Shown here: positions 1 to 64,000 of the stretch, piece after piece
Position numbering within the stretch: the first letter of the stretch is position 1
Layout: the number at the start of each line of letters is the position of its first letter
Assembly (NCBI GenBank): GCA_022820995.1
Contig: JAJEEM010000044.1
Location: 2,027-66,026 of the forward strand
Direction of reading: 5' to 3'
DNA length: 64,000 nt
From: Gemmatimonadota bacterium
Lineage (GTDB): Bacteria > Gemmatimonadota > Gemmatimonadetes > Palauibacterales > Palauibacteraceae
Position numbers and translations under genes: made by a program
The notes under the pieces: generated by a model
What the model was told of the DNA's origin: nothing
The model's input: only the letters and a program-made list of their open reading frames with translations
The model's database searches: none

Positions 1-1
1 G

Positions 2-388
2 CAGGGCGGCCTCTGGCCGCCTCACTGCGTCGCGGGGACGAGTGGAGCGGCGTTCCCGAAGTCCCTGCGACTTCCCGCGGCGACCGTCGTGATCTCGAAG
101 GCCGATGACCCGGCCTCCGAGGCCTACTCCGGCTTCGCGGGCACCGATCTCGCCGATCTTCTCTCGGATCGACGCGTCGAACGGGTCTTCGTCGGCGGAC
201 TCGCGACGGATTACTGTGTCCTTCAAACCGTACTCGACGCACGGGCGGTCGACCTCGACGTGATCGTTCTGGACGACGCGGTGAGAGCCGTGGACGTCGA
301 GTCGGGCGATGGGGCCCGCGCCATCGGACGCATGCGCGCGGCCGGGGCCATATTCGCGTCCGCGCGAACGGCCCTGGCCGAGGGGTAG
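2..388 (+). CDS. pncA: Nicotinamidase / isochorismatase-family hydrolase, 5'-truncated by the window edge
   Basis: Frame 2 is open from position 2 and translates to ...LWPPHCV.GTSGAAF... with the GGLATDYCV isochorismatase motif. It sits directly upstream of pncB. Confidence 0.7.
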   Translation, partial: QGGLWPPHCVAGTSGAAFPKSLRLPAATVVISKADDPASEAYSGFAGTDLADLLSDRRVERVFVGGLATDYCVLQTVLDARAVDLDVIVLDDAVRAVDVESGDGARAIGRMRAAGAIFASARTALAEG

Positions 389-394
389 CGAACC

Positions 395-1798
395 ATGCCG
401 GCAGGTGGCGTCACCCGGACGCCGGACCAGGGACGGAGCGCCCTGCTCACGGACCTCTACCAGCTCACCATGCTCAAGGCGTACTGGGAACACGGCATGA
501 ACGAGACCGCCGTGTTCGAGCTCTTCGTCCGCCGTCTCCCTCCGAATCGCAACTTCCTGTTGGCCGCGGGCCTGGCTCACGCCCTCGACTACCTGGAAGG
601 CCTGCGGTTCGAACCCGACGAGCTCGAGTGGCTCGGCGGCCAGCCCGGCTTCCCCCCGGCCTTCGTGGACTGGCTCGCCGACCTGCGCTTCACCGGGGAT
701 GTGGACGCCATGCCCGAGGGCACCGTCTTCTTCCCGGAAGAACCGCTGCTGCGGGTGACGGCGCCGCTCCCCGAGGCGCAACTCGTCGAGACACGACTCA
801 TCTCGCTGCTCAACTACGCCTCCCTCATCGCCTCGAAGGCGATCCGCTTCACGCTCGCAGCCCCGGCGGCCCGGCTCGTGGACTTCGGTCTGCGGCGGGC
901 ACACGGCTCGGAAGCGGGGCTACTCGCCGCCCGGGCCGCCCATATCGCCGGTTTCGACGGCACCGCGACCGTATTGGCCGGACAGCGCTGGGGGATCCCG
1001 ATCTTCGGCACGATGGCCCATTCGTTCATCCAGGCGCACGACAGCGAGGCCGACGCCTTCATTCGCTTCGCCCGCGCCCATCCCGACAACGCGGTGCTGC
1101 TCATCGACACCTACGACACCGAAGCGGGGGCGTCGAAGGCCGTCGAGATCGCTTCCCGCCTCCGCGCCGAAGGCATTGAGATCCAGGCGGTGCGACTGGA
1201 CTCGGGGGACCTCGACGCCCACGCGCGGCGGGTGCGCGAAATTCTGGACGACGGGGGCTGCCGGGATGTCCGTATCTTCGTGAGCAGTTCGCTGGACGAA
1301 CACGACGTAGCCCGGCTGGCCCATGCCCCGATCGATGGCTTCGGCGTGGGGGCGGCCCTCACGGTTTCCGCGGACGACCCGAAGCTCGACAGCGTCTACA
1401 AGCTTCAGGAGTACGCCGGCCAGCCGCGCCGCAAACGCTCGGAGGGGAAGGCGACGTGGCCGGGTCGCAAGCAGGTCTTTCGCTCCTGCGAACGCGGTCG
1501 GCTCGTGCGCGATGTGCTGGGGCTCGAGGACGAAGCGTTGTCCGGCGAGGCGATGCTCGTGCCCGTGGCGCGCGCCGGAGCACGACTTCGAGCGGATCCC
1601 CCGCTGGCAGAGATCCGTGACCGTGTCCGGGCCTCGCTGGCGACGCTCCCGGCGGAACTCCGGGCGCTGGAGCCGGCGCGCCCGCCGTTCCCGGTGGAAC
1701 CCTCGCCGGGCCTGCGTGAACTCGCCCGGGAGGTCGACCGCCGGTCGTCCGGAGACGGCATCGACGAGGGCTTCGCGGCGCCTGGCACATCCGGCTAA
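395..1798 (+). CDS. pncB: Nicotinate phosphoribosyltransferase
   Basis: 467 aa with the NAPRTase N-terminal motif LLTDLYQLTMLKAYW and the GTMAHSFIQA region. It is adjacent to pncA. Confidence 0.85.
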   Translation: MPAGGVTRTPDQGRSALLTDLYQLTMLKAYWEHGMNETAVFELFVRRLPPNRNFLLAAGLAHALDYLEGLRFEPDELEWLGGQPGFPPAFVDWLADLRFTGDVDAMPEGTVFFPEEPLLRVTAPLPEAQLVETRLISLLNYASLIASKAIRFTLAAPAARLVDFGLRRAHGSEAGLLAARAAHIAGFDGTATVLAGQRWGIPIFGTMAHSFIQAHDSEADAFIRFARAHPDNAVLLIDTYDTEAGASKAVEIASRLRAEGIEIQAVRLDSGDLDAHARRVREILDDGGCRDVRIFVSSSLDEHDVARLAHAPIDGFGVGAALTVSADDPKLDSVYKLQEYAGQPRRKRSEGKATWPGRKQVFRSCERGRLVRDVLGLEDEALSGEAMLVPVARAGARLRADPPLAEIRDRVRASLATLPAELRALEPARPPFPVEPSPGLRELAREVDRRSSGDGIDEGFAAPGTSG

Positions 1799-1830
1799 CT
1801 TTCGCCCACGCCCGTGTTCGAGGAGGTCAC

Positions 1831-3174
1831 ATGAGGTTCACCAAACTGTCCCTGGGGGTCGCCCTCGTCGCCTGTGCCGCGGCTCCCTTCGCCGCGGCCG
1901 GCGAGCAGGCGTCGCAGGACGGCGCCACCGCCTTCGTCGGCGTGAACGTGATTCCGATGGATTCCGAGCGGGTCCTCGCCGATCAGACCGTCGTCGTGCG
2001 CGGCGACCGGATCGTTGCGGTCGGGCCGTCCTCCGACGTCGACGTACCGGAGGGCGCCCGCCGCATCGATGGCGCCGGGAAGTACCTGATGCCGGGACTG
2101 TCGGAGATGCACGGACACACGCCGGGCGGCTTTCCGACCGACACCTTCCGCGAGCAGGTGATGTTCCTCTACGCGGCGAACGGCGTGACGACGGTGCGCG
2201 GGATGCTCGGACTGCCCGGCGACCTGGAGTTGAAGGCCAGGACGAACACGGGCGAGATCTGGGGGCCGACGCTCTACCTCGCGGGTCCGAGCTTCAACGG
2301 CAACTCCGTCACGTCGCCGTCTCAGGCGGCGGATCGCGTGTGGATCCAGAAGCAGGAAGGGTGGGACCACCTGAAGATCCACCCCGGACTCACCGTGCCG
2401 GAGTACGACGCGCTCGCCGCCGCCGCCGCGCAGGCCGGCATTCGCTTCGGGGGCCATGTCCCGGCCGATGTCGGGATCCGGCATGCCATCCTCATGGGAC
2501 AGGAGACCTTCGACCACCTCGACGGCTACATGGAGGAGGCGGGGGGCATCCGCGGCCCCATGGACCCGGCGCGGCTGGAGGAGCTGTTCGCGCTGACGAT
2601 CGGCGCCCGGGCGTGGGTCGTGCCCACGATGGTCCTCTGGGAAGTGGGCGTCATCGGCCTCGGCGACCCCGAGGCGCTCGCGGCCTATCCCGAGATGCGC
2701 TACTGGCCCCAGGAGGGCGTCCAGGGCTGGACAGACCGGCTCCAGGCGATCCAGGCGCGCGACGCATGGGACGTGGAGCAGGCGCGCCTGCACGCGAGCA
2801 ACCGGACGCGTCTCCTCGGCATGATGAACGAGGCCGGCGTGGGCATCCTCATGGGCACCGATTCGCCGCAGATGTTCAGCGTCCCCGGCTTCTCCCTCCA
2901 CCGCGAACTCGCGGCGATGGCCGACGCCGGGATGTCGCCGTACGAGATCCTCGTCAGCGGCACGCGGAACGTCGGGGAATACTTCCAGGGCTACGACACC
3001 TTCGGGACGGTGGCCCCGGGCCGGCGGGCGGACCTCATTCTGACGAACACGAACCCGCTCGAGGACGTGGCGAACGTCGCCGACCGCGCGGGCGTCATGG
3101 TGCGCGGCGTGTGGAAATCCGAGGAGGAGATCCAGCAGGGACTCGCCGAGATCGCCGCCAGCTTCGGCAACTGA
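1831..3174 (+). CDS. Secreted metal-dependent amidohydrolase family protein
   Basis: 447 aa with an N-terminal signal peptide. It has the PGLSEMHGH metal-binding motif and the overall amidohydrolase layout. Confidence 0.7.
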   Translation: MRFTKLSLGVALVACAAAPFAAAGEQASQDGATAFVGVNVIPMDSERVLADQTVVVRGDRIVAVGPSSDVDVPEGARRIDGAGKYLMPGLSEMHGHTPGGFPTDTFREQVMFLYAANGVTTVRGMLGLPGDLELKARTNTGEIWGPTLYLAGPSFNGNSVTSPSQAADRVWIQKQEGWDHLKIHPGLTVPEYDALAAAAAQAGIRFGGHVPADVGIRHAILMGQETFDHLDGYMEEAGGIRGPMDPARLEELFALTIGARAWVVPTMVLWEVGVIGLGDPEALAAYPEMRYWPQEGVQGWTDRLQAIQARDAWDVEQARLHASNRTRLLGMMNEAGVGILMGTDSPQMFSVPGFSLHRELAAMADAGMSPYEILVSGTRNVGEYFQGYDTFGTVAPGRRADLILTNTNPLEDVANVADRAGVMVRGVWKSEEEIQQGLAEIAASFGN

Positions 3175-3197
3175 CGGAGACGCACGGGACGGAGACG

Positions 3198-3632
3198 ATG
3201 ATGACGGAGAACGGAAGCATACGCGGCGTGGTGGAGCGCCACGACGGGATCATCACGGTGCGCGGTGGGGGACGTCACCGGGCGTGGAACGGGATCGAAT
3301 ACAAGACGGGGATGTGGGCGGAGAACGTGGGTTCGGGCGCACTCTCCATGAACGTGGCGATGATTCCGCCAGGTGGTGTCGCCAAGGCGCATATCCACGT
3401 GGACTTCGAGGTGATGCTCTACATCCTCCAGGGCAACGTCCGCCACGAGTTTGGCCCGCGGCTCGAGAAGACGCTCGACAACGAAGCGGGCGATTTCATC
3501 TTCATCGAACCGGGTGTGCCCCACGAGGTGTTCAACCTCAGCGACACGGAACCGGTCGTGGCGGTGGTCGCGCGCTCGGACGCGCAGGAGTGGGAGAACA
3601 TCGTCGACTTCGAGCGGCCCGGGCCGGAGTAA
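3198..3632 (+). CDS. Cupin domain protein
   Basis: 144 aa at the tail of a longer spurious ORF. It carries the cupin His motifs (HIHVDFEV...PGVPHEVFN). The ATG at 3198 is in frame. Confidence 0.6.
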   Translation: MMTENGSIRGVVERHDGIITVRGGGRHRAWNGIEYKTGMWAENVGSGALSMNVAMIPPGGVAKAHIHVDFEVMLYILQGNVRHEFGPRLEKTLDNEAGDFIFIEPGVPHEVFNLSDTEPVVAVVARSDAQEWENIVDFERPGPE

Positions 3633-3711
3633 CCTCCGGACACCAGGGCAGGCCCGACGCAACAGGTCGCCCTCGTCGGGGGCGGGACATGGTTGCCATC
3701 CGTCGAGGATC

Positions 3712-3750
3712 TTGAAATATGAGCATCGGATGTTCATATTTCAAATATGA
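3712..3750. promoter_or_regulatory. AT-rich near-perfect palindrome (TTGAAATATGA-gcatcggatg-TCATATTTCAA) with a flanking AAATATGA direct repeat that contains the ATG of the next gene
   Basis: The inverted repeat is read directly from the sequence. It is strongly AT-rich in a roughly 70% GC context and lies immediately 5' of, and overlapping, the ATPase start codon. Confidence 0.35.
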
Positions 3751-4913
3751 TCGCCCGCCCCGCACACGTCGCCGAGCTTGTCCGGAAGCTGGATGCGAAC
3801 CCGGTGGTCGCCTTGCTCGGCGCCCGTCAGGTTGGCAAGACCACCCTAGCGGACATGCTGGCCCGCAACCTCGCCGAGACGGGCCACCCCGCCACGCGTC
3901 TGGACTTGGAGGATCCACGGGATCTCGCCAGACTGGACGAGCCCACCCTCACCCTTGAGCCGCTTCGCGGCCTCGTCGTGATCGATGAGATCCAGCGCAG
4001 GCCGGACCTCTTCCCCGTGCTCCGCGTGCTCGCGGACCGCAGACCGCAGCCGGCGCGCTTCCTCGTTCTGGGGAGTGCGTCGCCCGAACTCCTGCGACAA
4101 GGGTCGGAATCGCTTGCGGGCCGGATCTCGTTTCATGAACTCACGGGATTCGATCTGGTTGAGGTCGAACCGGAGCGATGGCGCAGACTGTGGCTGAGGG
4201 GCGGCTTTCCCAGGGCATGGCTGGCGCGAGGCAACGCGGCCAGCATGGAGTGGCGGCGCGATTTCATCCGAACGTTCGTGGAGCGCGATCTGCCGGACCT
4301 GGGCATCGCCCTGCCGCCGCGGCTCCTGCACGACTTCTGGACCATGCTCGCCCATTATCACGGACAGGTCTGGAACGGGTCGGAACTGGGGCGCGCATTC
4401 GGAATCGCACACACCACCGTTCGGCGCCACCTCGACCGCATGACCGGCGCCTACGTCATGCGCCAATTGCGGCCTTGGCGCGAGAACCTCGGCAAGCGCG
4501 TCGTCAAGTCACCCAAGGTCTACATCGCCGACAGCGGTCTCCTGCACGCGCTACTCGACATCCCCACCGCGCGCGACTTGGCGGCACATCCCAAGGTCGG
4601 TGCGAGCTGGGAAGGATTCGCCCTCGAACAGGTCGTGCGCCGCCTGGGCGCCCGCCCGGACGAGTGCTACTTCTGGTCGTTGCACGGCGGTCCGGAGCTG
4701 GATCTTGTGGTCGTTCGCGGCCGGCGGCGGCTCGGCTACGAGTTCAAGCGCACGGACGCGCCCCGGGCCACGGCTTCCATGCGCGCCGCCATGCGGCACC
4801 TCGGACTCGACCGTCTGGATGTCGTGCACGTCGGCCGCGATACGTTCCCGCTGGCGGAGGGAATCCGGGCGGTGGGAGGAGGCGACATATCAACCGCGGT
4901 CGAGCCGCTGTAG
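3747..4913 (+). CDS. AAA+ ATPase of the DUF4143 family
   Basis: 388 aa with Walker A GARQVGKTT, Walker B VVIDEIQ and a C-terminal DUF4143-like region. Confidence 0.75.
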   Translation: MIARPAHVAELVRKLDANPVVALLGARQVGKTTLADMLARNLAETGHPATRLDLEDPRDLARLDEPTLTLEPLRGLVVIDEIQRRPDLFPVLRVLADRRPQPARFLVLGSASPELLRQGSESLAGRISFHELTGFDLVEVEPERWRRLWLRGGFPRAWLARGNAASMEWRRDFIRTFVERDLPDLGIALPPRLLHDFWTMLAHYHGQVWNGSELGRAFGIAHTTVRRHLDRMTGAYVMRQLRPWRENLGKRVVKSPKVYIADSGLLHALLDIPTARDLAAHPKVGASWEGFALEQVVRRLGARPDECYFWSLHGGPELDLVVVRGRRRLGYEFKRTDAPRATASMRAAMRHLGLDRLDVVHVGRDTFPLAEGIRAVGGGDISTAVEPL

Positions 4914-4927
4914 CCCGGACCAACCGG

Positions 4928-6856
4928 TCAGAATCCGAGCGACGCGGTCTCCCGCCTCACGTCCCCCGCGGCAGTCATCACCCCGGTCTCCGGGTCGCGC
5001 CAGGTCACCGTGGGAGCGCCGGCCCGCCAGTTCCAGAGCCCCCATGAGCGCACGTCGTGGCCCATGGCGCGCAGCGCTTCGGCCGTCTCCGCCGGGATCC
5101 GGTCCTCCATGTAGAGGACGGCGGGATTCCGGTTCACCTCGCTGCCGGTAGCCGGGAAGTTGTAGCTGCCGAAACGGGGCTGGTCCACGGCCTGCTCGGG
5201 GGACATCCCCCACACCACGACGTTGAGGAAGACCTGCAGGAGACACTGCATCTGCTGGTCGCCACCCGGGGTGGAGAGCCCCATGAACGGTTCGCCATCC
5301 CTCATCACGAGAAGGGGCGAATTGGTGTTCCGCGGGCGCTTTCCGGGCGCCATCACATTGGCAAGGTCCGGGTCCAGGTTGAACTGGCCCATGCGGTTGC
5401 CCAGCCCGAATCCCCATCCCGGAATCATGGGGGTGAACGTGTGGCCGTCGCTCTCGGTGACGGAAAACACGTTGCCCTCGGCGTCCATCACATTCAGCGA
5501 AGACGTGTCGAACGAGGGAGCCTCCGAATCCGCCGCGTCGGCCCCCGGGAGGTCCTGCACAGCGCCTGCGGGCCGACCTCCCGGCGCCACGAAGCTCGCG
5601 GGCGCGCCCTCCGCCACCGCCGCCATACGTACCGGATCGCCCCACGGAGGCATGTCCCGGAACGCGCGATTCTCGTCGATGAGCCCGATGCGCTCGCGCG
5701 CGTACGCCTTCCCGTACAATCCCTCCGGAGCGGGCGCGAAATCCGGATCCCCGACGTACCTGTGGGCGTCCGCCATCGCGAGGTCGATCACCTGTGAGAC
5801 GAGGTGGATGTACTCCGGCGTGTTGTAGCCGAGGGCGCGCAGGTCGTAGTTCTCCAGCATGTTGAGCATCAGGATGATGCGCGGCCCCTGACTCCATCCG
5901 TCGCCGGCGTGGACGTCGTAGCCGTTGAAGCGGGTCCCCAGCGGCTCCTCCCACCGACTCTCGTATCCCGCCATGTCCTCGTACCGGACGATGCCGTCGT
6001 GCTCCCGGAAGAAGCGGTCCACGGCGCGCGCGGGGTCCCCCCGGTAGAAGGCGTCCCGCGCCGCGTGGATCCCGTCGGAGCGGCTTCCCCCCGCCGCCAG
6101 CGCCTGCCGCTCGGCCTCGATCATGTAGCGGATGAGCCGTCCCAGGTCGGCGTTCACCATGACATCGCCCAGCCGCTGCTCGCCGATTCCGTTGGGAAAC
6201 CAGAAATCGCGATTGTAGGGAAAGGCGAGGATCTCCTCCGTCTGATCCTCGATCATCCATTTCTGCATCTTGTAGAGGTGATAGCCCTCCTCGGCGATGC
6301 GCAGCGTGGGCTGCGCGGCCTCGCCGAAGCTGAGGGTGCCGAAGCGGTCGAGAGCGGCGAGCCAGACATCCACGTCCGCGGGAATCAGCGCGTTGTTGAT
6401 GGGCGACTTGCCGTGTTCGAGGAAATGGTCGAGGGTGGCGAGCGCGGGGGAGGTTCCCGCCCCGACCCGGGTGATCACGCGGTCCTCGGCCGCGCTGTAC
6501 ACGATGAGCGGCGCGACCCCGGTCCATCCCGCGTAGTCCATCTTGAGCGCCTTGAGCGCCATCCCCGCGGTCACCCCGGCGTCGAAGGCGTTGCCGCCGG
6601 CCCGGAGCACGTCGTAACCGGCCTGCGTGGCGAGATAGTGCCCGGAGGAGATCACCCCGTGCGTGCCCATGATCCGCGGCCGCATCGCCTCGACGTTGTC
6701 GGCGTCGTGGACGGCGCCGTGACTCCGGAACGGAGCGATGGTGGCGAGGACGCCTTCCTCGGCGGCTGCGGACTCCTCCGGGGCGTCCATCCCCGGACCG
6801 CACGACGCGACGAGTGCCAGAGCTGCGACCGCAACCACACGTCCGAAAGGCTTCAT
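4928..6856 (-). CDS. ggt: Gamma-glutamyltranspeptidase, lipoprotein
   Basis: 642 aa with the lipobox LVASC signal and a GGT-family layout including the conserved T-nucleophile region. It starts 4 nt after the qhpE stop on the same strand. Confidence 0.8.
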   Translation of the reverse strand: MKPFGRVVAVAALALVASCGPGMDAPEESAAAEEGVLATIAPFRSHGAVHDADNVEAMRPRIMGTHGVISSGHYLATQAGYDVLRAGGNAFDAGVTAGMALKALKMDYAGWTGVAPLIVYSAAEDRVITRVGAGTSPALATLDHFLEHGKSPINNALIPADVDVWLAALDRFGTLSFGEAAQPTLRIAEEGYHLYKMQKWMIEDQTEEILAFPYNRDFWFPNGIGEQRLGDVMVNADLGRLIRYMIEAERQALAAGGSRSDGIHAARDAFYRGDPARAVDRFFREHDGIVRYEDMAGYESRWEEPLGTRFNGYDVHAGDGWSQGPRIILMLNMLENYDLRALGYNTPEYIHLVSQVIDLAMADAHRYVGDPDFAPAPEGLYGKAYARERIGLIDENRAFRDMPPWGDPVRMAAVAEGAPASFVAPGGRPAGAVQDLPGADAADSEAPSFDTSSLNVMDAEGNVFSVTESDGHTFTPMIPGWGFGLGNRMGQFNLDPDLANVMAPGKRPRNTNSPLLVMRDGEPFMGLSTPGGDQQMQCLLQVFLNVVVWGMSPEQAVDQPRFGSYNFPATGSEVNRNPAVLYMEDRIPAETAEALRAMGHDVRSWGLWNWRAGAPTVTWRDPETGVMTAAGDVRRETASLGF

Positions 6857-6860
6857 CGCG

Positions 6861-7613
6861 TCATCCTACGGGCAGCGCCGCCAGTGCGGCCAGCGCGGCG
6901 GCCCGGCCGCGCGCGTCCGGGAAGAGTTCGAACGCGAGGGCGACGATGCCGGTCGCGTTCGCCACGGCGAAGCTGATGCCGTTGAGGTTGCGCGTCGGCG
7001 GGACGCCCGGGATCGGCCGAGGGTAGCCCGACGCATACAGCACGCGCCGCCCATCGCGGCGCCCGATGCGGACGCGGTGCCGCGGCAGATCCCAGTCGAG
7101 GCACACGCCGAGTGCGCCGGGGAGGCTGCCCGGGAACTGACGCTGTCCTTCGTGCGAATAGGCCGCGATGACGAGCGTTCCGGCCCGCGCGGCGCACTCG
7201 ACCGCGGGCTGCAGCTGTTCGATGCGGCTCTGCCGCGGCGTCCCGAGGCTCAGATTGGCCAGCCGGCAGCCGCGCTCCCCGGCCCAGTCGATGGCCTTCG
7301 CCAGCGTCCGGGCGCTCGTCGCAAGTTCGTCGTGAAAGACGCGGGCGACGTGGACCCGCGAGCCCGGCGCCTTCTCCTGGATGGCGGCGGTGACGGCGGT
7401 CCCGTGGCCCAGCCGGTCCGTCAGGTCGTCGTGCTCGCGGCCGTCGGGAGTGAACGCGATGCCGCCCGCCAGGAGCCCCAGGTGCGGATGGCCCGGATGC
7501 GCCCCGCTGTCGATGACCGCGATCGAGACGCCCCGGCCGGTCCGGCTCCAAAGCGGTTCCGCGCGCATCCGCACGGAGGGCGCCACGGGCGGTCCCGGCA
7601 CCGCCGCCGTCAC
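6861..7613 (-). CDS. qhpE: Small subtilisin-like (S8) serine protease, QhpE-like leader peptidase
   Basis: 250 aa with the D/H/S triad motifs VIDSG, HGTAV and GISFA. It overlaps the upstream ABC gene stop with ATGA. Confidence 0.75.
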   Translation of the reverse strand: MTAAVPGPPVAPSVRMRAEPLWSRTGRGVSIAVIDSGAHPGHPHLGLLAGGIAFTPDGREHDDLTDRLGHGTAVTAAIQEKAPGSRVHVARVFHDELATSARTLAKAIDWAGERGCRLANLSLGTPRQSRIEQLQPAVECAARAGTLVIAAYSHEGQRQFPGSLPGALGVCLDWDLPRHRVRIGRRDGRRVLYASGYPRPIPGVPPTRNLNGISFAVANATGIVALAFELFPDARGRAAALAALAALPVG

Positions 7614-9328
7614 CCGGCGAACAGGGCGCGGAACGCACCCGGTCGACCGTCGAGCTCCGCCGGCCGGCCATCCTGCGCGACCCGCCCGTCGCGGAGCACC
7701 ACGACGCGCTCCGCCCGTCGCGCGAGCTCCGGGCGATGCGTGATGAGCACCGTGGTCCGCCCCCGCATCAGCGCCGCATAGCCCTCGAGCACCTGCGCCT
7801 CCGAGGCCGGGTCCAGCGCCCCTGTCGCCTCGTCGAACACGAGCACGGCCGGATCGGCCAGGAAGGCCCGCGCCACGGCCACGCGCTGCCGCTCGCCGGC
7901 GGAGAGCTGCCGGCCCCGCTCTCCGACGACCGTCCCGGCCCCCTCCGGAAGCGACGCGAGCAGCCCATCGAGCGCGGCGGCCGCGAGCGCCCCGACGACC
8001 TCCGGATCCGTGGCGTCGGGCCTGGCGTACCGCACGTTCTCGGCGATCGATGCGTGGAAGATGAACGGATCCTGCTCCACCACGGCGACGTTCCGGCGCA
8101 CGTCGGCGAGCGCGAGCGCAGTCAGGTCCCGCCCGTCCAGAAGCACCCTCCCGCCATCCGGGTCGAGCTGGCGCGAGAGCAGATCCGCGACCGTCGACTT
8201 CCCGCTCCCGCTCGCGCCGACGAGCGCGACGACCTGCCCGGCGGGCACCTCCAGCGACACGCCTTCCAGCACCTCGCCTCCGCGCCCGAAGCCGAGCCTC
8301 ACGTCGTCGAAAACCAGGGCCCCCGCCGCCCTCGCCAGCCGCTCCGCCCCCTCCGCCTCCACGACCTCCAACGGCGTGTCGAAGAGTTCATGGACGCGGA
8401 CGAGCGACGCCCGCGCGCTCGCGAGGTTCGCGTACAGCCCCATCAGCGCCTGCACGGGGAAGAGGAGCCGCATCTGGTACGCCATGAACGCGACGAACGT
8501 CCCCAGCGTCGTCGCCTCCGTGATGACCCGGTAGCCCCCGTACAGGAAGACGGCGGCCGTCCCCGTCTGCAGGAGGACCCCCGGCAGGCCTCCCGCCAGG
8601 TACGTGAACCAGCGCATCGACATCAGGGCCCGCACGAACCGGTCGTTGTGGCGCCCGAACCGCGCCGCCTCCCGCTCCTGCGCGTTGGAGGCCACCACCG
8701 TCCGCACCCCCTGCAGCGTCTCGATGAGGAAGCTCCCGATGTCCGCGCTCCGCTCCCGCAGTTGCGTCACGCGCCCCTCGAGCCGGTTCCGGTACCTCAC
8801 CAGCGCCCAGAGGCTCGGCGGCAGCGCGATGAGACCCGCCAGGAAGAGCCGCGCATCGAGATGGATGAGCATCCCCACGGTCCCGATGAGGAAGAGCACG
8901 TTCCCGAACAGCCCGAGCGCCGCGTCCGCCGTCACCCGCTGGATCTCGCCGATGTCGGCGTTGATGCGCGAGACGATGTCCCCGAACGGCGTCCGTGCGT
9001 AGAACCGCGGCGAGAGCCTCTGCAGGTGGCGGTAGAGCGCCAGCCGCATGTCGAAGAGGATGCCGGCCGACACCCGCGTGTACCGCATCCCGCTCGCGAC
9101 GTTCGTCCCGAAGGCGAGAATCGTGATCCCGATGAAAAGGCCGACGATCCTGAGCAGGAGAGGGAAGTCGCCCCCCAGGATCGCGTCGTCGATCATCGCT
9201 TTCGACAGGTAGGGGAGCGCCAGCCCGAGGGCGGTCCCGGCCGTGGAAAGGAGGACCACGGGAAGCAAGGCCCCCGCGTACGGTCGGACGTAGGCGAGGG
9301 CTCGGCGAAGGTGCGGGTCCCGGATCAC
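7610..9328 (-). CDS. qhpF: ABC exporter, fused TMD-NBD (QhpF-like)
   Basis: 572 aa. The N-terminal half has six predicted TM segments. It has Walker A GASGSGKST, signature LSAGERQRVAVARA and Walker B VLVFDEAT. Confidence 0.8.
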   Translation of the reverse strand: MIRDPHLRRALAYVRPYAGALLPVVLLSTAGTALGLALPYLSKAMIDDAILGGDFPLLLRIVGLFIGITILAFGTNVASGMRYTRVSAGILFDMRLALYRHLQRLSPRFYARTPFGDIVSRINADIGEIQRVTADAALGLFGNVLFLIGTVGMLIHLDARLFLAGLIALPPSLWALVRYRNRLEGRVTQLRERSADIGSFLIETLQGVRTVVASNAQEREAARFGRHNDRFVRALMSMRWFTYLAGGLPGVLLQTGTAAVFLYGGYRVITEATTLGTFVAFMAYQMRLLFPVQALMGLYANLASARASLVRVHELFDTPLEVVEAEGAERLARAAGALVFDDVRLGFGRGGEVLEGVSLEVPAGQVVALVGASGSGKSTVADLLSRQLDPDGGRVLLDGRDLTALALADVRRNVAVVEQDPFIFHASIAENVRYARPDATDPEVVGALAAAALDGLLASLPEGAGTVVGERGRQLSAGERQRVAVARAFLADPAVLVFDEATGALDPASEAQVLEGYAALMRGRTTVLITHRPELARRAERVVVLRDGRVAQDGRPAELDGRPGAFRALFAG

Positions 9329-9379
9329 CCGGACCTCACGAAGTCGAACGCCGGATCGAAACCGGATCGCGGGCCGGGA

Positions 9380-10465
9380 TCAGCCCGGATCGGGCACCAC
9401 GACGACGCTCGTCATGTCCGCGTCCAGCGTGACGGTGCGCAGGAACTCGAACGTCTCCTCGTCGTAGATGTCGATCGTGCTCCCGGCATTGTAGATATAG
9501 AGCTTCGTGCCGTCGGCGCTCGGCATCAACGCCATCCGCGGCCGCCCCGCGAAGGTGACGCGCCCGGCGACCCGCCGGTCCCGAAGATCGAACTTCCACA
9601 TTTCGTAATGCCCGATCTCGGACTTGAGTCCGTATCCCTTCGTCCCGTCCGGAGAGAGCGCGAACGACACCCCCTCATCGGGGCCGATGGGGTGGAACTC
9701 CACGTCCTGCCCGGCGAGGTCGACGGTCGCGATGCCCATGAGACGGCGGTTCTGGAGCGGATCCGTCATGCGGAAGAGGCCCGTGTATACGCCGTCCTCC
9801 TCCTGATAGGGACTCTGGCCGAAGGGAAGCCTCATCTGCCCCAGGCCGGGCTCGAACGGCTCGGAGATCTCCCAGCGGTCGACCTCCTCGTACGTCTCGG
9901 AATCGATCACGATGAGATCCTCCGCAAACATGTAGAGGAGGTCGCCGTCGGGGGAAAAGCGGAAGTTGGCGCCCCGGCGCAGCGTCTCGCCGGGCCACGG
10001 GATCGTGTCCGTGACCTCGTACGTCGTGAGGTCGTAGCGGAGGATGGTCGGCTCGTCGATCCGGTACCGGTCCGCAAGCTTCGTGCGGCTCTGCACGTTC
10101 ATCGCCATCCATTCCTGGCTCGGATGGACCTGAAAGGAACGGATCCACGTCCGGGTGGCGCCCTCGCTCAACGTGAACTCGCCGATGGACTCCTTGGAGG
10201 GGAGCGAGATGATCTCGATCGTCTCGAAGAACGGATCCATCACGTAAAGCCGCGACCGGTCCTCGGAAACTTCGAGACGAAGGGAGATCGGACGCTTGAC
10301 CGGGATCCGGTCCACGACTTCCTCGGTGGCCTCGTCCCAGACGAGGACTTCATTGCTGTAGTTGCCCATGTACCAGTGGGCGTTCCGGCCGTTCCCCTGC
10401 GCCTCCAGCGTCCGCGCCCCACCGAGGGCGCAGGCGAAGGCGACCACTGCGACGATGCACCGCAT
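9380..10465 (-). CDS. qhpB: Beta-propeller protein, QHNDH beta subunit-like
   Basis: 361 aa with a signal peptide and repeated SPDG/ADGTKLY blade motifs. The real start is internal to a 757-aa ORF whose N-terminal extension is R/G/P junk. It begins 8 nt after the qhpC stop. Confidence 0.7.
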   Translation of the reverse strand: MRCIVAVVAFACALGGARTLEAQGNGRNAHWYMGNYSNEVLVWDEATEEVVDRIPVKRPISLRLEVSEDRSRLYVMDPFFETIEIISLPSKESIGEFTLSEGATRTWIRSFQVHPSQEWMAMNVQSRTKLADRYRIDEPTILRYDLTTYEVTDTIPWPGETLRRGANFRFSPDGDLLYMFAEDLIVIDSETYEEVDRWEISEPFEPGLGQMRLPFGQSPYQEEDGVYTGLFRMTDPLQNRRLMGIATVDLAGQDVEFHPIGPDEGVSFALSPDGTKGYGLKSEIGHYEMWKFDLRDRRVAGRVTFAGRPRMALMPSADGTKLYIYNAGSTIDIYDEETFEFLRTVTLDADMTSVVVVPDPG

Positions 10466-10473
10466 CCGCGGGA

Positions 10474-10806
10474 TCACGGGAAGACGAGGTCCAGCTTCCG
10501 CCAGTCCTTCTGCGCCGATGCGCACTGGGACGTCCAGTCCGGCGAGTGGTTGAGCTGGTCGGGCACGTGCGCCGGCCAGAAGCAGGCGAGGTGGCAGTCG
10601 AACAGGTCGCGCTCCACCGGCTGGCACAGGCCCGCGGTCCCGCCGCTCGAGTCGACCTCCCAGCCGGGCGCGAAGACGAGCGAGCACCCGAGCGGGATGT
10701 GGGGCCCCTCCGGCCGGCTCTCGAGCCCCACGACGTCCATCTCCTCGCGGGCCACCTGCGCCTCGATGCGGCCGGCCTTCTGGTTGATCGGTTTCAGCTG
10801 TTTCAC
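10474..10806 (-). CDS. qhpC: QHNDH gamma subunit precursor (Cys-rich peptide carrying CTQ and thioether cross-links)
   Basis: 110 aa, GTG start after the SD GAGGGGGAA. The Cys/Glu/Asp/Trp register is C41-E50, C61-D67, C71, C75-W77 and C75-D83. This matches the Paracoccus gamma subunit spacing (Cys7-Glu16, Cys27-Asp33, Cys37-Trp43 CTQ, Cys41-Asp49). It ends ...DWRKLDLVFP. Confidence 0.8.
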   Translation of the reverse strand: MKQLKPINQKAGRIEAQVAREEMDVVGLESRPEGPHIPLGCSLVFAPGWEVDSSGGTAGLCQPVERDLFDCHLACFWPAHVPDQLNHSPDWTSQCASAQKDWRKLDLVFP

Positions 10807-10854
10807 GGCTTCCCCCTCGCATGCGAAGGGCGACCGGGCCCGCGCCCGGCCGCG

Positions 10855-12294
10855 TCAATGGTCGAAGCGGGACAGGTACTCCGGGTTCCGCTCCGACAAC
10901 TCCCCGTAGATCTCCAGACACGTATGCGTCCACGTCCGCACCCAGGTGCAGAAGTGCAGGTTGGGCGCGGTCGTCTCGCCGTGTCGCGTGTGCGCTTCGT
11001 GATAGCAGCCGCCCGAGCAGATCGGGCGGGCCCAGCATGTATGGCAGTCCGTCTTGTTCTTGACGTGGTGGCTCTCGAGGAAATCCTTCTGCCGCTCCCG
11101 GTCGATGCCCTCCGCGACGCTGCCGAAGCTGTGGTCGTTCGAGTACGCGAAGCGGTGGCAGAGCGACACGTCGCCCCCCGTCGTCACACCCATCAGCCCG
11201 AGCCCGGCCCCGCACGGATAGGCCTTGCTCACGCCCTTGTGGATCTCCTCCAGCGTGTCCTTCACGTTCGAGAAGCCGTGGTGCCGGTTCTCGACCGCGT
11301 GATCCAGCCAGTCGCGCGCCAACTCCCCGAACTGGCGCAGCATGCGGTCGTACCCCTCGTCCTCGATCTCGTAGTCGCGCCCGGAGGAGGTCGTGACCGG
11401 GGCGAAGCCCACCTCCCAGAACCCCATCTCCTCCGTCAGGTGCTCGTAGATCCGGTGGATGTCGAGGTTTTCGCGGGTGAGCGTCACGCGCGCGCCGATC
11501 GGGCGGGACTTGTGACGCCTGAGAAGTTCCCTGATCCGCGGCTTGACGGTCTCGTAGGAGCCCTTGCCGCTGTGGAAGACCCGCATGCGGTCCTGCATCT
11601 CCTTCGGTCCGTCGATGGAGACGGTCACGCCGATCTCGTTGTCCGCCAGCCACTCGATGATGTCGGGGCGGAGGAGCGTCGCGTTCGTCGTGAGACTGAA
11701 CTCGATCCGCTTCCCCTCCTCCTCGGCGCGCTTGCGGGCGTAGGCCACCGTGTCCTGGAGGACGGGGAAGTTGAGCAGCGTCTCACCGCCGAAGAAGGTG
11801 AGGTGCGCGACCTCGAGGGGGCCCGACTCCTTCAGGAGGAACTCGACGCTCTCCCGGGCCGTCTCGTCCCCCATGAACTTCGGGTCGTCCGTGCATGTCG
11901 TGTCGACGATCTTGTCCTCGCCGTACTCGTAGCAGTACGTGCACGCGAGATTGCACTTGTTCGTGACGTTGAGGACCATCGTCGTGAGCGGGAAGCCGTC
12001 CGGCGGCAGATCGTTCACGACCTGTTCGGCGGGAGCCCCCGCCTCCCCGATGGCTCGGATCTGCTGGAGCTCCAGCAACCCGTCGTGGACGCGGTCGACG
12101 GGGTAGCGGTCGGAAAGAGAGTTCACGACCTCGCCCGGCGCGCGGGGACCGTAGCTCAGCAGATCGAGGATCGCCGACGACGCTGCATCGATGCGGAAGA
12201 TGCCGGCCGAGGGGACGAGGTAGAGGAACCGCTCGCCTGCCGCCTCGAATGCATGGAATTCACGCAGCGCCAGTTGGCCGACGGGCTTGATCAC
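10855..12294 (-). CDS. qhpD: Radical SAM / SPASM-domain maturase (QhpD-like thioether-forming enzyme)
   Basis: About 479 aa with CNLACTYC (CxxxCxxC) and a C-terminal Cys-rich SPASM region (CGAGLG...CHRF, CHTCWARPICSGGCYHEA). The GTG start overlaps the qhpA stop (GTGA). Confidence 0.85.
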   Translation of the reverse strand: MIKPVGQLALREFHAFEAAGERFLYLVPSAGIFRIDAASSAILDLLSYGPRAPGEVVNSLSDRYPVDRVHDGLLELQQIRAIGEAGAPAEQVVNDLPPDGFPLTTMVLNVTNKCNLACTYCYEYGEDKIVDTTCTDDPKFMGDETARESVEFLLKESGPLEVAHLTFFGGETLLNFPVLQDTVAYARKRAEEEGKRIEFSLTTNATLLRPDIIEWLADNEIGVTVSIDGPKEMQDRMRVFHSGKGSYETVKPRIRELLRRHKSRPIGARVTLTRENLDIHRIYEHLTEEMGFWEVGFAPVTTSSGRDYEIEDEGYDRMLRQFGELARDWLDHAVENRHHGFSNVKDTLEEIHKGVSKAYPCGAGLGLMGVTTGGDVSLCHRFAYSNDHSFGSVAEGIDRERQKDFLESHHVKNKTDCHTCWARPICSGGCYHEAHTRHGETTAPNLHFCTWVRTWTHTCLEIYGELSERNPEYLSRFDH

Positions 12295-14063
12295 GGAACC
12301 AGCCTCCCCGTGGGAACCCCCTGCCAGGGGTCGAACTTGAGGTAGAGCGGCACCGTCACGATGAGGTGCGCCCGCGCGCGGAGACTCCGGGAAGCACCCG
12401 CATCGGCGTCGGAGCCCGCATAGGTCGCGACGATCCACACGTCGCCGACGTTGTTCCGGCTGCCCGTGCGGTCGGTATTCGGGCCATCGATCGCGGGGGT
12501 GAAGACGCCGTCGGACCCGAGCGCCCCGACGTATTGGATGTCGTCGTCGTCGAAGGTCGCCGCGTACTCCTCCATGCTCCAGGTCACCGGCACGCGCCCG
12601 AGCCGGAGATCGTCCTCCGTGTTCGGTTCTCCGTCGGGGCCGTCGTCCCACCCGATCGCGTCGTAGGGCTGATATCCCTTGGGAAAGGCCCCGCCGCCGA
12701 TCCGGGCCATGCCCGCGCGCGGCGTCACCTCGAGGCGGTCCACGCCATCGTGCACCTGAATCGCGCCCCGAAGGCTCGCGCCGGCGAGGAAGAGGTCGCG
12801 CTCCCCGACCGGTGCGTCATCGTCGACGGAAAGGCGGATCGTAATCCGGTCCCCATCGCCGCCCGTGGCGGACTCGACGCGGACACCGCGACCGAAGTCG
12901 AAGTCCGCCGGGTCGGGGTTCGCCGGCAGGTTCGCGCCGTGGACCCGGAGTTCGGCGGACGACGCGACGCGGATCGCCCGCGGGTGGACGCCCGATACGA
13001 CGGGGCCGCCGCTCACGCGGGTCAGCTTCACGTCGGGGCCGAACTCGTCGTACGCGCCCCTGAACCAACGGCCGGTCATCTCCTGCCAGTCGCGGTCGAC
13101 GGTCATGACCTCGCGCAACTCGTCCTGACCGCCCGGATTCGAACGCCCGCGCCACTGGTAGCCGGTATAGACGATGGACTGCCCGCTCCGGCTCTCCTGC
13201 TCCCCCGACTCCGCGTATGCGTACGTGATCGCGGTCCGGAATTCATCCGGGGCGTCGCCGGCGGTGATCTCCACCGTTCCGAAGACCTGCCCCTTCCCGG
13301 GCTCGAACCCGGCCAGCGCCCATGTGCCGGCGAGACGCGGCGTCCGCATCGAGGCCGACCAGGCGGACCACTCCGGCGTCTCGAGCGGGAAGGCTTCGGA
13401 GAGGTGGTCGATCGCCTCGTCCACGGGCTGGGGACCATCGCCCCCGCCCTGGAAGGCCTGGAAGTCGACGAGCGGGTAGAGACCGCGGTGCGTCGCCATG
13501 AGGAGTTCCCACTCCTCGCGCGTGCGTCGCTGGGTGATGACGCGGCCCATGCTGTGGCACTGGATGCAGGTGTTCTCGACGTCGCGGTCCGCCTCGTAAA
13601 CGTGCTCGATGAGGCGTCGCTCGACCTCGAAGCGGCCGGGCTCGAGTTCCTCCGGAGCGAGCCCCTGCCGGTTGGAGAGATAGCGCACGACCTCGCGCGC
13701 CTCATCGGGACCGAGGGAGACGTCGTTGAGCGCGACCATCCGGCGGACCGACGTCTGCCACCCTTCCGGCGTCTTCCGCTCGTAGGAGATCCGCGTCATC
13801 CGCCCCTCGTCATCGCGCTCGTGACAGCGCTGACAGCGGACGATGATGACCTGGCTGTCGATCGGATAACCCTCGTCGTCGGCCTGCCCCGGGGCTCCCG
13901 CGGTGCCGGCGAACCGAGCCGAAGCGAGGTCGACGGCCGGAGTCGAGGGCATGTCCGGGACCGGAGGCAGAGCGCGCGCGCCGAGGAAAACCAGCGCGCC
14001 GACGGCCATTGCGGCCGCCGGCAGTCGGTCAAGTGCCCGTCGCGTAGTCGCTTTGCGTCTCAT
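12291..14063 (-). CDS. qhpA: Diheme cytochrome c, QHNDH alpha subunit-like
   Basis: About 590 aa. The ATG at 14063 follows a GGAGGA SD. It has a signal peptide and two CxxCH heme motifs (CQRCH, CIQCH) followed by a large beta-rich C-terminal region. Confidence 0.8.
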   Translation of the reverse strand: MRRKATTRRALDRLPAAAMAVGALVFLGARALPPVPDMPSTPAVDLASARFAGTAGAPGQADDEGYPIDSQVIIVRCQRCHERDDEGRMTRISYERKTPEGWQTSVRRMVALNDVSLGPDEAREVVRYLSNRQGLAPEELEPGRFEVERRLIEHVYEADRDVENTCIQCHSMGRVITQRRTREEWELLMATHRGLYPLVDFQAFQGGGDGPQPVDEAIDHLSEAFPLETPEWSAWSASMRTPRLAGTWALAGFEPGKGQVFGTVEITAGDAPDEFRTAITYAYAESGEQESRSGQSIVYTGYQWRGRSNPGGQDELREVMTVDRDWQEMTGRWFRGAYDEFGPDVKLTRVSGGPVVSGVHPRAIRVASSAELRVHGANLPANPDPADFDFGRGVRVESATGGDGDRITIRLSVDDDAPVGERDLFLAGASLRGAIQVHDGVDRLEVTPRAGMARIGGGAFPKGYQPYDAIGWDDGPDGEPNTEDDLRLGRVPVTWSMEEYAATFDDDDIQYVGALGSDGVFTPAIDGPNTDRTGSRNNVGDVWIVATYAGSDADAGASRSLRARAHLIVTVPLYLKFDPWQGVPTGRLVP

Positions 14064-14166
14064 CCATCCTCCGTTCCGAACCGGTGAATTGTGCGCGAAA
14101 CGGAGCGGATGCGCCACCCCGAACGGGGCCTTCTCCACGCCTCGCGCCCACGCGCCCGCCCATCCG

Positions 14167-15708
14167 TCACGGGTCGGTCAGCTCGAGGAAGCCCGCGCCC
14201 ACCGCGAACGAGAGGGCGGCCAGGAAGTCCGGGAGCGGCACCGCCGTCCCGCGCCGGTTGTACGCCTCGAACAGGTCGGGCACCTGATCGGAGTCCGGCG
14301 CGATCTCCGTGAGCCGGCGGAGGTCGACGTTGCGTACGTAGCGCGCGCCGTCCGGGAGTCGGTCGGAGATAAGGCGCGCCTCGAGGGCGATCCGGTCCTC
14401 GACGACGGCGGGCCGTCGCACGCTCGAGAGTCGCGCCGCCGGGCGCAGGTGCACGGCCGGCAGCGAACGGATCGTCTCCCACGCCGTCCGCACTTCCGGG
14501 CGCCCCAGGAAGGCGTCGACCCGGCGTTCCGCGAGCGGGCGGTCTCCGGGTTCCGACACCGCGGGCGCTCCGGGCGCGGAGGCGGGCCCCGGGAGGTCCG
14601 CGCCCGCTTCCCGCGCCGCAGCCAGGCGAACCTCCCAGAACGCGTGGTCGTTCGCGGCGGCGGCCTGCTCGAAAAAGGGGACGGAGAGCACCCGGTAGGT
14701 CCGGTACACATCGCGTTCCCGGTCGTCGTACAACTCGCAGGCCGGCCCGACCATCGTCTCATCGTCCAGCGCCGTGTGAGTGACGATCGCGGCGAGCCAG
14801 GCGGAGGCGAGCGCCTTCTTGACCCCGTACGAGGAGAGGGGGTCGATGAAGGAGCCGGCGTCGCCGACGAGGAGCAGGCCCGGCCGGCCGTGCGAGGCTG
14901 CGCCGTAGAGCGACGCGGGGCAGGCGCGCACCGGCCCGTCCAGCCGTCCGTCGGCGAGGCGCTCGGCGAGCCGCGCCGCCTTGGCGAGTTCGGCGCGCCA
15001 CATGCCGTCGAGGCCCTTCTCGCGCGCCAGGTGCGTGCGGCGCGGGTCGACCATCGCCGTAACGCAGCGGGTACGCGGCGATGTCGGCACCGACCAGGCC
15101 CACCCGTCCGCGTAGCTCTCGATGAGCGTACAGCCGGGGTCCGGCGGAGCGTGCCCGCGGCCCGCGGTCCAGCGGCCGACGAGCGCGAGCGTGGCGATCC
15201 CGCGTTCGCGCGCCCGCAGCCCGCGCCGGGCGAACACCCCGGCCCGCCCGGAGGCGTCGAGCACCCAGCGACCCCGGTAGCGCGCGGTCGAGGTGGCGAC
15301 GCGCCAGCCATCGGGCTCCTCGGCCGTCTCGATGACCGGTCCGTCCGTCACGAGGCGCACGCCCGCCTTGCGGGCCACTCCGTGGAAGACGGCTTCAAGC
15401 GCCGCCCGATCCGCATGGAAACCATGCTCGGGCGCCCCGAACCGTTCTTCACGGCGGGGCATCCCGGCCCACCAGACGGTGTTGCCCTCGTTCGGCACGA
15501 GGCCCGCCGCGTCCAGGGCTTCCAGCGCTCCCACGCGTTCGAGGAGCTTCCGCGCCGAGCCGGGGATCGACTCGGCGAGCCATTTCGCCGGCGGCGCCGG
15601 CCGCGTGATCAGCGCTACGTCATGCCCGCGCCGCGCCAGCGACGCGGCGGCGGCGCAGCCGGCCGGCCCCCCGCCGACAACAACGACGTCGTACGGCGTA
15701 CCTGTCAG
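14167..15708 (-). CDS. qhpG: FAD-dependent monooxygenase (QhpG-like, tryptophan-halogenase/hydroxylase fold)
   Basis: The GGGPAG dinucleotide-binding motif (YDVVVVGGGPAG) lies upstream of the first in-frame GTG (15534). There is no ATG/GTG/TTG between the upstream in-frame TAA (15715-15717) and that motif. A CTG at 15708 gives a canonical Rossmann N-terminus. Confidence 0.65.
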   Translation of the reverse strand: MTGTPYDVVVVGGGPAGCAAAASLARRGHDVALITRPAPPAKWLAESIPGSARKLLERVGALEALDAAGLVPNEGNTVWWAGMPRREERFGAPEHGFHADRAALEAVFHGVARKAGVRLVTDGPVIETAEEPDGWRVATSTARYRGRWVLDASGRAGVFARRGLRARERGIATLALVGRWTAGRGHAPPDPGCTLIESYADGWAWSVPTSPRTRCVTAMVDPRRTHLAREKGLDGMWRAELAKAARLAERLADGRLDGPVRACPASLYGAASHGRPGLLLVGDAGSFIDPLSSYGVKKALASAWLAAIVTHTALDDETMVGPACELYDDRERDVYRTYRVLSVPFFEQAAAANDHAFWEVRLAAAREAGADLPGPASAPGAPAVSEPGDRPLAERRVDAFLGRPEVRTAWETIRSLPAVHLRPAARLSSVRRPAVVEDRIALEARLISDRLPDGARYVRNVDLRRLTEIAPDSDQVPDLFEAYNRRGTAVPLPDFLAALSFAVGAGFLELTDP

Positions 15709-15714
15709 GTCGGC

Positions 15715-16398
15715 TTACCGCTCCCGCCGCGAGAACTGCAGCAGCAGGTCGCCGCCGCTCGGCCCATCCGTCGCGAAGCAGTAGAAGCGCCCGTCACCCC
15801 CCGTCCCGCGCAGATTCTCGAGGCTGCAGCCCCGCGACCCGTGGGCCTCGTTCCACGAGGTCGGGTTCTGTCCGCCACCCACGCGGTCGTGGTGCCCGAC
15901 GAGCGCGCTCCCCTCACCGCTCGACGTCCAGTTGCCGCACGTCGTGTCCCCGTCGGCGTCCGACGCCATGCCGTTCATCAGGGACCCGGTGAGGATGTCG
16001 TGCTGGTTCGGCTGGTCGCCCCGCCCGTTCACCTCGCTGCCGGTCTCCGTGAGGATCGTGGCCTTCGTGAGGTTCGGGCCGTTGCTGTGCAGGTGCTCGA
16101 CATCCCGGGCGATCATCGTGCCCGCGTGGTTGTACCACGGCCCGTCTCCGATGCGGTCGCGCGCGTTCACGCCGCCCGCGCCCGTCGTGCTCAGGTAGGC
16201 CCGCCACATGCGGTCGGGCAGCCCCGCCGCCTCGGCCAGCGCCTCGCAGTAGGCGTCCGCGCCCTCGAGACCGCCGAGATCCGCGCCGTCCCCCGGATTC
16301 GAACTGGTGATGAAGAAGCTGATGTTCTCGTCCTGCGCTGCCGCCCCGCCCGCGCCGAATGCGAACAGGATGGCCATGAAGCCAATCGTGCGTCTCAT
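15715..16398 (-). CDS. Secreted hypothetical protein with a Cys-containing lectin-like C-terminal region
   Basis: 227 aa with a signal peptide and the C-terminal stretch ...CGNWTSS...SWNEAHGSRGC...GRFYCFA. Its stop lies directly before qhpG and in the same frame. Confidence 0.45.
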   Translation of the reverse strand: MRRTIGFMAILFAFGAGGAAAQDENISFFITSSNPGDGADLGGLEGADAYCEALAEAAGLPDRMWRAYLSTTGAGGVNARDRIGDGPWYNHAGTMIARDVEHLHSNGPNLTKATILTETGSEVNGRGDQPNQHDILTGSLMNGMASDADGDTTCGNWTSSGEGSALVGHHDRVGGGQNPTSWNEAHGSRGCSLENLRGTGGDGRFYCFATDGPSGGDLLLQFSRRER

Positions 16399-16431
16399 CT
16401 CCGACTCCCGTGCTGGTTGTTGCGAAATCTG

Positions 16432-17457
16432 CTAACGCCGGATGTACTTTCTCATCTGACGGGGTCCGACCTCGGCCCCGTAGAGGTTGCCGTGCGCGTC
16501 GACGGCGATTCCCTCCGCGCCGCTCGTGCCGGAGGCGTCCTGATTGGGTTCCGGATCCGGGATGAAGGCCGTCACCCAGCCGGTCGCCGCGTCGCCGATG
16601 TAGATGCCGCGGAGCCACCCCTTGTTGCGGCGCGCGTTCGACTCCGAGTCCGTCGAGTAGAGGACATCGCCCTCGTCGATGAACAGTCCGCTCGGACGTC
16701 CGAACTGGTGCCAGGTTTCGAGGTGGTTCCCCTCCTGATCGAAGATCTGGACGCGGCTGTTCCCGCGATCGCCGACGAAGAGACGTCCCTGCGAGTCCAT
16801 CGCGAGCGCGTGCGGGTCGCGGAACTCGCCGTTCGCCGTGCCCATGCGTCCCCATTCCATGAGGAAGGAGCCATCGGGCGCGAACTTCACGATGCGGTTG
16901 TTGCCGCCCGCGTCGTGCCCGTCCGCCACGAAGATGCTGCCGTCGGGCGCGACGAGGATGTCCGACGGCTTGTTGAAGTGGTTCGGGCCGTCGCCGGCGA
17001 CGCCTTTCTCGCCCAGCGTCATCAGGACCTCACCCTCAGGGCTGAACTTGTAGACCACGTGTCCCCAGCCCTCCGGCACCGGCGCGTATCCCACGGCATC
17101 GGCCACCCATACGCTGCCGTCCTCCTCGACGAACATCCCGTGCGGCCACGCGATCAGTCCCGAACCGAAACTCCGCACGAGGTTCCCCTCGGTATCGAAG
17201 AGCAGGATCGGGTCGACGTCGCTCTCGACGCACAGGTTCGCGCCGCACCGCTCGCCCACCCAGATGTGTTCGCCGTCCGGGGCCGGGTAGACGGCGCTGG
17301 TCGCGCCCCACGCGCGTCCGTCGGGAAGCTGGCCCCAGCCGTCCATCGCCCTGTACGGGTTCGGCGCCGTCAACTGCGCCGCGAGCGCGCCGGCGCCCGA
17401 AATGGCCGCCGCAAGCGCGAGTGTCGCGATGAATCCGATTCGCCTTGTGCCTTGCAT
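16432..17457 (-). CDS. Secreted NHL-repeat beta-propeller protein (PAL-like)
   Basis: 341 aa with a signal peptide and repeated NHL-like blades (FVADGHDAGGNNRIVKF, FVGDRGNSRVQIFD). The real start is internal to a 685-aa ORF. Confidence 0.65.
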   Translation of the reverse strand: MQGTRRIGFIATLALAAAISGAGALAAQLTAPNPYRAMDGWGQLPDGRAWGATSAVYPAPDGEHIWVGERCGANLCVESDVDPILLFDTEGNLVRSFGSGLIAWPHGMFVEEDGSVWVADAVGYAPVPEGWGHVVYKFSPEGEVLMTLGEKGVAGDGPNHFNKPSDILVAPDGSIFVADGHDAGGNNRIVKFAPDGSFLMEWGRMGTANGEFRDPHALAMDSQGRLFVGDRGNSRVQIFDQEGNHLETWHQFGRPSGLFIDEGDVLYSTDSESNARRNKGWLRGIYIGDAATGWVTAFIPDPEPNQDASGTSGAEGIAVDAHGNLYGAEVGPRQMRKYIRR

Positions 17458-17561
17458 CCGTCCTCCTGTCCTTCCGATCCGCGCCATCCGTGTCGGGCCG
17501 AAGACGATGGGACGCCAACGGCAAAGCGGGCAAGCGGCGCAGCGGGGCGGGGTGCGGCGGA

Positions 17562-19004
17562 CTACTCCGCCAGGGCCGTCCGGCCGCCGCCCTTCGCCTT
17601 CGCAGCCAGCTTGCCGAAGGGTCCGCTGATCGCCCACGCCGCGCCCACGACGATGAGCGCGAGCGCGCCCCAGCGCATGAGGGCGGCGGCCAGCGCTCCG
17701 TCGAAGGCGGGCCACGCAAATCGGTAGGCCAGCAGGTCGGAGCCCCGGTCCGTCATCCAGTGCCAGCCCGTGTGCGCCAGCAGCGCCGACCCGATGATCG
17801 TCCCCATCCGCTCCGCCACGACCTTCCGGAACACCACCTCGACCACCGGAACGGCGACCGCGACCACGACGAGCTGTCCCAGTTCCACGCCGACGTTGAA
17901 CGCGAGCAGGGACGTGAGCAGATGCCCGCCCGCGAACTGCAGCGACTCGCTGAGCGCGAACGAAAAGCCGAACCCGTGCACGAGCCCGAATCCGAACGCG
18001 AGCAGCCAGCGTTTTCGAGGTTTCGCGCCGACGATGTTCTCGAGCGCCATGTAGACGATCGAGAGCGCGATGAGGGTTTCGATCAGCGGCGGGAACCAGA
18101 GGGCGCGCGGCGCGATGCCGAAGGCGGAGGCGATGAGCGTGATCGAGTGCGCGATCGTGAAGGAGGTGATGACGGGGATCAGACCCCACAGCGTCCGCAG
18201 CGGGATGACGAGACAGAGGAGGAAGAGGAGGTGGTCGATCCCGTCGAGGATGTGCGTGAAGCCGAGCGACACGAAGCGCAGCGCCGCCTGGTGCCAGCGG
18301 GGGTCGAGCCGCACGAGCCCCGGGTCGCCGACGTACTGGAAGACGCGCTCCGGCCGGTCCGGCGGCCGCAGGCGCAGCACCGTGACCGTGCGCAGGCCGA
18401 GGTGCGCGAAGCCCGGATCGATCGAGAAGCGGGACTCGTCCGACGCGATATCGTACTCCAGCAATACATCGAGCAGAGCCTGGCGCCACGGGAGCTGCAG
18501 CCCCGGGTCGAGCGGCGGGGCGTCGAAGTGCGCCAGCGCCGTCTCGTAGCTCGCGAAGGACCGGTCCGAGGGGAGCGAGACGCGGGTTGCGACGATGCGG
18601 GGCGCCTCCAGGCGCCGATCCTCCTCGTAGAACGTCACGTAGTCGGCGAGCCAGAGTTGCGCGGCGTCCCGGAGGAACGGGTCCGCCGCCTCCAGGTCCA
18701 GATACCCGAGTCCGTACCGGGGGAACTCGATGTCCCTCATCGCCTCGAGCGGCGCACGGACGAGGAAACGGAGACGGGATCCCTCCGGCGTGACGAAGGC
18801 CTGCACGGTGACGTCCGCCGGAATCTCGTGCGGCACGGCAGCGGTCGCCCCGGCCGCCCGATCCGACGCCGCCCGTTCAGGCACCTCCCGCTCGGGTGCC
18901 GCCCGTGCCGCGCCGGCCAGACTCGTCAGGCCGTAAAGCGCGAGAACGCACCCCATCAGGGGCGCCGTGCGCCGGGCGGGACGCCGTGTGTCACCTCGCT
19001 TCAT
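17562..19004 (-). CDS. Fusion of a novel periplasmic N-terminal domain with a HupE/UreJ-family membrane domain
   Basis: About 480 aa. The C-terminal roughly 230 aa has the HupE/UreJ-type motifs HILDGIDHLLF and FGFGLVHGFGF with multiple TM segments. The N-terminal roughly 250 aa has no recognisable family. Confidence 0.55.
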   Translation of the reverse strand: MKRGDTRRPARRTAPLMGCVLALYGLTSLAGAARAAPEREVPERAASDRAAGATAAVPHEIPADVTVQAFVTPEGSRLRFLVRAPLEAMRDIEFPRYGLGYLDLEAADPFLRDAAQLWLADYVTFYEEDRRLEAPRIVATRVSLPSDRSFASYETALAHFDAPPLDPGLQLPWRQALLDVLLEYDIASDESRFSIDPGFAHLGLRTVTVLRLRPPDRPERVFQYVGDPGLVRLDPRWHQAALRFVSLGFTHILDGIDHLLFLLCLVIPLRTLWGLIPVITSFTIAHSITLIASAFGIAPRALWFPPLIETLIALSIVYMALENIVGAKPRKRWLLAFGFGLVHGFGFSFALSESLQFAGGHLLTSLLAFNVGVELGQLVVVAVAVPVVEVVFRKVVAERMGTIIGSALLAHTGWHWMTDRGSDLLAYRFAWPAFDGALAAALMRWGALALIVVGAAWAISGPFGKLAAKAKGGGRTALAE

Positions 19005-19185
19005 CCGCGATTCCCGATGGGAAGAGCACTCCTGGTCCGCCCGCACGATGGCGCGGCCGGCCCGCGCCGTCGACCCCGGCCGGTCTCTGGACGAACGCGG
19101 ATGGCATCGGTAGCGTGAATCGATCCGGGACAAGCCGGGATCGGGCGAGTCGGCAGCGACTCAGGATCCGCAAGGAGAGACAGCC

Positions 19186-20382
19186 ATGAACGGAAAGCGG
19201 CGAACCCTCATCTTCGGTGTGGTCGCGGGTATCGCCCTCGCGCTCGCGTGCGGCCAGGCGGCCATGGACGACGGGGCTCAGGCCAGCGAGGGCCAGGGCG
19301 TCGAGGCGCCGATGTTCGAGGTGGATCCGTTCTGGCCGAAACCGCTGCCGGACCACTGGGTGCTCGGCTCGGCCATCGGCGTGGGTGTGGACTCGCGCGA
19401 CCACGTCTTCATCGTGCACCGCGGCAACCTCACCGAGCGCACCGAGGGCGGGGCCGACGCCGATCCGCCCATCGGCGAATGCTGCCGCGCCGCGCCGCCC
19501 GTGCTCGAGTTCGATCCGGACGGAAATCTCGTGAACGCCTGGGGAGGCCCCTCCGAGGACTACGTGTGGCCCGGCTCGAACCACGGGATCACCGTCGACC
19601 ACATGGACAACCTGTGGATCGGCGGGAACGGGCCGAACGACACGCACATCCTGAAGTTCTCCCGCGACGGCGAGTTCCTCGCCTCCTACGGCGAGCCGGA
19701 GGCGGGACCGGAACCCGACAGCCACAGCGAGACGCGCTTCAACCGCGTGGCCAAGCTCGCCTTCGACGCCTCGGCCAACGAGGCCTACCTCGCGGACGGC
19801 TACGGGGGACGCAGGGTCGCGGTGCTCGACGCATCGACCGGCGCCTTCAAGCGCTACTGGGGCGCCTACGGGAATGCGCCCGACGACACGCGGACGCCGC
19901 CCTACGACCCCGACGCGCCGCTCATCCAGCAGTTCCGCACGCCGGTGCACTGTGCCGAGCCTTCGCTCGACGGCCTCGTCTACGTGTGCGACCGCCCCAA
20001 CGACCGCATCCAGGTCTTCCAGACGGACGGCACGTACGTGGACGAGGTGCGGATCGCGCCGCGCACGCTCGGCGACGGGTCGACGTGGGACATCGCCTTC
20101 TCGCGCGACGCGGACCAGAAGTACATGTACGTCGCCGACGGGAAGAACATGCGGGTCTACATCATGGACCGCGCCTCGCTCGAGATCCTGACCAGCTTCG
20201 GGGACGGGGGCCGTCAGCCGGGCCAGTTCTTCGCCGTCCACAGCATCGCGACGGACTCGAACGGCAACATCTACACGACCGAAACCTACGAGGGGAAGCG
20301 CGTCCAGAAGTTCGTGTACATGGGCCTGGGCCCGGTACCGGCCGAGCACCAGGGACCGCCCTGGCCGCGCGGCGACCAGTAA
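19186..20382 (+). CDS. Lipoprotein NHL-repeat protein, paralog 1
   Basis: 398 aa. It has a lipobox (LALACGQ), a GECCRAAPPVLEFDPDGNLV motif and NHL blades. Confidence 0.7.
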   Translation: MNGKRRTLIFGVVAGIALALACGQAAMDDGAQASEGQGVEAPMFEVDPFWPKPLPDHWVLGSAIGVGVDSRDHVFIVHRGNLTERTEGGADADPPIGECCRAAPPVLEFDPDGNLVNAWGGPSEDYVWPGSNHGITVDHMDNLWIGGNGPNDTHILKFSRDGEFLASYGEPEAGPEPDSHSETRFNRVAKLAFDASANEAYLADGYGGRRVAVLDASTGAFKRYWGAYGNAPDDTRTPPYDPDAPLIQQFRTPVHCAEPSLDGLVYVCDRPNDRIQVFQTDGTYVDEVRIAPRTLGDGSTWDIAFSRDADQKYMYVADGKNMRVYIMDRASLEILTSFGDGGRQPGQFFAVHSIATDSNGNIYTTETYEGKRVQKFVYMGLGPVPAEHQGPPWPRGDQ

Positions 20383-20410
20383 ACCGTCCGACCGGCGAGG
20401 AGGTGCAGCC

Positions 20411-21604
20411 ATGAACGGGAAACGGCGAACCCTCATCGGCGGTGTGACGGCCGGCGTGGTCATCGCCCTCGCCTGCGGGCAGGCGGCGATGGACGACGCG
20501 GGCTCGGCCGACGCGACGGGCTCGGGCGTCGAGGCGCCGATGTTCGAGGTGGACCCCTTCTGGCCCAAACCACTGCCGGAGCACTGGCTGCTCGGCTCCA
20601 CCGTCGGGGTCGGCGTGGACTCCCGCGACCACGTGTTCATCATCCATCGCCGCGCCTCGATCAACCCCGGAACGGAACTGGGGCTCGACGCGGATCCGCC
20701 GACCAGCGAGTGCTGCCGGGCGGCCCCGGAGGTGCTCGAGTTCGATCCCGAGGGGAATCTCGTGAACTCGTGGGGAGGCCCGTCCGACGCCTACGTGTGG
20801 CCCGAGTCGAACCACGGGATCACGGTCGACCACATGGACAACGTGTGGATCGGCGGCAACGGGGCGAGCGACTCGCACGTCCTCAAGTTCTCGCGCGACG
20901 GCGAATTCCTCGCGTCGTACGGACAGCCCGCCCTGGGGCAGGACCCGGACAGCCACAGCGAGACCCGCTACAACCGCCCGGCGAAGGTCGCCTTCGACGC
21001 CGAGGCCAACGAAGCCTACGTCGCGGATGGCTACGGCGGCCGCCGCGTGGCGGTGCTCGACGCGTCGACGGGCGAATTCAAGCGCTACTGGGGCGCCTAC
21101 GGAAACGCGCCGGACGACACGCCGCCGCCGCCCTACGATCCGGATGCGCCGCCGTTCCAGCAGTTCCGCACGCCCGTCCACTGCGCCGACCCCTCGCTGG
21201 ACGGTCTGGTCTACGTCTGCGACCGCGCCGGCGACCGGATCCAGGTCTTCCAGCGGGACGGGACGTACGTGGATGAGATGATGATTGCGCCGCGCACGCT
21301 GGGCGCGGGCTCGACGTGGGACATCGCCTTCTCGCGCGATGCGGACCAGAAGTACATGTACGTCGCCGATGGATCGAACCACCGGGTCTACGTCGTGGAC
21401 CGCGCCTCGCTCGAGGTGCTGACGACGTTCGGCGATGGCGGCCGGCAGCCGGGCCAGTTCATCGGCGTCCACAGCATCGCGACGGACTCGCAGGGCAACG
21501 TCTACACGACCGAGACGTACGACGGGAAGCGGCTCCAGAAGTTCGTCTACATGGGCATGGGCCGCGTACCGGCCGAACAGGGCCCCCTCTGGCCGGGCCG
21601 CTAG
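20411..21604 (+). CDS. Lipoprotein NHL-repeat protein, paralog 2 (tandem duplicate)
   Basis: 397 aa, collinear with paralog 1 and sharing the same N-terminus MNGKRRTLI. Confidence 0.7.
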   Translation: MNGKRRTLIGGVTAGVVIALACGQAAMDDAGSADATGSGVEAPMFEVDPFWPKPLPEHWLLGSTVGVGVDSRDHVFIIHRRASINPGTELGLDADPPTSECCRAAPEVLEFDPEGNLVNSWGGPSDAYVWPESNHGITVDHMDNVWIGGNGASDSHVLKFSRDGEFLASYGQPALGQDPDSHSETRYNRPAKVAFDAEANEAYVADGYGGRRVAVLDASTGEFKRYWGAYGNAPDDTPPPPYDPDAPPFQQFRTPVHCADPSLDGLVYVCDRAGDRIQVFQRDGTYVDEMMIAPRTLGAGSTWDIAFSRDADQKYMYVADGSNHRVYVVDRASLEVLTTFGDGGRQPGQFIGVHSIATDSQGNVYTTETYDGKRLQKFVYMGMGRVPAEQGPLWPGR

Positions 21605-21650
21605 GAGACCCGGAGCCGCCGGGAAACCCGGAGCCGCTAGGAGACCTGCA
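21596..21650. repeat. Short duplicated motif (CCGCTAGGAGACC x2, CCCGGAGCCGC x2) in the convergent intergenic region
   Basis: Read directly from the sequence. Both convergent genes terminate at the TAG embedded in the repeated unit. Confidence 0.3.
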
Positions 21651-24273
21651 GGCGCGCGTACAGGTAGCGGCCGTTGAATCCCATCGCCGAGAACGAGCGG
21701 TAGGGGAAGATCCCTCCGAATGCGTCCACCCGCGTCGGGAAGGCATCGAAGAGGTTCTCGCCGCCGACCGTGAGGCGCCACCTTTCCGCCAGATCGATGT
21801 GGACTCCCGCATCGAAGATGACCTTCGGTTCGAGGAGTCGGATCCTGTGGGGGTGCTCTCCGACGCCGAGCGCGCGCAGTTCCTCCTGCGCCCCGTAGAC
21901 GTTCGCCGCCAGGCCGAACTCGAACGCTCCGCTCGTGAACCCCGCCTGGAACCTGCCGCGCCAGTCCGGGCGTCCCTCCTCGAGGAAGAAGACGTCGAAC
22001 CCGTCGTAGATCCTGAACGATTCGTCCCGCAGCGCCTCGTTCTCCTTCGCGCAGGCCGCGATGTCGCCGTCGGGGCACCGCCCGCGCACCTGCCCCCAGT
22101 GCGCGGAGGCGCCGAACTCAAGGCGTGACGCGTCCCCGAGCCGCCACCCCCACGTGACCCCCGCGTCGATGCCGTACGACCGGAGGTCGACCGCGTTGGA
22201 GAAGAAGCGGATCGATTCCGCGGTGAAGTCCGCCAGCAGAAGCTCGAGGAGGCCGCTGGCGCCCGTCTCCAGCCGGTTGGAGAGGAGGACGGCGTCGTCG
22301 ACCTCCGTCGCATACCCGTCGACCGTGATGTGCAGATCGTCGGCTGGGGTGAGCGCAAACCCCGCGCCGACCGAGCGCGACCTCTCCCCCCGGAGGGGCG
22401 ACGCGCCGACGGCCCGGGCTTCCGGCGCGTCCACGGGGAACGTGCCCGCCTCGAACCCGCGAACGGCGCCCGCCCCGTCCGGGTCTTCGCGACGCCCCGC
22501 CGTCACGTGTCCGTAGTGGGACTGGCTCAACGAGGGCGGCCGGAATCCCGTGGACGCGCTCGCGCGGAAGACGGCGGCTCCGGAGAGCGCGAGGCGCAGC
22601 GCGAGCTTCCCGTTCAGCGTGCCGCCGACATCGCTGAAGCGTTCGTAGCGTCCCGTCGCGGAGACCAGGAGCCACCGTGCGAGCGGCGCGTCGGCGTCAC
22701 CGTGGAGGCTGACGCTCGACCGGTACCAGCCCCCGGACTCCTCCGGCCGGAAACCGGTGAAGCGTTGAGCGCCCGCCGCCGCGACGCCGCCGCTCTGGGT
22801 CGGGTGAAAGCCGTCGATCCGCGACGCGGGTTCTCCCGCCAGGATCCGGTAGCCATCGACGCGGAACGTCGCCCCGAGGCCGAGGCTCAACGGCCCCGCG
22901 CCGAATCCCGTCTCGATCCGACGCCCCACGTCCGCGTTCGCAAGGAACTGGTGGCTTTCGAGCGCGCCCGTGGAGAACCGGGTCCGGTTCGGAATCCCCG
23001 GGTCGTCCGCGGTGCCGGGAATCCCGTCCGCGCCGGGCGCGCACGCGGATTCCAGGCACGGTCCGAGCGACGGATTGAGCGTATCGAACAGGTCATTGTC
23101 GATCCGATTGGCGCCGTATTGCGCGTTCAGGTCCCAGCTCCAACCCCTCCTGGACCCATCCCCGGCCTCCGTCTCGGACCCGGCCCCCTGCCGATCCTCC
23201 ACGCCTCCCCGGAGGCCGGTGACGAGGGAAACGTCCCGCGTATCGGTGTCGAAGCTCGGCAGGAAGCCCAGCGGATGGATCCCGGGCCAGTTGCGGTCCT
23301 CCATCGCGCGCACGAAGACGCCCGAGTGCAGGTCCCGGCGCCGACTGTAACCGCCGAACGCGTAGAGTTCGGCGCCGCCGGAGTCGGCGCGCTGGGTCGT
23401 GAGGGGGAGTTCGAGGTTGGCGAACAACATGACGTTCGAGGACTCTCCGTCTCCCCACAGGTGGTTCGGCTGCGCCACCTCGTTGTGCTTGCGGATGACG
23501 AGGCCCCGGTCGACGAAGTCCGCGTCCCCCGGGAGGATCTGGTCGCGGCCATCGGCGCCCGCGCGGTTCACGGGTTCCCGCTGGCTGAAGGCGCCCGTGA
23601 GGTTCAGGACACCGGCGCGTCCGACCGCGAGTCCCCAGTTCCCGGAGAGGTCATAGCGGAGTCCGTCGTCATCCCATTCGTCCGGAAAGTGGTGGCCGAC
23701 GGAGGCGATGAACTCGGGCGCCGAGACGGTGTTTCGGAGGCGCACGTCGATGACCCCGGCGACCGCGTCGGAGCCGTGCCGCGTCGTGCCTCCGTCGCGC
23801 ATGATTTCCATGCGGTCGATCGCCTGAAGCGGGAAGGCGTTCATGTCCACGCCGCTCCCGCCCGGAAAGGCGCCGCCGCCCAGCGTGTGCACGACCGCCG
23901 TGGCGTGGCGGCGTTTCCCGTTCACGAGGACGAGCGTGTGGTCCGGCGAAAGTCCGCGCAGCTGAAAGGGTCGAACCCCCGACGTGAGATCGGCGAGCTG
24001 CCGGCGCGGGAAGTAGGCGGATGGCAGGAGTTCGCTGAGGACGGCAGCGAGTTCCGCCTGCCCGGTCTCGAGAATCTCCGCCCGCGAAAACAGTTCGCCG
24101 GACGCCGTCCTCCGCTCGTGAGCCGCCCGACCGAGAGTGTCCGGCGATGTGCGACCGGACGGGTCGGCCTGCGCCTCGGCGGCCCGGGGCGCGGCAGCCG
24201 AGTACGTCGCGGCGCCGGCGAGGAGCAGCGTGCCGAGCGCGAACCGCGCCGGTGAGATCCGCGTGTCGGTCAT
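21637..24273 (-). CDS. TonB-dependent outer-membrane receptor
   Basis: 878 aa with a signal peptide, a plug region (FPLQAIDRMEIMRDGGTTRHGSDAVAGVIDVRL) and a long barrel. The C-terminus is aromatic-rich (...YLYARLQVS). Confidence 0.8.
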   Translation of the reverse strand: MTDTRISPARFALGTLLLAGAATYSAAAPRAAEAQADPSGRTSPDTLGRAAHERRTASGELFSRAEILETGQAELAAVLSELLPSAYFPRRQLADLTSGVRPFQLRGLSPDHTLVLVNGKRRHATAVVHTLGGGAFPGGSGVDMNAFPLQAIDRMEIMRDGGTTRHGSDAVAGVIDVRLRNTVSAPEFIASVGHHFPDEWDDDGLRYDLSGNWGLAVGRAGVLNLTGAFSQREPVNRAGADGRDQILPGDADFVDRGLVIRKHNEVAQPNHLWGDGESSNVMLFANLELPLTTQRADSGGAELYAFGGYSRRRDLHSGVFVRAMEDRNWPGIHPLGFLPSFDTDTRDVSLVTGLRGGVEDRQGAGSETEAGDGSRRGWSWDLNAQYGANRIDNDLFDTLNPSLGPCLESACAPGADGIPGTADDPGIPNRTRFSTGALESHQFLANADVGRRIETGFGAGPLSLGLGATFRVDGYRILAGEPASRIDGFHPTQSGGVAAAGAQRFTGFRPEESGGWYRSSVSLHGDADAPLARWLLVSATGRYERFSDVGGTLNGKLALRLALSGAAVFRASASTGFRPPSLSQSHYGHVTAGRREDPDGAGAVRGFEAGTFPVDAPEARAVGASPLRGERSRSVGAGFALTPADDLHITVDGYATEVDDAVLLSNRLETGASGLLELLLADFTAESIRFFSNAVDLRSYGIDAGVTWGWRLGDASRLEFGASAHWGQVRGRCPDGDIAACAKENEALRDESFRIYDGFDVFFLEEGRPDWRGRFQAGFTSGAFEFGLAANVYGAQEELRALGVGEHPHRIRLLEPKVIFDAGVHIDLAERWRLTVGGENLFDAFPTRVDAFGGIFPYRSFSAMGFNGRYLYARLQVS

Positions 24274-24446
24274 CCCGCATCTTCACACGCGCTTGCGCCG
24301 AGCGCCAACGTGCGGCGCCGGACCCCCCGGTCGCCGCCGGACCCCGGCTGTCCCCGCCATCCAGCTTCCGCGCTGTACGGCGCGCGGATGGAGCGCAAGA
24401 TTCGGGGCTCGGCTGCACTGAACGACTTCCGAAGGATACGGCAACC

Positions 24447-27400
24447 GTGGCAGAATCCCGCACCGCCCGACCGACGACCCGAATCGCACGGACCCTGCTC
24501 GCGCTGGCGCTGCTCGGCACTTCCGCTTCCGCGGGCGCGCACGCCCAGCCCGTCGACGACGGATGGCTCGATCTCCTCGAATGGCGCTCGATCGGACCCA
24601 CCCGCGGCGGCCGCGTGCTCGGCGTGGCCGGCCACCCCACGGACGATCTCGTCTTCTACCAGGGCGTCGCCGGCGGCGGCGTCTGGAAGACCGGGGATGG
24701 CGGGGCGAACTGGCGGAACGTCTCCGACGGCTACTTCGGCACGGGCTCCGTCGGAGCCGTCGAGGTCAGCCCTTCCCACCCCGAAATCGTCTACGTCGGC
24801 ATGGGCGAGACGTGCATCCGCGGCAACGCCTCGCACGGCGACGGCGTCTACCGCTCCGATGACGGGGGCGCAAGCTGGCGGCACCTCGGGCTTGCGGAGA
24901 CGCTTCAGATCGCCCGCGTGCGCATACATCCGGGGAACCCCGACGTCGCCTGGGTGGCGGCGCTCGGCGACGCCTGGGGCGCGAGCGAGGCGCGCGGCGT
25001 CTACCGCACGCGCGACGGCGGCGCGACATGGGAGAAGGTCCTCTACCGGGACGAGAACTCCGGCGCGATCGATCTCGTGCTCGATCCCGCGAACCCCGAT
25101 GTCCTGTACGCGTCGCTGCTGGAATTGAGGCGCTTCCCCTGGGGCTTCCGCAGCGCGGGCCCCGGCACCGGACTCTTCAAGAGCACGGACGGCGGCGACA
25201 CGTGGACCGAGTTGACGGACAATCCCGGCCTCCCGTCCGGCCTCAAGGGACGGATCGGGATCACCATCTCGCCACGGAACTCAAATCGTCTGTGGGCGAT
25301 CGTCGACGCGGCGCGCGGAGCGAAGGGGATCTTTCGCTCCGACGACGCGGGAGAGACGTGGACGCGCGTGAACGAAGACGCCAACCTCCTCCAGCGCCCG
25401 TGGTACTACCACCACATCGTCGCGGACCCCGGCGACGAGAACACGGTCTTCGTCCTCAACGTCCTCCTCTGGAAGTCGACGGACGGCGGCGAGACCTTCG
25501 AGCGCGTCTTCACGCCGCACCCGGATCACCACGACCTGTGGATCGATCCCGCGAATCCCCGGCGGATGGTCAACGGGAGCGACGGCGGCGCCGCGGTAAG
25601 CTTCGACGGCGGCCTCTCGTGGTCGAGTCTTCTCAACCAGGCGACGGCGCAGATGTACCACGTGACCGCCGACCACCAGACGCCGTACCGGCTCTACGCT
25701 TCACAGCAGGACAACACGTCGATCTCCGTCCCCGTCCGCTCCGACTTCGGCCGCATCAGCATCGAGGACTGGTACACCGTGGGCGGAGGCGAAGACGGTT
25801 ACATCGCGGTGAACACCGAGGACCCGAACATCGTCTACGCGGGGGATCATCACTGGGTGTACCGCTACGACCACCGCAACCGGCAAGTGCGCGACATCTC
25901 CCCGAACCCCGAGACGCACTACGGCTGGGGTTCGGCGGACATCAACTACCGGTTCTGGTGGACGTATCCGGTGATGACGTCGCCCCACGACCCGGACATC
26001 CTCTACGTCACCTCGCAGCACGTCCACCGGACGACGGACGAGGGTCACAGCTGGGAGGTCATCAGCCCCGACCTCACGCGCGCCGACCCGCGGACGCTGG
26101 AGCCGACGCCGGCGTACGAAGATGAGGAGACGGGAGAATACTGGGGGCCGATCACGCGGGAGGCGTACGGTCCCGAATGGTACGCGACCATCTTCGCGTT
26201 CGCCGAGTCGCCGCTCGATCCGGGGCTCCTGTGGGCGGGATCGGATGACGGGTACATCCACGTGTCGCGCGACGGCGGCGCGAACTGGGAGAACGTGACG
26301 ATCCCGGGGCTGCCCGAGTTCGCGCTCATCTCCATCCTCGAGCCATCGCTCCACGATCCCGCGACCGCCTATGTCGCCGCAACGCGGTACAAGCTCTCGG
26401 ACCATGCTCCGTATCTGTACCGGACCACGGACTACGGGGAGACGTGGACCCGGATCACGGCCGGGATCCCGGACGACGACTTCACGCGCGTCATCCGGGA
26501 GGATCCGGGCCGGGCCGGGCTCCTGTACGCCGGCACCGAACGCACCGTCCATGTCTCGTTCGACGCCGGGGACTCCTGGCAGCCGCTGAGCCTCAACCTC
26601 CCGGTCGTCCCCATCCACGACCTCGTGCTCCGGGACGGGGACCTCGCGGCGGCCACGCACGGGCGCTCGTTCTGGGTCCTGGACAACGTGGACCTGCTCC
26701 ACCAGCTCGCGGCCGGCGAAGGGGCGAGCGAGCCGAGGCTCTTCCGTCCGCCCACCACGACCCGCTTCAACCCGGGCGCCTCGCCCGCCGCCCTGTTCTC
26801 GACCATGGGCCGGCCGGGCGCGGGGGATCCGGCCGGGGCGAATCCGCCGGACGGGGTCGTGATCCCGTACTACCTCCCCGAGGCCGCGCCGGGCGGGATC
26901 ACGCTGCGGATCCGTGAAGGCGAGGCGCTGATCCGCGAATTCTCCAGCGAGACGGCCTCGGAGCCGACCGGGGCGGGCTTCTTCGGCTTCGGCGGCGGCG
27001 GCGCGACGCTCTCCGCCGACGCCGGCGCGCACACGTTCGTGTGGGACCTGCGCGTGGAGCCGGCCGACGTGCTCGACGGCGCCGTCTTCCAGGGGAGCGC
27101 CCAGGGCCCTCGCGTGCCGCCCGGCGACTACACGGTCGAGCTGGATCTGGGCGAGCGGACCCTCTCGCAGCCCTTCACGGTCGTACGCGATCCGAGGGTG
27201 GACGTGACGGACGAGGAACTGCGCGCACAGTTCGAGTTCCTCCTTGAAGCGAGGGATCGCCTGACCGAGACGATGGAGCTGGTGGCGAGGATCCGGGACC
27301 TGCGGACCCGGGCCGAGCAGGCCGTGGAACGCGGCGGGGGAGGGGACCGTCTGCAGGCCGCGCTCTCGGACCTGAACGGCGAGCTCTACCCCGTCGAGGA

Positions 27401-27632
27401 GCGCCTCGTGCAGTACCGGGCTCGCGCCGGTCAGGACCTGATCGCGAACCCGACGGGCATCGACAGCAAGCTGGCCCGGCTCATGGGGTTCGCCTCGATG
27501 GGAGACGGCCCGCCCACGCAGGGACAGATCGACCTTCTGACCCGCCTGGGGGTCGGAATCGAGGAGCGGGCCGCGGCGGTGGACGAAATCGAGCGAACGA
27601 CGTGGGCGGAACTCGTGAGACTCGTCCCCTGA
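24447..27632 (+). CDS. Secreted BNR/Asp-box repeat protein (sortilin/GH74-like double propeller)
   Basis: About 1061 aa. The GTG start gives a signal peptide (...SASAGAHAQP). It has 10 or more S/T-x-D-G-G-x-T/S-W motifs. Confidence 0.7.
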   Translation: MAESRTARPTTRIARTLLALALLGTSASAGAHAQPVDDGWLDLLEWRSIGPTRGGRVLGVAGHPTDDLVFYQGVAGGGVWKTGDGGANWRNVSDGYFGTGSVGAVEVSPSHPEIVYVGMGETCIRGNASHGDGVYRSDDGGASWRHLGLAETLQIARVRIHPGNPDVAWVAALGDAWGASEARGVYRTRDGGATWEKVLYRDENSGAIDLVLDPANPDVLYASLLELRRFPWGFRSAGPGTGLFKSTDGGDTWTELTDNPGLPSGLKGRIGITISPRNSNRLWAIVDAARGAKGIFRSDDAGETWTRVNEDANLLQRPWYYHHIVADPGDENTVFVLNVLLWKSTDGGETFERVFTPHPDHHDLWIDPANPRRMVNGSDGGAAVSFDGGLSWSSLLNQATAQMYHVTADHQTPYRLYASQQDNTSISVPVRSDFGRISIEDWYTVGGGEDGYIAVNTEDPNIVYAGDHHWVYRYDHRNRQVRDISPNPETHYGWGSADINYRFWWTYPVMTSPHDPDILYVTSQHVHRTTDEGHSWEVISPDLTRADPRTLEPTPAYEDEETGEYWGPITREAYGPEWYATIFAFAESPLDPGLLWAGSDDGYIHVSRDGGANWENVTIPGLPEFALISILEPSLHDPATAYVAATRYKLSDHAPYLYRTTDYGETWTRITAGIPDDDFTRVIREDPGRAGLLYAGTERTVHVSFDAGDSWQPLSLNLPVVPIHDLVLRDGDLAAATHGRSFWVLDNVDLLHQLAAGEGASEPRLFRPPTTTRFNPGASPAALFSTMGRPGAGDPAGANPPDGVVIPYYLPEAAPGGITLRIREGEALIREFSSETASEPTGAGFFGFGGGGATLSADAGAHTFVWDLRVEPADVLDGAVFQGSAQGPRVPPGDYTVELDLGERTLSQPFTVVRDPRVDVTDEELRAQFEFLLEARDRLTETMELVARIRDLRTRAEQAVERGGGGDRLQAALSDLNGELYPVEERLVQYRARAGQDLIANPTGIDSKLARLMGFASMGDGPPTQGQIDLLTRLGVGIEERAAAVDEIERTTWAELVRLVP

Positions 27633-27648
27633 GCCGGGGCCCGTACCC

Positions 27649-28428
27649 TCAGCGGTCGCGCGTCGTGATCACGAGAGCGCCGATGTAGCCGTCGCCCCCG
27701 TAGCGCGCGGAAGCTTCGGTCCGCGACAGGATCTCGATCCGGCTCACCTCGTCGATCGACAGCTCGCGAATCGCGTTCACGCCATCGCCTTCGCGCCTCT
27801 CGTTGATGCGAACCTCCATCGCCTGCTCCCGGAAGGATCCCCATGAGCTCAACGTCACCGACGTGAGGAGGATGACCTCGCCGAGCGTGCTCATGCGGTC
27901 GAATTTCAGGAGCGAGTGTTGGCGCAGAAGCTCGTACACGCTCATCTCGGGAAGATCCACCAGATCCTCGGCCCGGATGACCTCGGAGCCCAGGACCCGG
28001 CTCCGGCTGCCCCCTCCGGCCAGGGATCCGACCTCCTCCCTCCGGGGGTCCGCGGTCAGGGAGAGGGAGAGATCCTGCTGCGCCAGCGTGACCGTGGTGG
28101 TGTACGGGACGGCTTCGCCTCGCCGATCCCCGAAGATGGCCCGCAACGAGACCTCAATGTCCTGCGGCAATCCGCAGATGGCGTAGAGACCCTCCATGCC
28201 GACCTCGGCTTCGACGCGTTGGCGGGCGTCGAACTGCACCCAGCTCGCCGCCACGGTCGCCCCGGGCACGATCGTCGCCGCTTCGGGGTCCGTCACGTAA
28301 CCCACGACGGCCGCTTCCGTCTCGGGGTCCCCGCCGGGGCAGAAATCGGCGAACGACTGGGCGGCCGCGGAGTTCGCGACCACGAGCATCAGCGCCGGCG
28401 CCGAAAGGCGTACAAACGAGTGCGGCAT
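27649..28428 (-). CDS. Secreted protein comprising only a TonB-receptor N-terminus (carboxypeptidase-regulatory-like domain + plug), copy 1
   Basis: 259 aa with a signal peptide and a VVGYVTDPEA...GATVAASWVQ beta-sandwich region. It then has the plug-like stretch EVIRAEDLVDLPEMSVYELL...ARYGGDGYIGALVITTRDR. No barrel follows. Confidence 0.55.
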   Translation of the reverse strand: MPHSFVRLSAPALMLVVANSAAAQSFADFCPGGDPETEAAVVGYVTDPEAATIVPGATVAASWVQFDARQRVEAEVGMEGLYAICGLPQDIEVSLRAIFGDRRGEAVPYTTTVTLAQQDLSLSLTADPRREEVGSLAGGGSRSRVLGSEVIRAEDLVDLPEMSVYELLRQHSLLKFDRMSTLGEVILLTSVTLSSWGSFREQAMEVRINERREGDGVNAIRELSIDEVSRIEILSRTEASARYGGDGYIGALVITTRDR

Positions 28429-28454
28429 GTCGACTGCTCTCCCTCCGAAGCCGG

Positions 28455-29234
28455 CTAGCGGCCTCGCGTTGTAATCGCGATCGCTCCGACGAAACCGTCT
28501 CCGCCGTAGCGCGCGGAAGCTTCGGTACGCGTCAGGATCTCGATCCGGCTGACGTCATCGATCGACAGGTCGCGGATCGCCGCAACGCCGTCCACCTCCC
28601 GCCGCTCGTTGATTCTCACCTGCACGGACTGCAGGCGACCGGCGCGGAGGCTCGATGTCGCGGAGGTGAGGAGGATGACCTCGCCCAGCGTGCTCATGCG
28701 GTCGAACCTGAGAAGCTGGTGCCGGCGCAGCAGTTCGTACACGCTCATCTCGGGCAGATGAAGGAGATCCTCCGCGCGGATGACTTCAGAGCTGAACGCC
28801 TGGCCCCTGCCGCCGCCGGCGGCCAGCGATCCGACCTCCTCGCGCGTCTCGGGTTCGCCGGTAAGCGAAATGAAGAGATCCGCCTGGGCCAGCGGGGCGG
28901 ACGTCGCGTAGGGAACGGCCTCTCCGCGCCGGTCTCCGAGGAGGGCCCGCAGCGTGACTTCCGTGTCCTGCGGCAGCCCGCAAAGCGCATAGAGACCCTG
29001 AATGTCCGTCTGCACCTCGATTCGCCGGCGCTCGTCGTCCTGCACCCAGCTTGCGGCCACGGTCGCGCCGGGTACGACCGTCTCCGCCTCCGGATCCGTC
29101 ACATAGCCCACCACGGCCGCCTGCGTCGCTTCGTCGCCGCCGGGACAGAAGTCGGCGAACGACTGGGCCGCGGAGGTATTCGCGATGACCAGAAACAGGA
29201 CAGGCCCCGTAAGGCGCACGATCGAGTGCCGCAT
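28455..29234 (-). CDS. Same architecture as above, copy 2 (tandem paralog, about 70% identical)
   Basis: 259 aa. It starts MRHSIVRL where copy 1 starts MPHSFVRL. The shared AAQSFADFCPGGD and plug-like C-terminus are present. Confidence 0.55.
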   Translation of the reverse strand: MRHSIVRLTGPVLFLVIANTSAAQSFADFCPGGDEATQAAVVGYVTDPEAETVVPGATVAASWVQDDERRRIEVQTDIQGLYALCGLPQDTEVTLRALLGDRRGEAVPYATSAPLAQADLFISLTGEPETREEVGSLAAGGGRGQAFSSEVIRAEDLLHLPEMSVYELLRRHQLLRFDRMSTLGEVILLTSATSSLRAGRLQSVQVRINERREVDGVAAIRDLSIDDVSRIEILTRTEASARYGGDGFVGAIAITTRGR

Positions 29235-29453
29235 GTCGATCCCTCTCGTCTGCGTTGGTTCTTCCCGGCTGTAGCACGCGTGTGCGGGCACGGCGCCGAT
29301 GGGTGTCGCGGTGCGAGCGACCCACCGACCTTTTAGGATACTCCCCGGCCGATTTGCGTTTAGTCCGGGGCCCCTCGGGAAGTCGACGACCCCGACCTCT
29401 CCTGTACCCCGCAACATGCCGCGGGTGCCGTCCCGGGCGTTACGGAGGAGCCG

Positions 29454-30827
29454 CTGAGCAAGATCGACAGACGAGACTTCGTGCGCCGCGCCGGGTGCTG
29501 GGCGGGGGCCGCGGCGCTCGCGCCTTCGCTCTCGGGTCTCGCCGCGTGTGCCCGACCCGCAACCGCGTCCACGGCCAGGTCGGATCGCGGATCCGCGGGA
29601 TACGGACCGCTGCGCCCGGCAGGGCCGGAGCTCGCCCTCCCCGAGGGGTTTTCCTACGCCGTTTTCGGCGTGGAAGGCCGGCCGATGTCGGACGGTCGGC
29701 CCACGCCCCGCGCGCACGACGGAATGGGACTCTTCCCGGTGAGCGACGATGTCGTCCGCCTGGTGCGAAACCATGAAGATCAGGACCCTCCCGGCGTCGC
29801 GGTTCCGCTGGTCCCCCCCGAACTGGCGTACGATCCCCTCGCGGGCGGGGGCACGACGACGCTGGAAGTCCGGATCGAGGCGGACGGGCGTCCCGTCCTC
29901 CTGCGGGATTTCGTGAGCGCGGGAGGCACGCTGATCAACTGCGCGGGGGGGACGACGCCGTGGCGCAGCTGGCTGACGTGCGAGGAAACGACCTTCGGAC
30001 CTGGGCGCGGCTGGACGGTGCCCCACGGGTATGTGTTCGAGGTTCCCGCCGATGCGGACGAACCGGTCCGGGCCGAACCGATACGGGACATGGGACGGTT
30101 CACGCACGAAGCCATCGCGGTGGACCCCGCGACGGGATTCGTCTACGAGACGGAAGACTACAATCGTCGCTCGGGGTTCTATCGCTTTCGCCCCCATACT
30201 CCCGGCGTCCTCCGGGACGGGGGCGTTCTGGAGATGCTCGCCGTGCGGGGGGCGCCGCAGGTGGATCTCCGCACCGGGCAGCAGCCGGGGGCGTGGCGTG
30301 AGGTCGAATGGGTGCCGATCGAGAACCCCGACCCGCCCGAAGCCGAGCGCAGCGCGTCCACGGTGTGGCGGGAGGGATTCGAGGCGGGCGGGGCCCGGTT
30401 CTCCCGGCTCGAGGGCTGCTGGTACGGGGACCGGAGCATCTATTTCCACGCGACGAACGGGGGCGACGCCCAGCTGGGCCAGGTCTGGCGGTACGTACCG
30501 GAGGAAGAGGCGCTCGCGCTCGTCTTCGAGTCGCCGTCGGAGGATGTCCTCTCCGGTCCCGACAACCTCACGGTGAGTCCCCGGGGCGGGATCCTCATCT
30601 GCGAGGACAACTCCGGAGAAACGCACCTCCGGGGATTGGCGCCCGACGGGGAGATCTTCCCCTTCGCCCGAAATCTCCTGAACGTGCGCGAGTTCGCCGG
30701 CGCCTGCTTCACGCCCGACGGCCGGACGCTCTTCATCAACCTCCAGGGAGACACGGTCTCGATGGGCGCGGGGAATTTCGGCCAGACGTTCGCGATCTGG
30801 GGACCGTGGGAGCGGGGGCCGCTCTGA
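29454..30827 (+). CDS. Tat-secreted PhoX/DUF839-like beta-propeller protein (putative phosphatase)
   Basis: The twin-arginine motif DRRDFVRRAG precedes the first GTG (29481). The only in-frame start upstream of the RR is a CTG at 29454, 3 nt after a GGAGGAG SD. Confidence 0.6.
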   Translation: MSKIDRRDFVRRAGCWAGAAALAPSLSGLAACARPATASTARSDRGSAGYGPLRPAGPELALPEGFSYAVFGVEGRPMSDGRPTPRAHDGMGLFPVSDDVVRLVRNHEDQDPPGVAVPLVPPELAYDPLAGGGTTTLEVRIEADGRPVLLRDFVSAGGTLINCAGGTTPWRSWLTCEETTFGPGRGWTVPHGYVFEVPADADEPVRAEPIRDMGRFTHEAIAVDPATGFVYETEDYNRRSGFYRFRPHTPGVLRDGGVLEMLAVRGAPQVDLRTGQQPGAWREVEWVPIENPDPPEAERSASTVWREGFEAGGARFSRLEGCWYGDRSIYFHATNGGDAQLGQVWRYVPEEEALALVFESPSEDVLSGPDNLTVSPRGGILICEDNSGETHLRGLAPDGEIFPFARNLLNVREFAGACFTPDGRTLFINLQGDTVSMGAGNFGQTFAIWGPWERGPL

Positions 30828-30850
30828 GCCCGCGAAGGGCCGCGTTCGGC

Positions 30851-31513
30851 GTGGCCCTCGCCACCGCGCTCGCCGGCCAGGCCTGCGTGTGGTCCGTGCC
30901 GCTCGCGACCGCGCCGACCGCGCCGCCCAGCGACCCTTCGCTCTACGCCGTCGGCTGGACCCAGACCGGCATCGCTTCGTGGTACGGGGAGCCGTTCCAC
31001 GGTCGGACGACGGCGGCCGGGGGCACCTACGACATGGATGAAATATCGGCCGCCCACCAGACGATCCCGTTCGGCGCGTGGATCCGCGTGGACAACCTCG
31101 ACAACGGGCGCTCCATCGAACTCGACGTGAACGATCGCGGCCCCTTCGTGCGCGGGCGCATCCTGGACGTGTCCCGGGCCGCCGCGAGGGCGCTCGAAAT
31201 GATCGGCCCCGGCACGGCGCGCGTGCGGATTACGATCATCGAGGCGGCGAACGCGGTCTCCGCGCGCGGCGGCTGCGTCGTCGTCCAGGTCGCGGCCTAT
31301 CGGGAGCGCCGGAGCGCCGAGGCGAAGCGAGAGGCGGTCGCGCGGGCGGGGTTCGAAGCCTCGATCGAGCCGTACGGGAACATGTACCGCGTCGTGGCCG
31401 GTCCCTTCTCGGATGAGCCCGCAGTCAGCCGCGCACAGGAAACGCTGGGCGGGTTCATGCGCCGCTGCCGACGGTCCCGGGGGAGACCGGCGGACTGCCG
31501 GGACGTGACCTGA
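30851..31513 (+). CDS. rlpA: RlpA-like lipoprotein (DPBB domain + C-terminal SPOR domain)
   Basis: It has the DPBB motif GIASWYGEPFHGRTTAAGGTYDMDEISAAH. The C-terminal VVQVAAY...YRVVAGPF stretch is a SPOR-like repeat. It has a GTG start. Confidence 0.6.
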   Translation: MALATALAGQACVWSVPLATAPTAPPSDPSLYAVGWTQTGIASWYGEPFHGRTTAAGGTYDMDEISAAHQTIPFGAWIRVDNLDNGRSIELDVNDRGPFVRGRILDVSRAAARALEMIGPGTARVRITIIEAANAVSARGGCVVVQVAAYRERRSAEAKREAVARAGFEASIEPYGNMYRVVAGPFSDEPAVSRAQETLGGFMRRCRRSRGRPADCRDVT

Positions 31514-31680
31514 CTCGCGCTTCAGTCGTGCTAGTGTCGACACGGATCGCAATAGCGAAGGTCGGGTGCCTCGGGTAGCTTTCGACACCCCTGACTGCTT
31601 GCCGTCCGCGATGCGGCACGGCCCCCCGGGGCCCAGGAACCCGGGAAGGTCGAAAGCAGTGGTCTCCTGGTGGAGGTCGT

Positions 31681-34600
31681 ATGCTTCGAAGAACTCACGC
31701 GCTCGTCGCGCTGGCCGCTCTCGCGGCCTTCTCGGGTCCCGCCGCTGCCGCGCTGGAGGGGCAGGCCGGCCGGTATTTCGGCCGGAACAAGGTGGTCTAC
31801 GAGTCTTTCGACTTCGAGGTGCTCAAGACGCAGCACTTCGACATCTACTACTACGAGGAGAGCGCGGTCGGCGCGCAGATGGTGGGCCGCCTCGCCGAGC
31901 GCTGGTACGCCCGCCTCTCCCGGGTGCTCAACCACGAGTTCCGCCAGCGCCAGCCGATCATCCTCTACGCCGACCATCCGGATTTCGAGCAGACGAACAC
32001 GTCCGGCCAGTTCATCGACGAGGGCACGCAGGGCTTCACGGAGATCCTGAAGCGGCGGCTCGTCATGCCGATGATGGTGTCGCTCCACGAGACCGATCAC
32101 CTGCTCGGCCACGAACTCGTGCACGCCTTCCAGTTCGACATGACGGGGCAGGGGACGGGAGGCCCGGGGCTGGACGTGCCCGGCGCGATCCGGCTCCCGC
32201 TGTGGTTCATCGAAGGCATGGCCGAATACCTCTCGATCGGACCCATCGACCCGTTCACGACGATGTGGATGCGGGACGCCCTGGATCTGGAGGACGGGTT
32301 CCCGACGATTCCGGAACTCGCTGACAGGCGGTACTTCCCGTACCGCTACGGCCACGCCTTCTGGTCCTACATCGGCGGTGCGTTCGGGGACGACCGGATC
32401 GGCAGGATTCTCAATCTCGCCGCGCGCACGGGGAACGCGCTGGCGGCGATCGAAGCCGTTCTCGAGGTGCCGATCGGAGAGCTTTCGGATCGCTGGAAGA
32501 CCGAACTCGAGACCTATTTCGCGGACGCGCGCCAGGAGACCCGATCCCCCGACGACTACGGGCGGCGCGTCGTCTACGAGCCTCCCGATGAGGGGAAGCT
32601 CCACCTTGGCCCGGCGCTGAGTCCCAACGGCCTGGACATGGTCTACGTTTCGCAGAGCGACCTCTTCTCCATCGAGATGTTCGGGGCCGACGCACGCACC
32701 GGAGAGGTGAAGCGCCGCCTCACGAACAACGCGGTCGACCCGCACTTCGAGAGCCTCCAGTTCATCCACTCGGCCGGGGACTGGCACCCGAACGGCCGGC
32801 TCTTCGCGGTCGCCGGCATCAAGACGGGCAATCCGCTGCTCACGATCATGGAGGCGGAGAGCGGAAACATCGTCAGGGAGATCCCGGTCGAGGGATTTCA
32901 GCTGGGCGCGATCTTCACGCCGAGCTGGTCGCCGGACGGGTCGCACATCGCGTTCAGCGGCCACTCCGCCGGATTCACGGACCTGTATGTGATCAACGTC
33001 GAAACCGGGCAGCTGAGGCGGCTCACGGAGGACCCGTTCGCCGACCTCCAGCCCGCCTGGTCGCCCGATGGCCGGTCGGTGGCGTTCGCGACGGACCGCT
33101 TCACGACCGATCTGGAGCTGCTCGTCCCCGGGACCTACCAGATCGCGCTGGTGGACCTGGAGAGCGGGGAGATCGAGCCGCTGCCGGGCTTCGACGACCA
33201 GTTCAGGAACTACAATCCGCAGTGGTCGCCGGACGGCCGCAGCGTGTACTTCGTGTCGGACCACGACGGGATCGCCAATCTCTACCGGCTCGACCTCGAG
33301 ACGCGGGAGCGGTACCTGGTCACCGACCTGTGGACCGGAGTGAGCGGACTCACGGCCATCAGCCCGGCCGTGTCCGTGGCCCGCGCCACCGGCGATGTCG
33401 CGTTCAGCGTGAACAAGGGCGGGCCGTTCAGCTACGAGATCTACGTGATCGACGATCCGGAGGTCCTGGCGGGGGAGCCGGCGCCGGAGATGCTCGTGGG
33501 CGTTGACGCCTCGATCATCCCGCCGCGGGAACGGATGTCGACCACGCACGCGGAACTGCTCTCCAACGCCCGCCTCGGCCTGGCCGACCCGATCACCTTC
33601 GAAGAGGGCGAGTTCCAGTCGCGGCTGTCCCTCGACTTCATCTCGCAGCCCACCATCGCCTTCGGGGCGAGTGATTTCGGGGTCTTCTTCGCGGGCGGCG
33701 CGAGCCTCTTCTTCTCGGACCTGCTCGGAAACCGCACGCTGCAGACCATCCTGAACGTCAATACGACCTTCGGGAACCTGGTTCAGGGGACGGCGCTCCT
33801 CGCCGGCTACGAGAACCGGTCCAGCCGCTGGAACTGGGCGATGATCGGAGGCCAGGTGCCGCTGGTCACGCGCCAGATCGGATTCCAGTCGGTTCAGGCC
33901 GGGGGCAGGTACGTAAACGCTTTTCAGGACTTCCGCTGGTTCGAGGTCAACCGGGAGCTGACCGGAATCGTCGCCTATCCCTTCAACCGGAACTCGCGGG
34001 TCGAATTCTCCGCCTCGGCGCGCCAGATCGACTTCTCCGGCGAGATCGAGGAGTTCGGGTTCGACGCCTTCACGGGTCAGCTGCTGTTCCAGGAGGAAAC
34101 GGATCTGCCGGATTGCGCGGGAGAGATCGTGTCGTTCGGGGAGGAGCCCTGCGCCTTCGAGTCGCTGTACACGGCGAGCGGAAGCGCGGCCCTCGTATAC
34201 GACAGCTCGATTTTTGGCGGCACGAGTCCGATCGCCGGGCAGCGCTACCGTCTGGAAGTGGAGCCGGCGTTTGGAACCCTCAACTTCCTCACGGTCACCG
34301 GCGACGTTCGGCAATATGTTCGCGCCGGGCCCTTCACGGTCGCCGGACGCGCCCTCCACTTCGGCCGTTGGGGCGGCGGAGCTGACGATCCGCGCCTGGG
34401 CCGACTCTACCTCGGGGTGCCATCCCTCGTTCGCGGATACGACAACCGGTCCATCGATGTCGTCGAGTGCACGAGCTCGGGTCAGGCCGCGTTCTTCAAC
34501 TGTCCTCTCATCGCGAACCTCATCGGCAACCGCGTGGCGGTAGGCAACGTGGAGCTGCGGCTTCCCCTCCTGGGCGGGATCGGCGTGATCCGGGCCGCGG

Positions 34601-34842
34601 GCGTGCCCCCGGTCGAAGTCGGCCTCTTCTATGACATGGGCAAGGCGTGGTCGGGGGAAACGCCCCTGAACTGCCCGGATGGAAACTGCTCGTTCGAGGA
34701 TCGGAACTGGGTGTCGAGCGCCGGCCTTCTTGCACGGGTCAACCTCTTCGGCCTCATGATCGGCGAACTCAACTTCGTGCGGCCGTTCGATCGTCCCGAC
34801 AAGGGCTGGATCTGGCAGTTCAATCTGACGCCCGGATTCTGA
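31681..34842 (+). CDS. Large outer-membrane protein: HExxH metallopeptidase-like N-terminus + TolB/PD40-like beta-propeller + C-terminal beta-barrel
   Basis: 1053 aa with a signal peptide, HELVHAF and repeated WSPDG(S/R) PD40 blades. The C-terminal residue is Phe (...NLTPGF), which is typical of OM barrels. Confidence 0.6.
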   Translation: MLRRTHALVALAALAAFSGPAAAALEGQAGRYFGRNKVVYESFDFEVLKTQHFDIYYYEESAVGAQMVGRLAERWYARLSRVLNHEFRQRQPIILYADHPDFEQTNTSGQFIDEGTQGFTEILKRRLVMPMMVSLHETDHLLGHELVHAFQFDMTGQGTGGPGLDVPGAIRLPLWFIEGMAEYLSIGPIDPFTTMWMRDALDLEDGFPTIPELADRRYFPYRYGHAFWSYIGGAFGDDRIGRILNLAARTGNALAAIEAVLEVPIGELSDRWKTELETYFADARQETRSPDDYGRRVVYEPPDEGKLHLGPALSPNGLDMVYVSQSDLFSIEMFGADARTGEVKRRLTNNAVDPHFESLQFIHSAGDWHPNGRLFAVAGIKTGNPLLTIMEAESGNIVREIPVEGFQLGAIFTPSWSPDGSHIAFSGHSAGFTDLYVINVETGQLRRLTEDPFADLQPAWSPDGRSVAFATDRFTTDLELLVPGTYQIALVDLESGEIEPLPGFDDQFRNYNPQWSPDGRSVYFVSDHDGIANLYRLDLETRERYLVTDLWTGVSGLTAISPAVSVARATGDVAFSVNKGGPFSYEIYVIDDPEVLAGEPAPEMLVGVDASIIPPRERMSTTHAELLSNARLGLADPITFEEGEFQSRLSLDFISQPTIAFGASDFGVFFAGGASLFFSDLLGNRTLQTILNVNTTFGNLVQGTALLAGYENRSSRWNWAMIGGQVPLVTRQIGFQSVQAGGRYVNAFQDFRWFEVNRELTGIVAYPFNRNSRVEFSASARQIDFSGEIEEFGFDAFTGQLLFQEETDLPDCAGEIVSFGEEPCAFESLYTASGSAALVYDSSIFGGTSPIAGQRYRLEVEPAFGTLNFLTVTGDVRQYVRAGPFTVAGRALHFGRWGGGADDPRLGRLYLGVPSLVRGYDNRSIDVVECTSSGQAAFFNCPLIANLIGNRVAVGNVELRLPLLGGIGVIRAAGVPPVEVGLFYDMGKAWSGETPLNCPDGNCSFEDRNWVSSAGLLARVNLFGLMIGELNFVRPFDRPDKGWIWQFNLTPGF

Positions 34843-34876
34843 CGGCGGTGGCGGCGGTCGCCGCGCAGAGCGGTTC

Positions 34877-35227
34877 ATGGCCCTGATCCGCAGCTGGCTG
34901 ATCAACGCCGCGGCGCTGTACGCGACGGCGCGGCTCCTGGCCGGGGTCCGGGTCGACAGTCCGGAAGCGCTCATCGGAGGGGCGCTCGCGATCGGCCTCG
35001 TCAACGCGGTCGTGCGGCCGATCCTGCGCGTCGTGACCTTTCCGATCACGGTCCTGACGCTGGGACTGTTCTACTTCGTCCTCAACGGCCTGATGTTCCA
35101 ACTCGCCGCCTCGCTGATCCCGGGGTTCGAACTCGACGGCCTCGTGGCTGCGGTCGGCGGCGCGCTCGTGATGTCGATCGTCGCGACCGTGCTGCACGTC
35201 TTCCTGAAGCCGCGCAGGAAGAAGTAG
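34877..35227 (+). CDS. DUF360 (phage-holin-4-like) small membrane protein
   Basis: 116 aa, four predicted TM segments and an ...RPIL...LNGL... pattern. Confidence 0.5.
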   Translation: MALIRSWLINAAALYATARLLAGVRVDSPEALIGGALAIGLVNAVVRPILRVVTFPITVLTLGLFYFVLNGLMFQLAASLIPGFELDGLVAAVGGALVMSIVATVLHVFLKPRRKK

Positions 35228-35272
35228 CCGAAGGCGGCGTTGAACGTCGTCGGGAGGCGTTGGGCGTGTACG

Positions 35273-35869
35273 CTAGGCGTAGTAGGGATTGCTGCCGGCG
35301 GCGTGGTCGGTGACGTCCTGCACGTCGACGATCTCCGGAGCCGCGTCCCGGATCATCTGCTTGATCCCCTGCGTGAGCGTCACGGAGGCCATGCCGCAGC
35401 CCTGGCAGCCGCCGCCCATGGTCACGTAGACGACGTTGTCGCGGATGTCGACGAGACGCACGGTCCCGCCGTGCGACGCGACCCCCGGGTTGATCTGCTC
35501 GTCGATGACGCGGCGTACGCGGTCGACGAGAGGTCCGTCCAGCGGCTTGGCGCCCAGCGGCTGGATGTTGGGGTTGTTGAAATGAAAGCCCGAGCCCTGG
35601 AGCGACTCCACCCAGTCGATGCGGGTGCCGGAGAGAATGTCCGCGCTCTTCGAATCGACGACGACTTCGAAGCCGGGGGCGTCGAAGGACCGGTCCTCCG
35701 CTTCCCGCTCGAAGGGTTCGATGAGCGCCATCTCGTATTCCGGCGCGATGGGGCTCGCGTTCTGGACGCTGACGCGCACGGCGAGACCCTCCGCGGGGTC
35801 CTCGTCGATGAACGATCGGATCCGCTCGCTGGCGGCGTCGGTGAATGTCAAAAGATCCTTGTCGGACAC
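35273..35869 (-). CDS. nfuA: Fe-S cluster biogenesis protein NfuA
   Basis: 198 aa with an IscA-like N-terminal half and an Nfu C-terminal half (GGCQGCGMA). Confidence 0.8.
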   Translation of the reverse strand: MSDKDLLTFTDAASERIRSFIDEDPAEGLAVRVSVQNASPIAPEYEMALIEPFEREAEDRSFDAPGFEVVVDSKSADILSGTRIDWVESLQGSGFHFNNPNIQPLGAKPLDGPLVDRVRRVIDEQINPGVASHGGTVRLVDIRDNVVYVTMGGGCQGCGMASVTLTQGIKQMIRDAAPEIVDVQDVTDHAAGSNPYYA

Positions 35870-35921
35870 GTCTTCTTCTCCCGATGATTGCCGATGAAGT
35901 CGGCGTGGGGTCAGGCGTTCG

Positions 35922-36497
35922 TCAGGAAGCCGAACCGTTGGCGGCCACCGCCGCCCTGAGATCGCTCGCCGTATAGAGTACCATCGTCCGCAGACCCGCC
36001 CCCTCGAGCGTGGCCTTTCCCCCCTCCTCGCGGTCCACGAGGCCGAGCACGCCGAGCACCTCGCCGCGCGCGCGATTCACCGCCTCGACCGCCTGGAAGG
36101 CGGACCCGCCGGTCGTGATCACGTCCTCGACGACGACGACCCGGGCGCCCGGCTCGAAGCAGCCCTCGATCAACTGTCCCTTGCCGTGTCGCTTGGCGCG
36201 CTTGCGGACCGAGAACGCGTGGATCGGGTCCCCCGCGCGCCAACTGGCGGCGGCGATGGCGTAGGCCAGCGGATCGGCGCCCATCGTGAGGCCGCCGACC
36301 GCATCCGGCCGAAGCCCGGCGTCGCGGATGGCCGCGAGACCGACCTCGCCCATCAGCACCTGTCCGTGTGCGTGCATGGTCGAGGTCCGGCAGTCGATGT
36401 AGTAGTCGCTCCGGGCGCCGGAGGCGAGCACGAAGTCTCCGAGCCGGAACGAGCGCTCGGCGAGCAGGTTCAGAAGTCTCGAATGGGCGGAACTCAG
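35922..36497 (-). CDS. pyrE: Orotate phosphoribosyltransferase
   Basis: It has the PRTase motif VVVVEDVITTGGS. An N-terminus with conserved length (17 aa before FRLGDF) requires a CTG start at 36497, 5 nt after an AGGAGG SD that overlaps the fur TAG. Confidence 0.75.
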   Translation of the reverse strand: MSSAHSRLLNLLAERSFRLGDFVLASGARSDYYIDCRTSTMHAHGQVLMGEVGLAAIRDAGLRPDAVGGLTMGADPLAYAIAAASWRAGDPIHAFSVRKRAKRHGKGQLIEGCFEPGARVVVVEDVITTGGSAFQAVEAVNRARGEVLGVLGLVDREEGGKATLEGAGLRTMVLYTASDLRAAVAANGSAS

Positions 36498-36506
36498 CGG
36501 AGCCTC

Positions 36507-37007
36507 CTAGCTGATCCGGCGTATGGCCTGGCCGGATTCGACGTCGCAGCGGGCACAGAGCCCGTACAGCTTGAGTTGACGCTGCAGTACATGGAAACCG
36601 AATTGCCCGGCGACCTCCGTCTGCAGGCGGTTGAGTTCATCGCGCTGAAACCGGACCACGTCGCCGCACGCCGTGCAGATCAGGTGGTCCTGCTGCGCCC
36701 GGCCCACCTTCGCCTCGTATCGCTTGAACCCCTCGTCGAAGTCGTGCTCCGTTGCGAGGCCGACGCGAACAAGGAGGCTCAGGGTCCGGTAGACCGTCGC
36801 CTTCCCCGCGAGCTCGCCGTCGCCCCGCAGGCGTTCCACGACCTCGTCCGCCGAGAGTCGCCGCCCCGACTCGAACAGGACGCGGGAGATCGCTTCCCGC
36901 TGATGGGTGACGGGCAGATGATGCTCCTGCAGCGCGGCCCGGAAGAGGCCGAGCATCACGGCGGCGCAGCCGAGAGGCGGTCGGGGGGTGAGGGTGTCCG
37001 TGGTCAT
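36507..37007 (-). CDS. fur: Fur-family transcriptional regulator
   Basis: It has the Fur fold motifs (...RQREAISRVL..., HHDHLICTACGDV, CARC). An alternative start at M18 (36956) would give about 149 aa. Confidence 0.75.
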   Translation of the reverse strand: MTTDTLTPRPPLGCAAVMLGLFRAALQEHHLPVTHQREAISRVLFESGRRLSADEVVERLRGDGELAGKATVYRTLSLLVRVGLATEHDFDEGFKRYEAKVGRAQQDHLICTACGDVVRFQRDELNRLQTEVAGQFGFHVLQRQLKLYGLCARCDVESGQAIRRIS

Positions 37008-37043
37008 GGTGTTCTCAACGCGCTGAGAAGATAAGCGCGCTCG

Positions 37044-37778
37044 TCACGCCTGCAACCAGTGCGCCTCGAAGTCGTCCACTACCTGCCGCAACAGGCGGTC
37101 GACGGGGGAGGCCGGCCGGGGCGTGAGGAATCGGTCCGAGAAGCGGTTCAGGGCGACGCGGAGGGCGGTGAACGTCTTCGCGGCGTCGCGATAGCAGCCA
37201 TCGAGTTGCTGGCGGCGGGCGAACGGGGCGTCGGCGGCCAGCGAGAAGCCCGTCTGACCCATCGCCTCGTAATAGCCGAGGTCGGGTCCCGCCCGGCGTC
37301 GCTCCCGGGTGGAGATCCAGTCCGGGAAGAGGCCCGACAGCCAGAGCGAGAAGTTGCCGAGATGCGCGCTCAGCAGGAAGCCGCGGCGACCGTCCGATTC
37401 GGCGATCTCCGAAACGAGGTCGACGAGATAGCGGTACTCGCGGTCGTCGTACTCCGCGATGCGGTGGGCCCTCGCCTCCCTCGCGAAGTGGAGGAAGATC
37501 GAGGTCACGTAGTCGGCCATGAGGCGGGACTCGACGCCGCCCTCGAGCAGGCTGTGACGCAGCGCCACGTAGGAGAAGAGCTCCAGCGGGAGCGCCGAGA
37601 GCCCCGGTTCGGCGGTGAGCGCGCGGGGCGCCTTCGGGTGATCGAGCAGCGCGTCGATCCCGCGCTCCGAAACCAGCGCCTCGAGGCGGGTCCGGTCCTC
37701 GCCCCCGCGGGCGAGCGTGTAGACGAGTCGGGCCGCGTCGTCCCGTCCGAAGGAAGCCCTGACATCCGGAAGAATCAT
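37044..37778 (-). CDS. Hypothetical protein
   Basis: 245 aa from the internal ATG at 37778 (the N-terminal extension is G/R junk). No family was recognised. Confidence 0.4.
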   Translation of the reverse strand: MILPDVRASFGRDDAARLVYTLARGGEDRTRLEALVSERGIDALLDHPKAPRALTAEPGLSALPLELFSYVALRHSLLEGGVESRLMADYVTSIFLHFAREARAHRIAEYDDREYRYLVDLVSEIAESDGRRGFLLSAHLGNFSLWLSGLFPDWISTRERRRAGPDLGYYEAMGQTGFSLAADAPFARRQQLDGCYRDAAKTFTALRVALNRFSDRFLTPRPASPVDRLLRQVVDDFEAHWLQA

Positions 37779-37909
37779 GCCGCTCCCCCTTCCCGTGGTC
37801 CCTCCCCGTCGGCCCGCGCCACCTCGTTCCATACCCCAACCTCGCCTGCTAGTTTTCTCTCCGGGAGGAGTGGCCGCAACGGAGTCGACCCGAATGACGA
37901 CGATCTGAC

Positions 37910-38422
37910 ATGCCGAAAGAACGATTGAGAGAGCGCGGATGCGTGCTGCTGGCGGCCCTTGCGGCCGTCTTGGCGGCGTGCGGCTCGGCGGACGCGGATG
38001 TTCGCGGCGCCGACGTTGGGGGAAACGGCGGGCAGGCCGCCGAGACGGGGACGGGCGCCGTCGCCCAGGCGGTGGAACTCGTCCCGCTCCGGGTGGGCGG
38101 GATCGAGATCCAGGTCGAGATCGCCGACGACGCCGACGAGCGGCAGCAAGGGCTGATGTACCGCGAGTCGCTCGGCGAGAACGAGGGGATGCTGTTCGTC
38201 TACCCCGAGCAGCGCACCCTGGGCTTCTGGATGAAGAATACGCTCATCCCTCTCGACATCGCGTACATCGACCGCGAAGGCCGCATCGTCGACATCCAGC
38301 ACATGGAGCCGCAGACCACGGAAACCCACGACTCGGCCGCGCCCGCCATGTACGCGCTGGAGATGAACCTGGGGTGGTTCGAGGCCAACGGGATCCGCAT
38401 CGGAGACCTCATCGAGTTCTAG
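37910..38422 (+). CDS. DUF192 lipoprotein
   Basis: 170 aa with a lipobox (LAACG) and the DUF192-like GLMYRESLGENEGMLFVYP...FWMKNTLIPLDIAYID pattern. Confidence 0.6.
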   Translation: MPKERLRERGCVLLAALAAVLAACGSADADVRGADVGGNGGQAAETGTGAVAQAVELVPLRVGGIEIQVEIADDADERQQGLMYRESLGENEGMLFVYPEQRTLGFWMKNTLIPLDIAYIDREGRIVDIQHMEPQTTETHDSAAPAMYALEMNLGWFEANGIRIGDLIEF

Positions 38423-38476
38423 TCACGCGCCGCGCGCAATCCCGACAACCCACGACCCACGCACGGACACCCACGC

Positions 38477-39865
38477 ATGGATCATCGCAGGGAGAAGGAC
38501 TCCATGGGGGAGATGGCGATCCCCGCCGACCGGCTCTACGGAGCGCAGACGGAGCGGGCCCGCCAGAACTTCCCCATCTCGGACCTCCGCTTCGGACGCC
38601 GCTTCATCGAGGCGCTCGGCGCGATCAAGCTGGCCGCGTCCCGCGTGAACCGGGACCTGGGGCTCCTCGAACCCGAACTCGGCGAAGCGATCGAGCGGGC
38701 GGCCGGCGAGGCCATGACCGGGGAACTCGACTCCCATTTCGTGCTGGACATCTTCCAGACCGGGTCCGGCACGTCGACGAACATGAACGCGAACGAAGTC
38801 ATCGCGAACCGCGCCATTCAGCTCCTGGGCGGCGTCGTGGGTTCGCGAAGCCCCGTCCACCCCAACGATCACGTGAACCTGGGGCAGTCGTCGAACGACG
38901 TGATTCCGACCGCCACCCACGTCTCCGGACTCGTCGCGATCGAGCGTGAGCTGCTGCCCGCGCTGGAGCGGCTGCGCGCGGCGCTCGCGGCGAAGGCGGA
39001 GGAGTTCGATCACATCGCCAAGGCGGGGCGCACGCACCTGCAGGACGCGACGCCCGTCCGCCTGGGGCAGGAGTTCGGCGGCTACGCGAGCCAGGTGGGG
39101 CACGGGATACGGCGCGTCGAGGCCGTCCGTCCGGCGCTGGCGGAACTCGCCATCGGAGGGACGGCGGTGGGGACCGGCATCAACACGCCGGCCGACTTCG
39201 GCGCGCGGATGTCGGCGGCGCTGAGCGAGATTCTCGGGGTCGAGTTCGTGGAGGCGTCGAACCACTTCGAGGCGCAGTCGGCACGCGACGCGGTGGTCGA
39301 GGCGAGCGGGGCGCTGCGAACCGTCGCCGTGAGCCTGACCAAGATCGCGAACGATCTGCGCTGGCTGTCGTCCGGTCCGCGCACGGGCCTCGGCGAGATC
39401 AACCTGCCCGCGGTGCAGCCGGGCTCATCGATCATGCCGGGCAAGGTCAACCCGGTGATGGCGGAATCGGTGCTCCAGGTCTGCGCGCAGGTCATCGGCA
39501 ACGACGCCGCGATCGTCGTGGGCGGGCAGTCGGGGAACCTCGAACTCAACGTCATGATCCCCGTGATGGCCCACAACCTGCTCGAGAGCGTCCGGATTCT
39601 CTCCACCGCGAGCGTCGAGTTCGCCGAACGCTGCGTCCGCGGGATCACGGCGAACGAGGAGCGCTGCCTCCGGAACGCCGAATCCACTGCGGCGCTCGCC
39701 ACCGCGCTCGCGCCCGTCATCGGGTACGACAAGGCGGCGGAACTCGCCAAGCTCAGCCTCGCGGAGGACCGCACGCTGAAGGAACTCGTGCTGGAGCAGG
39801 GGCTCGTCGCCCCGGCGGAACTCGACCGGATCCTCGATTTCCGCGCGATGACCGAGCCCGGCTGA
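38477..39865 (+). CDS. fumC: Class II fumarate hydratase (fumarase/aspartase superfamily)
   Basis: 462 aa with GSSIMPGKVNP and QTGSGTSTNMNANEVIANRA, which is closer to FumC than to AspA. Confidence 0.7.
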   Translation: MDHRREKDSMGEMAIPADRLYGAQTERARQNFPISDLRFGRRFIEALGAIKLAASRVNRDLGLLEPELGEAIERAAGEAMTGELDSHFVLDIFQTGSGTSTNMNANEVIANRAIQLLGGVVGSRSPVHPNDHVNLGQSSNDVIPTATHVSGLVAIERELLPALERLRAALAAKAEEFDHIAKAGRTHLQDATPVRLGQEFGGYASQVGHGIRRVEAVRPALAELAIGGTAVGTGINTPADFGARMSAALSEILGVEFVEASNHFEAQSARDAVVEASGALRTVAVSLTKIANDLRWLSSGPRTGLGEINLPAVQPGSSIMPGKVNPVMAESVLQVCAQVIGNDAAIVVGGQSGNLELNVMIPVMAHNLLESVRILSTASVEFAERCVRGITANEERCLRNAESTAALATALAPVIGYDKAAELAKLSLAEDRTLKELVLEQGLVAPAELDRILDFRAMTEPG

Positions 39866-39919
39866 CCCGGCCCGGCCGGCCCCCGGCGCTGCTGGTCGAA
39901 CCCCGTCGGCCCGGCCCGC

Positions 39920-40849
39920 TCAGGGGACGGGAACGAGCGCCTCCGGGAGAAGGCGGTTCACCGTGAGGCTGGAGAGCCGGAAGGCTTCCGTTCCGTCCGC
40001 GACGCGGGCGACCCAGTCTCCGCGCTCCTCGTCCTCCAGCAGGAGGATCGCGAGTTCGAGCCGCCGGCCGGTCACGTCCGCGGATCCCTCCGAGAACACT
40101 TCGAACGACCCGTCCGCCAGCGTGAAGTCGGCGGACGCCTCTTCCTCCTCCGTGGGGAAGCCGGAGGCGGAGACGGAGGGCAGGAGGGCGAGGAGCCTCT
40201 GCACGAGCGCCGAATCCGCCGGCGCGTCTCCCGCGAGCCACCCCTCGCCGCTCCGGCGCAGCACCGCCTCACGGTCGCCGCGACGCATGAGGATCTCGCG
40301 TACGCCGGCGGTGTCCACCGAGGCGATCAGGCGCGGGCGCCACCCGTCGCGGTCGCGATTCAGGTAGCCTCCGGCCGGACCGTCGAGCCGGTAGACGACA
40401 TCGTCTCCGGGGAGACGCACGAAATAACCCCCGGAGCGCGTGTCGCGGTCGCCGAGATGGAACCGCCGCGCGTCGCCGCCGTCCGTCCGCACCTCGACGC
40501 GCCGCCCGCCCTCCGCGACGCCCAGGCTCGCGTGATTCGACGGGTTGCGCGCGACGAGTTCCGACGAGGAGAGCCGACCGATCACGTCCAGGAGGTCGCG
40601 GATCTTCGGCTCGTCCGCCACGTACCCGTCGACCGTCCACCCCGCGTCCGTCCGCGCCAGACGCACCGTGCCGGCGTTCTCCGCGAGCACGATGTCGACG
40701 CCCGCGATGGAGTCCGCCACCACGAAGGAGAAGCCGTCCCCGACATCCAGCGTCCCGCCTTCGCCGCTGTCCCTGAACAGCCGGGGCAGGTAGAGAAGGA
40801 CGGCCACGCCGAGCACGGCCGCGATGACCTTCAGCTGTTTCGCGTTCAT
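39920..40849 (-). CDS. DUF4340 domain protein (ABC-2/GldG-associated)
   Basis: 309 aa with an N-terminal TM anchor. Its start overlaps the stop of the upstream permease (ATGA). Confidence 0.55.
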   Translation of the reverse strand: MNAKQLKVIAAVLGVAVLLYLPRLFRDSGEGGTLDVGDGFSFVVADSIAGVDIVLAENAGTVRLARTDAGWTVDGYVADEPKIRDLLDVIGRLSSSELVARNPSNHASLGVAEGGRRVEVRTDGGDARRFHLGDRDTRSGGYFVRLPGDDVVYRLDGPAGGYLNRDRDGWRPRLIASVDTAGVREILMRRGDREAVLRRSGEGWLAGDAPADSALVQRLLALLPSVSASGFPTEEEEASADFTLADGSFEVFSEGSADVTGRRLELAILLLEDEERGDWVARVADGTEAFRLSSLTVNRLLPEALVPVP

Positions 40850-43101
40850 ACGAGCGCTCCTCCCTCCGTGAAGGAACGCTGCTGCACCTGCCGCCGCCGC
40901 GCGAGCCGCAGCACGCCGACGAAAACGAAGAGCAGCGGGACGCCGGCCAGGTTCCCGTACCGGGTCAGGTCCGGGAGCCATTCGTTGGGGAAGAGGAGCG
41001 TCGGGGGCGCGCGGTCCTTGGACCGGATCGAGATCAGCGCCTCGTCCTGGGCGAGCCAGTCGATCGCGTTCTGGAAGAAGATCATCCCGGCAAGCCCGGA
41101 CACCGACTGCTGAAGCGTCTCGTCGTGGACCAGCGACGAGGAGCCCGCGAGGACGATGCGGCCGCCGCCCGGCTGCGTGTAGGCCAGGGCGAGCGTCTCC
41201 ATCGTCACGTCGTCCTCCGAGATCCGTCCATCCGGCGCGATCAGCGTTTCCCACTCCTGCATCGCGTCGATCGAGAGCGGGGTCCCAAGTCGTCCGCCTA
41301 CCTCCGACGTCGTGAGAAGCGGCGTCACGAGGGTGCTGTCCTCCACCTCGACGAGGAGCGGACTTCCGAATCGGACCGGCACGTTGGCCACGCCGTCCAC
41401 GATCACGTGCTCGGAGGCCGGCTGGGCGAGCGTCCACAGCGGATAGCCCACGATGAAGGCGCCGCCCTGGGACGGCACCTGCACCTGTTCGTGGAGCGCC
41501 AGGTCGAAGGCCATCGACGGAACGATGCCGAGACCTCGCGCCTGCAGCAGCGAATCGAGCGCCGGATCGAAGGTCGGTCCCGCGTAGCGCGCCTGCATGT
41601 CCGCCGTCACGCCCGATTTCAGGATGAAGAGGCTCCCGCCCTCGTCGACGAAGCGGCTCACGATCTCGCCGGCCGCGGGTTCGAGCGGCGTCCGGCCGCC
41701 GGCGATCAGGAGTACGTCGATCGAATCCGGCACCGCCGTGGTCGTCGAGTCGACGCGGAACTCCCTCAGGTCGTACTCCAGGGCGAGGCGGCCGCGGGCG
41801 ATCCGAAGCCCCGCGTCCAGACTCAGTTCGCCGTGTCCGGTCAGGATCCCGATGGTGGGACGTTCGGCGCGCGTGAGGGCGCGGATCATCGAGGCGAGAC
41901 GGTATTCGAGGTCGGCCGTCTGCCGGATGAGCGGGATGATCTGGCTATCGCCGGCGTACTGGATCGCAAGCGCGAAGTAGCGCTCCTGGTACGACACCTC
42001 GTCATCGGCGAGGATCTGGAACGGCACGGGGCGGATGCCGAGCATCCCCGCCTCCTCCTGGGCGTCGGGGTCCTCGTCGGGGTTCGCGCGGACGAGGTTC
42101 ACGTTGGCGCCTCCGGTGGCATCGAGATCCCGGAGGAGATCGTCCACGTCCCGGCTCAGGGGCGCGAGCTGCGCCGGCAGTTCCGCGGACTGGAAGAGCT
42201 TGATCGTGACGAGGTCGTCGAGTCCGCGCAGCAGGTCGGCCGTCGGCGCGGACAGCGTGTAGACCTTGCCCGGCGTGAGGTCGAGCCGGCCGCGCAACTG
42301 CCCGCCCGCCAGCGCGGCGAAGACGGCGATCCCCACCAGGCCGAGCACGCCCATGCGCAGCCGTCCGTACGCCGGCCTGTCGCGGCTCAGGCGCTCGCGC
42401 ATGACGGAGAAATACGTGAGCGAGAGGAACGCCGTCCCGAGCGCCGCGAAGTACAGGACGTCCCGCAGGTCGATCACGCCTCGCGCCACGTTCGAGAAGT
42501 GCCCGAGCACGCCCAGGCGCGCCGCCGCCCCCGCGAGCGGGGCGGGGAGGGAGAGCGTGACCGTGGGCAGTCCGATGAGGTAGAGGGCGAAGCTGACCGT
42601 GACGCCGATGATGAACGCGGTCACCTGGTTCCTCGTGAGCGAGGAGGCCCAAAGGCCGACCGCGATGAGCGCCGATATGAGGAACATCGATCCCAGGTAC
42701 TGGGTGAAGATGACGCCCCACTGAAGGTCGGCGCCGAGCGTGAGGCCGAGCGGGATGCCCAGCGTCCCCGCCATGGCGACCAGCAGGAAGAAGAGGACGC
42801 CGAGGAACTTGCCGAGCAGGAACTCCACGACCTGGATCGGCTGCGCGAGCACGAGTTCGAGCGTCCCCGCGTTCCGCTCCTCCGCGAACGACCGCATGCA
42901 GACGGCCGGAATGAAGAAGAGCAGGAGCCAGGGGAGGAGGGACAGCATCGGCCGCAGCGAGGCCTCGCCGAGGAGGTAGGCCTCCTGGAAGTAGAAGTAG
43001 AAATTGATCCCGAGGAAGATGACGAGGAGGATGTAGGCGGTCGCGTGGTCGAAGTAGCCCGCGAACTCCCGCTTCGCGACCGTCAGGATGCGGCCGATCA
43101 T
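40846..43101 (-). CDS. ABC-2 permease fused to a GldG-like periplasmic domain
   Basis: 751 aa. It has N-terminal ABC-2 TM helices, a large soluble region and a C-terminal TM. Its start overlaps the ATPase stop. Confidence 0.7.
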   Translation of the reverse strand: MIGRILTVAKREFAGYFDHATAYILLVIFLGINFYFYFQEAYLLGEASLRPMLSLLPWLLLFFIPAVCMRSFAEERNAGTLELVLAQPIQVVEFLLGKFLGVLFFLLVAMAGTLGIPLGLTLGADLQWGVIFTQYLGSMFLISALIAVGLWASSLTRNQVTAFIIGVTVSFALYLIGLPTVTLSLPAPLAGAAARLGVLGHFSNVARGVIDLRDVLYFAALGTAFLSLTYFSVMRERLSRDRPAYGRLRMGVLGLVGIAVFAALAGGQLRGRLDLTPGKVYTLSAPTADLLRGLDDLVTIKLFQSAELPAQLAPLSRDVDDLLRDLDATGGANVNLVRANPDEDPDAQEEAGMLGIRPVPFQILADDEVSYQERYFALAIQYAGDSQIIPLIRQTADLEYRLASMIRALTRAERPTIGILTGHGELSLDAGLRIARGRLALEYDLREFRVDSTTTAVPDSIDVLLIAGGRTPLEPAAGEIVSRFVDEGGSLFILKSGVTADMQARYAGPTFDPALDSLLQARGLGIVPSMAFDLALHEQVQVPSQGGAFIVGYPLWTLAQPASEHVIVDGVANVPVRFGSPLLVEVEDSTLVTPLLTTSEVGGRLGTPLSIDAMQEWETLIAPDGRISEDDVTMETLALAYTQPGGGRIVLAGSSSLVHDETLQQSVSGLAGMIFFQNAIDWLAQDEALISIRSKDRAPPTLLFPNEWLPDLTRYGNLAGVPLLFVFVGVLRLARRRQVQQRSFTEGGALV

Positions 43102-44132
43102 GCGTCCACCTCCTCGCCCGCTTCCAGCGCCTCGTCGGACATGGCACCGGGGGTCTCGTCGCCGGTCTCGTCGACCGTCTCGTCCGCCGGCCCCGTGCTC
43201 TCGGCGGTGAGCCGGTGGAATAGATCCTCCAGACTCGCCTGGGCGAGGTGCAGTTCCCACAGCGGCCAGCCCCGCGCGGCAGCGAGTCGCGAGATGTCCG
43301 GCCGCGGGTCCTGGCCGGAAGCGCCTTCGACCGCGAACCGGGCGCGCCCGCCCGCGTCGGCTTCGACGGCGTCGGCTCGGGCAACGGAGGGGAGATCGCC
43401 CATGGCCTCCCCCGCGGCATCCGCCGGAGCCGCGACTTCGACCATCACCCGGGCGCCGCCCTGTCCCGCGACGAGTTCGTCGACGGAACCGTCGGCGACG
43501 ATCCGCCCCTCGTTGATGATGACGACGCGCGAGCACGTCTTCCGGACCTCCTGCATCACGTGCGTGCTGAGGAGGACGGTGCGGTCGGTCCCCACGTCGC
43601 GGATGAGGCTGCGGATCTCGACGCGCTGGTTCGGATCGAGCCCCTCCGTCGGTTCGTCGAGGATGAGGATCTCCGGCTGCGAGAGGATGGCCTGCGCGAG
43701 GCCGACGCGCTGCCGGTACCCCTTCGAGAGCTGGTTGATCGGCCGATAGTAGACGGCTTCGATCCCGGTCTGCGCGACGACATCGTCGGTCCGCGCGCGG
43801 ATCTCGGCAGCGCTCATCCCGCGCAGCCGGCCCATGAACGTGATGTATTCGCCGGCGAGCATGTCCCGGTAGAGGGGATTCGTCTCGGGCAGGTAGCCGA
43901 TGCGGCGCCTCAGCTCGACGGGGTGGTCCTCGATGGACAGGCCATCGATGGAAATCGTGCCCCCATCGGGCTCGAGATACTGCGTGAGGAGCCGCATCGT
44001 CGTCGTCTTGCCCGCGCCGTTCGGCCCGAGGAAGCCGACGACTTCGCCGCGGTCGATCGAGAAGGTCGCGGAGTCGACCGCGACGGTCTCGCCGAACGTC
44101 TTCACGACATCGGTAAGCGATACGAGTGACAT
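43098..44132 (-). CDS. ABC transporter ATP-binding protein (GldA-like)
   Basis: 344 aa with Walker A GPNGAGKTT, signature LSKGYRQRVGLAQA and Walker B ILILDEPT. Confidence 0.8.
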   Translation of the reverse strand: MSLVSLTDVVKTFGETVAVDSATFSIDRGEVVGFLGPNGAGKTTTMRLLTQYLEPDGGTISIDGLSIEDHPVELRRRIGYLPETNPLYRDMLAGEYITFMGRLRGMSAAEIRARTDDVVAQTGIEAVYYRPINQLSKGYRQRVGLAQAILSQPEILILDEPTEGLDPNQRVEIRSLIRDVGTDRTVLLSTHVMQEVRKTCSRVVIINEGRIVADGSVDELVAGQGGARVMVEVAAPADAAGEAMGDLPSVARADAVEADAGGRARFAVEGASGQDPRPDISRLAAARGWPLWELHLAQASLEDLFHRLTAESTGPADETVDETGDETPGAMSDEALEAGEEVDA

Positions 44133-44396
44133 GCGAGTGACGTCGGATCCGGGTTGGAGTGTGCGAACCGCCCGCGGTCGACGGAACGTCGCCGGGCGAA
44201 CCCGCCGATGGACAGTCGAGCGGGGTCGAACTGTTGCCCGCGCCGCGGCCATCTTCGGGCCGTCTCCCGACGGGGCGGGAAAGGTAGATGGGGCGCGGTG
44301 CGAGTCAAGCGCCGCCGGGCCCGTCGGCGCTTGCCGCCAGCCGGCCGCTGCAGGTCATCGCAGACAGGCCGGTGGCGCGGGTGTAGCTTTTCCGGC

Positions 44397-46343
44397 ATGA
44401 ACCTATTCCTCGATGCGGGTCGGCGGATCCTGGGACTCTGTCTGGTCGTGCTCGTCGCCGTCCCCGTGTTTCTGATCCTCGATCCCGACGGATCCACCAC
44501 GCCGCTCGATGTACCCATGCGCCGCGCAGGGTTGGAGCACTGGTCGTACACGTGGGGCGCGTCGACCGGTGTCTGGACGCTCCTCGTCGTTGGAGGCGCC
44601 ATCCTTGCCGGGATGCTCGGGAAGGGAAGGGTGTCCGGCACCCTCCCCCGGATAGGTCGCGCGATCGAACGTCCGCCGACGTGGTCCGCAGCTGCGTTCA
44701 TGGGACTTGTGGGTGCGGGGCTCACGGCCGCGGTGCTGCTGCTGGTGTTCGAGGGGAGCCCGATTCTCAACGACGCAAGCGTCCAACTCTTGCAGGCCAG
44801 GTATTTCGCTGCCGGGGAGCTGGCCGGGCCTCCGCTCGCGATGCCGGAGTTCTGGTCGATGCAGTTCATGGTCCCCACCGCCGCGGGATGGGTGTCCCAG
44901 TACCCGCCCGGGCACGCCCTGTGGCTCGCCGCCGGGTTCAAGCTCGGCGAAGCGTGGATCGCCATGGCGGCAGCCACCGGAATGTTGGGTGTCTTCTCGG
45001 TTCTGTCCTTCGAGCGCCTGCTGCCCGGCCGAATCGCAGCGGCGCGGCTCGGCGCCCTCCTCGCGGTCACGAGTCCGCTGCTGCTGGCCCTGGCCGGAGC
45101 CTACATGAACCACGCGACCGTGGCGGCCTTCGCCGCGCTCGCCCTGTGGCTCGCGCTCCGGGCCGAGACGGGCCGGGCCGCGTGGGCGCTGGCGGCGGGC
45201 GGCGCGATGGGCTTCATGGTCACGACGCGCCCCGTCTCCGGTCTGCTCATCGGCGCCGCCGTGACGGCCGGCGTGTGGCTCACCGCGCCGCGGAGGGAAC
45301 CGGGCCTGCACCGGCCGTGGCTCCTGCGCCGCTTCGCCTGGTGGGCGCTGGGCGGCCTCCCGTTCGCGGTCGGCTTCGCCTGGTTCAACGCCCGCTTCTT
45401 CGGCAGCCCGCTCACCCTCGGCTATACCGCCGCCGCCGGCCCGAGCCACGGCCTCGGCTTCCACGTAGACCCGTGGGGCCGCGTGTACGGCTTCACTCAA
45501 GCGCTCGGATACACGTCGACCGAACTCATTTCGCTGGGGCGCGAACTCCTCGGAACCGTGCTCCCCGTCGGCGTGCTCGTCGGCCTCTTCCTGCTCCTCG
45601 CGCGGCGGCTCGATCGAGGCGAGCGAATCCTGGCCGCGTGGGCCCTGCTGCCCGTCCTGGCGAGCGCCATGTACTGGCACCACGACCTCGTAATGGGCCC
45701 CCGAATGCTCGGTGAAGCCGTCCCCGCCTGGTGCGCGCTCCTCGTGCTGGCGACGATCGGTCTCGCACGCGTCGCCCGCCGCGGCTGGCTCTCGGACGCG
45801 GTCGTCGTTCTCGTCCTCATCTCCATCGGCTATGGTCTCGCAGTGGGAGGGCGCGAGCGCATCGTGCGCCTGGGAGGCCGCGTCGTGCCCGCTCTCGCGG
45901 TCACGGAGCCCGGCCCATCGCTCGTCTTCGTGCACGAAACCTGGCAGGACCGGATCGGGGCCCGGCTCGCGGCGCGGCCGATGCGCCTCGACAGCGTGCG
46001 CGCGCTTCTGAATCAGTATTCTCCCTGCCGCCTGGAGGGTGCCCTGATCGGCGCCCAGCGACCGGAAGAGGTGGAGGATCGGTGCCGTCGGGAGAACAGC
46101 TCCGACCGGCTCGGCTGGATCGGACTCACCGACAACCTGTGGCGCGGAGACCTGCCGGGGCTCGGCGGCTCGGGGGTGCTGTGGACCAGGGATCTCGGCC
46201 CCGAGGCGAATGCCCGCCTCATCGAAGCCTACCCCGACCGGACGCCCCTCCTCGCCATGCCGGACGGGGAAGGGGAAGGCGGCGGCCTCGTCGTCCCCTA
46301 CGAGATGGGCGTGACGGCCCTCTGGGGCCCCGCCCCGCCGTAG
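44397..46343 (+). CDS. Polytopic membrane protein, possibly a GT-C-type (ArnT/PMT-like) glycosyltransferase
   Basis: 648 aa with at least 10 hydrophobic segments in the N-terminal roughly 450 aa, then a soluble C-terminal domain. Confidence 0.45.
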   Translation: MNLFLDAGRRILGLCLVVLVAVPVFLILDPDGSTTPLDVPMRRAGLEHWSYTWGASTGVWTLLVVGGAILAGMLGKGRVSGTLPRIGRAIERPPTWSAAAFMGLVGAGLTAAVLLLVFEGSPILNDASVQLLQARYFAAGELAGPPLAMPEFWSMQFMVPTAAGWVSQYPPGHALWLAAGFKLGEAWIAMAAATGMLGVFSVLSFERLLPGRIAAARLGALLAVTSPLLLALAGAYMNHATVAAFAALALWLALRAETGRAAWALAAGGAMGFMVTTRPVSGLLIGAAVTAGVWLTAPRREPGLHRPWLLRRFAWWALGGLPFAVGFAWFNARFFGSPLTLGYTAAAGPSHGLGFHVDPWGRVYGFTQALGYTSTELISLGRELLGTVLPVGVLVGLFLLLARRLDRGERILAAWALLPVLASAMYWHHDLVMGPRMLGEAVPAWCALLVLATIGLARVARRGWLSDAVVVLVLISIGYGLAVGGRERIVRLGGRVVPALAVTEPGPSLVFVHETWQDRIGARLAARPMRLDSVRALLNQYSPCRLEGALIGAQRPEEVEDRCRRENSSDRLGWIGLTDNLWRGDLPGLGGSGVLWTRDLGPEANARLIEAYPDRTPLLAMPDGEGEGGGLVVPYEMGVTALWGPAPP

Positions 46344-46383
46344 AGCCCTGGTGGCGGTGAAGGGTCGCTCGTAAGAGTCTCAC

Positions 46384-46800
46384 TCAGAGACGTGATTCCA
46401 GTGTGGGCGGCACCACGAGTTCGAGTTCCGTGTGGCGGGCGATGGTGTCGAAGTCGCGATTCCGGGCCAACAGAGGGCGGCGCGCATCCAGGGCCGCGGC
46501 GGCGACCAGGCAGTCTACCGTGGACCGAATCGTACGTCCCGCCCGCTGACACGTGCGGTAGATCCGCGCGGCGCTCCGGAACTGGCCCAGCGAGTCGGGG
46601 ATCAGGATCTCGAAGCGGCCGAGCAGCCTCAACAGATCCAGCTCCTCGGATTCGCTGCGACAACCTGCGAGTAGTTCCATGACTGCGGGAGCGGGCGTGG
46701 CGATCGCGCTCCCGGTCTGTACGGCGTGTCTCAGACCGAGGTTGACGGGACTTTCCGTGCGGCGCAGGTATTCGATCCACGCGGACGTGTCGACGATCAC
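46384..46800 (-). CDS. vapC: PIN-domain toxin VapC
   Basis: 138 aa with a [13 protein letters not shown]-terminus and a GTG start overlapping the vapB stop (GTGA). Confidence 0.75.
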
Positions 46801-47213
46801 GGGAGGGCGCCGGGGTTGCCGTCTCGCATCGCGTCCAGATCCCCCTCCCAGCCCACACCCTGCATGGCGAGCGCCTCCTCCTTCGTCATCGGGACGAAGG
46901 CCTGGCGGGCCAGTGCCTCCGCCACGGCCGCGGACCAGTCGGCCAGGCCGTACCGCCGCCGCACCGCCTCCAGGTCGTGCTCCGGCAACCTCACTTCCAG
47001 GTCGACGAACCGCAGGCCGGCGGACTCGGTGGTCCCGTATGGCGGTCCCGTCTCTCGCACCGCACCGGTGCTTCCGCCCCGCAACTCGCGCGCGCGCGCG
47101 CCCCGCAGCGCCCGCCGGACCCACGCGGAGACGGTGACCCGGTTGCGCCGCGCGGCGTCGCGGATCTCATCCAACTCCGCCACCGGCATCACCACCTGCA
47201 GTCGCGTACTCAT
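46797..47213 (-). CDS. vapB: Antitoxin VapB (ribbon-helix-helix type)
   Basis: 138 aa with an N-terminal RHH-like [32 protein letters not shown]. Confidence 0.6.
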
Positions 47214-47240
47214 GATATCAGTATGATATACTCAGCACGC
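47211..47240. promoter_or_regulatory. AT-rich direct repeat ATGATAT(C/A) x2 with an embedded GATATC palindrome immediately 5' of vapB
   Basis: Read directly from the sequence. It is probably the vapBC promoter/operator. Confidence 0.3.
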
Positions 47241-47284
47241 TCACGCCAGATGAAGCGACCCTCGAGCGTGGCGCCCGAAGATCC

Positions 47285-48283
47285 CTACGAAAAGGCGGCG
47301 TCGAAGGCGGTGGCGGAGGGGGGGAAGGTCATGGCCCGCAGCCGTTGGCAGGCTTCCCGGGCGCCGTGTTCGCGGTCCATGCCGCTGTCCTCCCACTCGA
47401 TGGAGAGGGGACCCGCGTAGCCCACGCGGTCCAGCGCGCGGAGGATCTCCTCGAACTTCACCCGCCCGCGCCCGATGGAACGGAAGTCCCACCCCCGCTC
47501 CGCATGCCCGAAGTCGAGGTGGCCTCCGAAGACGCCGGAGCGGCGCGGCGTGTCCGACCACCACACGTCCTTCATGTGGGCGTGGTGGATGCGGTCGGCG
47601 AACTCGAGGATGAAGCCGACGTAGTCGACGCCCTGGTAGGCGAGATGGCTGGGGTCGTAGTTGAAGCCGAACGCGGCGTGCCCCGCCACGGCCTCCACGG
47701 CCCGCGCCGCGCTGGCGGCGTCGAAGGCGATCTCCGTGGGGTGCACTTCGAGGGCGAACTTCACGTTCGCGGCGTCGAAAGCGTCGAGGATCGGGTTCCA
47801 GCGATCGGCGAAGTCGGCGAAGCCGGCTTCCACGAAGCCGGGCGGATGCGGGGGGAAGGCGTAGGCGGCGGCCCAGATCGAGCTGCCGGTGAAGCCGTTC
47901 ACGACCGGGACGCCGAGCGCAGCCGCCGCGGCAGCCGTCCGGCTCATTTCCGCCGCGGCCCGCCGCCGCACGCCCTCGGAGTCGCCGTCGCCCCACACGC
48001 GCTCCGGCAGGATGAGCTGGTGGCGGGCGTCGATCGGATCGCACACGGCCTGGCCGACGAGGTGGTTGGCGATCGCGTGCACTTCGAGGCCGTGGACCGC
48101 CAGCAGATCGCGCTGCCCGGCCGCGTAGCCGTCCTCCTCCGTCGCCCGCAGGACGTCGAAGTGGTCGCCCCAGCAGGCGAGCTCGAGCCCGTCGTAGCCC
48201 CACTCGGCCGCCTTGGCCGCGAGCGTCGCCAGCGGCATGTCCGCCCACTGCCCGGTGAACAGCGTGATCGGTCGTGCGCTCAT
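47285..48283 (-). CDS. Sugar phosphate isomerase/epimerase (xylose-isomerase-like TIM barrel)
   Basis: 333 aa from the ATG at 48283. It has the family pattern of Glu/His metal ligands (ALEVHP..., [15 protein letters not shown]). Confidence 0.7.
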
Positions 48284-49479
48284 CGCGTCGGCTCCCCCGG
48301 CTCGGCCGGCGGCTCTCCCGGCGGTTCGTAGCACGCGTCCACCCACGCGCCGCGCCGCCCGCTCTCCACCGCCCGTTCGAGGAAGTGCACCCCGCGGGCC
48401 CCGTCCCACACCGTGGGGAAGTCGAGGTCCGCCTCGTCCGGCGTCCGCCCTTCGTCGAGCGCGCCGATGGTCGAGATCACGTTCCGGTACAGGTTCGCGA
48501 ACCCCTCGATGAACCCCTCCGGATGACCCGGCGGGACCCGCGAGGCCCGGATCGCCTCGGGCGAGATCCAGCCGTGCCCCCGCCGCCGCGGCTGGATCTG
48601 CCCGTCCGGCGTCCGGTGCCACAGCGTCTCCGCGTCGTCGTGCCGCCAGGCGATCGAGCCCTCGCTCCCGTACACGCGGATCGCGAGCCCGTTCTCCTCG
48701 CCCGCCGCCACCTGCGACACCGTGAGCGTCCCCCGCACGCCGCCGTTCCACCGCATGAGCAGGCTCGCGTCATCTTCGAGACGCCGCCCCGGCACGAACG
48801 TCGTCAGCTCGCCGCACAGCGCCTCGACCTCCAGCCCGGTCACGTAGCGGGCCAGGTGGTGCGCATGCGTCCCGATGTCCCCCAGCGCCCCGGCGGCCCC
48901 CGCCCGCGCCGGATCCGTGCGCCACACCGCCTGCGGGTGCCCGGTCAACTCGAGCGGCGTCGCCAGCCACCCCTGGAAGTACTCGAGCTGGATGCGGCGG
49001 ATGGCCCCCACGCGTCCCTCGCGCACGATGGCGCGCGCGTCCTTGATCATCGGGTAGCCGCCGTAGTTGTGCGTGAGCGCGAACACCCGGTCCCCGGCCG
49101 CCACGAGCCGGCACAGCGCTTCGGCGTCCTCGACCGTCGTCGTCAGCGGCTTGTCGCACACGACGTGGAACCCCGCCTCGAGGAACGTCCGCGCCATGTC
49201 GAAGTGGAGATGGTTCGGCGTGACGATGATCACGAAGTCGAGCCGTCGATCCCGAGGCAGGGAAGCCTCGGCCTCCGCCATCTCCGCATAGTTTCCATAC
49301 ACGCGGTCCGGGTCGAGTCCGATCTCGGCCCCCTTGGTCGCGGACCGCTCCGGGTCCGAAGAGAAGGCGCCGGCCGCGATGCGCGCGAGGCCGTCGAGTT
49401 CCGCCGCCATCCGGTGCACGTCCCCGATGAAGGCCCCCGGTCCGCCCCCGACCATCCCGTAGCTGAGCCGGCGAGTCAT
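48280..49479 (-). CDS. Gfo/Idh/MocA-family NAD(P)-dependent oxidoreductase
   Basis: 399 aa with an N-terminal Rossmann motif [13 protein letters not shown] and the EKPL-like motif CDKPL. Its stop overlaps the downstream isomerase start. Confidence 0.75.
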
Positions 49480-49486
49480 CCGTGCG

Positions 49487-50965
49487 TCATCCGTCGCCCG
49501 ACCCCGCTCCGATCCGGACCGCCCGGTATCCGCCCGCACGCCGGTCGCGCATACGGATGAGTCCGAAGATGAGGATGAGTACGGCCGTGATCGGAACGAG
49601 ACGCCGGAACGAGACCCGGCCCCCGTAGTTGTCCGCCGGCCCGAGGATCGCGCTCGCCCGCTCCACCAGCGCCTCATCGCCTCCGGAGTCGATGATCGCC
49701 CGCAGCGCGTTCGCCGTGACCGACGCAGGCAGCGCGCCATCCGGCCCCAAGCCGGCGAGCGCCTCCCCCACCGCCTCGCCCGCCGCCGCCAGATCCGGGG
49801 CGGCGATCTCGTCGGCCCCCGCGAACGCCATCGACGCGTCCTCGAGGAGCGCCGTCGTCTCAGCCACGGGGATCCGCTCGTGCCCCACCTCGTCGGCGAT
49901 CTTCCCCATCCACGGCGTCGTCCACAGTCCCACCACCGCCATCCCCGTCGCCCCCATCATCCCCAGTCCGAGCGCGCCGGATCGCGGCACCCGCTCCGAC
50001 ACGAAGCCGAGCATCGTCGGCCAGAAGTAGCACACGCCGACCGCGAACACGGTGGCGGAAGCGAATGCCATCGCCGTCGTTTCCGCGTAGCTGAGCCAGA
50101 GCAGCCCCAGGACGGAGACCGCGGCGCTCGTCGACAGCACCCCCGTTGGCGAAAGCGTCTCGACCACGGGCCCGGCCTTGTAGCGCAGGATCGCCATAAG
50201 GCCGTTGATCCACGCCAGCACGAGGATCCCCGGAATCCCGCCCGCTTCGAGCACCGCCGGCACCCAGCGGTTCGGCCCCAGTTCCGTCGACGCCGTGATC
50301 GCCATGCAGAACAGCATCAGGATCATCAGGGGCGTCGTGAACGTGGCCTGGAACATCGCGCCCATGCCCACCCCGGCCCGCACGCCCTCCGTCGGCGGGA
50401 ACTCCTCCCGCCACATCAGATGCCCGTAGATGAGGGTAGGGATGAGGATGAGAGCGATCTTCAGTTGCCACGCCGTGAGCCCGGCCGAGTCGAGCCCGAA
50501 AGCGAGCACGGAGCCGATCACGATTCCGCCCGGGAACCAGACGTGGAACTGGTTCAGCTTGACCGTCTTCCGGTCGGGATACAGCGCCGCCACCAGCGGG
50601 TTGCAGGCGGCCTCGACGAGTCCGTTCCCCAGCGCCAGCGTCAGCGCCCCGGCGAAGGCCTGCCACAAGCCGCCCGCCGTGATGAGTACGATCGCCCCTA
50701 CCAGGTGACACGCGAAAGCGAGCCGGAGCAGGAACCGCATGCCGAGCACGTCGCAGAAGGGAGCGAACAGCACCTGCGACACGGCGAACCCCCAGATCGC
50801 CGCCCCGCCGATCAGGCCCACCTCGTAGTTCGTGAGGGTGAACTCGCTCTTGAGCGTGAACATGACGATGCCGACCACCGCGAAGGTGACGGAAGTCGCG
50901 ATCAGCGACACGCAACTGCCCAGGAAGAGCCGCCTGGGGCGGACGGCGGAAGACGTCGTATTCAC
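49487..50965 (-). CDS. MFS-type transporter with a C-terminal soluble extension
   Basis: About 492 aa from a GTG. It has about 12 TM helices and then a roughly 130-aa Ala/Gly-rich tail. Confidence 0.55.
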   Translation of the reverse strand: MNTTSSAVRPRRLFLGSCVSLIATSVTFAVVGIVMFTLKSEFTLTNYEVGLIGGAAIWGFAVSQVLFAPFCDVLGMRFLLRLAFACHLVGAIVLITAGGLWQAFAGALTLALGNGLVEAACNPLVAALYPDRKTVKLNQFHVWFPGGIVIGSVLAFGLDSAGLTAWQLKIALILIPTLIYGHLMWREEFPPTEGVRAGVGMGAMFQATFTTPLMILMLFCMAITASTELGPNRWVPAVLEAGGIPGILVLAWINGLMAILRYKAGPVVETLSPTGVLSTSAAVSVLGLLWLSYAETTAMAFASATVFAVGVCYFWPTMLGFVSERVPRSGALGLGMMGATGMAVVGLWTTPWMGKIADEVGHERIPVAETTALLEDASMAFAGADEIAAPDLAAAGEAVGEALAGLGPDGALPASVTANALRAIIDSGGDEALVERASAILGPADNYGGRVSFRRLVPITAVLILIFGLIRMRDRRAGGYRAVRIGAGSGDG

Positions 50966-51118
50966 GCGGATCGCTCCTCGGATGGGGCGGACGGGGCCGG
51001 TCGGCACGCTAGCCCCGGCCCGTCCGAATCCGCAACGCCGCGGCGACGCTACCGGGCGGCGGATGCGACGGTCTATGTTCAGGCGACGCCAAGGCCGCTC
51101 CAGACCCGGGAGGATCCC

Positions 51119-53488
51119 GTGAAACGTCCGTCCATCTTCGGTGCGCCAACGAAGTTGGCATCCCTCGTTCCGGTCGCTCTCTTCGCGGTGGTCCCCTTCG
51201 CCGCACCGCCGGCCGCCGCCGCCCAGTCCCGGCCCTACCAGCCGGAATCCGTGAGCGCGAGCGAGTACGCGCGCGCCGAGCAGTTCCTGCCATGGCACGC
51301 GGAGAAGCTCACGTCGGGCGTCACGGTGGACCCCCGCTGGGTCGACGCGGACCGCTTCTGGTACCGCAACCAGGTGTTCGGCGGCCACGAGTTCATCATG
51401 ATCGACGCCGCGGCCCGCACCCGCCGGCCGGCCTTCGACCACGACCGGCTCGCCGCCGCCCTCTCCGAGGCCTCCGACGAGAGCCACGAGGCGACGGACC
51501 TCCCCTTCGACGAGTTCGAGTTCAACGCGTCCGGCGGGATCCGTTTCTGGACGGACACCCACGAGCGCTGGGACTGCGACATCGGCGCCTACCGCTGCAC
51601 CGGTCCGGACTCGGTCGCGCGGGCGACGCATGAAATCGATTCACCCGATGGCGCGCTCGCCGTCTTCTCGCGCGATGAGAACCTGTGGGTCCGCGACACG
51701 GGCTCCGACGAGGAGCGCCAACTCTCGACGGACGGCGAACTCCACTGGGGCTACGGGGTCGCGCCGGAGGGCTGCTGCCAGGAGATCTCCAACCGCCGCC
51801 GCGACTTCAAGCCGCCCCCGGTGGCCGAGTGGTCCCCGGACGGCCGCCGGATCGCGACGCACCGCTACGACGAGCGCGACGTCGAGGACCTGCACCTGCT
51901 CGAGGCCGCGACCGGACGCCCGATCCTCCACAGCTACCGCTACGCGCTCCCCGGCGACTCCATCGTCCCCACCTGGCAGCTCCAAATCTTCGACGCCGGG
52001 ACCGGCGCCCACGTGCGGGCCGACTACGACCCCGTCGTCGGGTACTTCGGAGGGGCGGACACGACCTGGCACGCCGCCCAGTGGACCCCGGACGGCGCCC
52101 GCGTCTACTTCTCGCACCATTCGCGCGACTTCAGGAACCAGACGCTCGTCGAGGTCGACGCCGCGACGGGCGCGTCGCGCAGGGTCATCGTCGAGAGCGG
52201 CGACACCTGGGTGGAGTTGAACCAGCTCCGCACGCCCTACAACTGGCGCGTGCTCGACAACGGGAGCGAGTTCATCTGGTTCTCCGAGCGCGAGGGCTGG
52301 GGCCACCTCTACCTGCACGACCTCGCCACCGGAGAGATGAAGAACCGCATCACGCAGGGGTCCTGGCTCGTCGTCCAGCTGCTCTCAATCGATGAGGCCG
52401 CACGGCAGGTCTACTTCACCGGCGTGGGGCGCGAGCTCGGCCGCGATCCGTACCGCCATCACCTCTACCGGGCCTCGCTCGACGGCGGCGGGGTGACGCT
52501 CCTCTCGCCGGAAGACGCACACCACGCGGTCTCCGCCTCACCCGACGGCCGCTACTTCGTGGACACGCACTCCACCCGCGGCACGGCTCCCGTCACCGTC
52601 CTCCGGGACCGGACGGGACGCCCCGTGATGACGGTCGAGCAGGGCGACATCTCCCCGCTCCTCGAGGCCGGCTGGGAGCCCCCGGTGCGCTTTTCCGCGA
52701 AGGCGCGCGACGGAGTGACGGACGTGTACGGCTATCTCTGGCTCCCCCCGAACATGGAGGAGGGGGCCGTCTATCCCGTCATCGACTACGTCTACCCCGG
52801 CCCGCAGATCGGCCCCATCCGCACGCCCGGCTTCACCTCCGGGCCGCGGGGTCAGGGCCACGCGCTCGCCCAGCTCGGTTTCATCACCTTCGCGGTCGAC
52901 GCCATGGGCACGCCGTACCGCTCCAAGGCCTTCCACGAGAGCTACTACGGGGACATGCGGGACAACGGGATCCCGGATCACGTCTCGGCGCTCAAGGCGC
53001 TCGCCCTCCGCTATCCCATCGACATCGAGCGGGTGGGAATCTTCGGCCACTCCGGGGGCGGCTTCTCCTCGACCGACGCCATCCTCACCTTCCCCGACTT
53101 CTTCAAGGTCGCGGTGTCGGGGGCGGGGAATCACGACCAGCGAGGGTACCACTTCCCGTGGGGGGAGAAATACCACGGGCTGCTCGAACGGAACCCGGAC
53201 GGGACGGACAGCTTCGACTCGCAGGCGAACCAGAACATCGCCTCGAACCTCAAGGGGAAGCTGTTGCTCCACTACGGGTCGCTGGACGACAACGTGCACC
53301 CGAACATGACGCTGCTCGTGGCCGACGCTCTCATCGAGGCGAACAAGACGTTCGACATGCTCGTGTTCCCGAACCGGAACCACGGCTACGCGCGCGAGCC
53401 GTACCTGATCCGGCGCACCTGGGACTACTTCATCGAGCACCTCATGGGCGCCGAACCGCCCGTCGACTACCGCATCGTCCAGCCGTAG
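51119..53488 (+). CDS. Secreted S9-family serine peptidase (DPP-IV / acylaminoacyl-peptidase-like, propeller + alpha/beta hydrolase)
   Basis: 789 aa from a GTG with a signal peptide. It has the GFSGGG-type nucleophile elbow GHSGGG plus a C-terminal D...H pattern. Confidence 0.8.
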   Translation: MKRPSIFGAPTKLASLVPVALFAVVPFAAPPAAAAQSRPYQPESVSASEYARAEQFLPWHAEKLTSGVTVDPRWVDADRFWYRNQVFGGHEFIMIDAAARTRRPAFDHDRLAAALSEASDESHEATDLPFDEFEFNASGGIRFWTDTHERWDCDIGAYRCTGPDSVARATHEIDSPDGALAVFSRDENLWVRDTGSDEERQLSTDGELHWGYGVAPEGCCQEISNRRRDFKPPPVAEWSPDGRRIATHRYDERDVEDLHLLEAATGRPILHSYRYALPGDSIVPTWQLQIFDAGTGAHVRADYDPVVGYFGGADTTWHAAQWTPDGARVYFSHHSRDFRNQTLVEVDAATGASRRVIVESGDTWVELNQLRTPYNWRVLDNGSEFIWFSEREGWGHLYLHDLATGEMKNRITQGSWLVVQLLSIDEAARQVYFTGVGRELGRDPYRHHLYRASLDGGGVTLLSPEDAHHAVSASPDGRYFVDTHSTRGTAPVTVLRDRTGRPVMTVEQGDISPLLEAGWEPPVRFSAKARDGVTDVYGYLWLPPNMEEGAVYPVIDYVYPGPQIGPIRTPGFTSGPRGQGHALAQLGFITFAVDAMGTPYRSKAFHESYYGDMRDNGIPDHVSALKALALRYPIDIERVGIFGHSGGGFSSTDAILTFPDFFKVAVSGAGNHDQRGYHFPWGEKYHGLLERNPDGTDSFDSQANQNIASNLKGKLLLHYGSLDDNVHPNMTLLVADALIEANKTFDMLVFPNRNHGYAREPYLIRRTWDYFIEHLMGAEPPVDYRIVQP

Positions 53489-53513
53489 CGAAGGGGAGCC
53501 GGGGACGCCGAAC

Positions 53514-53531
53514 ACGTTCCCGCGGGAACGT
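53514..53531. terminator. Perfect 18-bp palindrome ACGTTCCCGCGGGAACGT, 26 nt after the S9 peptidase stop, overlapping a second near-palindrome CGCGGGAACGTCCCGCG
   Basis: Read directly from the sequence. It has no U-tail, so it is a hairpin candidate only. Confidence 0.35.
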
Positions 53532-53547
53532 CCCGCGCCTCGGTGGC

Positions 53548-53603
53548 GGATTTGGTATACATTTTCCGCCACCGGGTGTCCGGTTTGGTATACATTTTCT
53601 GCC
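53548..53603. repeat. Two 24-25 bp direct repeats (GG(A)TTTGGTATACATTTTC(C/T)GCCAC) 8 bp apart
   Basis: Read directly from the sequence. They form an AT-rich core with a GTATAC palindrome and lie about 155 bp upstream of the beta-lactamase-family gene. Confidence 0.35.
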
Positions 53604-53759
53604 ACGGGCGACGCCGTTCGAGGTCCTGATCGGGCCGTCGCCCGCTTGTCACGCGCAATCGCTCGGACCACGTTCCAACAACTGCCGCGGCACTCGAGGC
53701 CGCCCTGCGAGACCGGGCACATGAGCACGACCGTACCTGGACGAACCGGAGGATCACCC

Positions 53760-55301
53760 ATGCGTTTCATCCGCGACCGGCTTTCCCTGACCCACCTCTG
53801 CTGTGCGCTTTCGCTCTCCCTGTTCGGCCTTATCGCCTGCGCGCCGGAGGACGGCGGCGAGGAGGGGATGGCGTCGACGCAGGAAGTACCGCCCGGTGAT
53901 GGGTCCACCGAAAGCCTGATCTCACGCGGAGAAGCGCTCGAGCTTCCGACGGCGTGGGACCCGCCCCCGGGCGAGCCCATCGTGCATCACACGGCGGGCT
54001 TCGCGAAGACGCTCTGCTCCGGGACCTTCATCACCGGCCTCGACTGGCGCGACGCGGCGGCGAACGTGGGCGGCTTCACCGCGCCCTTCCAGCACCGCGG
54101 CGCGGTCGTCGACACGGTCGTCGACATGGAGGCGCAGACGGTAAGCCTGACCCTCGGCTCGGGGATCACGCGCACGGCCAAGCTCTATGGCAGCCAGGGC
54201 TGCATCACGCACCCGCTGGGCCGGGATTCCATCTACTTCACCCCGACCGTCGTCGAGCCGAACACCCCGGATCCGGCCACCACGCCGTGGCCCATGGGGG
54301 ACGTGCTCCCGGACGAGCCGTACCCGACCGAGATCGACATGGACAAGGTCGGGCAGGCGGTCGAGATCGCGATGGACCAGGAAGGGATGACGCTCGGCTT
54401 CGTCGTCACCTACAACGGGCGGATCATCGGCGAGGACTACGGCCCCGGCGTCGGCATGCACACCCCGTTCGAGAGCTGGTCGAAGGGGAAGTCGCTCACC
54501 GGGACGCTCATGGCCGTCCTCATCCAGCAGGGCGTGTACGGCCTGTGGCAGCGCGCCCCGATCCCGGAATGGCAGGGCGATGACAGGAAGAACATCCGCA
54601 TCGCGGACATCATGCGCATGTCGAGCGGGATCCGGATCGTTGCGCCGCAGGACCCCGGGTACACGGAAGAGATGGGGTACCCCGACCACCTCTACCTCTA
54701 CACGGGCGAGAACGCCTTCGAGTGGGCGGCCACCCGCCCGCAGCAGTGGGAGCCGAACGCCGTGGGACGGTACCGGAACACCGATCCGGCGCTGACGAAC
54801 TACCTGACGCGCCTCGGCGTCGAGGGGCGCGGCGACGACTATCACGCCTTCCCGCAGCGGCACCTGTTCGACAAGCTCGGGATCCGGAACTTCATCATGG
54901 AGACGGACCCGAACGGGAACTTCCTCACCCAGGGTTACGAGTTCGGCTCCGCGCGCGACTGGGCGCGGCTCGGCAACCTCTACCTGCAGGACGGCGTGTG
55001 GGAGGGCGAGCGCATCCTCCCCGAGGGCTACGTCGACTACGCGATGGAGGTCGCCCCGGCCTGGATCGCCGACGGTCGTCCGGTCTACGGCGGCGGCTTC
55101 GTGTGGAAGGATCTCGGCTTCCCGATCGATGACGACTACGGCGCCTTCGCGGGCGCCGGCGGCCAGTACACGGTGTTCATTCCCGCGCGCGGCCTCGTCA
55201 TCACCCGCCTCGGCAAGTACACGGGCGCCGGCCCGGGAGGCGAGAACCTGCGCGCCGCGATCGCCCTGCTGATGGAGGCCGTCCCCCCGATCGGCGACTA
55301 G
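53760..55301 (+). CDS. Beta-lactamase-family serine hydrolase, lipoprotein
   Basis: 513 aa with a lipobox (LIACAP) and an S-x-x-K motif (FESWSKGKS). It has a class C / esterase-like layout. Confidence 0.65.
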   Translation: MRFIRDRLSLTHLCCALSLSLFGLIACAPEDGGEEGMASTQEVPPGDGSTESLISRGEALELPTAWDPPPGEPIVHHTAGFAKTLCSGTFITGLDWRDAAANVGGFTAPFQHRGAVVDTVVDMEAQTVSLTLGSGITRTAKLYGSQGCITHPLGRDSIYFTPTVVEPNTPDPATTPWPMGDVLPDEPYPTEIDMDKVGQAVEIAMDQEGMTLGFVVTYNGRIIGEDYGPGVGMHTPFESWSKGKSLTGTLMAVLIQQGVYGLWQRAPIPEWQGDDRKNIRIADIMRMSSGIRIVAPQDPGYTEEMGYPDHLYLYTGENAFEWAATRPQQWEPNAVGRYRNTDPALTNYLTRLGVEGRGDDYHAFPQRHLFDKLGIRNFIMETDPNGNFLTQGYEFGSARDWARLGNLYLQDGVWEGERILPEGYVDYAMEVAPAWIADGRPVYGGGFVWKDLGFPIDDDYGAFAGAGGQYTVFIPARGLVITRLGKYTGAGPGGENLRAAIALLMEAVPPIGD

Positions 55302-56188
55302 CCGGACGGCTCCCGGCGCGCGGCAGCGAGGCGTTCCGCGCGAGAAGGAAGGTCGGGAGCGTCGAGGATCGTCGCGACGAGGTCGAAGTCGTCGCGTGGC
55401 CCCGTCCACTCGAGGTCGTCCACGGTCGCTGAGACCGGGGCGTCGCGAACGAGCGTGGCGAGGCGGCGGAAGAGGAGCGCGTCGTCCAGCCCGTTGCGCA
55501 GCGTCTGGGCGAGGCGTTCGGGGCCGCGCACGGACACGTCCCAATCTCGTCCGTCCGAGGGGATATCCTCTATGCGGCCGTAGCGCGCGAGCACCGCGGC
55601 TGCCGTTTTCGCGCCGAAGCCGCGGATGCCGGGGAATCCATCCGCGGAGTCTCCCACCAGGGCCAGCCAGTCGGGGATCGCGGCGGGAGGGACCCCGAAC
55701 TTCTCGATGACGCCGGCCTCGTCGCGCAGGAGCCGCTGCCGGCGGTCGAACTGCACGATGCGGTCGCCCTCGACGCACTGGGCGAGATCCTTGTCCGGCG
55801 TGCAGAGGAAGACGCGCTCCACGCGCGGGTCCGCGGCGGCCATCGCGGCGCCGGAGGCCATCGCGTCGTCCGCCTCGTGCTCCACCATCGGCCACACGGT
55901 GAACCCCGCCGAGGCGAGCGCCTCATCCACCAGCGGGAACTGCGAGTAGAGCGCCGGATCGATGCCGGAGCCGTCCTTGTAGCCGGGCCACAGCTCGTTG
56001 CGGAAGGACTCGATGACGCGGTCGGTGGCGATGGCGACGTGCGTGGCGCCCCCCTCGAGGAGGCCGAGCATCGAATTCACGACCCCGCGCGCCGCCCCCA
56101 CCTCGTGGCCCCCCGCGTTCTTCGCCGGGGGCGCACCGTAGAAGTGCCGGAACAGCTCGTAGGTGCCGTCGATGAGGTGGACCTGCAC
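55298..56188 (-). CDS. 5'-3' exonuclease / flap endonuclease (Pol I N-terminal domain-like)
   Basis: 296 aa with PIN-like acidic motifs (ATDR..., EADD) and an H3TH region GIRGFGAKTAAAVL. Confidence 0.7.
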   Translation of the reverse strand: MQVHLIDGTYELFRHFYGAPPAKNAGGHEVGAARGVVNSMLGLLEGGATHVAIATDRVIESFRNELWPGYKDGSGIDPALYSQFPLVDEALASAGFTVWPMVEHEADDAMASGAAMAAADPRVERVFLCTPDKDLAQCVEGDRIVQFDRRQRLLRDEAGVIEKFGVPPAAIPDWLALVGDSADGFPGIRGFGAKTAAAVLARYGRIEDIPSDGRDWDVSVRGPERLAQTLRNGLDDALLFRRLATLVRDAPVSATVDDLEWTGPRDDFDLVATILDAPDLPSRAERLAAARREPSG

Positions 56189-56388
56189 GCGAACTCCGCC
56201 TTCCGCTTACGACCCGCCGTGACTCTCCGCCCCGTCCCGCTCCCGCCTCCGAAGCGTCGTGCGTCGGAGCGCGGCGTGCAACGGCCCGCTCTGGGACTGG
56301 TGCGGGGTTGGCGCCGGTGTACCTTTGGTGGCCTTCCGCCGGCCCCGCGGCCGGCTGTGGGTCCCGGTCCCGCTGTGAGGCGTTCGAC

Positions 56389-57564
56389 GTGAGCCAGCTC
56401 CAACCAGTTTCGACCCCCGATGGCGCCGCCGCGCCGGCCTTGACGCGCGAGGCGATCGCGACGGCCAAGCGGGTCGTCCTCAAGGTGGGGACGGGCGTCG
56501 TCACGCACGACGATGGAACGATCGCCCTCTCCCGGCTGTTCCGCGTCGTGGAGAGCGCGAGCCGTCTGCGGCGGGAGGGCCGGGAGGTCCTCATCGTGAC
56601 CTCGGGAGCGGTGGGCCTGGGGCGCGTCGCCCTCCAGCTCCCGGAGCCGCCCGAAACGGCCTCGCTGAAACAGACGTGCGCCGCGATCGGCCAGAGCCGG
56701 CTCATGGAACTCTACCAGCAAGGGTTCGCCCGGCTCGGCGTGACCTGCGCGCAGATCCTCATCACGTGGACGGACTTCGACGACCGGGTGCGCTACCTGA
56801 ACCTGCACGAGACGCTGCAGAGTCTCTTCCGGCTCGGCGTCGTCCCCGTCGTGAACGAGAACGATGCGATCTCGCTGAACGATCGCGTGTACCGGGGAAC
56901 GGGGAAGCGGCCGATCTTCGACGACAACGACCGGCTGGGGGCGCTCGTCGCGAGCGAACTGGCGGCGGATCTGATCGTGCTCCTCACGGACGTGCCGGGG
57001 GTGATGACGGCCGACCCCAGACGCGACCCGGACGCGAGGCTGGTCGGCCGGATCGACCGGCCCGATGAGCACGGGCTCGACGTGGACGGGCGCTCCGGAC
57101 CCGGCCGGGGCGGGATGGCGAGCAAGCTCGAGGCGGCCCGGGTCGCGTCGCGCGGGGGCTGCCACGTCGTCATCGCTTCAGGCGTCGAGCCGGGCGCGCT
57201 CGACCGCGTCCTCGCCGGCGAGGAGGAGGGGACGTGGGTCCCTCCGCGCGCCGCCCTCTCCTCGCGCAGCCGCTGGATCGCCTACTGTTCACACCCGCGC
57301 GGGACGCTGGTCCTGGCGGAGGGCGGGGAGGAACGTCTCCGGGGCGGCGAGTCGCTGCGGGCCGGGGACGTCGCGCGGGCGGACGGCGCGTTCCGGCGGG
57401 GCGACGTGGTCGAGGTGCGGGCGCTCGACGGATCGCTGGTCGGACGGGGCGTCGTCTCGCTCGACTCCCGGCTCGCCCTCCAGGCGGCCTCGCACCAGGC
57501 GGGGGCGAACGTCGAACTCGTGGGGCGGGAGCATCTCATCCTCAAGGAAACGAACGATGCCTGA
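56389..57564 (+). CDS. proB: Glutamate 5-kinase with a C-terminal PUA domain
   Basis: It has the kinase motifs KRVVLKVGTGVV and VPVVNENDAI. The GTG start at 56389 is tentative; an in-frame ATG at 56308 would add about 27 aa. Confidence 0.8.
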   Translation: MSQLQPVSTPDGAAAPALTREAIATAKRVVLKVGTGVVTHDDGTIALSRLFRVVESASRLRREGREVLIVTSGAVGLGRVALQLPEPPETASLKQTCAAIGQSRLMELYQQGFARLGVTCAQILITWTDFDDRVRYLNLHETLQSLFRLGVVPVVNENDAISLNDRVYRGTGKRPIFDDNDRLGALVASELAADLIVLLTDVPGVMTADPRRDPDARLVGRIDRPDEHGLDVDGRSGPGRGGMASKLEAARVASRGGCHVVIASGVEPGALDRVLAGEEEGTWVPPRAALSSRSRWIAYCSHPRGTLVLAEGGEERLRGGESLRAGDVARADGAFRRGDVVEVRALDGSLVGRGVVSLDSRLALQAASHQAGANVELVGREHLILKETNDA

Positions 57565-58846
57565 GACGCTGAGGGAGCGAGCGGCGGGCGTACGGGCGGC
57601 GCAACGCACCATCGGGAGCGCCCCGGCGGAGCGCCGGACGGCGGCGCTGCGCGCGCTGAAGGACGTATTGGTCCGGTCTCGCGCCGAGATTGCCCGGGCG
57701 AACGACGAGGACCTGGCGCGCGCCGCGGAGGAAGGGCTCTCCGGATCGCTCCTCCATCGGCTGGGGCTCCCGGACGCCAAGTTCGAGAGCCTGCTCGAGG
57801 GGATCGACGCGCTGGTCGAGGGCGAGGATCCGATCGATCGCGTTCTCACCCGCACGGAACTCGATGACGGTCTCGTCCTCGAGCGCGTGCGCAGCCCGCT
57901 CGGCGTGCTCCTCATCATCTTCGAGAGCCGGCCCGACGCGGTGATCCAGATCGGGTCGCTCGCCATCCGCTCCGGCAACGGGGTCATCATGAAGGGCGGC
58001 CGCGAGGCGGCGCGCTCGAACGAGGTGCTCGTCGGCTGCCTGCAGCAGGCGCTTGAGGAGGCCGGCCTCGATCGCCGCGCCGTCCTCGGCGTCCCGGACC
58101 GGCGGGATGTCGACGAACTGCTCGCCCTCGACGACCTCATCGACCTCGTGATCCCGCGGGGGTCGGGTGCGCTGGTGCGCTCGATCCAGGAGCGGAGCCG
58201 GATCCCGGTGCTGGGCCACGCGGAGGGCGTGTGCCACCTCTACGTGGACGCCTCGGCGGATCCGGAGATGGCCGTGCGGCTCGCCGTGGATGGAAAGTGC
58301 GACTACCCGGCGGCGTGCAACGCGACCGAGACGCTGCTCGTGCACGGATCGTTCCTCCCGAGGCTGGGACCGATCGGCGAGGCGCTCCGCGAGCGCGGCG
58401 TCGAACTCCGCTGCGACGAGCCCTCCCGCCGGGTCCTGCCGTGGGCCGAGGCCGCATCCGAGGAGGATTGGGGACTCGAATTCGGCGACCTCACGCTGGC
58501 CGTGCGGACCGTGGCCGGCCTGGAAGAAGCCATCGACTTCATTCACACGTACGGGAGCAGCCACACGGACGCGATCGTGGCCGAAGACGGGGAAGTCGCG
58601 GAGCGGTTCCTGAAGGCGGTCGACGCGGCGAGCGTGTTCCACAACGCGAGCACCCGCTTCGCCGACGGGTTCCGCTACGGTCTCGGGGCCGAGGTGGGAA
58701 TCAGCACGGCCCGCATCCACGCGCGCGGACCGGTCGGTGTCGAAGGCCTCCTGACGACGCGCTGGCTACTGCGCGGCGGGGGGCAAGGAGCCGCCGACTA
58801 CGGCCCCGGCAAACGGGCCTTCACGCACCGCGCCCTCGACTGCTAG
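57557..58846 (+). CDS. proA: Gamma-glutamyl phosphate reductase
   Basis: 429 aa with the ALDH-like catalytic region CNATETLLVH. It overlaps the proB 3' end by 8 nt. Confidence 0.85.
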   Translation: MPETLRERAAGVRAAQRTIGSAPAERRTAALRALKDVLVRSRAEIARANDEDLARAAEEGLSGSLLHRLGLPDAKFESLLEGIDALVEGEDPIDRVLTRTELDDGLVLERVRSPLGVLLIIFESRPDAVIQIGSLAIRSGNGVIMKGGREAARSNEVLVGCLQQALEEAGLDRRAVLGVPDRRDVDELLALDDLIDLVIPRGSGALVRSIQERSRIPVLGHAEGVCHLYVDASADPEMAVRLAVDGKCDYPAACNATETLLVHGSFLPRLGPIGEALRERGVELRCDEPSRRVLPWAEAASEEDWGLEFGDLTLAVRTVAGLEEAIDFIHTYGSSHTDAIVAEDGEVAERFLKAVDAASVFHNASTRFADGFRYGLGAEVGISTARIHARGPVGVEGLLTTRWLLRGGGQGAADYGPGKRAFTHRALDC

Positions 58847-59005
58847 CCCTGGAGTGGGCCCTGGAGCTGGCCCATGCGGCGCCCGCCCCGCCACCGACCG
58901 CCATGAACCCGATCCTCCAGATCGAGCCCAGGTCTACGACCTGATCGATCAGCAGCAGGACGACGAACCCCGCAGCAGCCCATGCTGCAAAACTGCGGAC
59001 ACGCA

Positions 59006-59797
59006 CTAGGACGAGATCCGGCGGGCGCGGACGTTGCGGTACCAGACGGGGTCTCCGTGGTCCTGCAGGCCGAGGTGGCCTTCGTGGTGGCGGCCGTAGT
59101 CGGGCCACTGGATGAACTTGCTTCCCGCCACCAGCGCCTCCCATTCGGGCGAAGCGATCTCGTACTCGACGACCTGCACGCCGTTGAGCCAGTGCACGAC
59201 CTGGTTGCCGTGGCGGACGATCCGCACCTCGTTCCATTCGCCGACCGGACGCGTCACATCCTCCGGCGGCGCGTGCAGGCCGTAGTTCGACCCCGCCGAG
59301 GTGAGCGGATCGCCCCCGTCGTAGTGCCCCGCGTTGTCGAGAACCTGCATCTCCGGTCCGGACTGGAAGGCGCTCTCCGTGCTCTCCACGATACCGAAGA
59401 AAATCCCGCTGTTGCCTCCCTCGTCGACCTTCCACTCGAGGCGCAGATCGAAGTCGGCGTAGGTGTCGCGCGTGATCAGCGTGCCGCCCCCGACGCCCGG
59501 CGTGAAGGCGAGCGCCCCGTCCTTCGCGCTCCAGCCCGCCGGGACATCCTCCATCTGAAACCCGCGCCACGCGTCGACCGACTCCCCGTCGAACAGGAGC
59601 TCGAAGCCTTCGGCAGCCTCCTCGGCCGAGAGCCGGTTCGCAGCCGCCTGCGTGTCAAAGGCAGCATCGGAAGCGTCTTCTTCCGCCGGTTGCGATCCGG
59701 CTTCCGCTGGTCCGCATGCGGTTGACGCACCGATGACCAAGGCGAATAAAGTGCATATGAGAGGGGGCGGTACGAACGGATAGGTGTGTCGTCTCAC
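59006..59797 (-). CDS. Secreted DUF1080 domain protein (laminin-G-like / 3-keto-disaccharide hydrolase family)
   Basis: About 264 aa from a GTG with a signal peptide. It has FELLFDGESVDAWRG...WSAKDGAL...GNSGIFF...LQDHGDPVWYRNV, which is typical of DUF1080. Confidence 0.6.
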   Translation of the reverse strand: MRRHTYPFVPPPLICTLFALVIGASTACGPAEAGSQPAEEDASDAAFDTQAAANRLSAEEAAEGFELLFDGESVDAWRGFQMEDVPAGWSAKDGALAFTPGVGGGTLITRDTYADFDLRLEWKVDEGGNSGIFFGIVESTESAFQSGPEMQVLDNAGHYDGGDPLTSAGSNYGLHAPPEDVTRPVGEWNEVRIVRHGNQVVHWLNGVQVVEYEIASPEWEALVAGSKFIQWPDYGRHHEGHLGLQDHGDPVWYRNVRARRISS

Positions 59798-59943
59798 GGA
59801 GGAACTCCCGGTTCCGAACCAGGTTGCGTGGGCTCGTGTCACGGTAGACTCGGGGCACGACCGACACAACCACGCGGGGCCCGCAACAGTTAGCTTGTCC
59901 GTGCAGGATGCGGTACGCTGCTCCAAGGCAAGAAGGGGGTGCC

Positions 59944-60150
59944 ATGCTGTCCATACAGCTTCCAGAAGAGATCGAAGCGCGACTCGACCGCCTCGCCAGG
60001 AAGACGGGCCGCACCAAGAGCGACTACGCGTGTGAAGCCATCCTCGAGAAAATCGAGGATATGGAAGACGTGTATCTGGCCGAGCAGGTCCTGGATCGCA
60101 TCCAGGAGGGAGCTGAACAGGTCATAAGCGCTGACGAGGTATATCGATAG
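59944..60150 (+). CDS. Ribbon-helix-helix antitoxin-like protein (ParD/CopG type), no cognate toxin adjacent
   Basis: 68 aa with the RHH N-terminus MLSIQLPEEIEARLDRLARKTGRTKSDYACEAILEKI. Convergent and divergent neighbours leave no room for a toxin ORF. Confidence 0.5.
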   Translation: MLSIQLPEEIEARLDRLARKTGRTKSDYACEAILEKIEDMEDVYLAEQVLDRIQEGAEQVISADEVYR

Positions 60151-60166
60151 CGTACGCGCACCTCCA

Positions 60167-61402
60167 CTAGCGGCGGCCGCCGGCGATGCGGGCGGCTTCG
60201 GGGCGGCGTCGCAGGGCGAGCATGCTCCAGGTGCCGAGGGCCGGGCCGATGGCGAGGGGCGCGAAGGCCCACTCCCAGCCGATCCACGACTCCCAAACCG
60301 GGATGAGGCGGATCGTGGCGATCGTGAGCAGGAAGCCGATCGCAGTCTGCAGCGTGAGGGCGGTGCCGACGTACTCGGGTTCGGCGAGTTCGCTCACGCA
60401 GGCGGAGAACTGCGCGGAGTCGGCGACGATCGCGAACCCCCACACGAGACAAACCGCCGCGATCGGCCACACCGAGCCTCCGAACAGCGGTCCGATGGCG
60501 AGACAGCAGGCGCCGCTCACGACCATGCTCCAACTCGTGACGGCCGTCCGTCCGAAACGGTCGGCGAGGACGCCCGCCGCGGCCGCGCCCAGTCCTCCGG
60601 CCGCGATCGTCCCGAAGGCCAGGTACGAGGCGAGGGGCGCCGTCGTGCCCGCGCTCGCGTCCGCCGCGAAACTCGCCGCCAGGAAGGCGGGGATCCACGT
60701 CCACACGGCGAAGAGTTCCCACATGTGTCCGAAGTAGCCGCCGTTGGCGAGCATCGTCGCCCGGTCGGCGAAGATGCGCCGCGCGGCGCGGGGATCGAAG
60801 GGCGCGGCCGGCGCCTGGTGGGGACCCGCGCGGAGCCCGGTCGCGGCGAGAACGGCCGCCATGACGGCGAAGCCCGAGGCGAGCAGGAGCACGGGCTGCC
60901 AGGCACCGATTCCTCCGAGCGGCCGCAGCAGGTGGGGCAGCGCGCTCCCGACCGCGAGGGCGCCGATGAGGACTCCGATCGCCATCCCGCGTCCGGCGCG
61001 GAACCAGCCGGCGACCATCTTCATCCCGGGCGGATAGACCCCCGCCAGCGCGACCCCCGTCACGAACCGCAGCACGACGGTGAGGGCGAGTCCGTCTGCG
61101 AACAGGGCGATCGCCGCGGTGGCAGCCGCGCCGAGCAGGGCCGACCCGGCGATGAGGCGGCGCGGATCCCACACGTCGGACAGCGTGAGCAGCGCCGAGA
61201 GGACCGCGCCCGCGGCGAAGCCGAGTTGCACGGAGGTCGTGAGCCAGGCCGCCCCGGCGTCGTCGAGCCCCCACGCGTCGCGCAACTCCGGCACGACGGC
61301 GCTTGCCGAGAACCAGAGGCTCATCGCGAGCAGATCGACCAGCGCGAGGAGCGCGAGTTGACCCGCTCTCCGCGAACCGGTGTCCGAGGAGGGCGGGGTC
61401 AT
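60167..61402 (-). CDS. MFS transporter
   Basis: About 411 aa with 12 predicted TM helices. The start at M24 was chosen to avoid overlap with the acs 3' end. Confidence 0.6.
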   Translation of the reverse strand: MTPPSSDTGSRRAGQLALLALVDLLAMSLWFSASAVVPELRDAWGLDDAGAAWLTTSVQLGFAAGAVLSALLTLSDVWDPRRLIAGSALLGAAATAAIALFADGLALTVVLRFVTGVALAGVYPPGMKMVAGWFRAGRGMAIGVLIGALAVGSALPHLLRPLGGIGAWQPVLLLASGFAVMAAVLAATGLRAGPHQAPAAPFDPRAARRIFADRATMLANGGYFGHMWELFAVWTWIPAFLAASFAADASAGTTAPLASYLAFGTIAAGGLGAAAAGVLADRFGRTAVTSWSMVVSGACCLAIGPLFGGSVWPIAAVCLVWGFAIVADSAQFSACVSELAEPEYVGTALTLQTAIGFLLTIATIRLIPVWESWIGWEWAFAPLAIGPALGTWSMLALRRRPEAARIAGGRR

Positions 61403-61451
61403 GGGCGTCGGCGTCGGCGAGCGGACGGTGGCGTGGCTGGGTTCCTTCCGG

Positions 61452-63437
61452 TCAGCCCTCGCTATCGGCAAATTGTTGCTGCAGGCTTCTCACCACGGCG
61501 GGATCGGCGAGCGTCGTCGTGTCGCCCAGCGCGCGTCCCTCCGCCACGTCGCGCAGGAGGCGCCGCATGATTTTCCCGCTCCGCGTCTTGGGCAGCTCGG
61601 CGGCGAAGATGAGGTCGGCCGGCCGCGCGATCGCGCCGATCTGCGCCGCGACGTGCCCGCGCAGTTCCTGGCGCAGCGCCTCGGAGGTCTCCGTCCCCTC
61701 CACCACGCTCACGAACGCGGCCACCGCCTGTCCCTTGATCTCGTCCGAACGCCCCACGACCGCGGCCTCCGCCACGGCCTCGTGGTCGACGAGCGCGGAC
61801 TCCACCTCCATGGTCCCGATCCGGTGGCCGGCCACGTTCAGCACGTCGTCGACGCGCCCCATGATCCAGTAGTAGCCGTCCTCATCCACCCGCGCCCCGT
61901 CGCCCGGGAAGTAGATGTCGGGCCACTTCGACCAGTACGTCTCGCGGTAGCGTTCCTCGTCTCCCCACACCCCCCGCAGCATCCCCGGCCACGGCGAGGT
62001 GATCGCCAGGTAGCCGGACTCCGCCGGGTTCCCCTCCTCGTCGAGAATCGCCGCCTCGATGCCGGGGAAGGGGACCGTCGCCGTCCCCGGCTTCGTGGTG
62101 ATCGCCCCGGGAAGCGGCGTGATCATGATCCCGCCCGTCTCCGTCTGCCACCACGTGTCGACGATGGGACAGCGGCCGCCGCCGATGTGGCGGTCGTACC
62201 ACACCCAGGCCTCCGGGTTGATGGGTTCGCCCACCGTCCCGAGCAGCCGGAGCTTCGAGAGGTCGTAGCCCGCCGGCCAGTCGTCCCCCCACCGCATGAA
62301 CGCCCGGATCGCCGTCGGCGCCGTGTAGAACACCGTCACCGCGTAGCTCTCGCACAGGTCCCAGAAGCGGCCCCGGTCGGGCCAGTCGGGCGATCCCTCG
62401 TACATCACCACCGTCGCCCCGTTCGCGAGCGGGCCGTACACGATGTAGGAGTGGCCCGTCACCCAGCCGACATCAGCCGTGCACCAGTAGATGTCGTCCT
62501 CCCTGAGGTCGAACACCCACTTCGCGGTCGCGGTCACGTGCGTCATGTAGCCGCCGGTCGTGTGCATCACGCCCTTCGGCTTCCCCGTCGTCCCGGAGGT
62601 GTAGAGGATGTAGAGCAGGTCCTCCGAATCCATCGGCTCGGCGGGGCAATCGGCGTCCGCCGCGGCGACCAGTTCGTGATACCAGTGGTCGCGGCCTTCG
62701 GTCATCTCGCAGGACGGCGTGTCCACCCGGTCTCCGTGGGGCGCGGCCTCGGGGTCGGTCGCGGCGGAGCGCTGGACGACGACGACGTTCTTCACGTAGT
62801 CGAGACCGTCAATGGCCGCGTCCGTGCTCGCCTTGAGCGGGATGATCCCGCCGCGGCGATATCCCCCGTCCGCCGTGATCACGCACGTGGCGTGGGCGTC
62901 CTCGATCCGGTCGCGGAGGGACTGCGGCGAGAAGCCTCCGAAGACGACGGAATGCGGCGCCCCGATGCGCGCGCATGCGAGCATGGCGATGGCCGCCTCC
63001 GGGACCATGGGCAGATAGATCGCGACCCGGTCCCCCTTCCCGATGCCGAGCCCCTTGAGCGCGTTCGCGAACCGGCCTGCCTCCTCATGCAACTCGCGGT
63101 AGGTGTAGCGCCGTACGTCTCCCGGCTCGCCCTCCCAGATGAGCGCCGTCTTCGAACCGCGCGTCTCCAGGTGGCGGTCGAGGCAGTTGTGCGCGGCGTT
63201 GAGGGTGCCGCCGACGAACCACTTCGAGAAGGGAGGAGCCCATTCCAGCACCGTGTCCCACGGCGTGAACCAGTCGAGCCGGCGCGCCCACGCCTCCCAG
63301 TACGCTTCGCGGTCCCGGCCGGCCTCGTCGTACGGGCCGCGATCGCCCACGTGGGCGGCCGCGACGAAGTCCGCCGACGGCTCGAAAGTCCTCTGTTCGT
63401 CCAGCAGGACGTCGATTTCCCGGTGCTGTTCGGTCAT
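61452..63437 (-). CDS. acs: Acetyl-CoA synthetase (AMP-forming)
   Basis: 661 aa with the AMP-binding motif [18 protein letters not shown] and the C-terminal [11 protein letters not shown]. Confidence 0.85.
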
Positions 63438-63602
63438 GGAGTCGCTCGAATCGGAGGGGAGGAACCGACGGTCGCGCTTGTCACGGAGCCGCCGGGTGCG
63501 CCATCTAGTGAGCCGGCCGAGGGCCGCCCGGCGTGACAGTAGACGACGCCCGGCGGCGCAGGCAAGAACCCGGCGCCCCGGCGCGACGAAGCACGGAGTT
63601 TC

Positions 63603-63911
63603 ATGACCGAAGACACGGTGGCCCGGATCCTGATCATCGCCGGCTCCCTGGGCGCGCTCCTCGCCCTCGCCTTCGGCATCTGGGTGGGGCTGGGCTCTCC
63701 GGGCCTCTACGACAGGCACGCGCCGACGGGAAGGGCGCCGCGCGAATCGCCCTGGCGCTGGTTGCTGGGAGGCCGGCAGCGCGCCCGTTCGAGCCGCTTC
63801 GACGCCGTGATGCGGGATGCGGAAGTCGAAGAGGGGGAAGAAGAGGCGGAAGAGCCCGAGCGGTACTCATCGAAGCCGGACTTCAGCCGGGGGCGTCGCT
63901 TCAGACGATGA
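63603..63911 (+). CDS. Small hypothetical membrane protein
   Basis: 102 aa with one N-terminal TM helix, then a charged E-rich tail. Support is weak. Confidence 0.3.
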
Positions 63912-63921
63912 GTCCGGGGCG

Positions 63922-64000
63922 GTGAACTCGGCGGCGGACCGCCACGGACGCGTGCGCCGCATACTCCTGTGGGTGCTGCTCGCGAACGTGGCGGTGATCG
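63922..64000 (+). CDS. Possible 5' end of a membrane-protein gene (runs off the window)
   Basis: GTG start; the translation (...RRILLWVLLANVAVI) looks like an N-terminal TM segment. It is open to the window edge. Confidence 0.2.
   Translation, partial: MNSAADRHGRVRRILLWVLLANVAVI

Follow-up and report, generated by a model that had tools for sequence, protein, structure and literature searches.

Tandem genes for predicted plug-domain proteins without a barrel in Palauibacter, and their relatives in Gemmatimonadota

The plug of TonB-dependent transporters (TBDTs) is generally treated as inseparable from the barrel. Among described systems, the N-terminal modules of Oar (M. xanthus) and Bt1763 (B. 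thetaiotaomicron) come closest to the proteins reported here: an N-terminal extension (NTE), a motif at the TonB-box position and the plug follow each other in the same order (PMC7782687; PMC6434023). In Bt1763 the TonB box DEVVVTG comes after the NTE (PMC7782687). A barrel-less fragment of Oar comprising NTE and plug (residues 24–248) binds the C-terminal domain of TonB in two-hybrid assays (PMC6434023). Exported plug polypeptides without a covalently attached barrel are also represented by the laboratory-made FepA N-domain and FhuA cork. According to Usher 2001 (cited in PMC11658791), the isolated FepA plug was unfolded in vitro; the FhuA cork needs its barrel in order to function (Braun 2003, via PMC2615193). 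No characterised barrel-less plug protein came up in literature searches.

The gene pair and its surroundings

In a window of 64,000 nt from a Gemmatimonadota genome (contig JAJEEM010000044.1), two tandem genes on the minus strand encode proteins of 259 aa each. Copy B, the upstream member of the pair, is located at 28455..29234 (−) and its downstream paralogue, copy A, at 27649..28428 (−), stop codons included. The gap from copy B to copy A is 26 bp, and a purine-rich, SD-like tract is present 5′ of both genes. Alignment of the two proteins gave 72% identity and 84% positives, in agreement with the initial annotation, which had described two intact tandem paralogs of about 70% identity. The C-terminal ending quoted there also matches the translated ORFs, both of which finish with ...ARYGGDG(Y/F)(I/V)GA(L/I)(V/A)ITTR(D/G)R before the stop. 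A family profile run against all ORFs of the window detected no third copy.

PhoX (29481..30827, (+)) is oriented divergently from copy B, and a BNR/sortilin-like gene (24147..27632, (+)) converges on copy A and ends 17 bp from its stop codon. Pfam found no barrel in either, so that the earlier statement that neither adjoining gene encodes a barrel holds. The complete TonB-dependent receptor (TBDR) noted at 21637..24273 (−) was likewise verified: the 878 aa protein has its own Plug (2.6e-12) and barrel (4.7e-21) domains in Pfam. No tonB, exbBD or second TBDR gene was found among the 20 large ORFs of the window that were scanned.

The divergent intergenic region between PhoX and copy B contains a conserved non-coding block at 29305..29364 (−), about 70–130 nt upstream of copy B (ACTAAACGCAAATCGG..GGAGTATCCTAAAAGGTCGGTGGGTCGCTCGCACCGCGA). 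When 12 species are aligned, the columns within the block are near-invariant and the flanks diverged, and GTATCCTAAA, taken from it, occurs only once in the window. The block is a candidate promoter or regulatory site. An RNA element was considered and rejected (no Rfam match, fold z-score −0.6), and a scan for sigma-70 promoters and terminators gave nothing informative.

Domain architecture of the two proteins

Four parts make up each copy: behind a signal peptide and a transthyretin-like (CarboxypepD_reg) domain come a flexible linker and, C-terminally, a plug-like domain. The initial assignment of a signal peptide, a carboxypeptidase-regulatory-like and a plug-like domain stands, with weak Pfam scores that are backed by structure prediction. 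The signal peptide of copy B (29163..29234, (−), residues 1–24, MRHSIVRLTGPVLFLVIANTSAAQ) was assigned by reading the sequence, on the strength of its basic n-region, hydrophobic core and AAQ|S c-region; it is not a lipobox. Its Q24 is invariant in alignment A1, and AF2 gives residues 1–23 a pLDDT below 50. These features are best explained by predicted Sec-exported, soluble, barrel-less proteins of about 235 mature residues.

Residues 25–125 of copy B (28860..29162, (−)) are predicted by AF2 and Foldseek to form a transthyretin-like (NTE-type) β-sandwich, with strands at residues 38–117 (pLDDT about 90 in AF2) and two cysteines, C30 and C85, that are invariant in the homologue alignment. In Foldseek the fold of this N-domain matches the TTR domains of carboxypeptidases D/N, SpaA CnaB and 3e8v, and the full-length model retrieved matches to the N-domain only. 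CarboxypepD_reg (PF13620) was matched in copy B with an E-value of 1.5e-5 and 25.7 bits, under the cut-off of 32.3 bits. By alignment with copy B, the corresponding domain of copy A covers residues 25–124 (28057..28356, (−)). A CarboxypepD_reg N-terminal extension ahead of the TonB-box position and the plug, which characterises the Oar/SusC subclass, is thus present.

The linker of copy B (28800..28859, (−), residues 126–145) is acidic, Gly-rich and flexible in the AF2 model, with a pLDDT below 50 for residues 129–142. Inside it, the alignment places a TonB-box-like motif, EEVGSLA, at 28821..28841 (−) (residues 132–138); in copy A the same motif is located at 28018..28038 (−) (residues 131–137). 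The pattern E-(V/I)-G-S-L-(A/S) has a column conservation of 80–90% in 42 orthologues despite the predicted disorder, and the most distant members carry EEIVV(D/E)G at the same linker position. The motif lies about 12–14 residues ahead of the first plug strand, the position held by the TonB box of Bt1763 (DEVVVTG) and by DELAVAV in a local Palauibacter Oar-type TBDR. A flexible linker with an acidic-hydrophobic motif at this position resembles that of Oar/SusC-class transporters such as Oar and Bt1763. As a candidate TonB box EEVGSLA is degenerate: Gly and Ser take the places that branched hydrophobic residues occupy in canonical boxes.

The plug-like α/β domain of copy B comprises residues 146–259 (28458..28799, (−)) and is supported by AF2, Foldseek and a Pfam Plug match (PF07715) over residues 146–250, which lies just above the cut-off of 23.9 bits (E 4.6e-5, 24.3 bits). 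In copy A the domain extends over residues 145–259 (27652..27996, (−)) according to alignment A2, with a Plug match over residues 149–250 that remains below the cut-off (E 0.0021, 19 bits). These sequence-level domain calls are weak; structure prediction supports them. The AF2 model of the C-domain reached a pLDDT of 86 and a pTM of 0.81, and the top 34 Foldseek matches of this model in the PDB are all TBDT plugs (TM 0.5–0.63). The plug fold that defines TBDTs is hence recognised by structure match and weakly by sequence, and the family sequence profile did not find solved TBDTs among PDB chains (best E 0.72). Since the FepA plug is unfolded on its own, folding of a free plug is not a given, though AF2 is confident here. 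FepA and FhuA plugs are engineered fragments, whereas the barrel-less form described here is a natural, selected gene product for which a compact fold is predicted.

Compared to TBDT plugs, which have 130–160 aa, the domain is small (about 110 aa) and very divergent. The 'RG' motif and the PGV region of TBDT plugs are replaced in it by INER and an invariant His, and the invariant superfamily residues H172, E185, R242 and Y166 are unlike the TBDT plug consensus at equivalent positions. Its closing stretch, ...IEIL..EASARYGGDG..GAI.ITTR, agrees with the way the Plug and SusC signatures end. The SusC/RagA models TIGR04056/TIGR04057 matched the last 31–47 residues only, at E-values of 0.003–0.06 and far under their cut-offs. 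Neither copy has a Pfam match to the TBDT barrel (PF00593). In contrast to Oar/SusC transporters, both lack the 22-stranded barrel and stop exactly at the plug/barrel junction.

Conservation, duplication and relatives

All 71 close homologues end at ITTR without a barrel, with lengths of 247–282 aa and a single protein of 228 aa. A genome-collection scan with alignment A1 revealed that the gene is kept at the same locus, at about 260 aa, in 32 species-level Palauibacter/Gemmatimonadota genomes, nine of which have the tandem pair. Orthologues in other Palauibacter genomes are 95% identical for copy B and 94% identical for copy A, with a dN/dS of 0.11 in both cases; when each copy is compared to its own orthologues, dN/dS ranges from 0.11 to 0.14. 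Comparing copy A with copy B gives a dS of 0.80 and a dN/dS of 0.21, and across all comparisons dN/dS lies between 0.11 and 0.24. The tree places the duplication within Palauibacter. The best explanation is a core gene which Palauibacter and related Gemmatimonadota conserve as a single copy and which was duplicated in tandem within the genus, both copies being functional genes. We assign a probability of about 0.9 to the view that the two are real genes, kept by selection and lacking a barrel. In 27 of the 32 loci the divergent gene next door is PhoX; it is absent from this position in the most distant loci, where the neighbours are unrelated. Gene context did not suggest a functional partner in the 32 Palauibacter/Gemmatimonadota loci.

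One alternative regards the two genes as pseudogenes left behind by the decay of a duplicated TBDR gene; in its favour, they have the architecture that an Oar/SusC-type TBDT shows over its first ~250 residues. Conservation and selection refute it: the 71 homologues and 32 species keep a constant length and C-terminus, and dN/dS never exceeds 0.24, so that the earlier argument against simple decay is strengthened by purifying selection on both copies. A frameshifted barrel downstream, which the initial annotation had named as the observation that would identify pseudogenes, was looked for, and no continuation exists 3′ of either copy. Copy B is followed by copy A after 26 bp, and copy A by the convergent BNR/sortilin gene after 17 bp; a barrel is neither traceable there nor would it find space. 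A recent truncation of the neighbouring TBDR was also rejected, as the family profile had no match to the window TBDR at E < 1 and hhalign found only the last ~37 residues to be shared between local TBDR plugs and the family. The probability left for receptor remnants, which the initial annotation had listed among its explanations, is negligible.

The assumption that free-standing plug proteins are unusual does not apply to Gemmatimonadota, where such proteins abound in the form of plug-only lipoproteins and multi-CarboxypepD_reg proteins. The plug-only lipoproteins have 140–170 aa and no TonB-box linker, and in two genomes they are encoded directly downstream of a CtpB-like S41 protease in a housekeeping block, far from any TBDR. 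Hundreds of proteins with several CarboxypepD_reg domains and a terminal plug occur in the phylum, often in tandem arrays, with 4–5 paralogues per array in Longimicrobiaceae. The plug-like domain is nearly always found at the extreme C-terminus, behind 1 to 5 CarboxypepD_reg/SdrD-B/SpaA-like domains, and none of the best 150 of 599 profile matches among 1.84 billion representatives has room for a barrel after it. The N-domain is also fused to an unrelated Cys-rich C-domain which, together with the occurrence of the plug-like domain alone, implies that both domains are shuffled as independent modules.

From alignments A1–A4 and the profile search we defined an unnamed Gemmatimonadota superfamily of barrel-less plug-domain proteins, and both copies show its features: they carry an export signal, lack a barrel and have at their extreme C-terminus a plug-like domain that ends with ...I.I.T(R/K). 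Sequence comparison is best explained by a pair that belongs to this phylum-wide superfamily, with the plug-like domain as a putative autonomous C-terminal module. Database proteins from Longimicrobium and others that are named 'TonB-dependent receptor plug domain-containing' or 'carboxypeptidase regulatory-like domain-containing' fall into the same superfamily; as here, they lack a barrel and end in a plug-like domain placed behind CarboxypepD_reg domain(s), and tandem paralogues are frequent among them. The Palauibacter family stands apart through its single N-domain, in which two cysteines are invariant, and through a conserved linker motif of its own, while the relatives have 3–5 domains, or none plus a lipid anchor.

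Candidate functions and significance

For the function of the pair we tentatively favour a soluble periplasmic mimic of the transporter N-terminal module that engages TonB. As a free-standing version of this module, the protein would remain periplasmic and would not form a transporter itself; its linker motif would pair with the C-terminal domain of TonB, by which TonB-dependent energisation could be modulated or competed for, or TonB could be coupled to another envelope partner. The conserved TonB-box-like motif in the linker lends some support to the role as decoy or regulator that the initial annotation had considered. The binding of the barrel-less Oar fragment to TonB in two-hybrid assays also favours engagement of TonB. 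To our knowledge, no natural soluble TonB decoy has been described. The lack of tonB/exbBD among the 20 large ORFs of the window and of a functional partner suggested by gene context speaks against a mechanism through TonB. Plug-only lipoproteins have no such linker, so binding TonB cannot be what the plug-like domain does in general. A TonB-independent periplasmic adaptor, scaffold or binding protein, in which both domains serve as generic protein- or ligand-binding modules, is a somewhat unlikely but serious alternative. It would account for the linker-less lipoproteins and their location next to the S41 protease, for the independent shuffling of the N-domain, for the deviation of H172, E185, R242 and Y166 from the TBDT consensus, and for the Longimicrobiaceae arrays, whose 4–5 paralogues are too many for plausible TonB decoys. 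However, it leaves a conserved motif at the TonB-box position of a disordered linker unexplained, and context in the Palauibacter loci suggests neither ligand nor partner.

It appears unlikely that the pair and its superfamily are natural trans-acting parts of the TonB machinery at large, either as detachable plugs for separate barrels or as soluble proteins with a TonB box that would control access to TonB energy by gating or rationing it. More doubtful still is a split receptor, in which a trans-acting plug enters a separately encoded, plug-less barrel from the periplasm and TonB pulls on the linker motif. The proteins do end exactly at the plug/barrel boundary and keep the TonB-box-like motif, and a same-strand TBDR orthologue lies at most 8 kb downstream in 16 of the 32 loci. 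Separately made FhuA cork and barrel assemble in E. coli, as PMC2615193 refers to it (Braun et al. 2003). But the window TBDR comes with a plug of its own, as do its orthologues, and a barrel-only gene adjoins none of the homologues examined, lipoprotein and multi-domain relatives included, so that gene context does not support the split-receptor component suggested initially. A plug-like domain of about 110 aa is also small for such a role when compared to TBDT plugs. At the locus L006, the neighbour, an orthologue of the window TBDR, was considered as a plug-less barrel, since precomputed annotation listed a barrel only, and was rejected when a direct scan detected a weak plug. A 196-aa gene following the L006 homologue was tested as a degraded second copy and showed no similarity. 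An envelope-spanning or surface structural protein, with the plug-like domain anchoring or targeting transthyretin-like 'stalk' domains, seems quite improbable. Multi-domain arrays of this type are typical of stalks and adhesins, and nearly all relatives carry the plug-like domain last behind such domains; yet the window proteins have only one of them, context reveals no link to secretion or anchoring machinery, and in TBDTs the N-terminus of the plug faces the periplasm.

The plug-like domain thus occurs without a barrel in several natural forms: as a lone lipoprotein, behind one transthyretin-like domain, and behind arrays. The family offers a handle on autonomous plug folding and action, on the evolutionary joining of plug and barrel, and on the role of the NTE in Oar/SusC proteins. 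If the superfamily were to act in trans, the plug would be an autonomous, mobile domain, and the proteins could represent an ancestral free-standing form that was later fused to the barrel. Should the linker motif really bind TonB, this abundant but uncultured marine and sponge-associated lineage would provide the first natural soluble proteins with a TonB box, and with them a possible new layer of control over the energy supply of the outer membrane.

Genomic setting of the paired plug-like genes

The two genes on the minus strand, copy B (28455..29234) and copy A (27649..28428), were found as the initial annotation had described them, as intact ORFs of 259 codons each. They share 72% identity with 26 bp between them, and ahead of each lies a purine-rich tract resembling a ribosome-binding site. 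Upstream of copy B, in divergent orientation, is a gene for a PhoX alkaline phosphatase (29481..30827), and a convergent BNR/sortilin-like gene (24147..27632) ends 17 bp from the copy A stop. A barrel, whether in frame or shifted, therefore has no space here, and continuation of a frameshifted barrel downstream of the pair is excluded. In a scan of all window ORFs with the family profile, copies A and B were the sole matches. Pfam assigns both a Plug and a barrel domain to the 878-aa TonB-dependent receptor (TBDR; 21637..24273). Among the 20 large ORFs of the window that were scanned, none is a tonB or exbBD gene or encodes a second TBDR. The G+C content of the window is about 70%, and its nearest relatives are, without exception, metagenome-assembled genomes of Candidatus Palauibacter or other Gemmatimonadota; the order Palauibacterales is marine and sponge-associated (PMC10469786).

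Several other features of the region were recorded. A non-coding block of about 60 nt in the PhoX/copy B intergenic region (29305..29364, minus strand; …ACTAAACGCAAATCGG..GGAGTATCCTAAAAGGTCGGTGGGTCGCTCGCACCGCGA) is near-invariant across Palauibacter species, with divergent flanks. It had no match in Rfam and its fold was nothing unusual; it could be a regulatory site common to the divergent PhoX and plug genes. A second tandem paralogue pair (19186..20382 and 20411..21604, plus strand), encoding exported NHL-repeat proteins of about 398 aa, adjoins the TBDR gene, and one or two orthologous copies hold this position in many Palauibacter genomes. Encoded at 31681..34842 (plus strand) is an exported Tricorn/PD40 beta-propeller protein of 1053 aa, whose gene keeps its synteny with the plug gene across 32 of 32 species. 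The C-terminus of this protein carries the Omp85-type loop-6 motif SLVRGYD and the terminal ...NLTPGF, and the orthologue at the related locus L006 has a weak Omp85 Pfam match; the protein may belong to the Omp85 family of barrels, with propellers replacing the POTRA domains. Grouped at 10855..15534 (minus strand) are genes for a radical-SAM protein, the alpha subunit of a quinohemoprotein amine dehydrogenase (with four QHNDH domains) and a flavoprotein resembling Trp halogenases, which look like a QHNDH maturation cluster and are also found in L006, beyond the TBDR.

Domain structure and the linker motif

An AlphaFold2 model of the full-length protein, built from 29 family members (mean pLDDT 79), begins with an unstructured signal peptide (residues 1-23); a beta-sandwich (38-117) and an alpha/beta C-domain (150-256) follow, joined by a linker that is disordered (129-142). 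The signal peptide (MRHSIVRLTGPVLFLVIANTSAAQ, followed by S) is of Sec type and without lipobox. With the whole model, Foldseek matched the N-domain to transthyretin-like, carboxypeptidase D/N regulatory and CnaB/SpaA domains. The family has two invariant cysteines, C30 and C85, which would be compatible with an extracytoplasmic disulfide.

Modelled alone, the C-domain reached a pLDDT of 86 and a pTM of 0.81. Its top 34 PDB matches were all plugs of solved TonB-dependent transporters (TBDTs; TM 0.5-0.63), among them Cir, SusC homologues, PfeA, PirA, RagA, TbpA, BtuB, Fiu and FhuA; below them there was only noise, and barrel-less structures were absent. The plug assignment therefore stands at the level of the fold, while sequence support for it is weak. 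Pfam gave Plug at 4.6e-5 for copy B, slightly over the cut-off, and at 0.0021 for copy A, under it; CarboxypepD_reg in copy B (1.5e-5) was under the curated cut-off. The SusC/RagA and BtuB models of NCBIfam matched only the last 31-52 residues, far under cut-off, and the family profile found none of the solved TBDTs (best, a SusC homologue, E 0.72). In sequence, kinship to TBDT plugs is remote.

Though AlphaFold2 calls the linker disordered, it contains a TonB-box-like motif, E-(V/I)-G-S-L-(A/S), that is 80-90% conserved over 42 orthologues and lies about 12-14 residues ahead of the first plug strand. The most distant members have EEIVV(D/E)G in its place, and a Palauibacter Oar-type TBDR has DELAVAV. 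In Bt1763, the TonB box DEVVVTG follows the N-terminal extension domain, the same position as the linker motif (PMC7782687).

Conservation, and a superfamily of barrel-less relatives

All of 71 close homologues end in ...ITTR plus 0-3 residues, and their length is 247-282 aa, save one of 228 aa. Scanning one genome per GTDB species, we found the plug gene in 32 species, Gemmatimonadota throughout, as a tandem pair in 9 and a single copy in the rest. The conserved order is Tricorn/PD40 (-), RlpA (-), PhoX (-), plug gene(s) (+), BNR (-), TBDR (+), NHL (-), with PhoX as divergent neighbour at 27 of the 32 loci and a TBDR orthologue downstream on the same strand at 16 (within the flank fetched). 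The most distant members have unrelated neighbours (NDH-2, methyltransferase, carbamoyltransferase and molybdoenzyme genes). A contig labelled 'Acidimicrobiia bacterium' (JAGWAK010000004.1), whose locus is 93% identical to copy B and has Palauibacter synteny, is probably mis-binned.

Compared with its close orthologues, either copy has a Nei-Gojobori dN/dS of 0.11-0.14; between copies A and B the value is 0.21 (dS 0.80). In a neighbour-joining tree an A-type clade stands apart from a B-type clade, with some single-copy species in either, which suggests an old duplication inside Palauibacter and differential loss. Selection thus maintains both copies. The earlier argument against decay is thus borne out by constant length and C-terminus, occurrence in 32 species and low dN/dS; a pseudogene origin is refuted by the data and has next to no probability. 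Very probably these are real, selected genes whose products are exported, barrel-less, two-domain members of a Gemmatimonadota-wide superfamily.

Searching 1.84 billion representative proteins with the family profile gave 599 matches at E ≤ 1e-3. In each of the best 150 of these, at most about 210 residues follow the plug-like domain, and a 22-strand barrel is therefore impossible there. Three types of relatives were seen. Plug-only lipoproteins (130-170 aa) have a lipobox signal (L-A-x-C) and then the plug-like domain directly; in two genomes the next gene upstream of theirs, within a housekeeping block, encodes a CtpB-like PDZ/S41 protease. Three contigs carry such genes for 140-145-aa proteins (L040 3043..3480; L042 8001..8423; L043 3053..3475) directly 3′ of a CtpB_N/PDZ/Peptidase_S41 gene in a block tmk…obg…dprA…dnaJ. 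NlpI-Prc and LbcA-CtpA are pairs of an adaptor lipoprotein and a C-terminal processing protease, and by analogy these 140-145-aa lipoproteins may be adaptors of this kind. Proteins of about 235 aa have the same N-domain, FCP...LCGLP cysteines included, joined to an unrelated, Cys-rich C-domain whose cysteines are conserved (P0081, P0089, P0090, P0093, P0096 and P0099-P0103 in alignment A3). In proteins of 450-920 aa, a series of 3-5 CarboxypepD_reg domains ends in a Plug domain. Longimicrobium and Longimicrobiaceae have these proteins in great number (361 matches at E ≤ 1e-10), encoded by tandem arrays of 4-5 paralogues that have no barrel gene close by. Two Longimicrobiaceae arrays (L046 1893..12487; L048 6635..20029) of 4-5 consecutive paralogues of about 800 aa have the same flanks, with an HTH/HipA toxin-antitoxin-like pair before the array and a DUF4142 gene after it. 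Tandem barrel-less CarboxypepD_reg and Plug genes therefore recur in the phylum and are no local oddity, and the initial view of free-standing plug proteins as unusual does not hold within Gemmatimonadota.

Possible function

Since TBDTs are defined by their barrel, the window proteins are not TBDTs. What they resemble is the N-terminal module (extension, TonB box, plug) of TBDTs of the Oar/SusC class, whose mode of action they may share. In bacterial two-hybrid assays, the TonB C-terminal domain is bound by a barrel-less piece of Oar with extension and plug (residues 24-248; PMC6434023), and the mature window proteins are its natural equivalents. We tentatively propose (probability about 0.35) that the proteins remain periplasmic as free-standing versions of the transporter module, where the linker motif would engage TonB and the proteins would modulate or compete for TonB-dependent energisation, or serve as adaptors. 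The Palauibacter version of the motif is degenerate, and plug-only lipoproteins have no comparable linker. These lipoproteins, and the domain shuffling among relatives, speak for a periplasmic protein that binds or scaffolds independently of TonB, a possible though somewhat less likely role.

That the proteins are plugs acting in trans on a separately encoded barrel is doubtful. There is a laboratory precedent in the FhuA cork plus barrel (Braun 2003, as cited in PMC2615193), but gene context gives the split-receptor idea no support: the window TBDR and its L006 orthologue (43% identical) both have plugs (in L006 the receptor gene comes directly after the lone plug gene and an ORF of 196 aa), and the Oar-type TBDR near the plug-gene pair at L001 has its own CarboxypepD_reg and Plug domains. 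Recent truncation of the local TBDRs was ruled out as a source of the family, since their plugs overlap with it only in the last ~37 residues. An anchoring or stalk role is a shade less likely still than a plug acting in trans.

Some relatives carry database names such as 'plug domain-containing' or 'carboxypeptidase regulatory-like' protein, and we found no paper characterising any member of the barrel-less superfamily. The initial observation was sound, and the family of autonomous plug-like domains to which it led is uncharacterised and surprisingly large.
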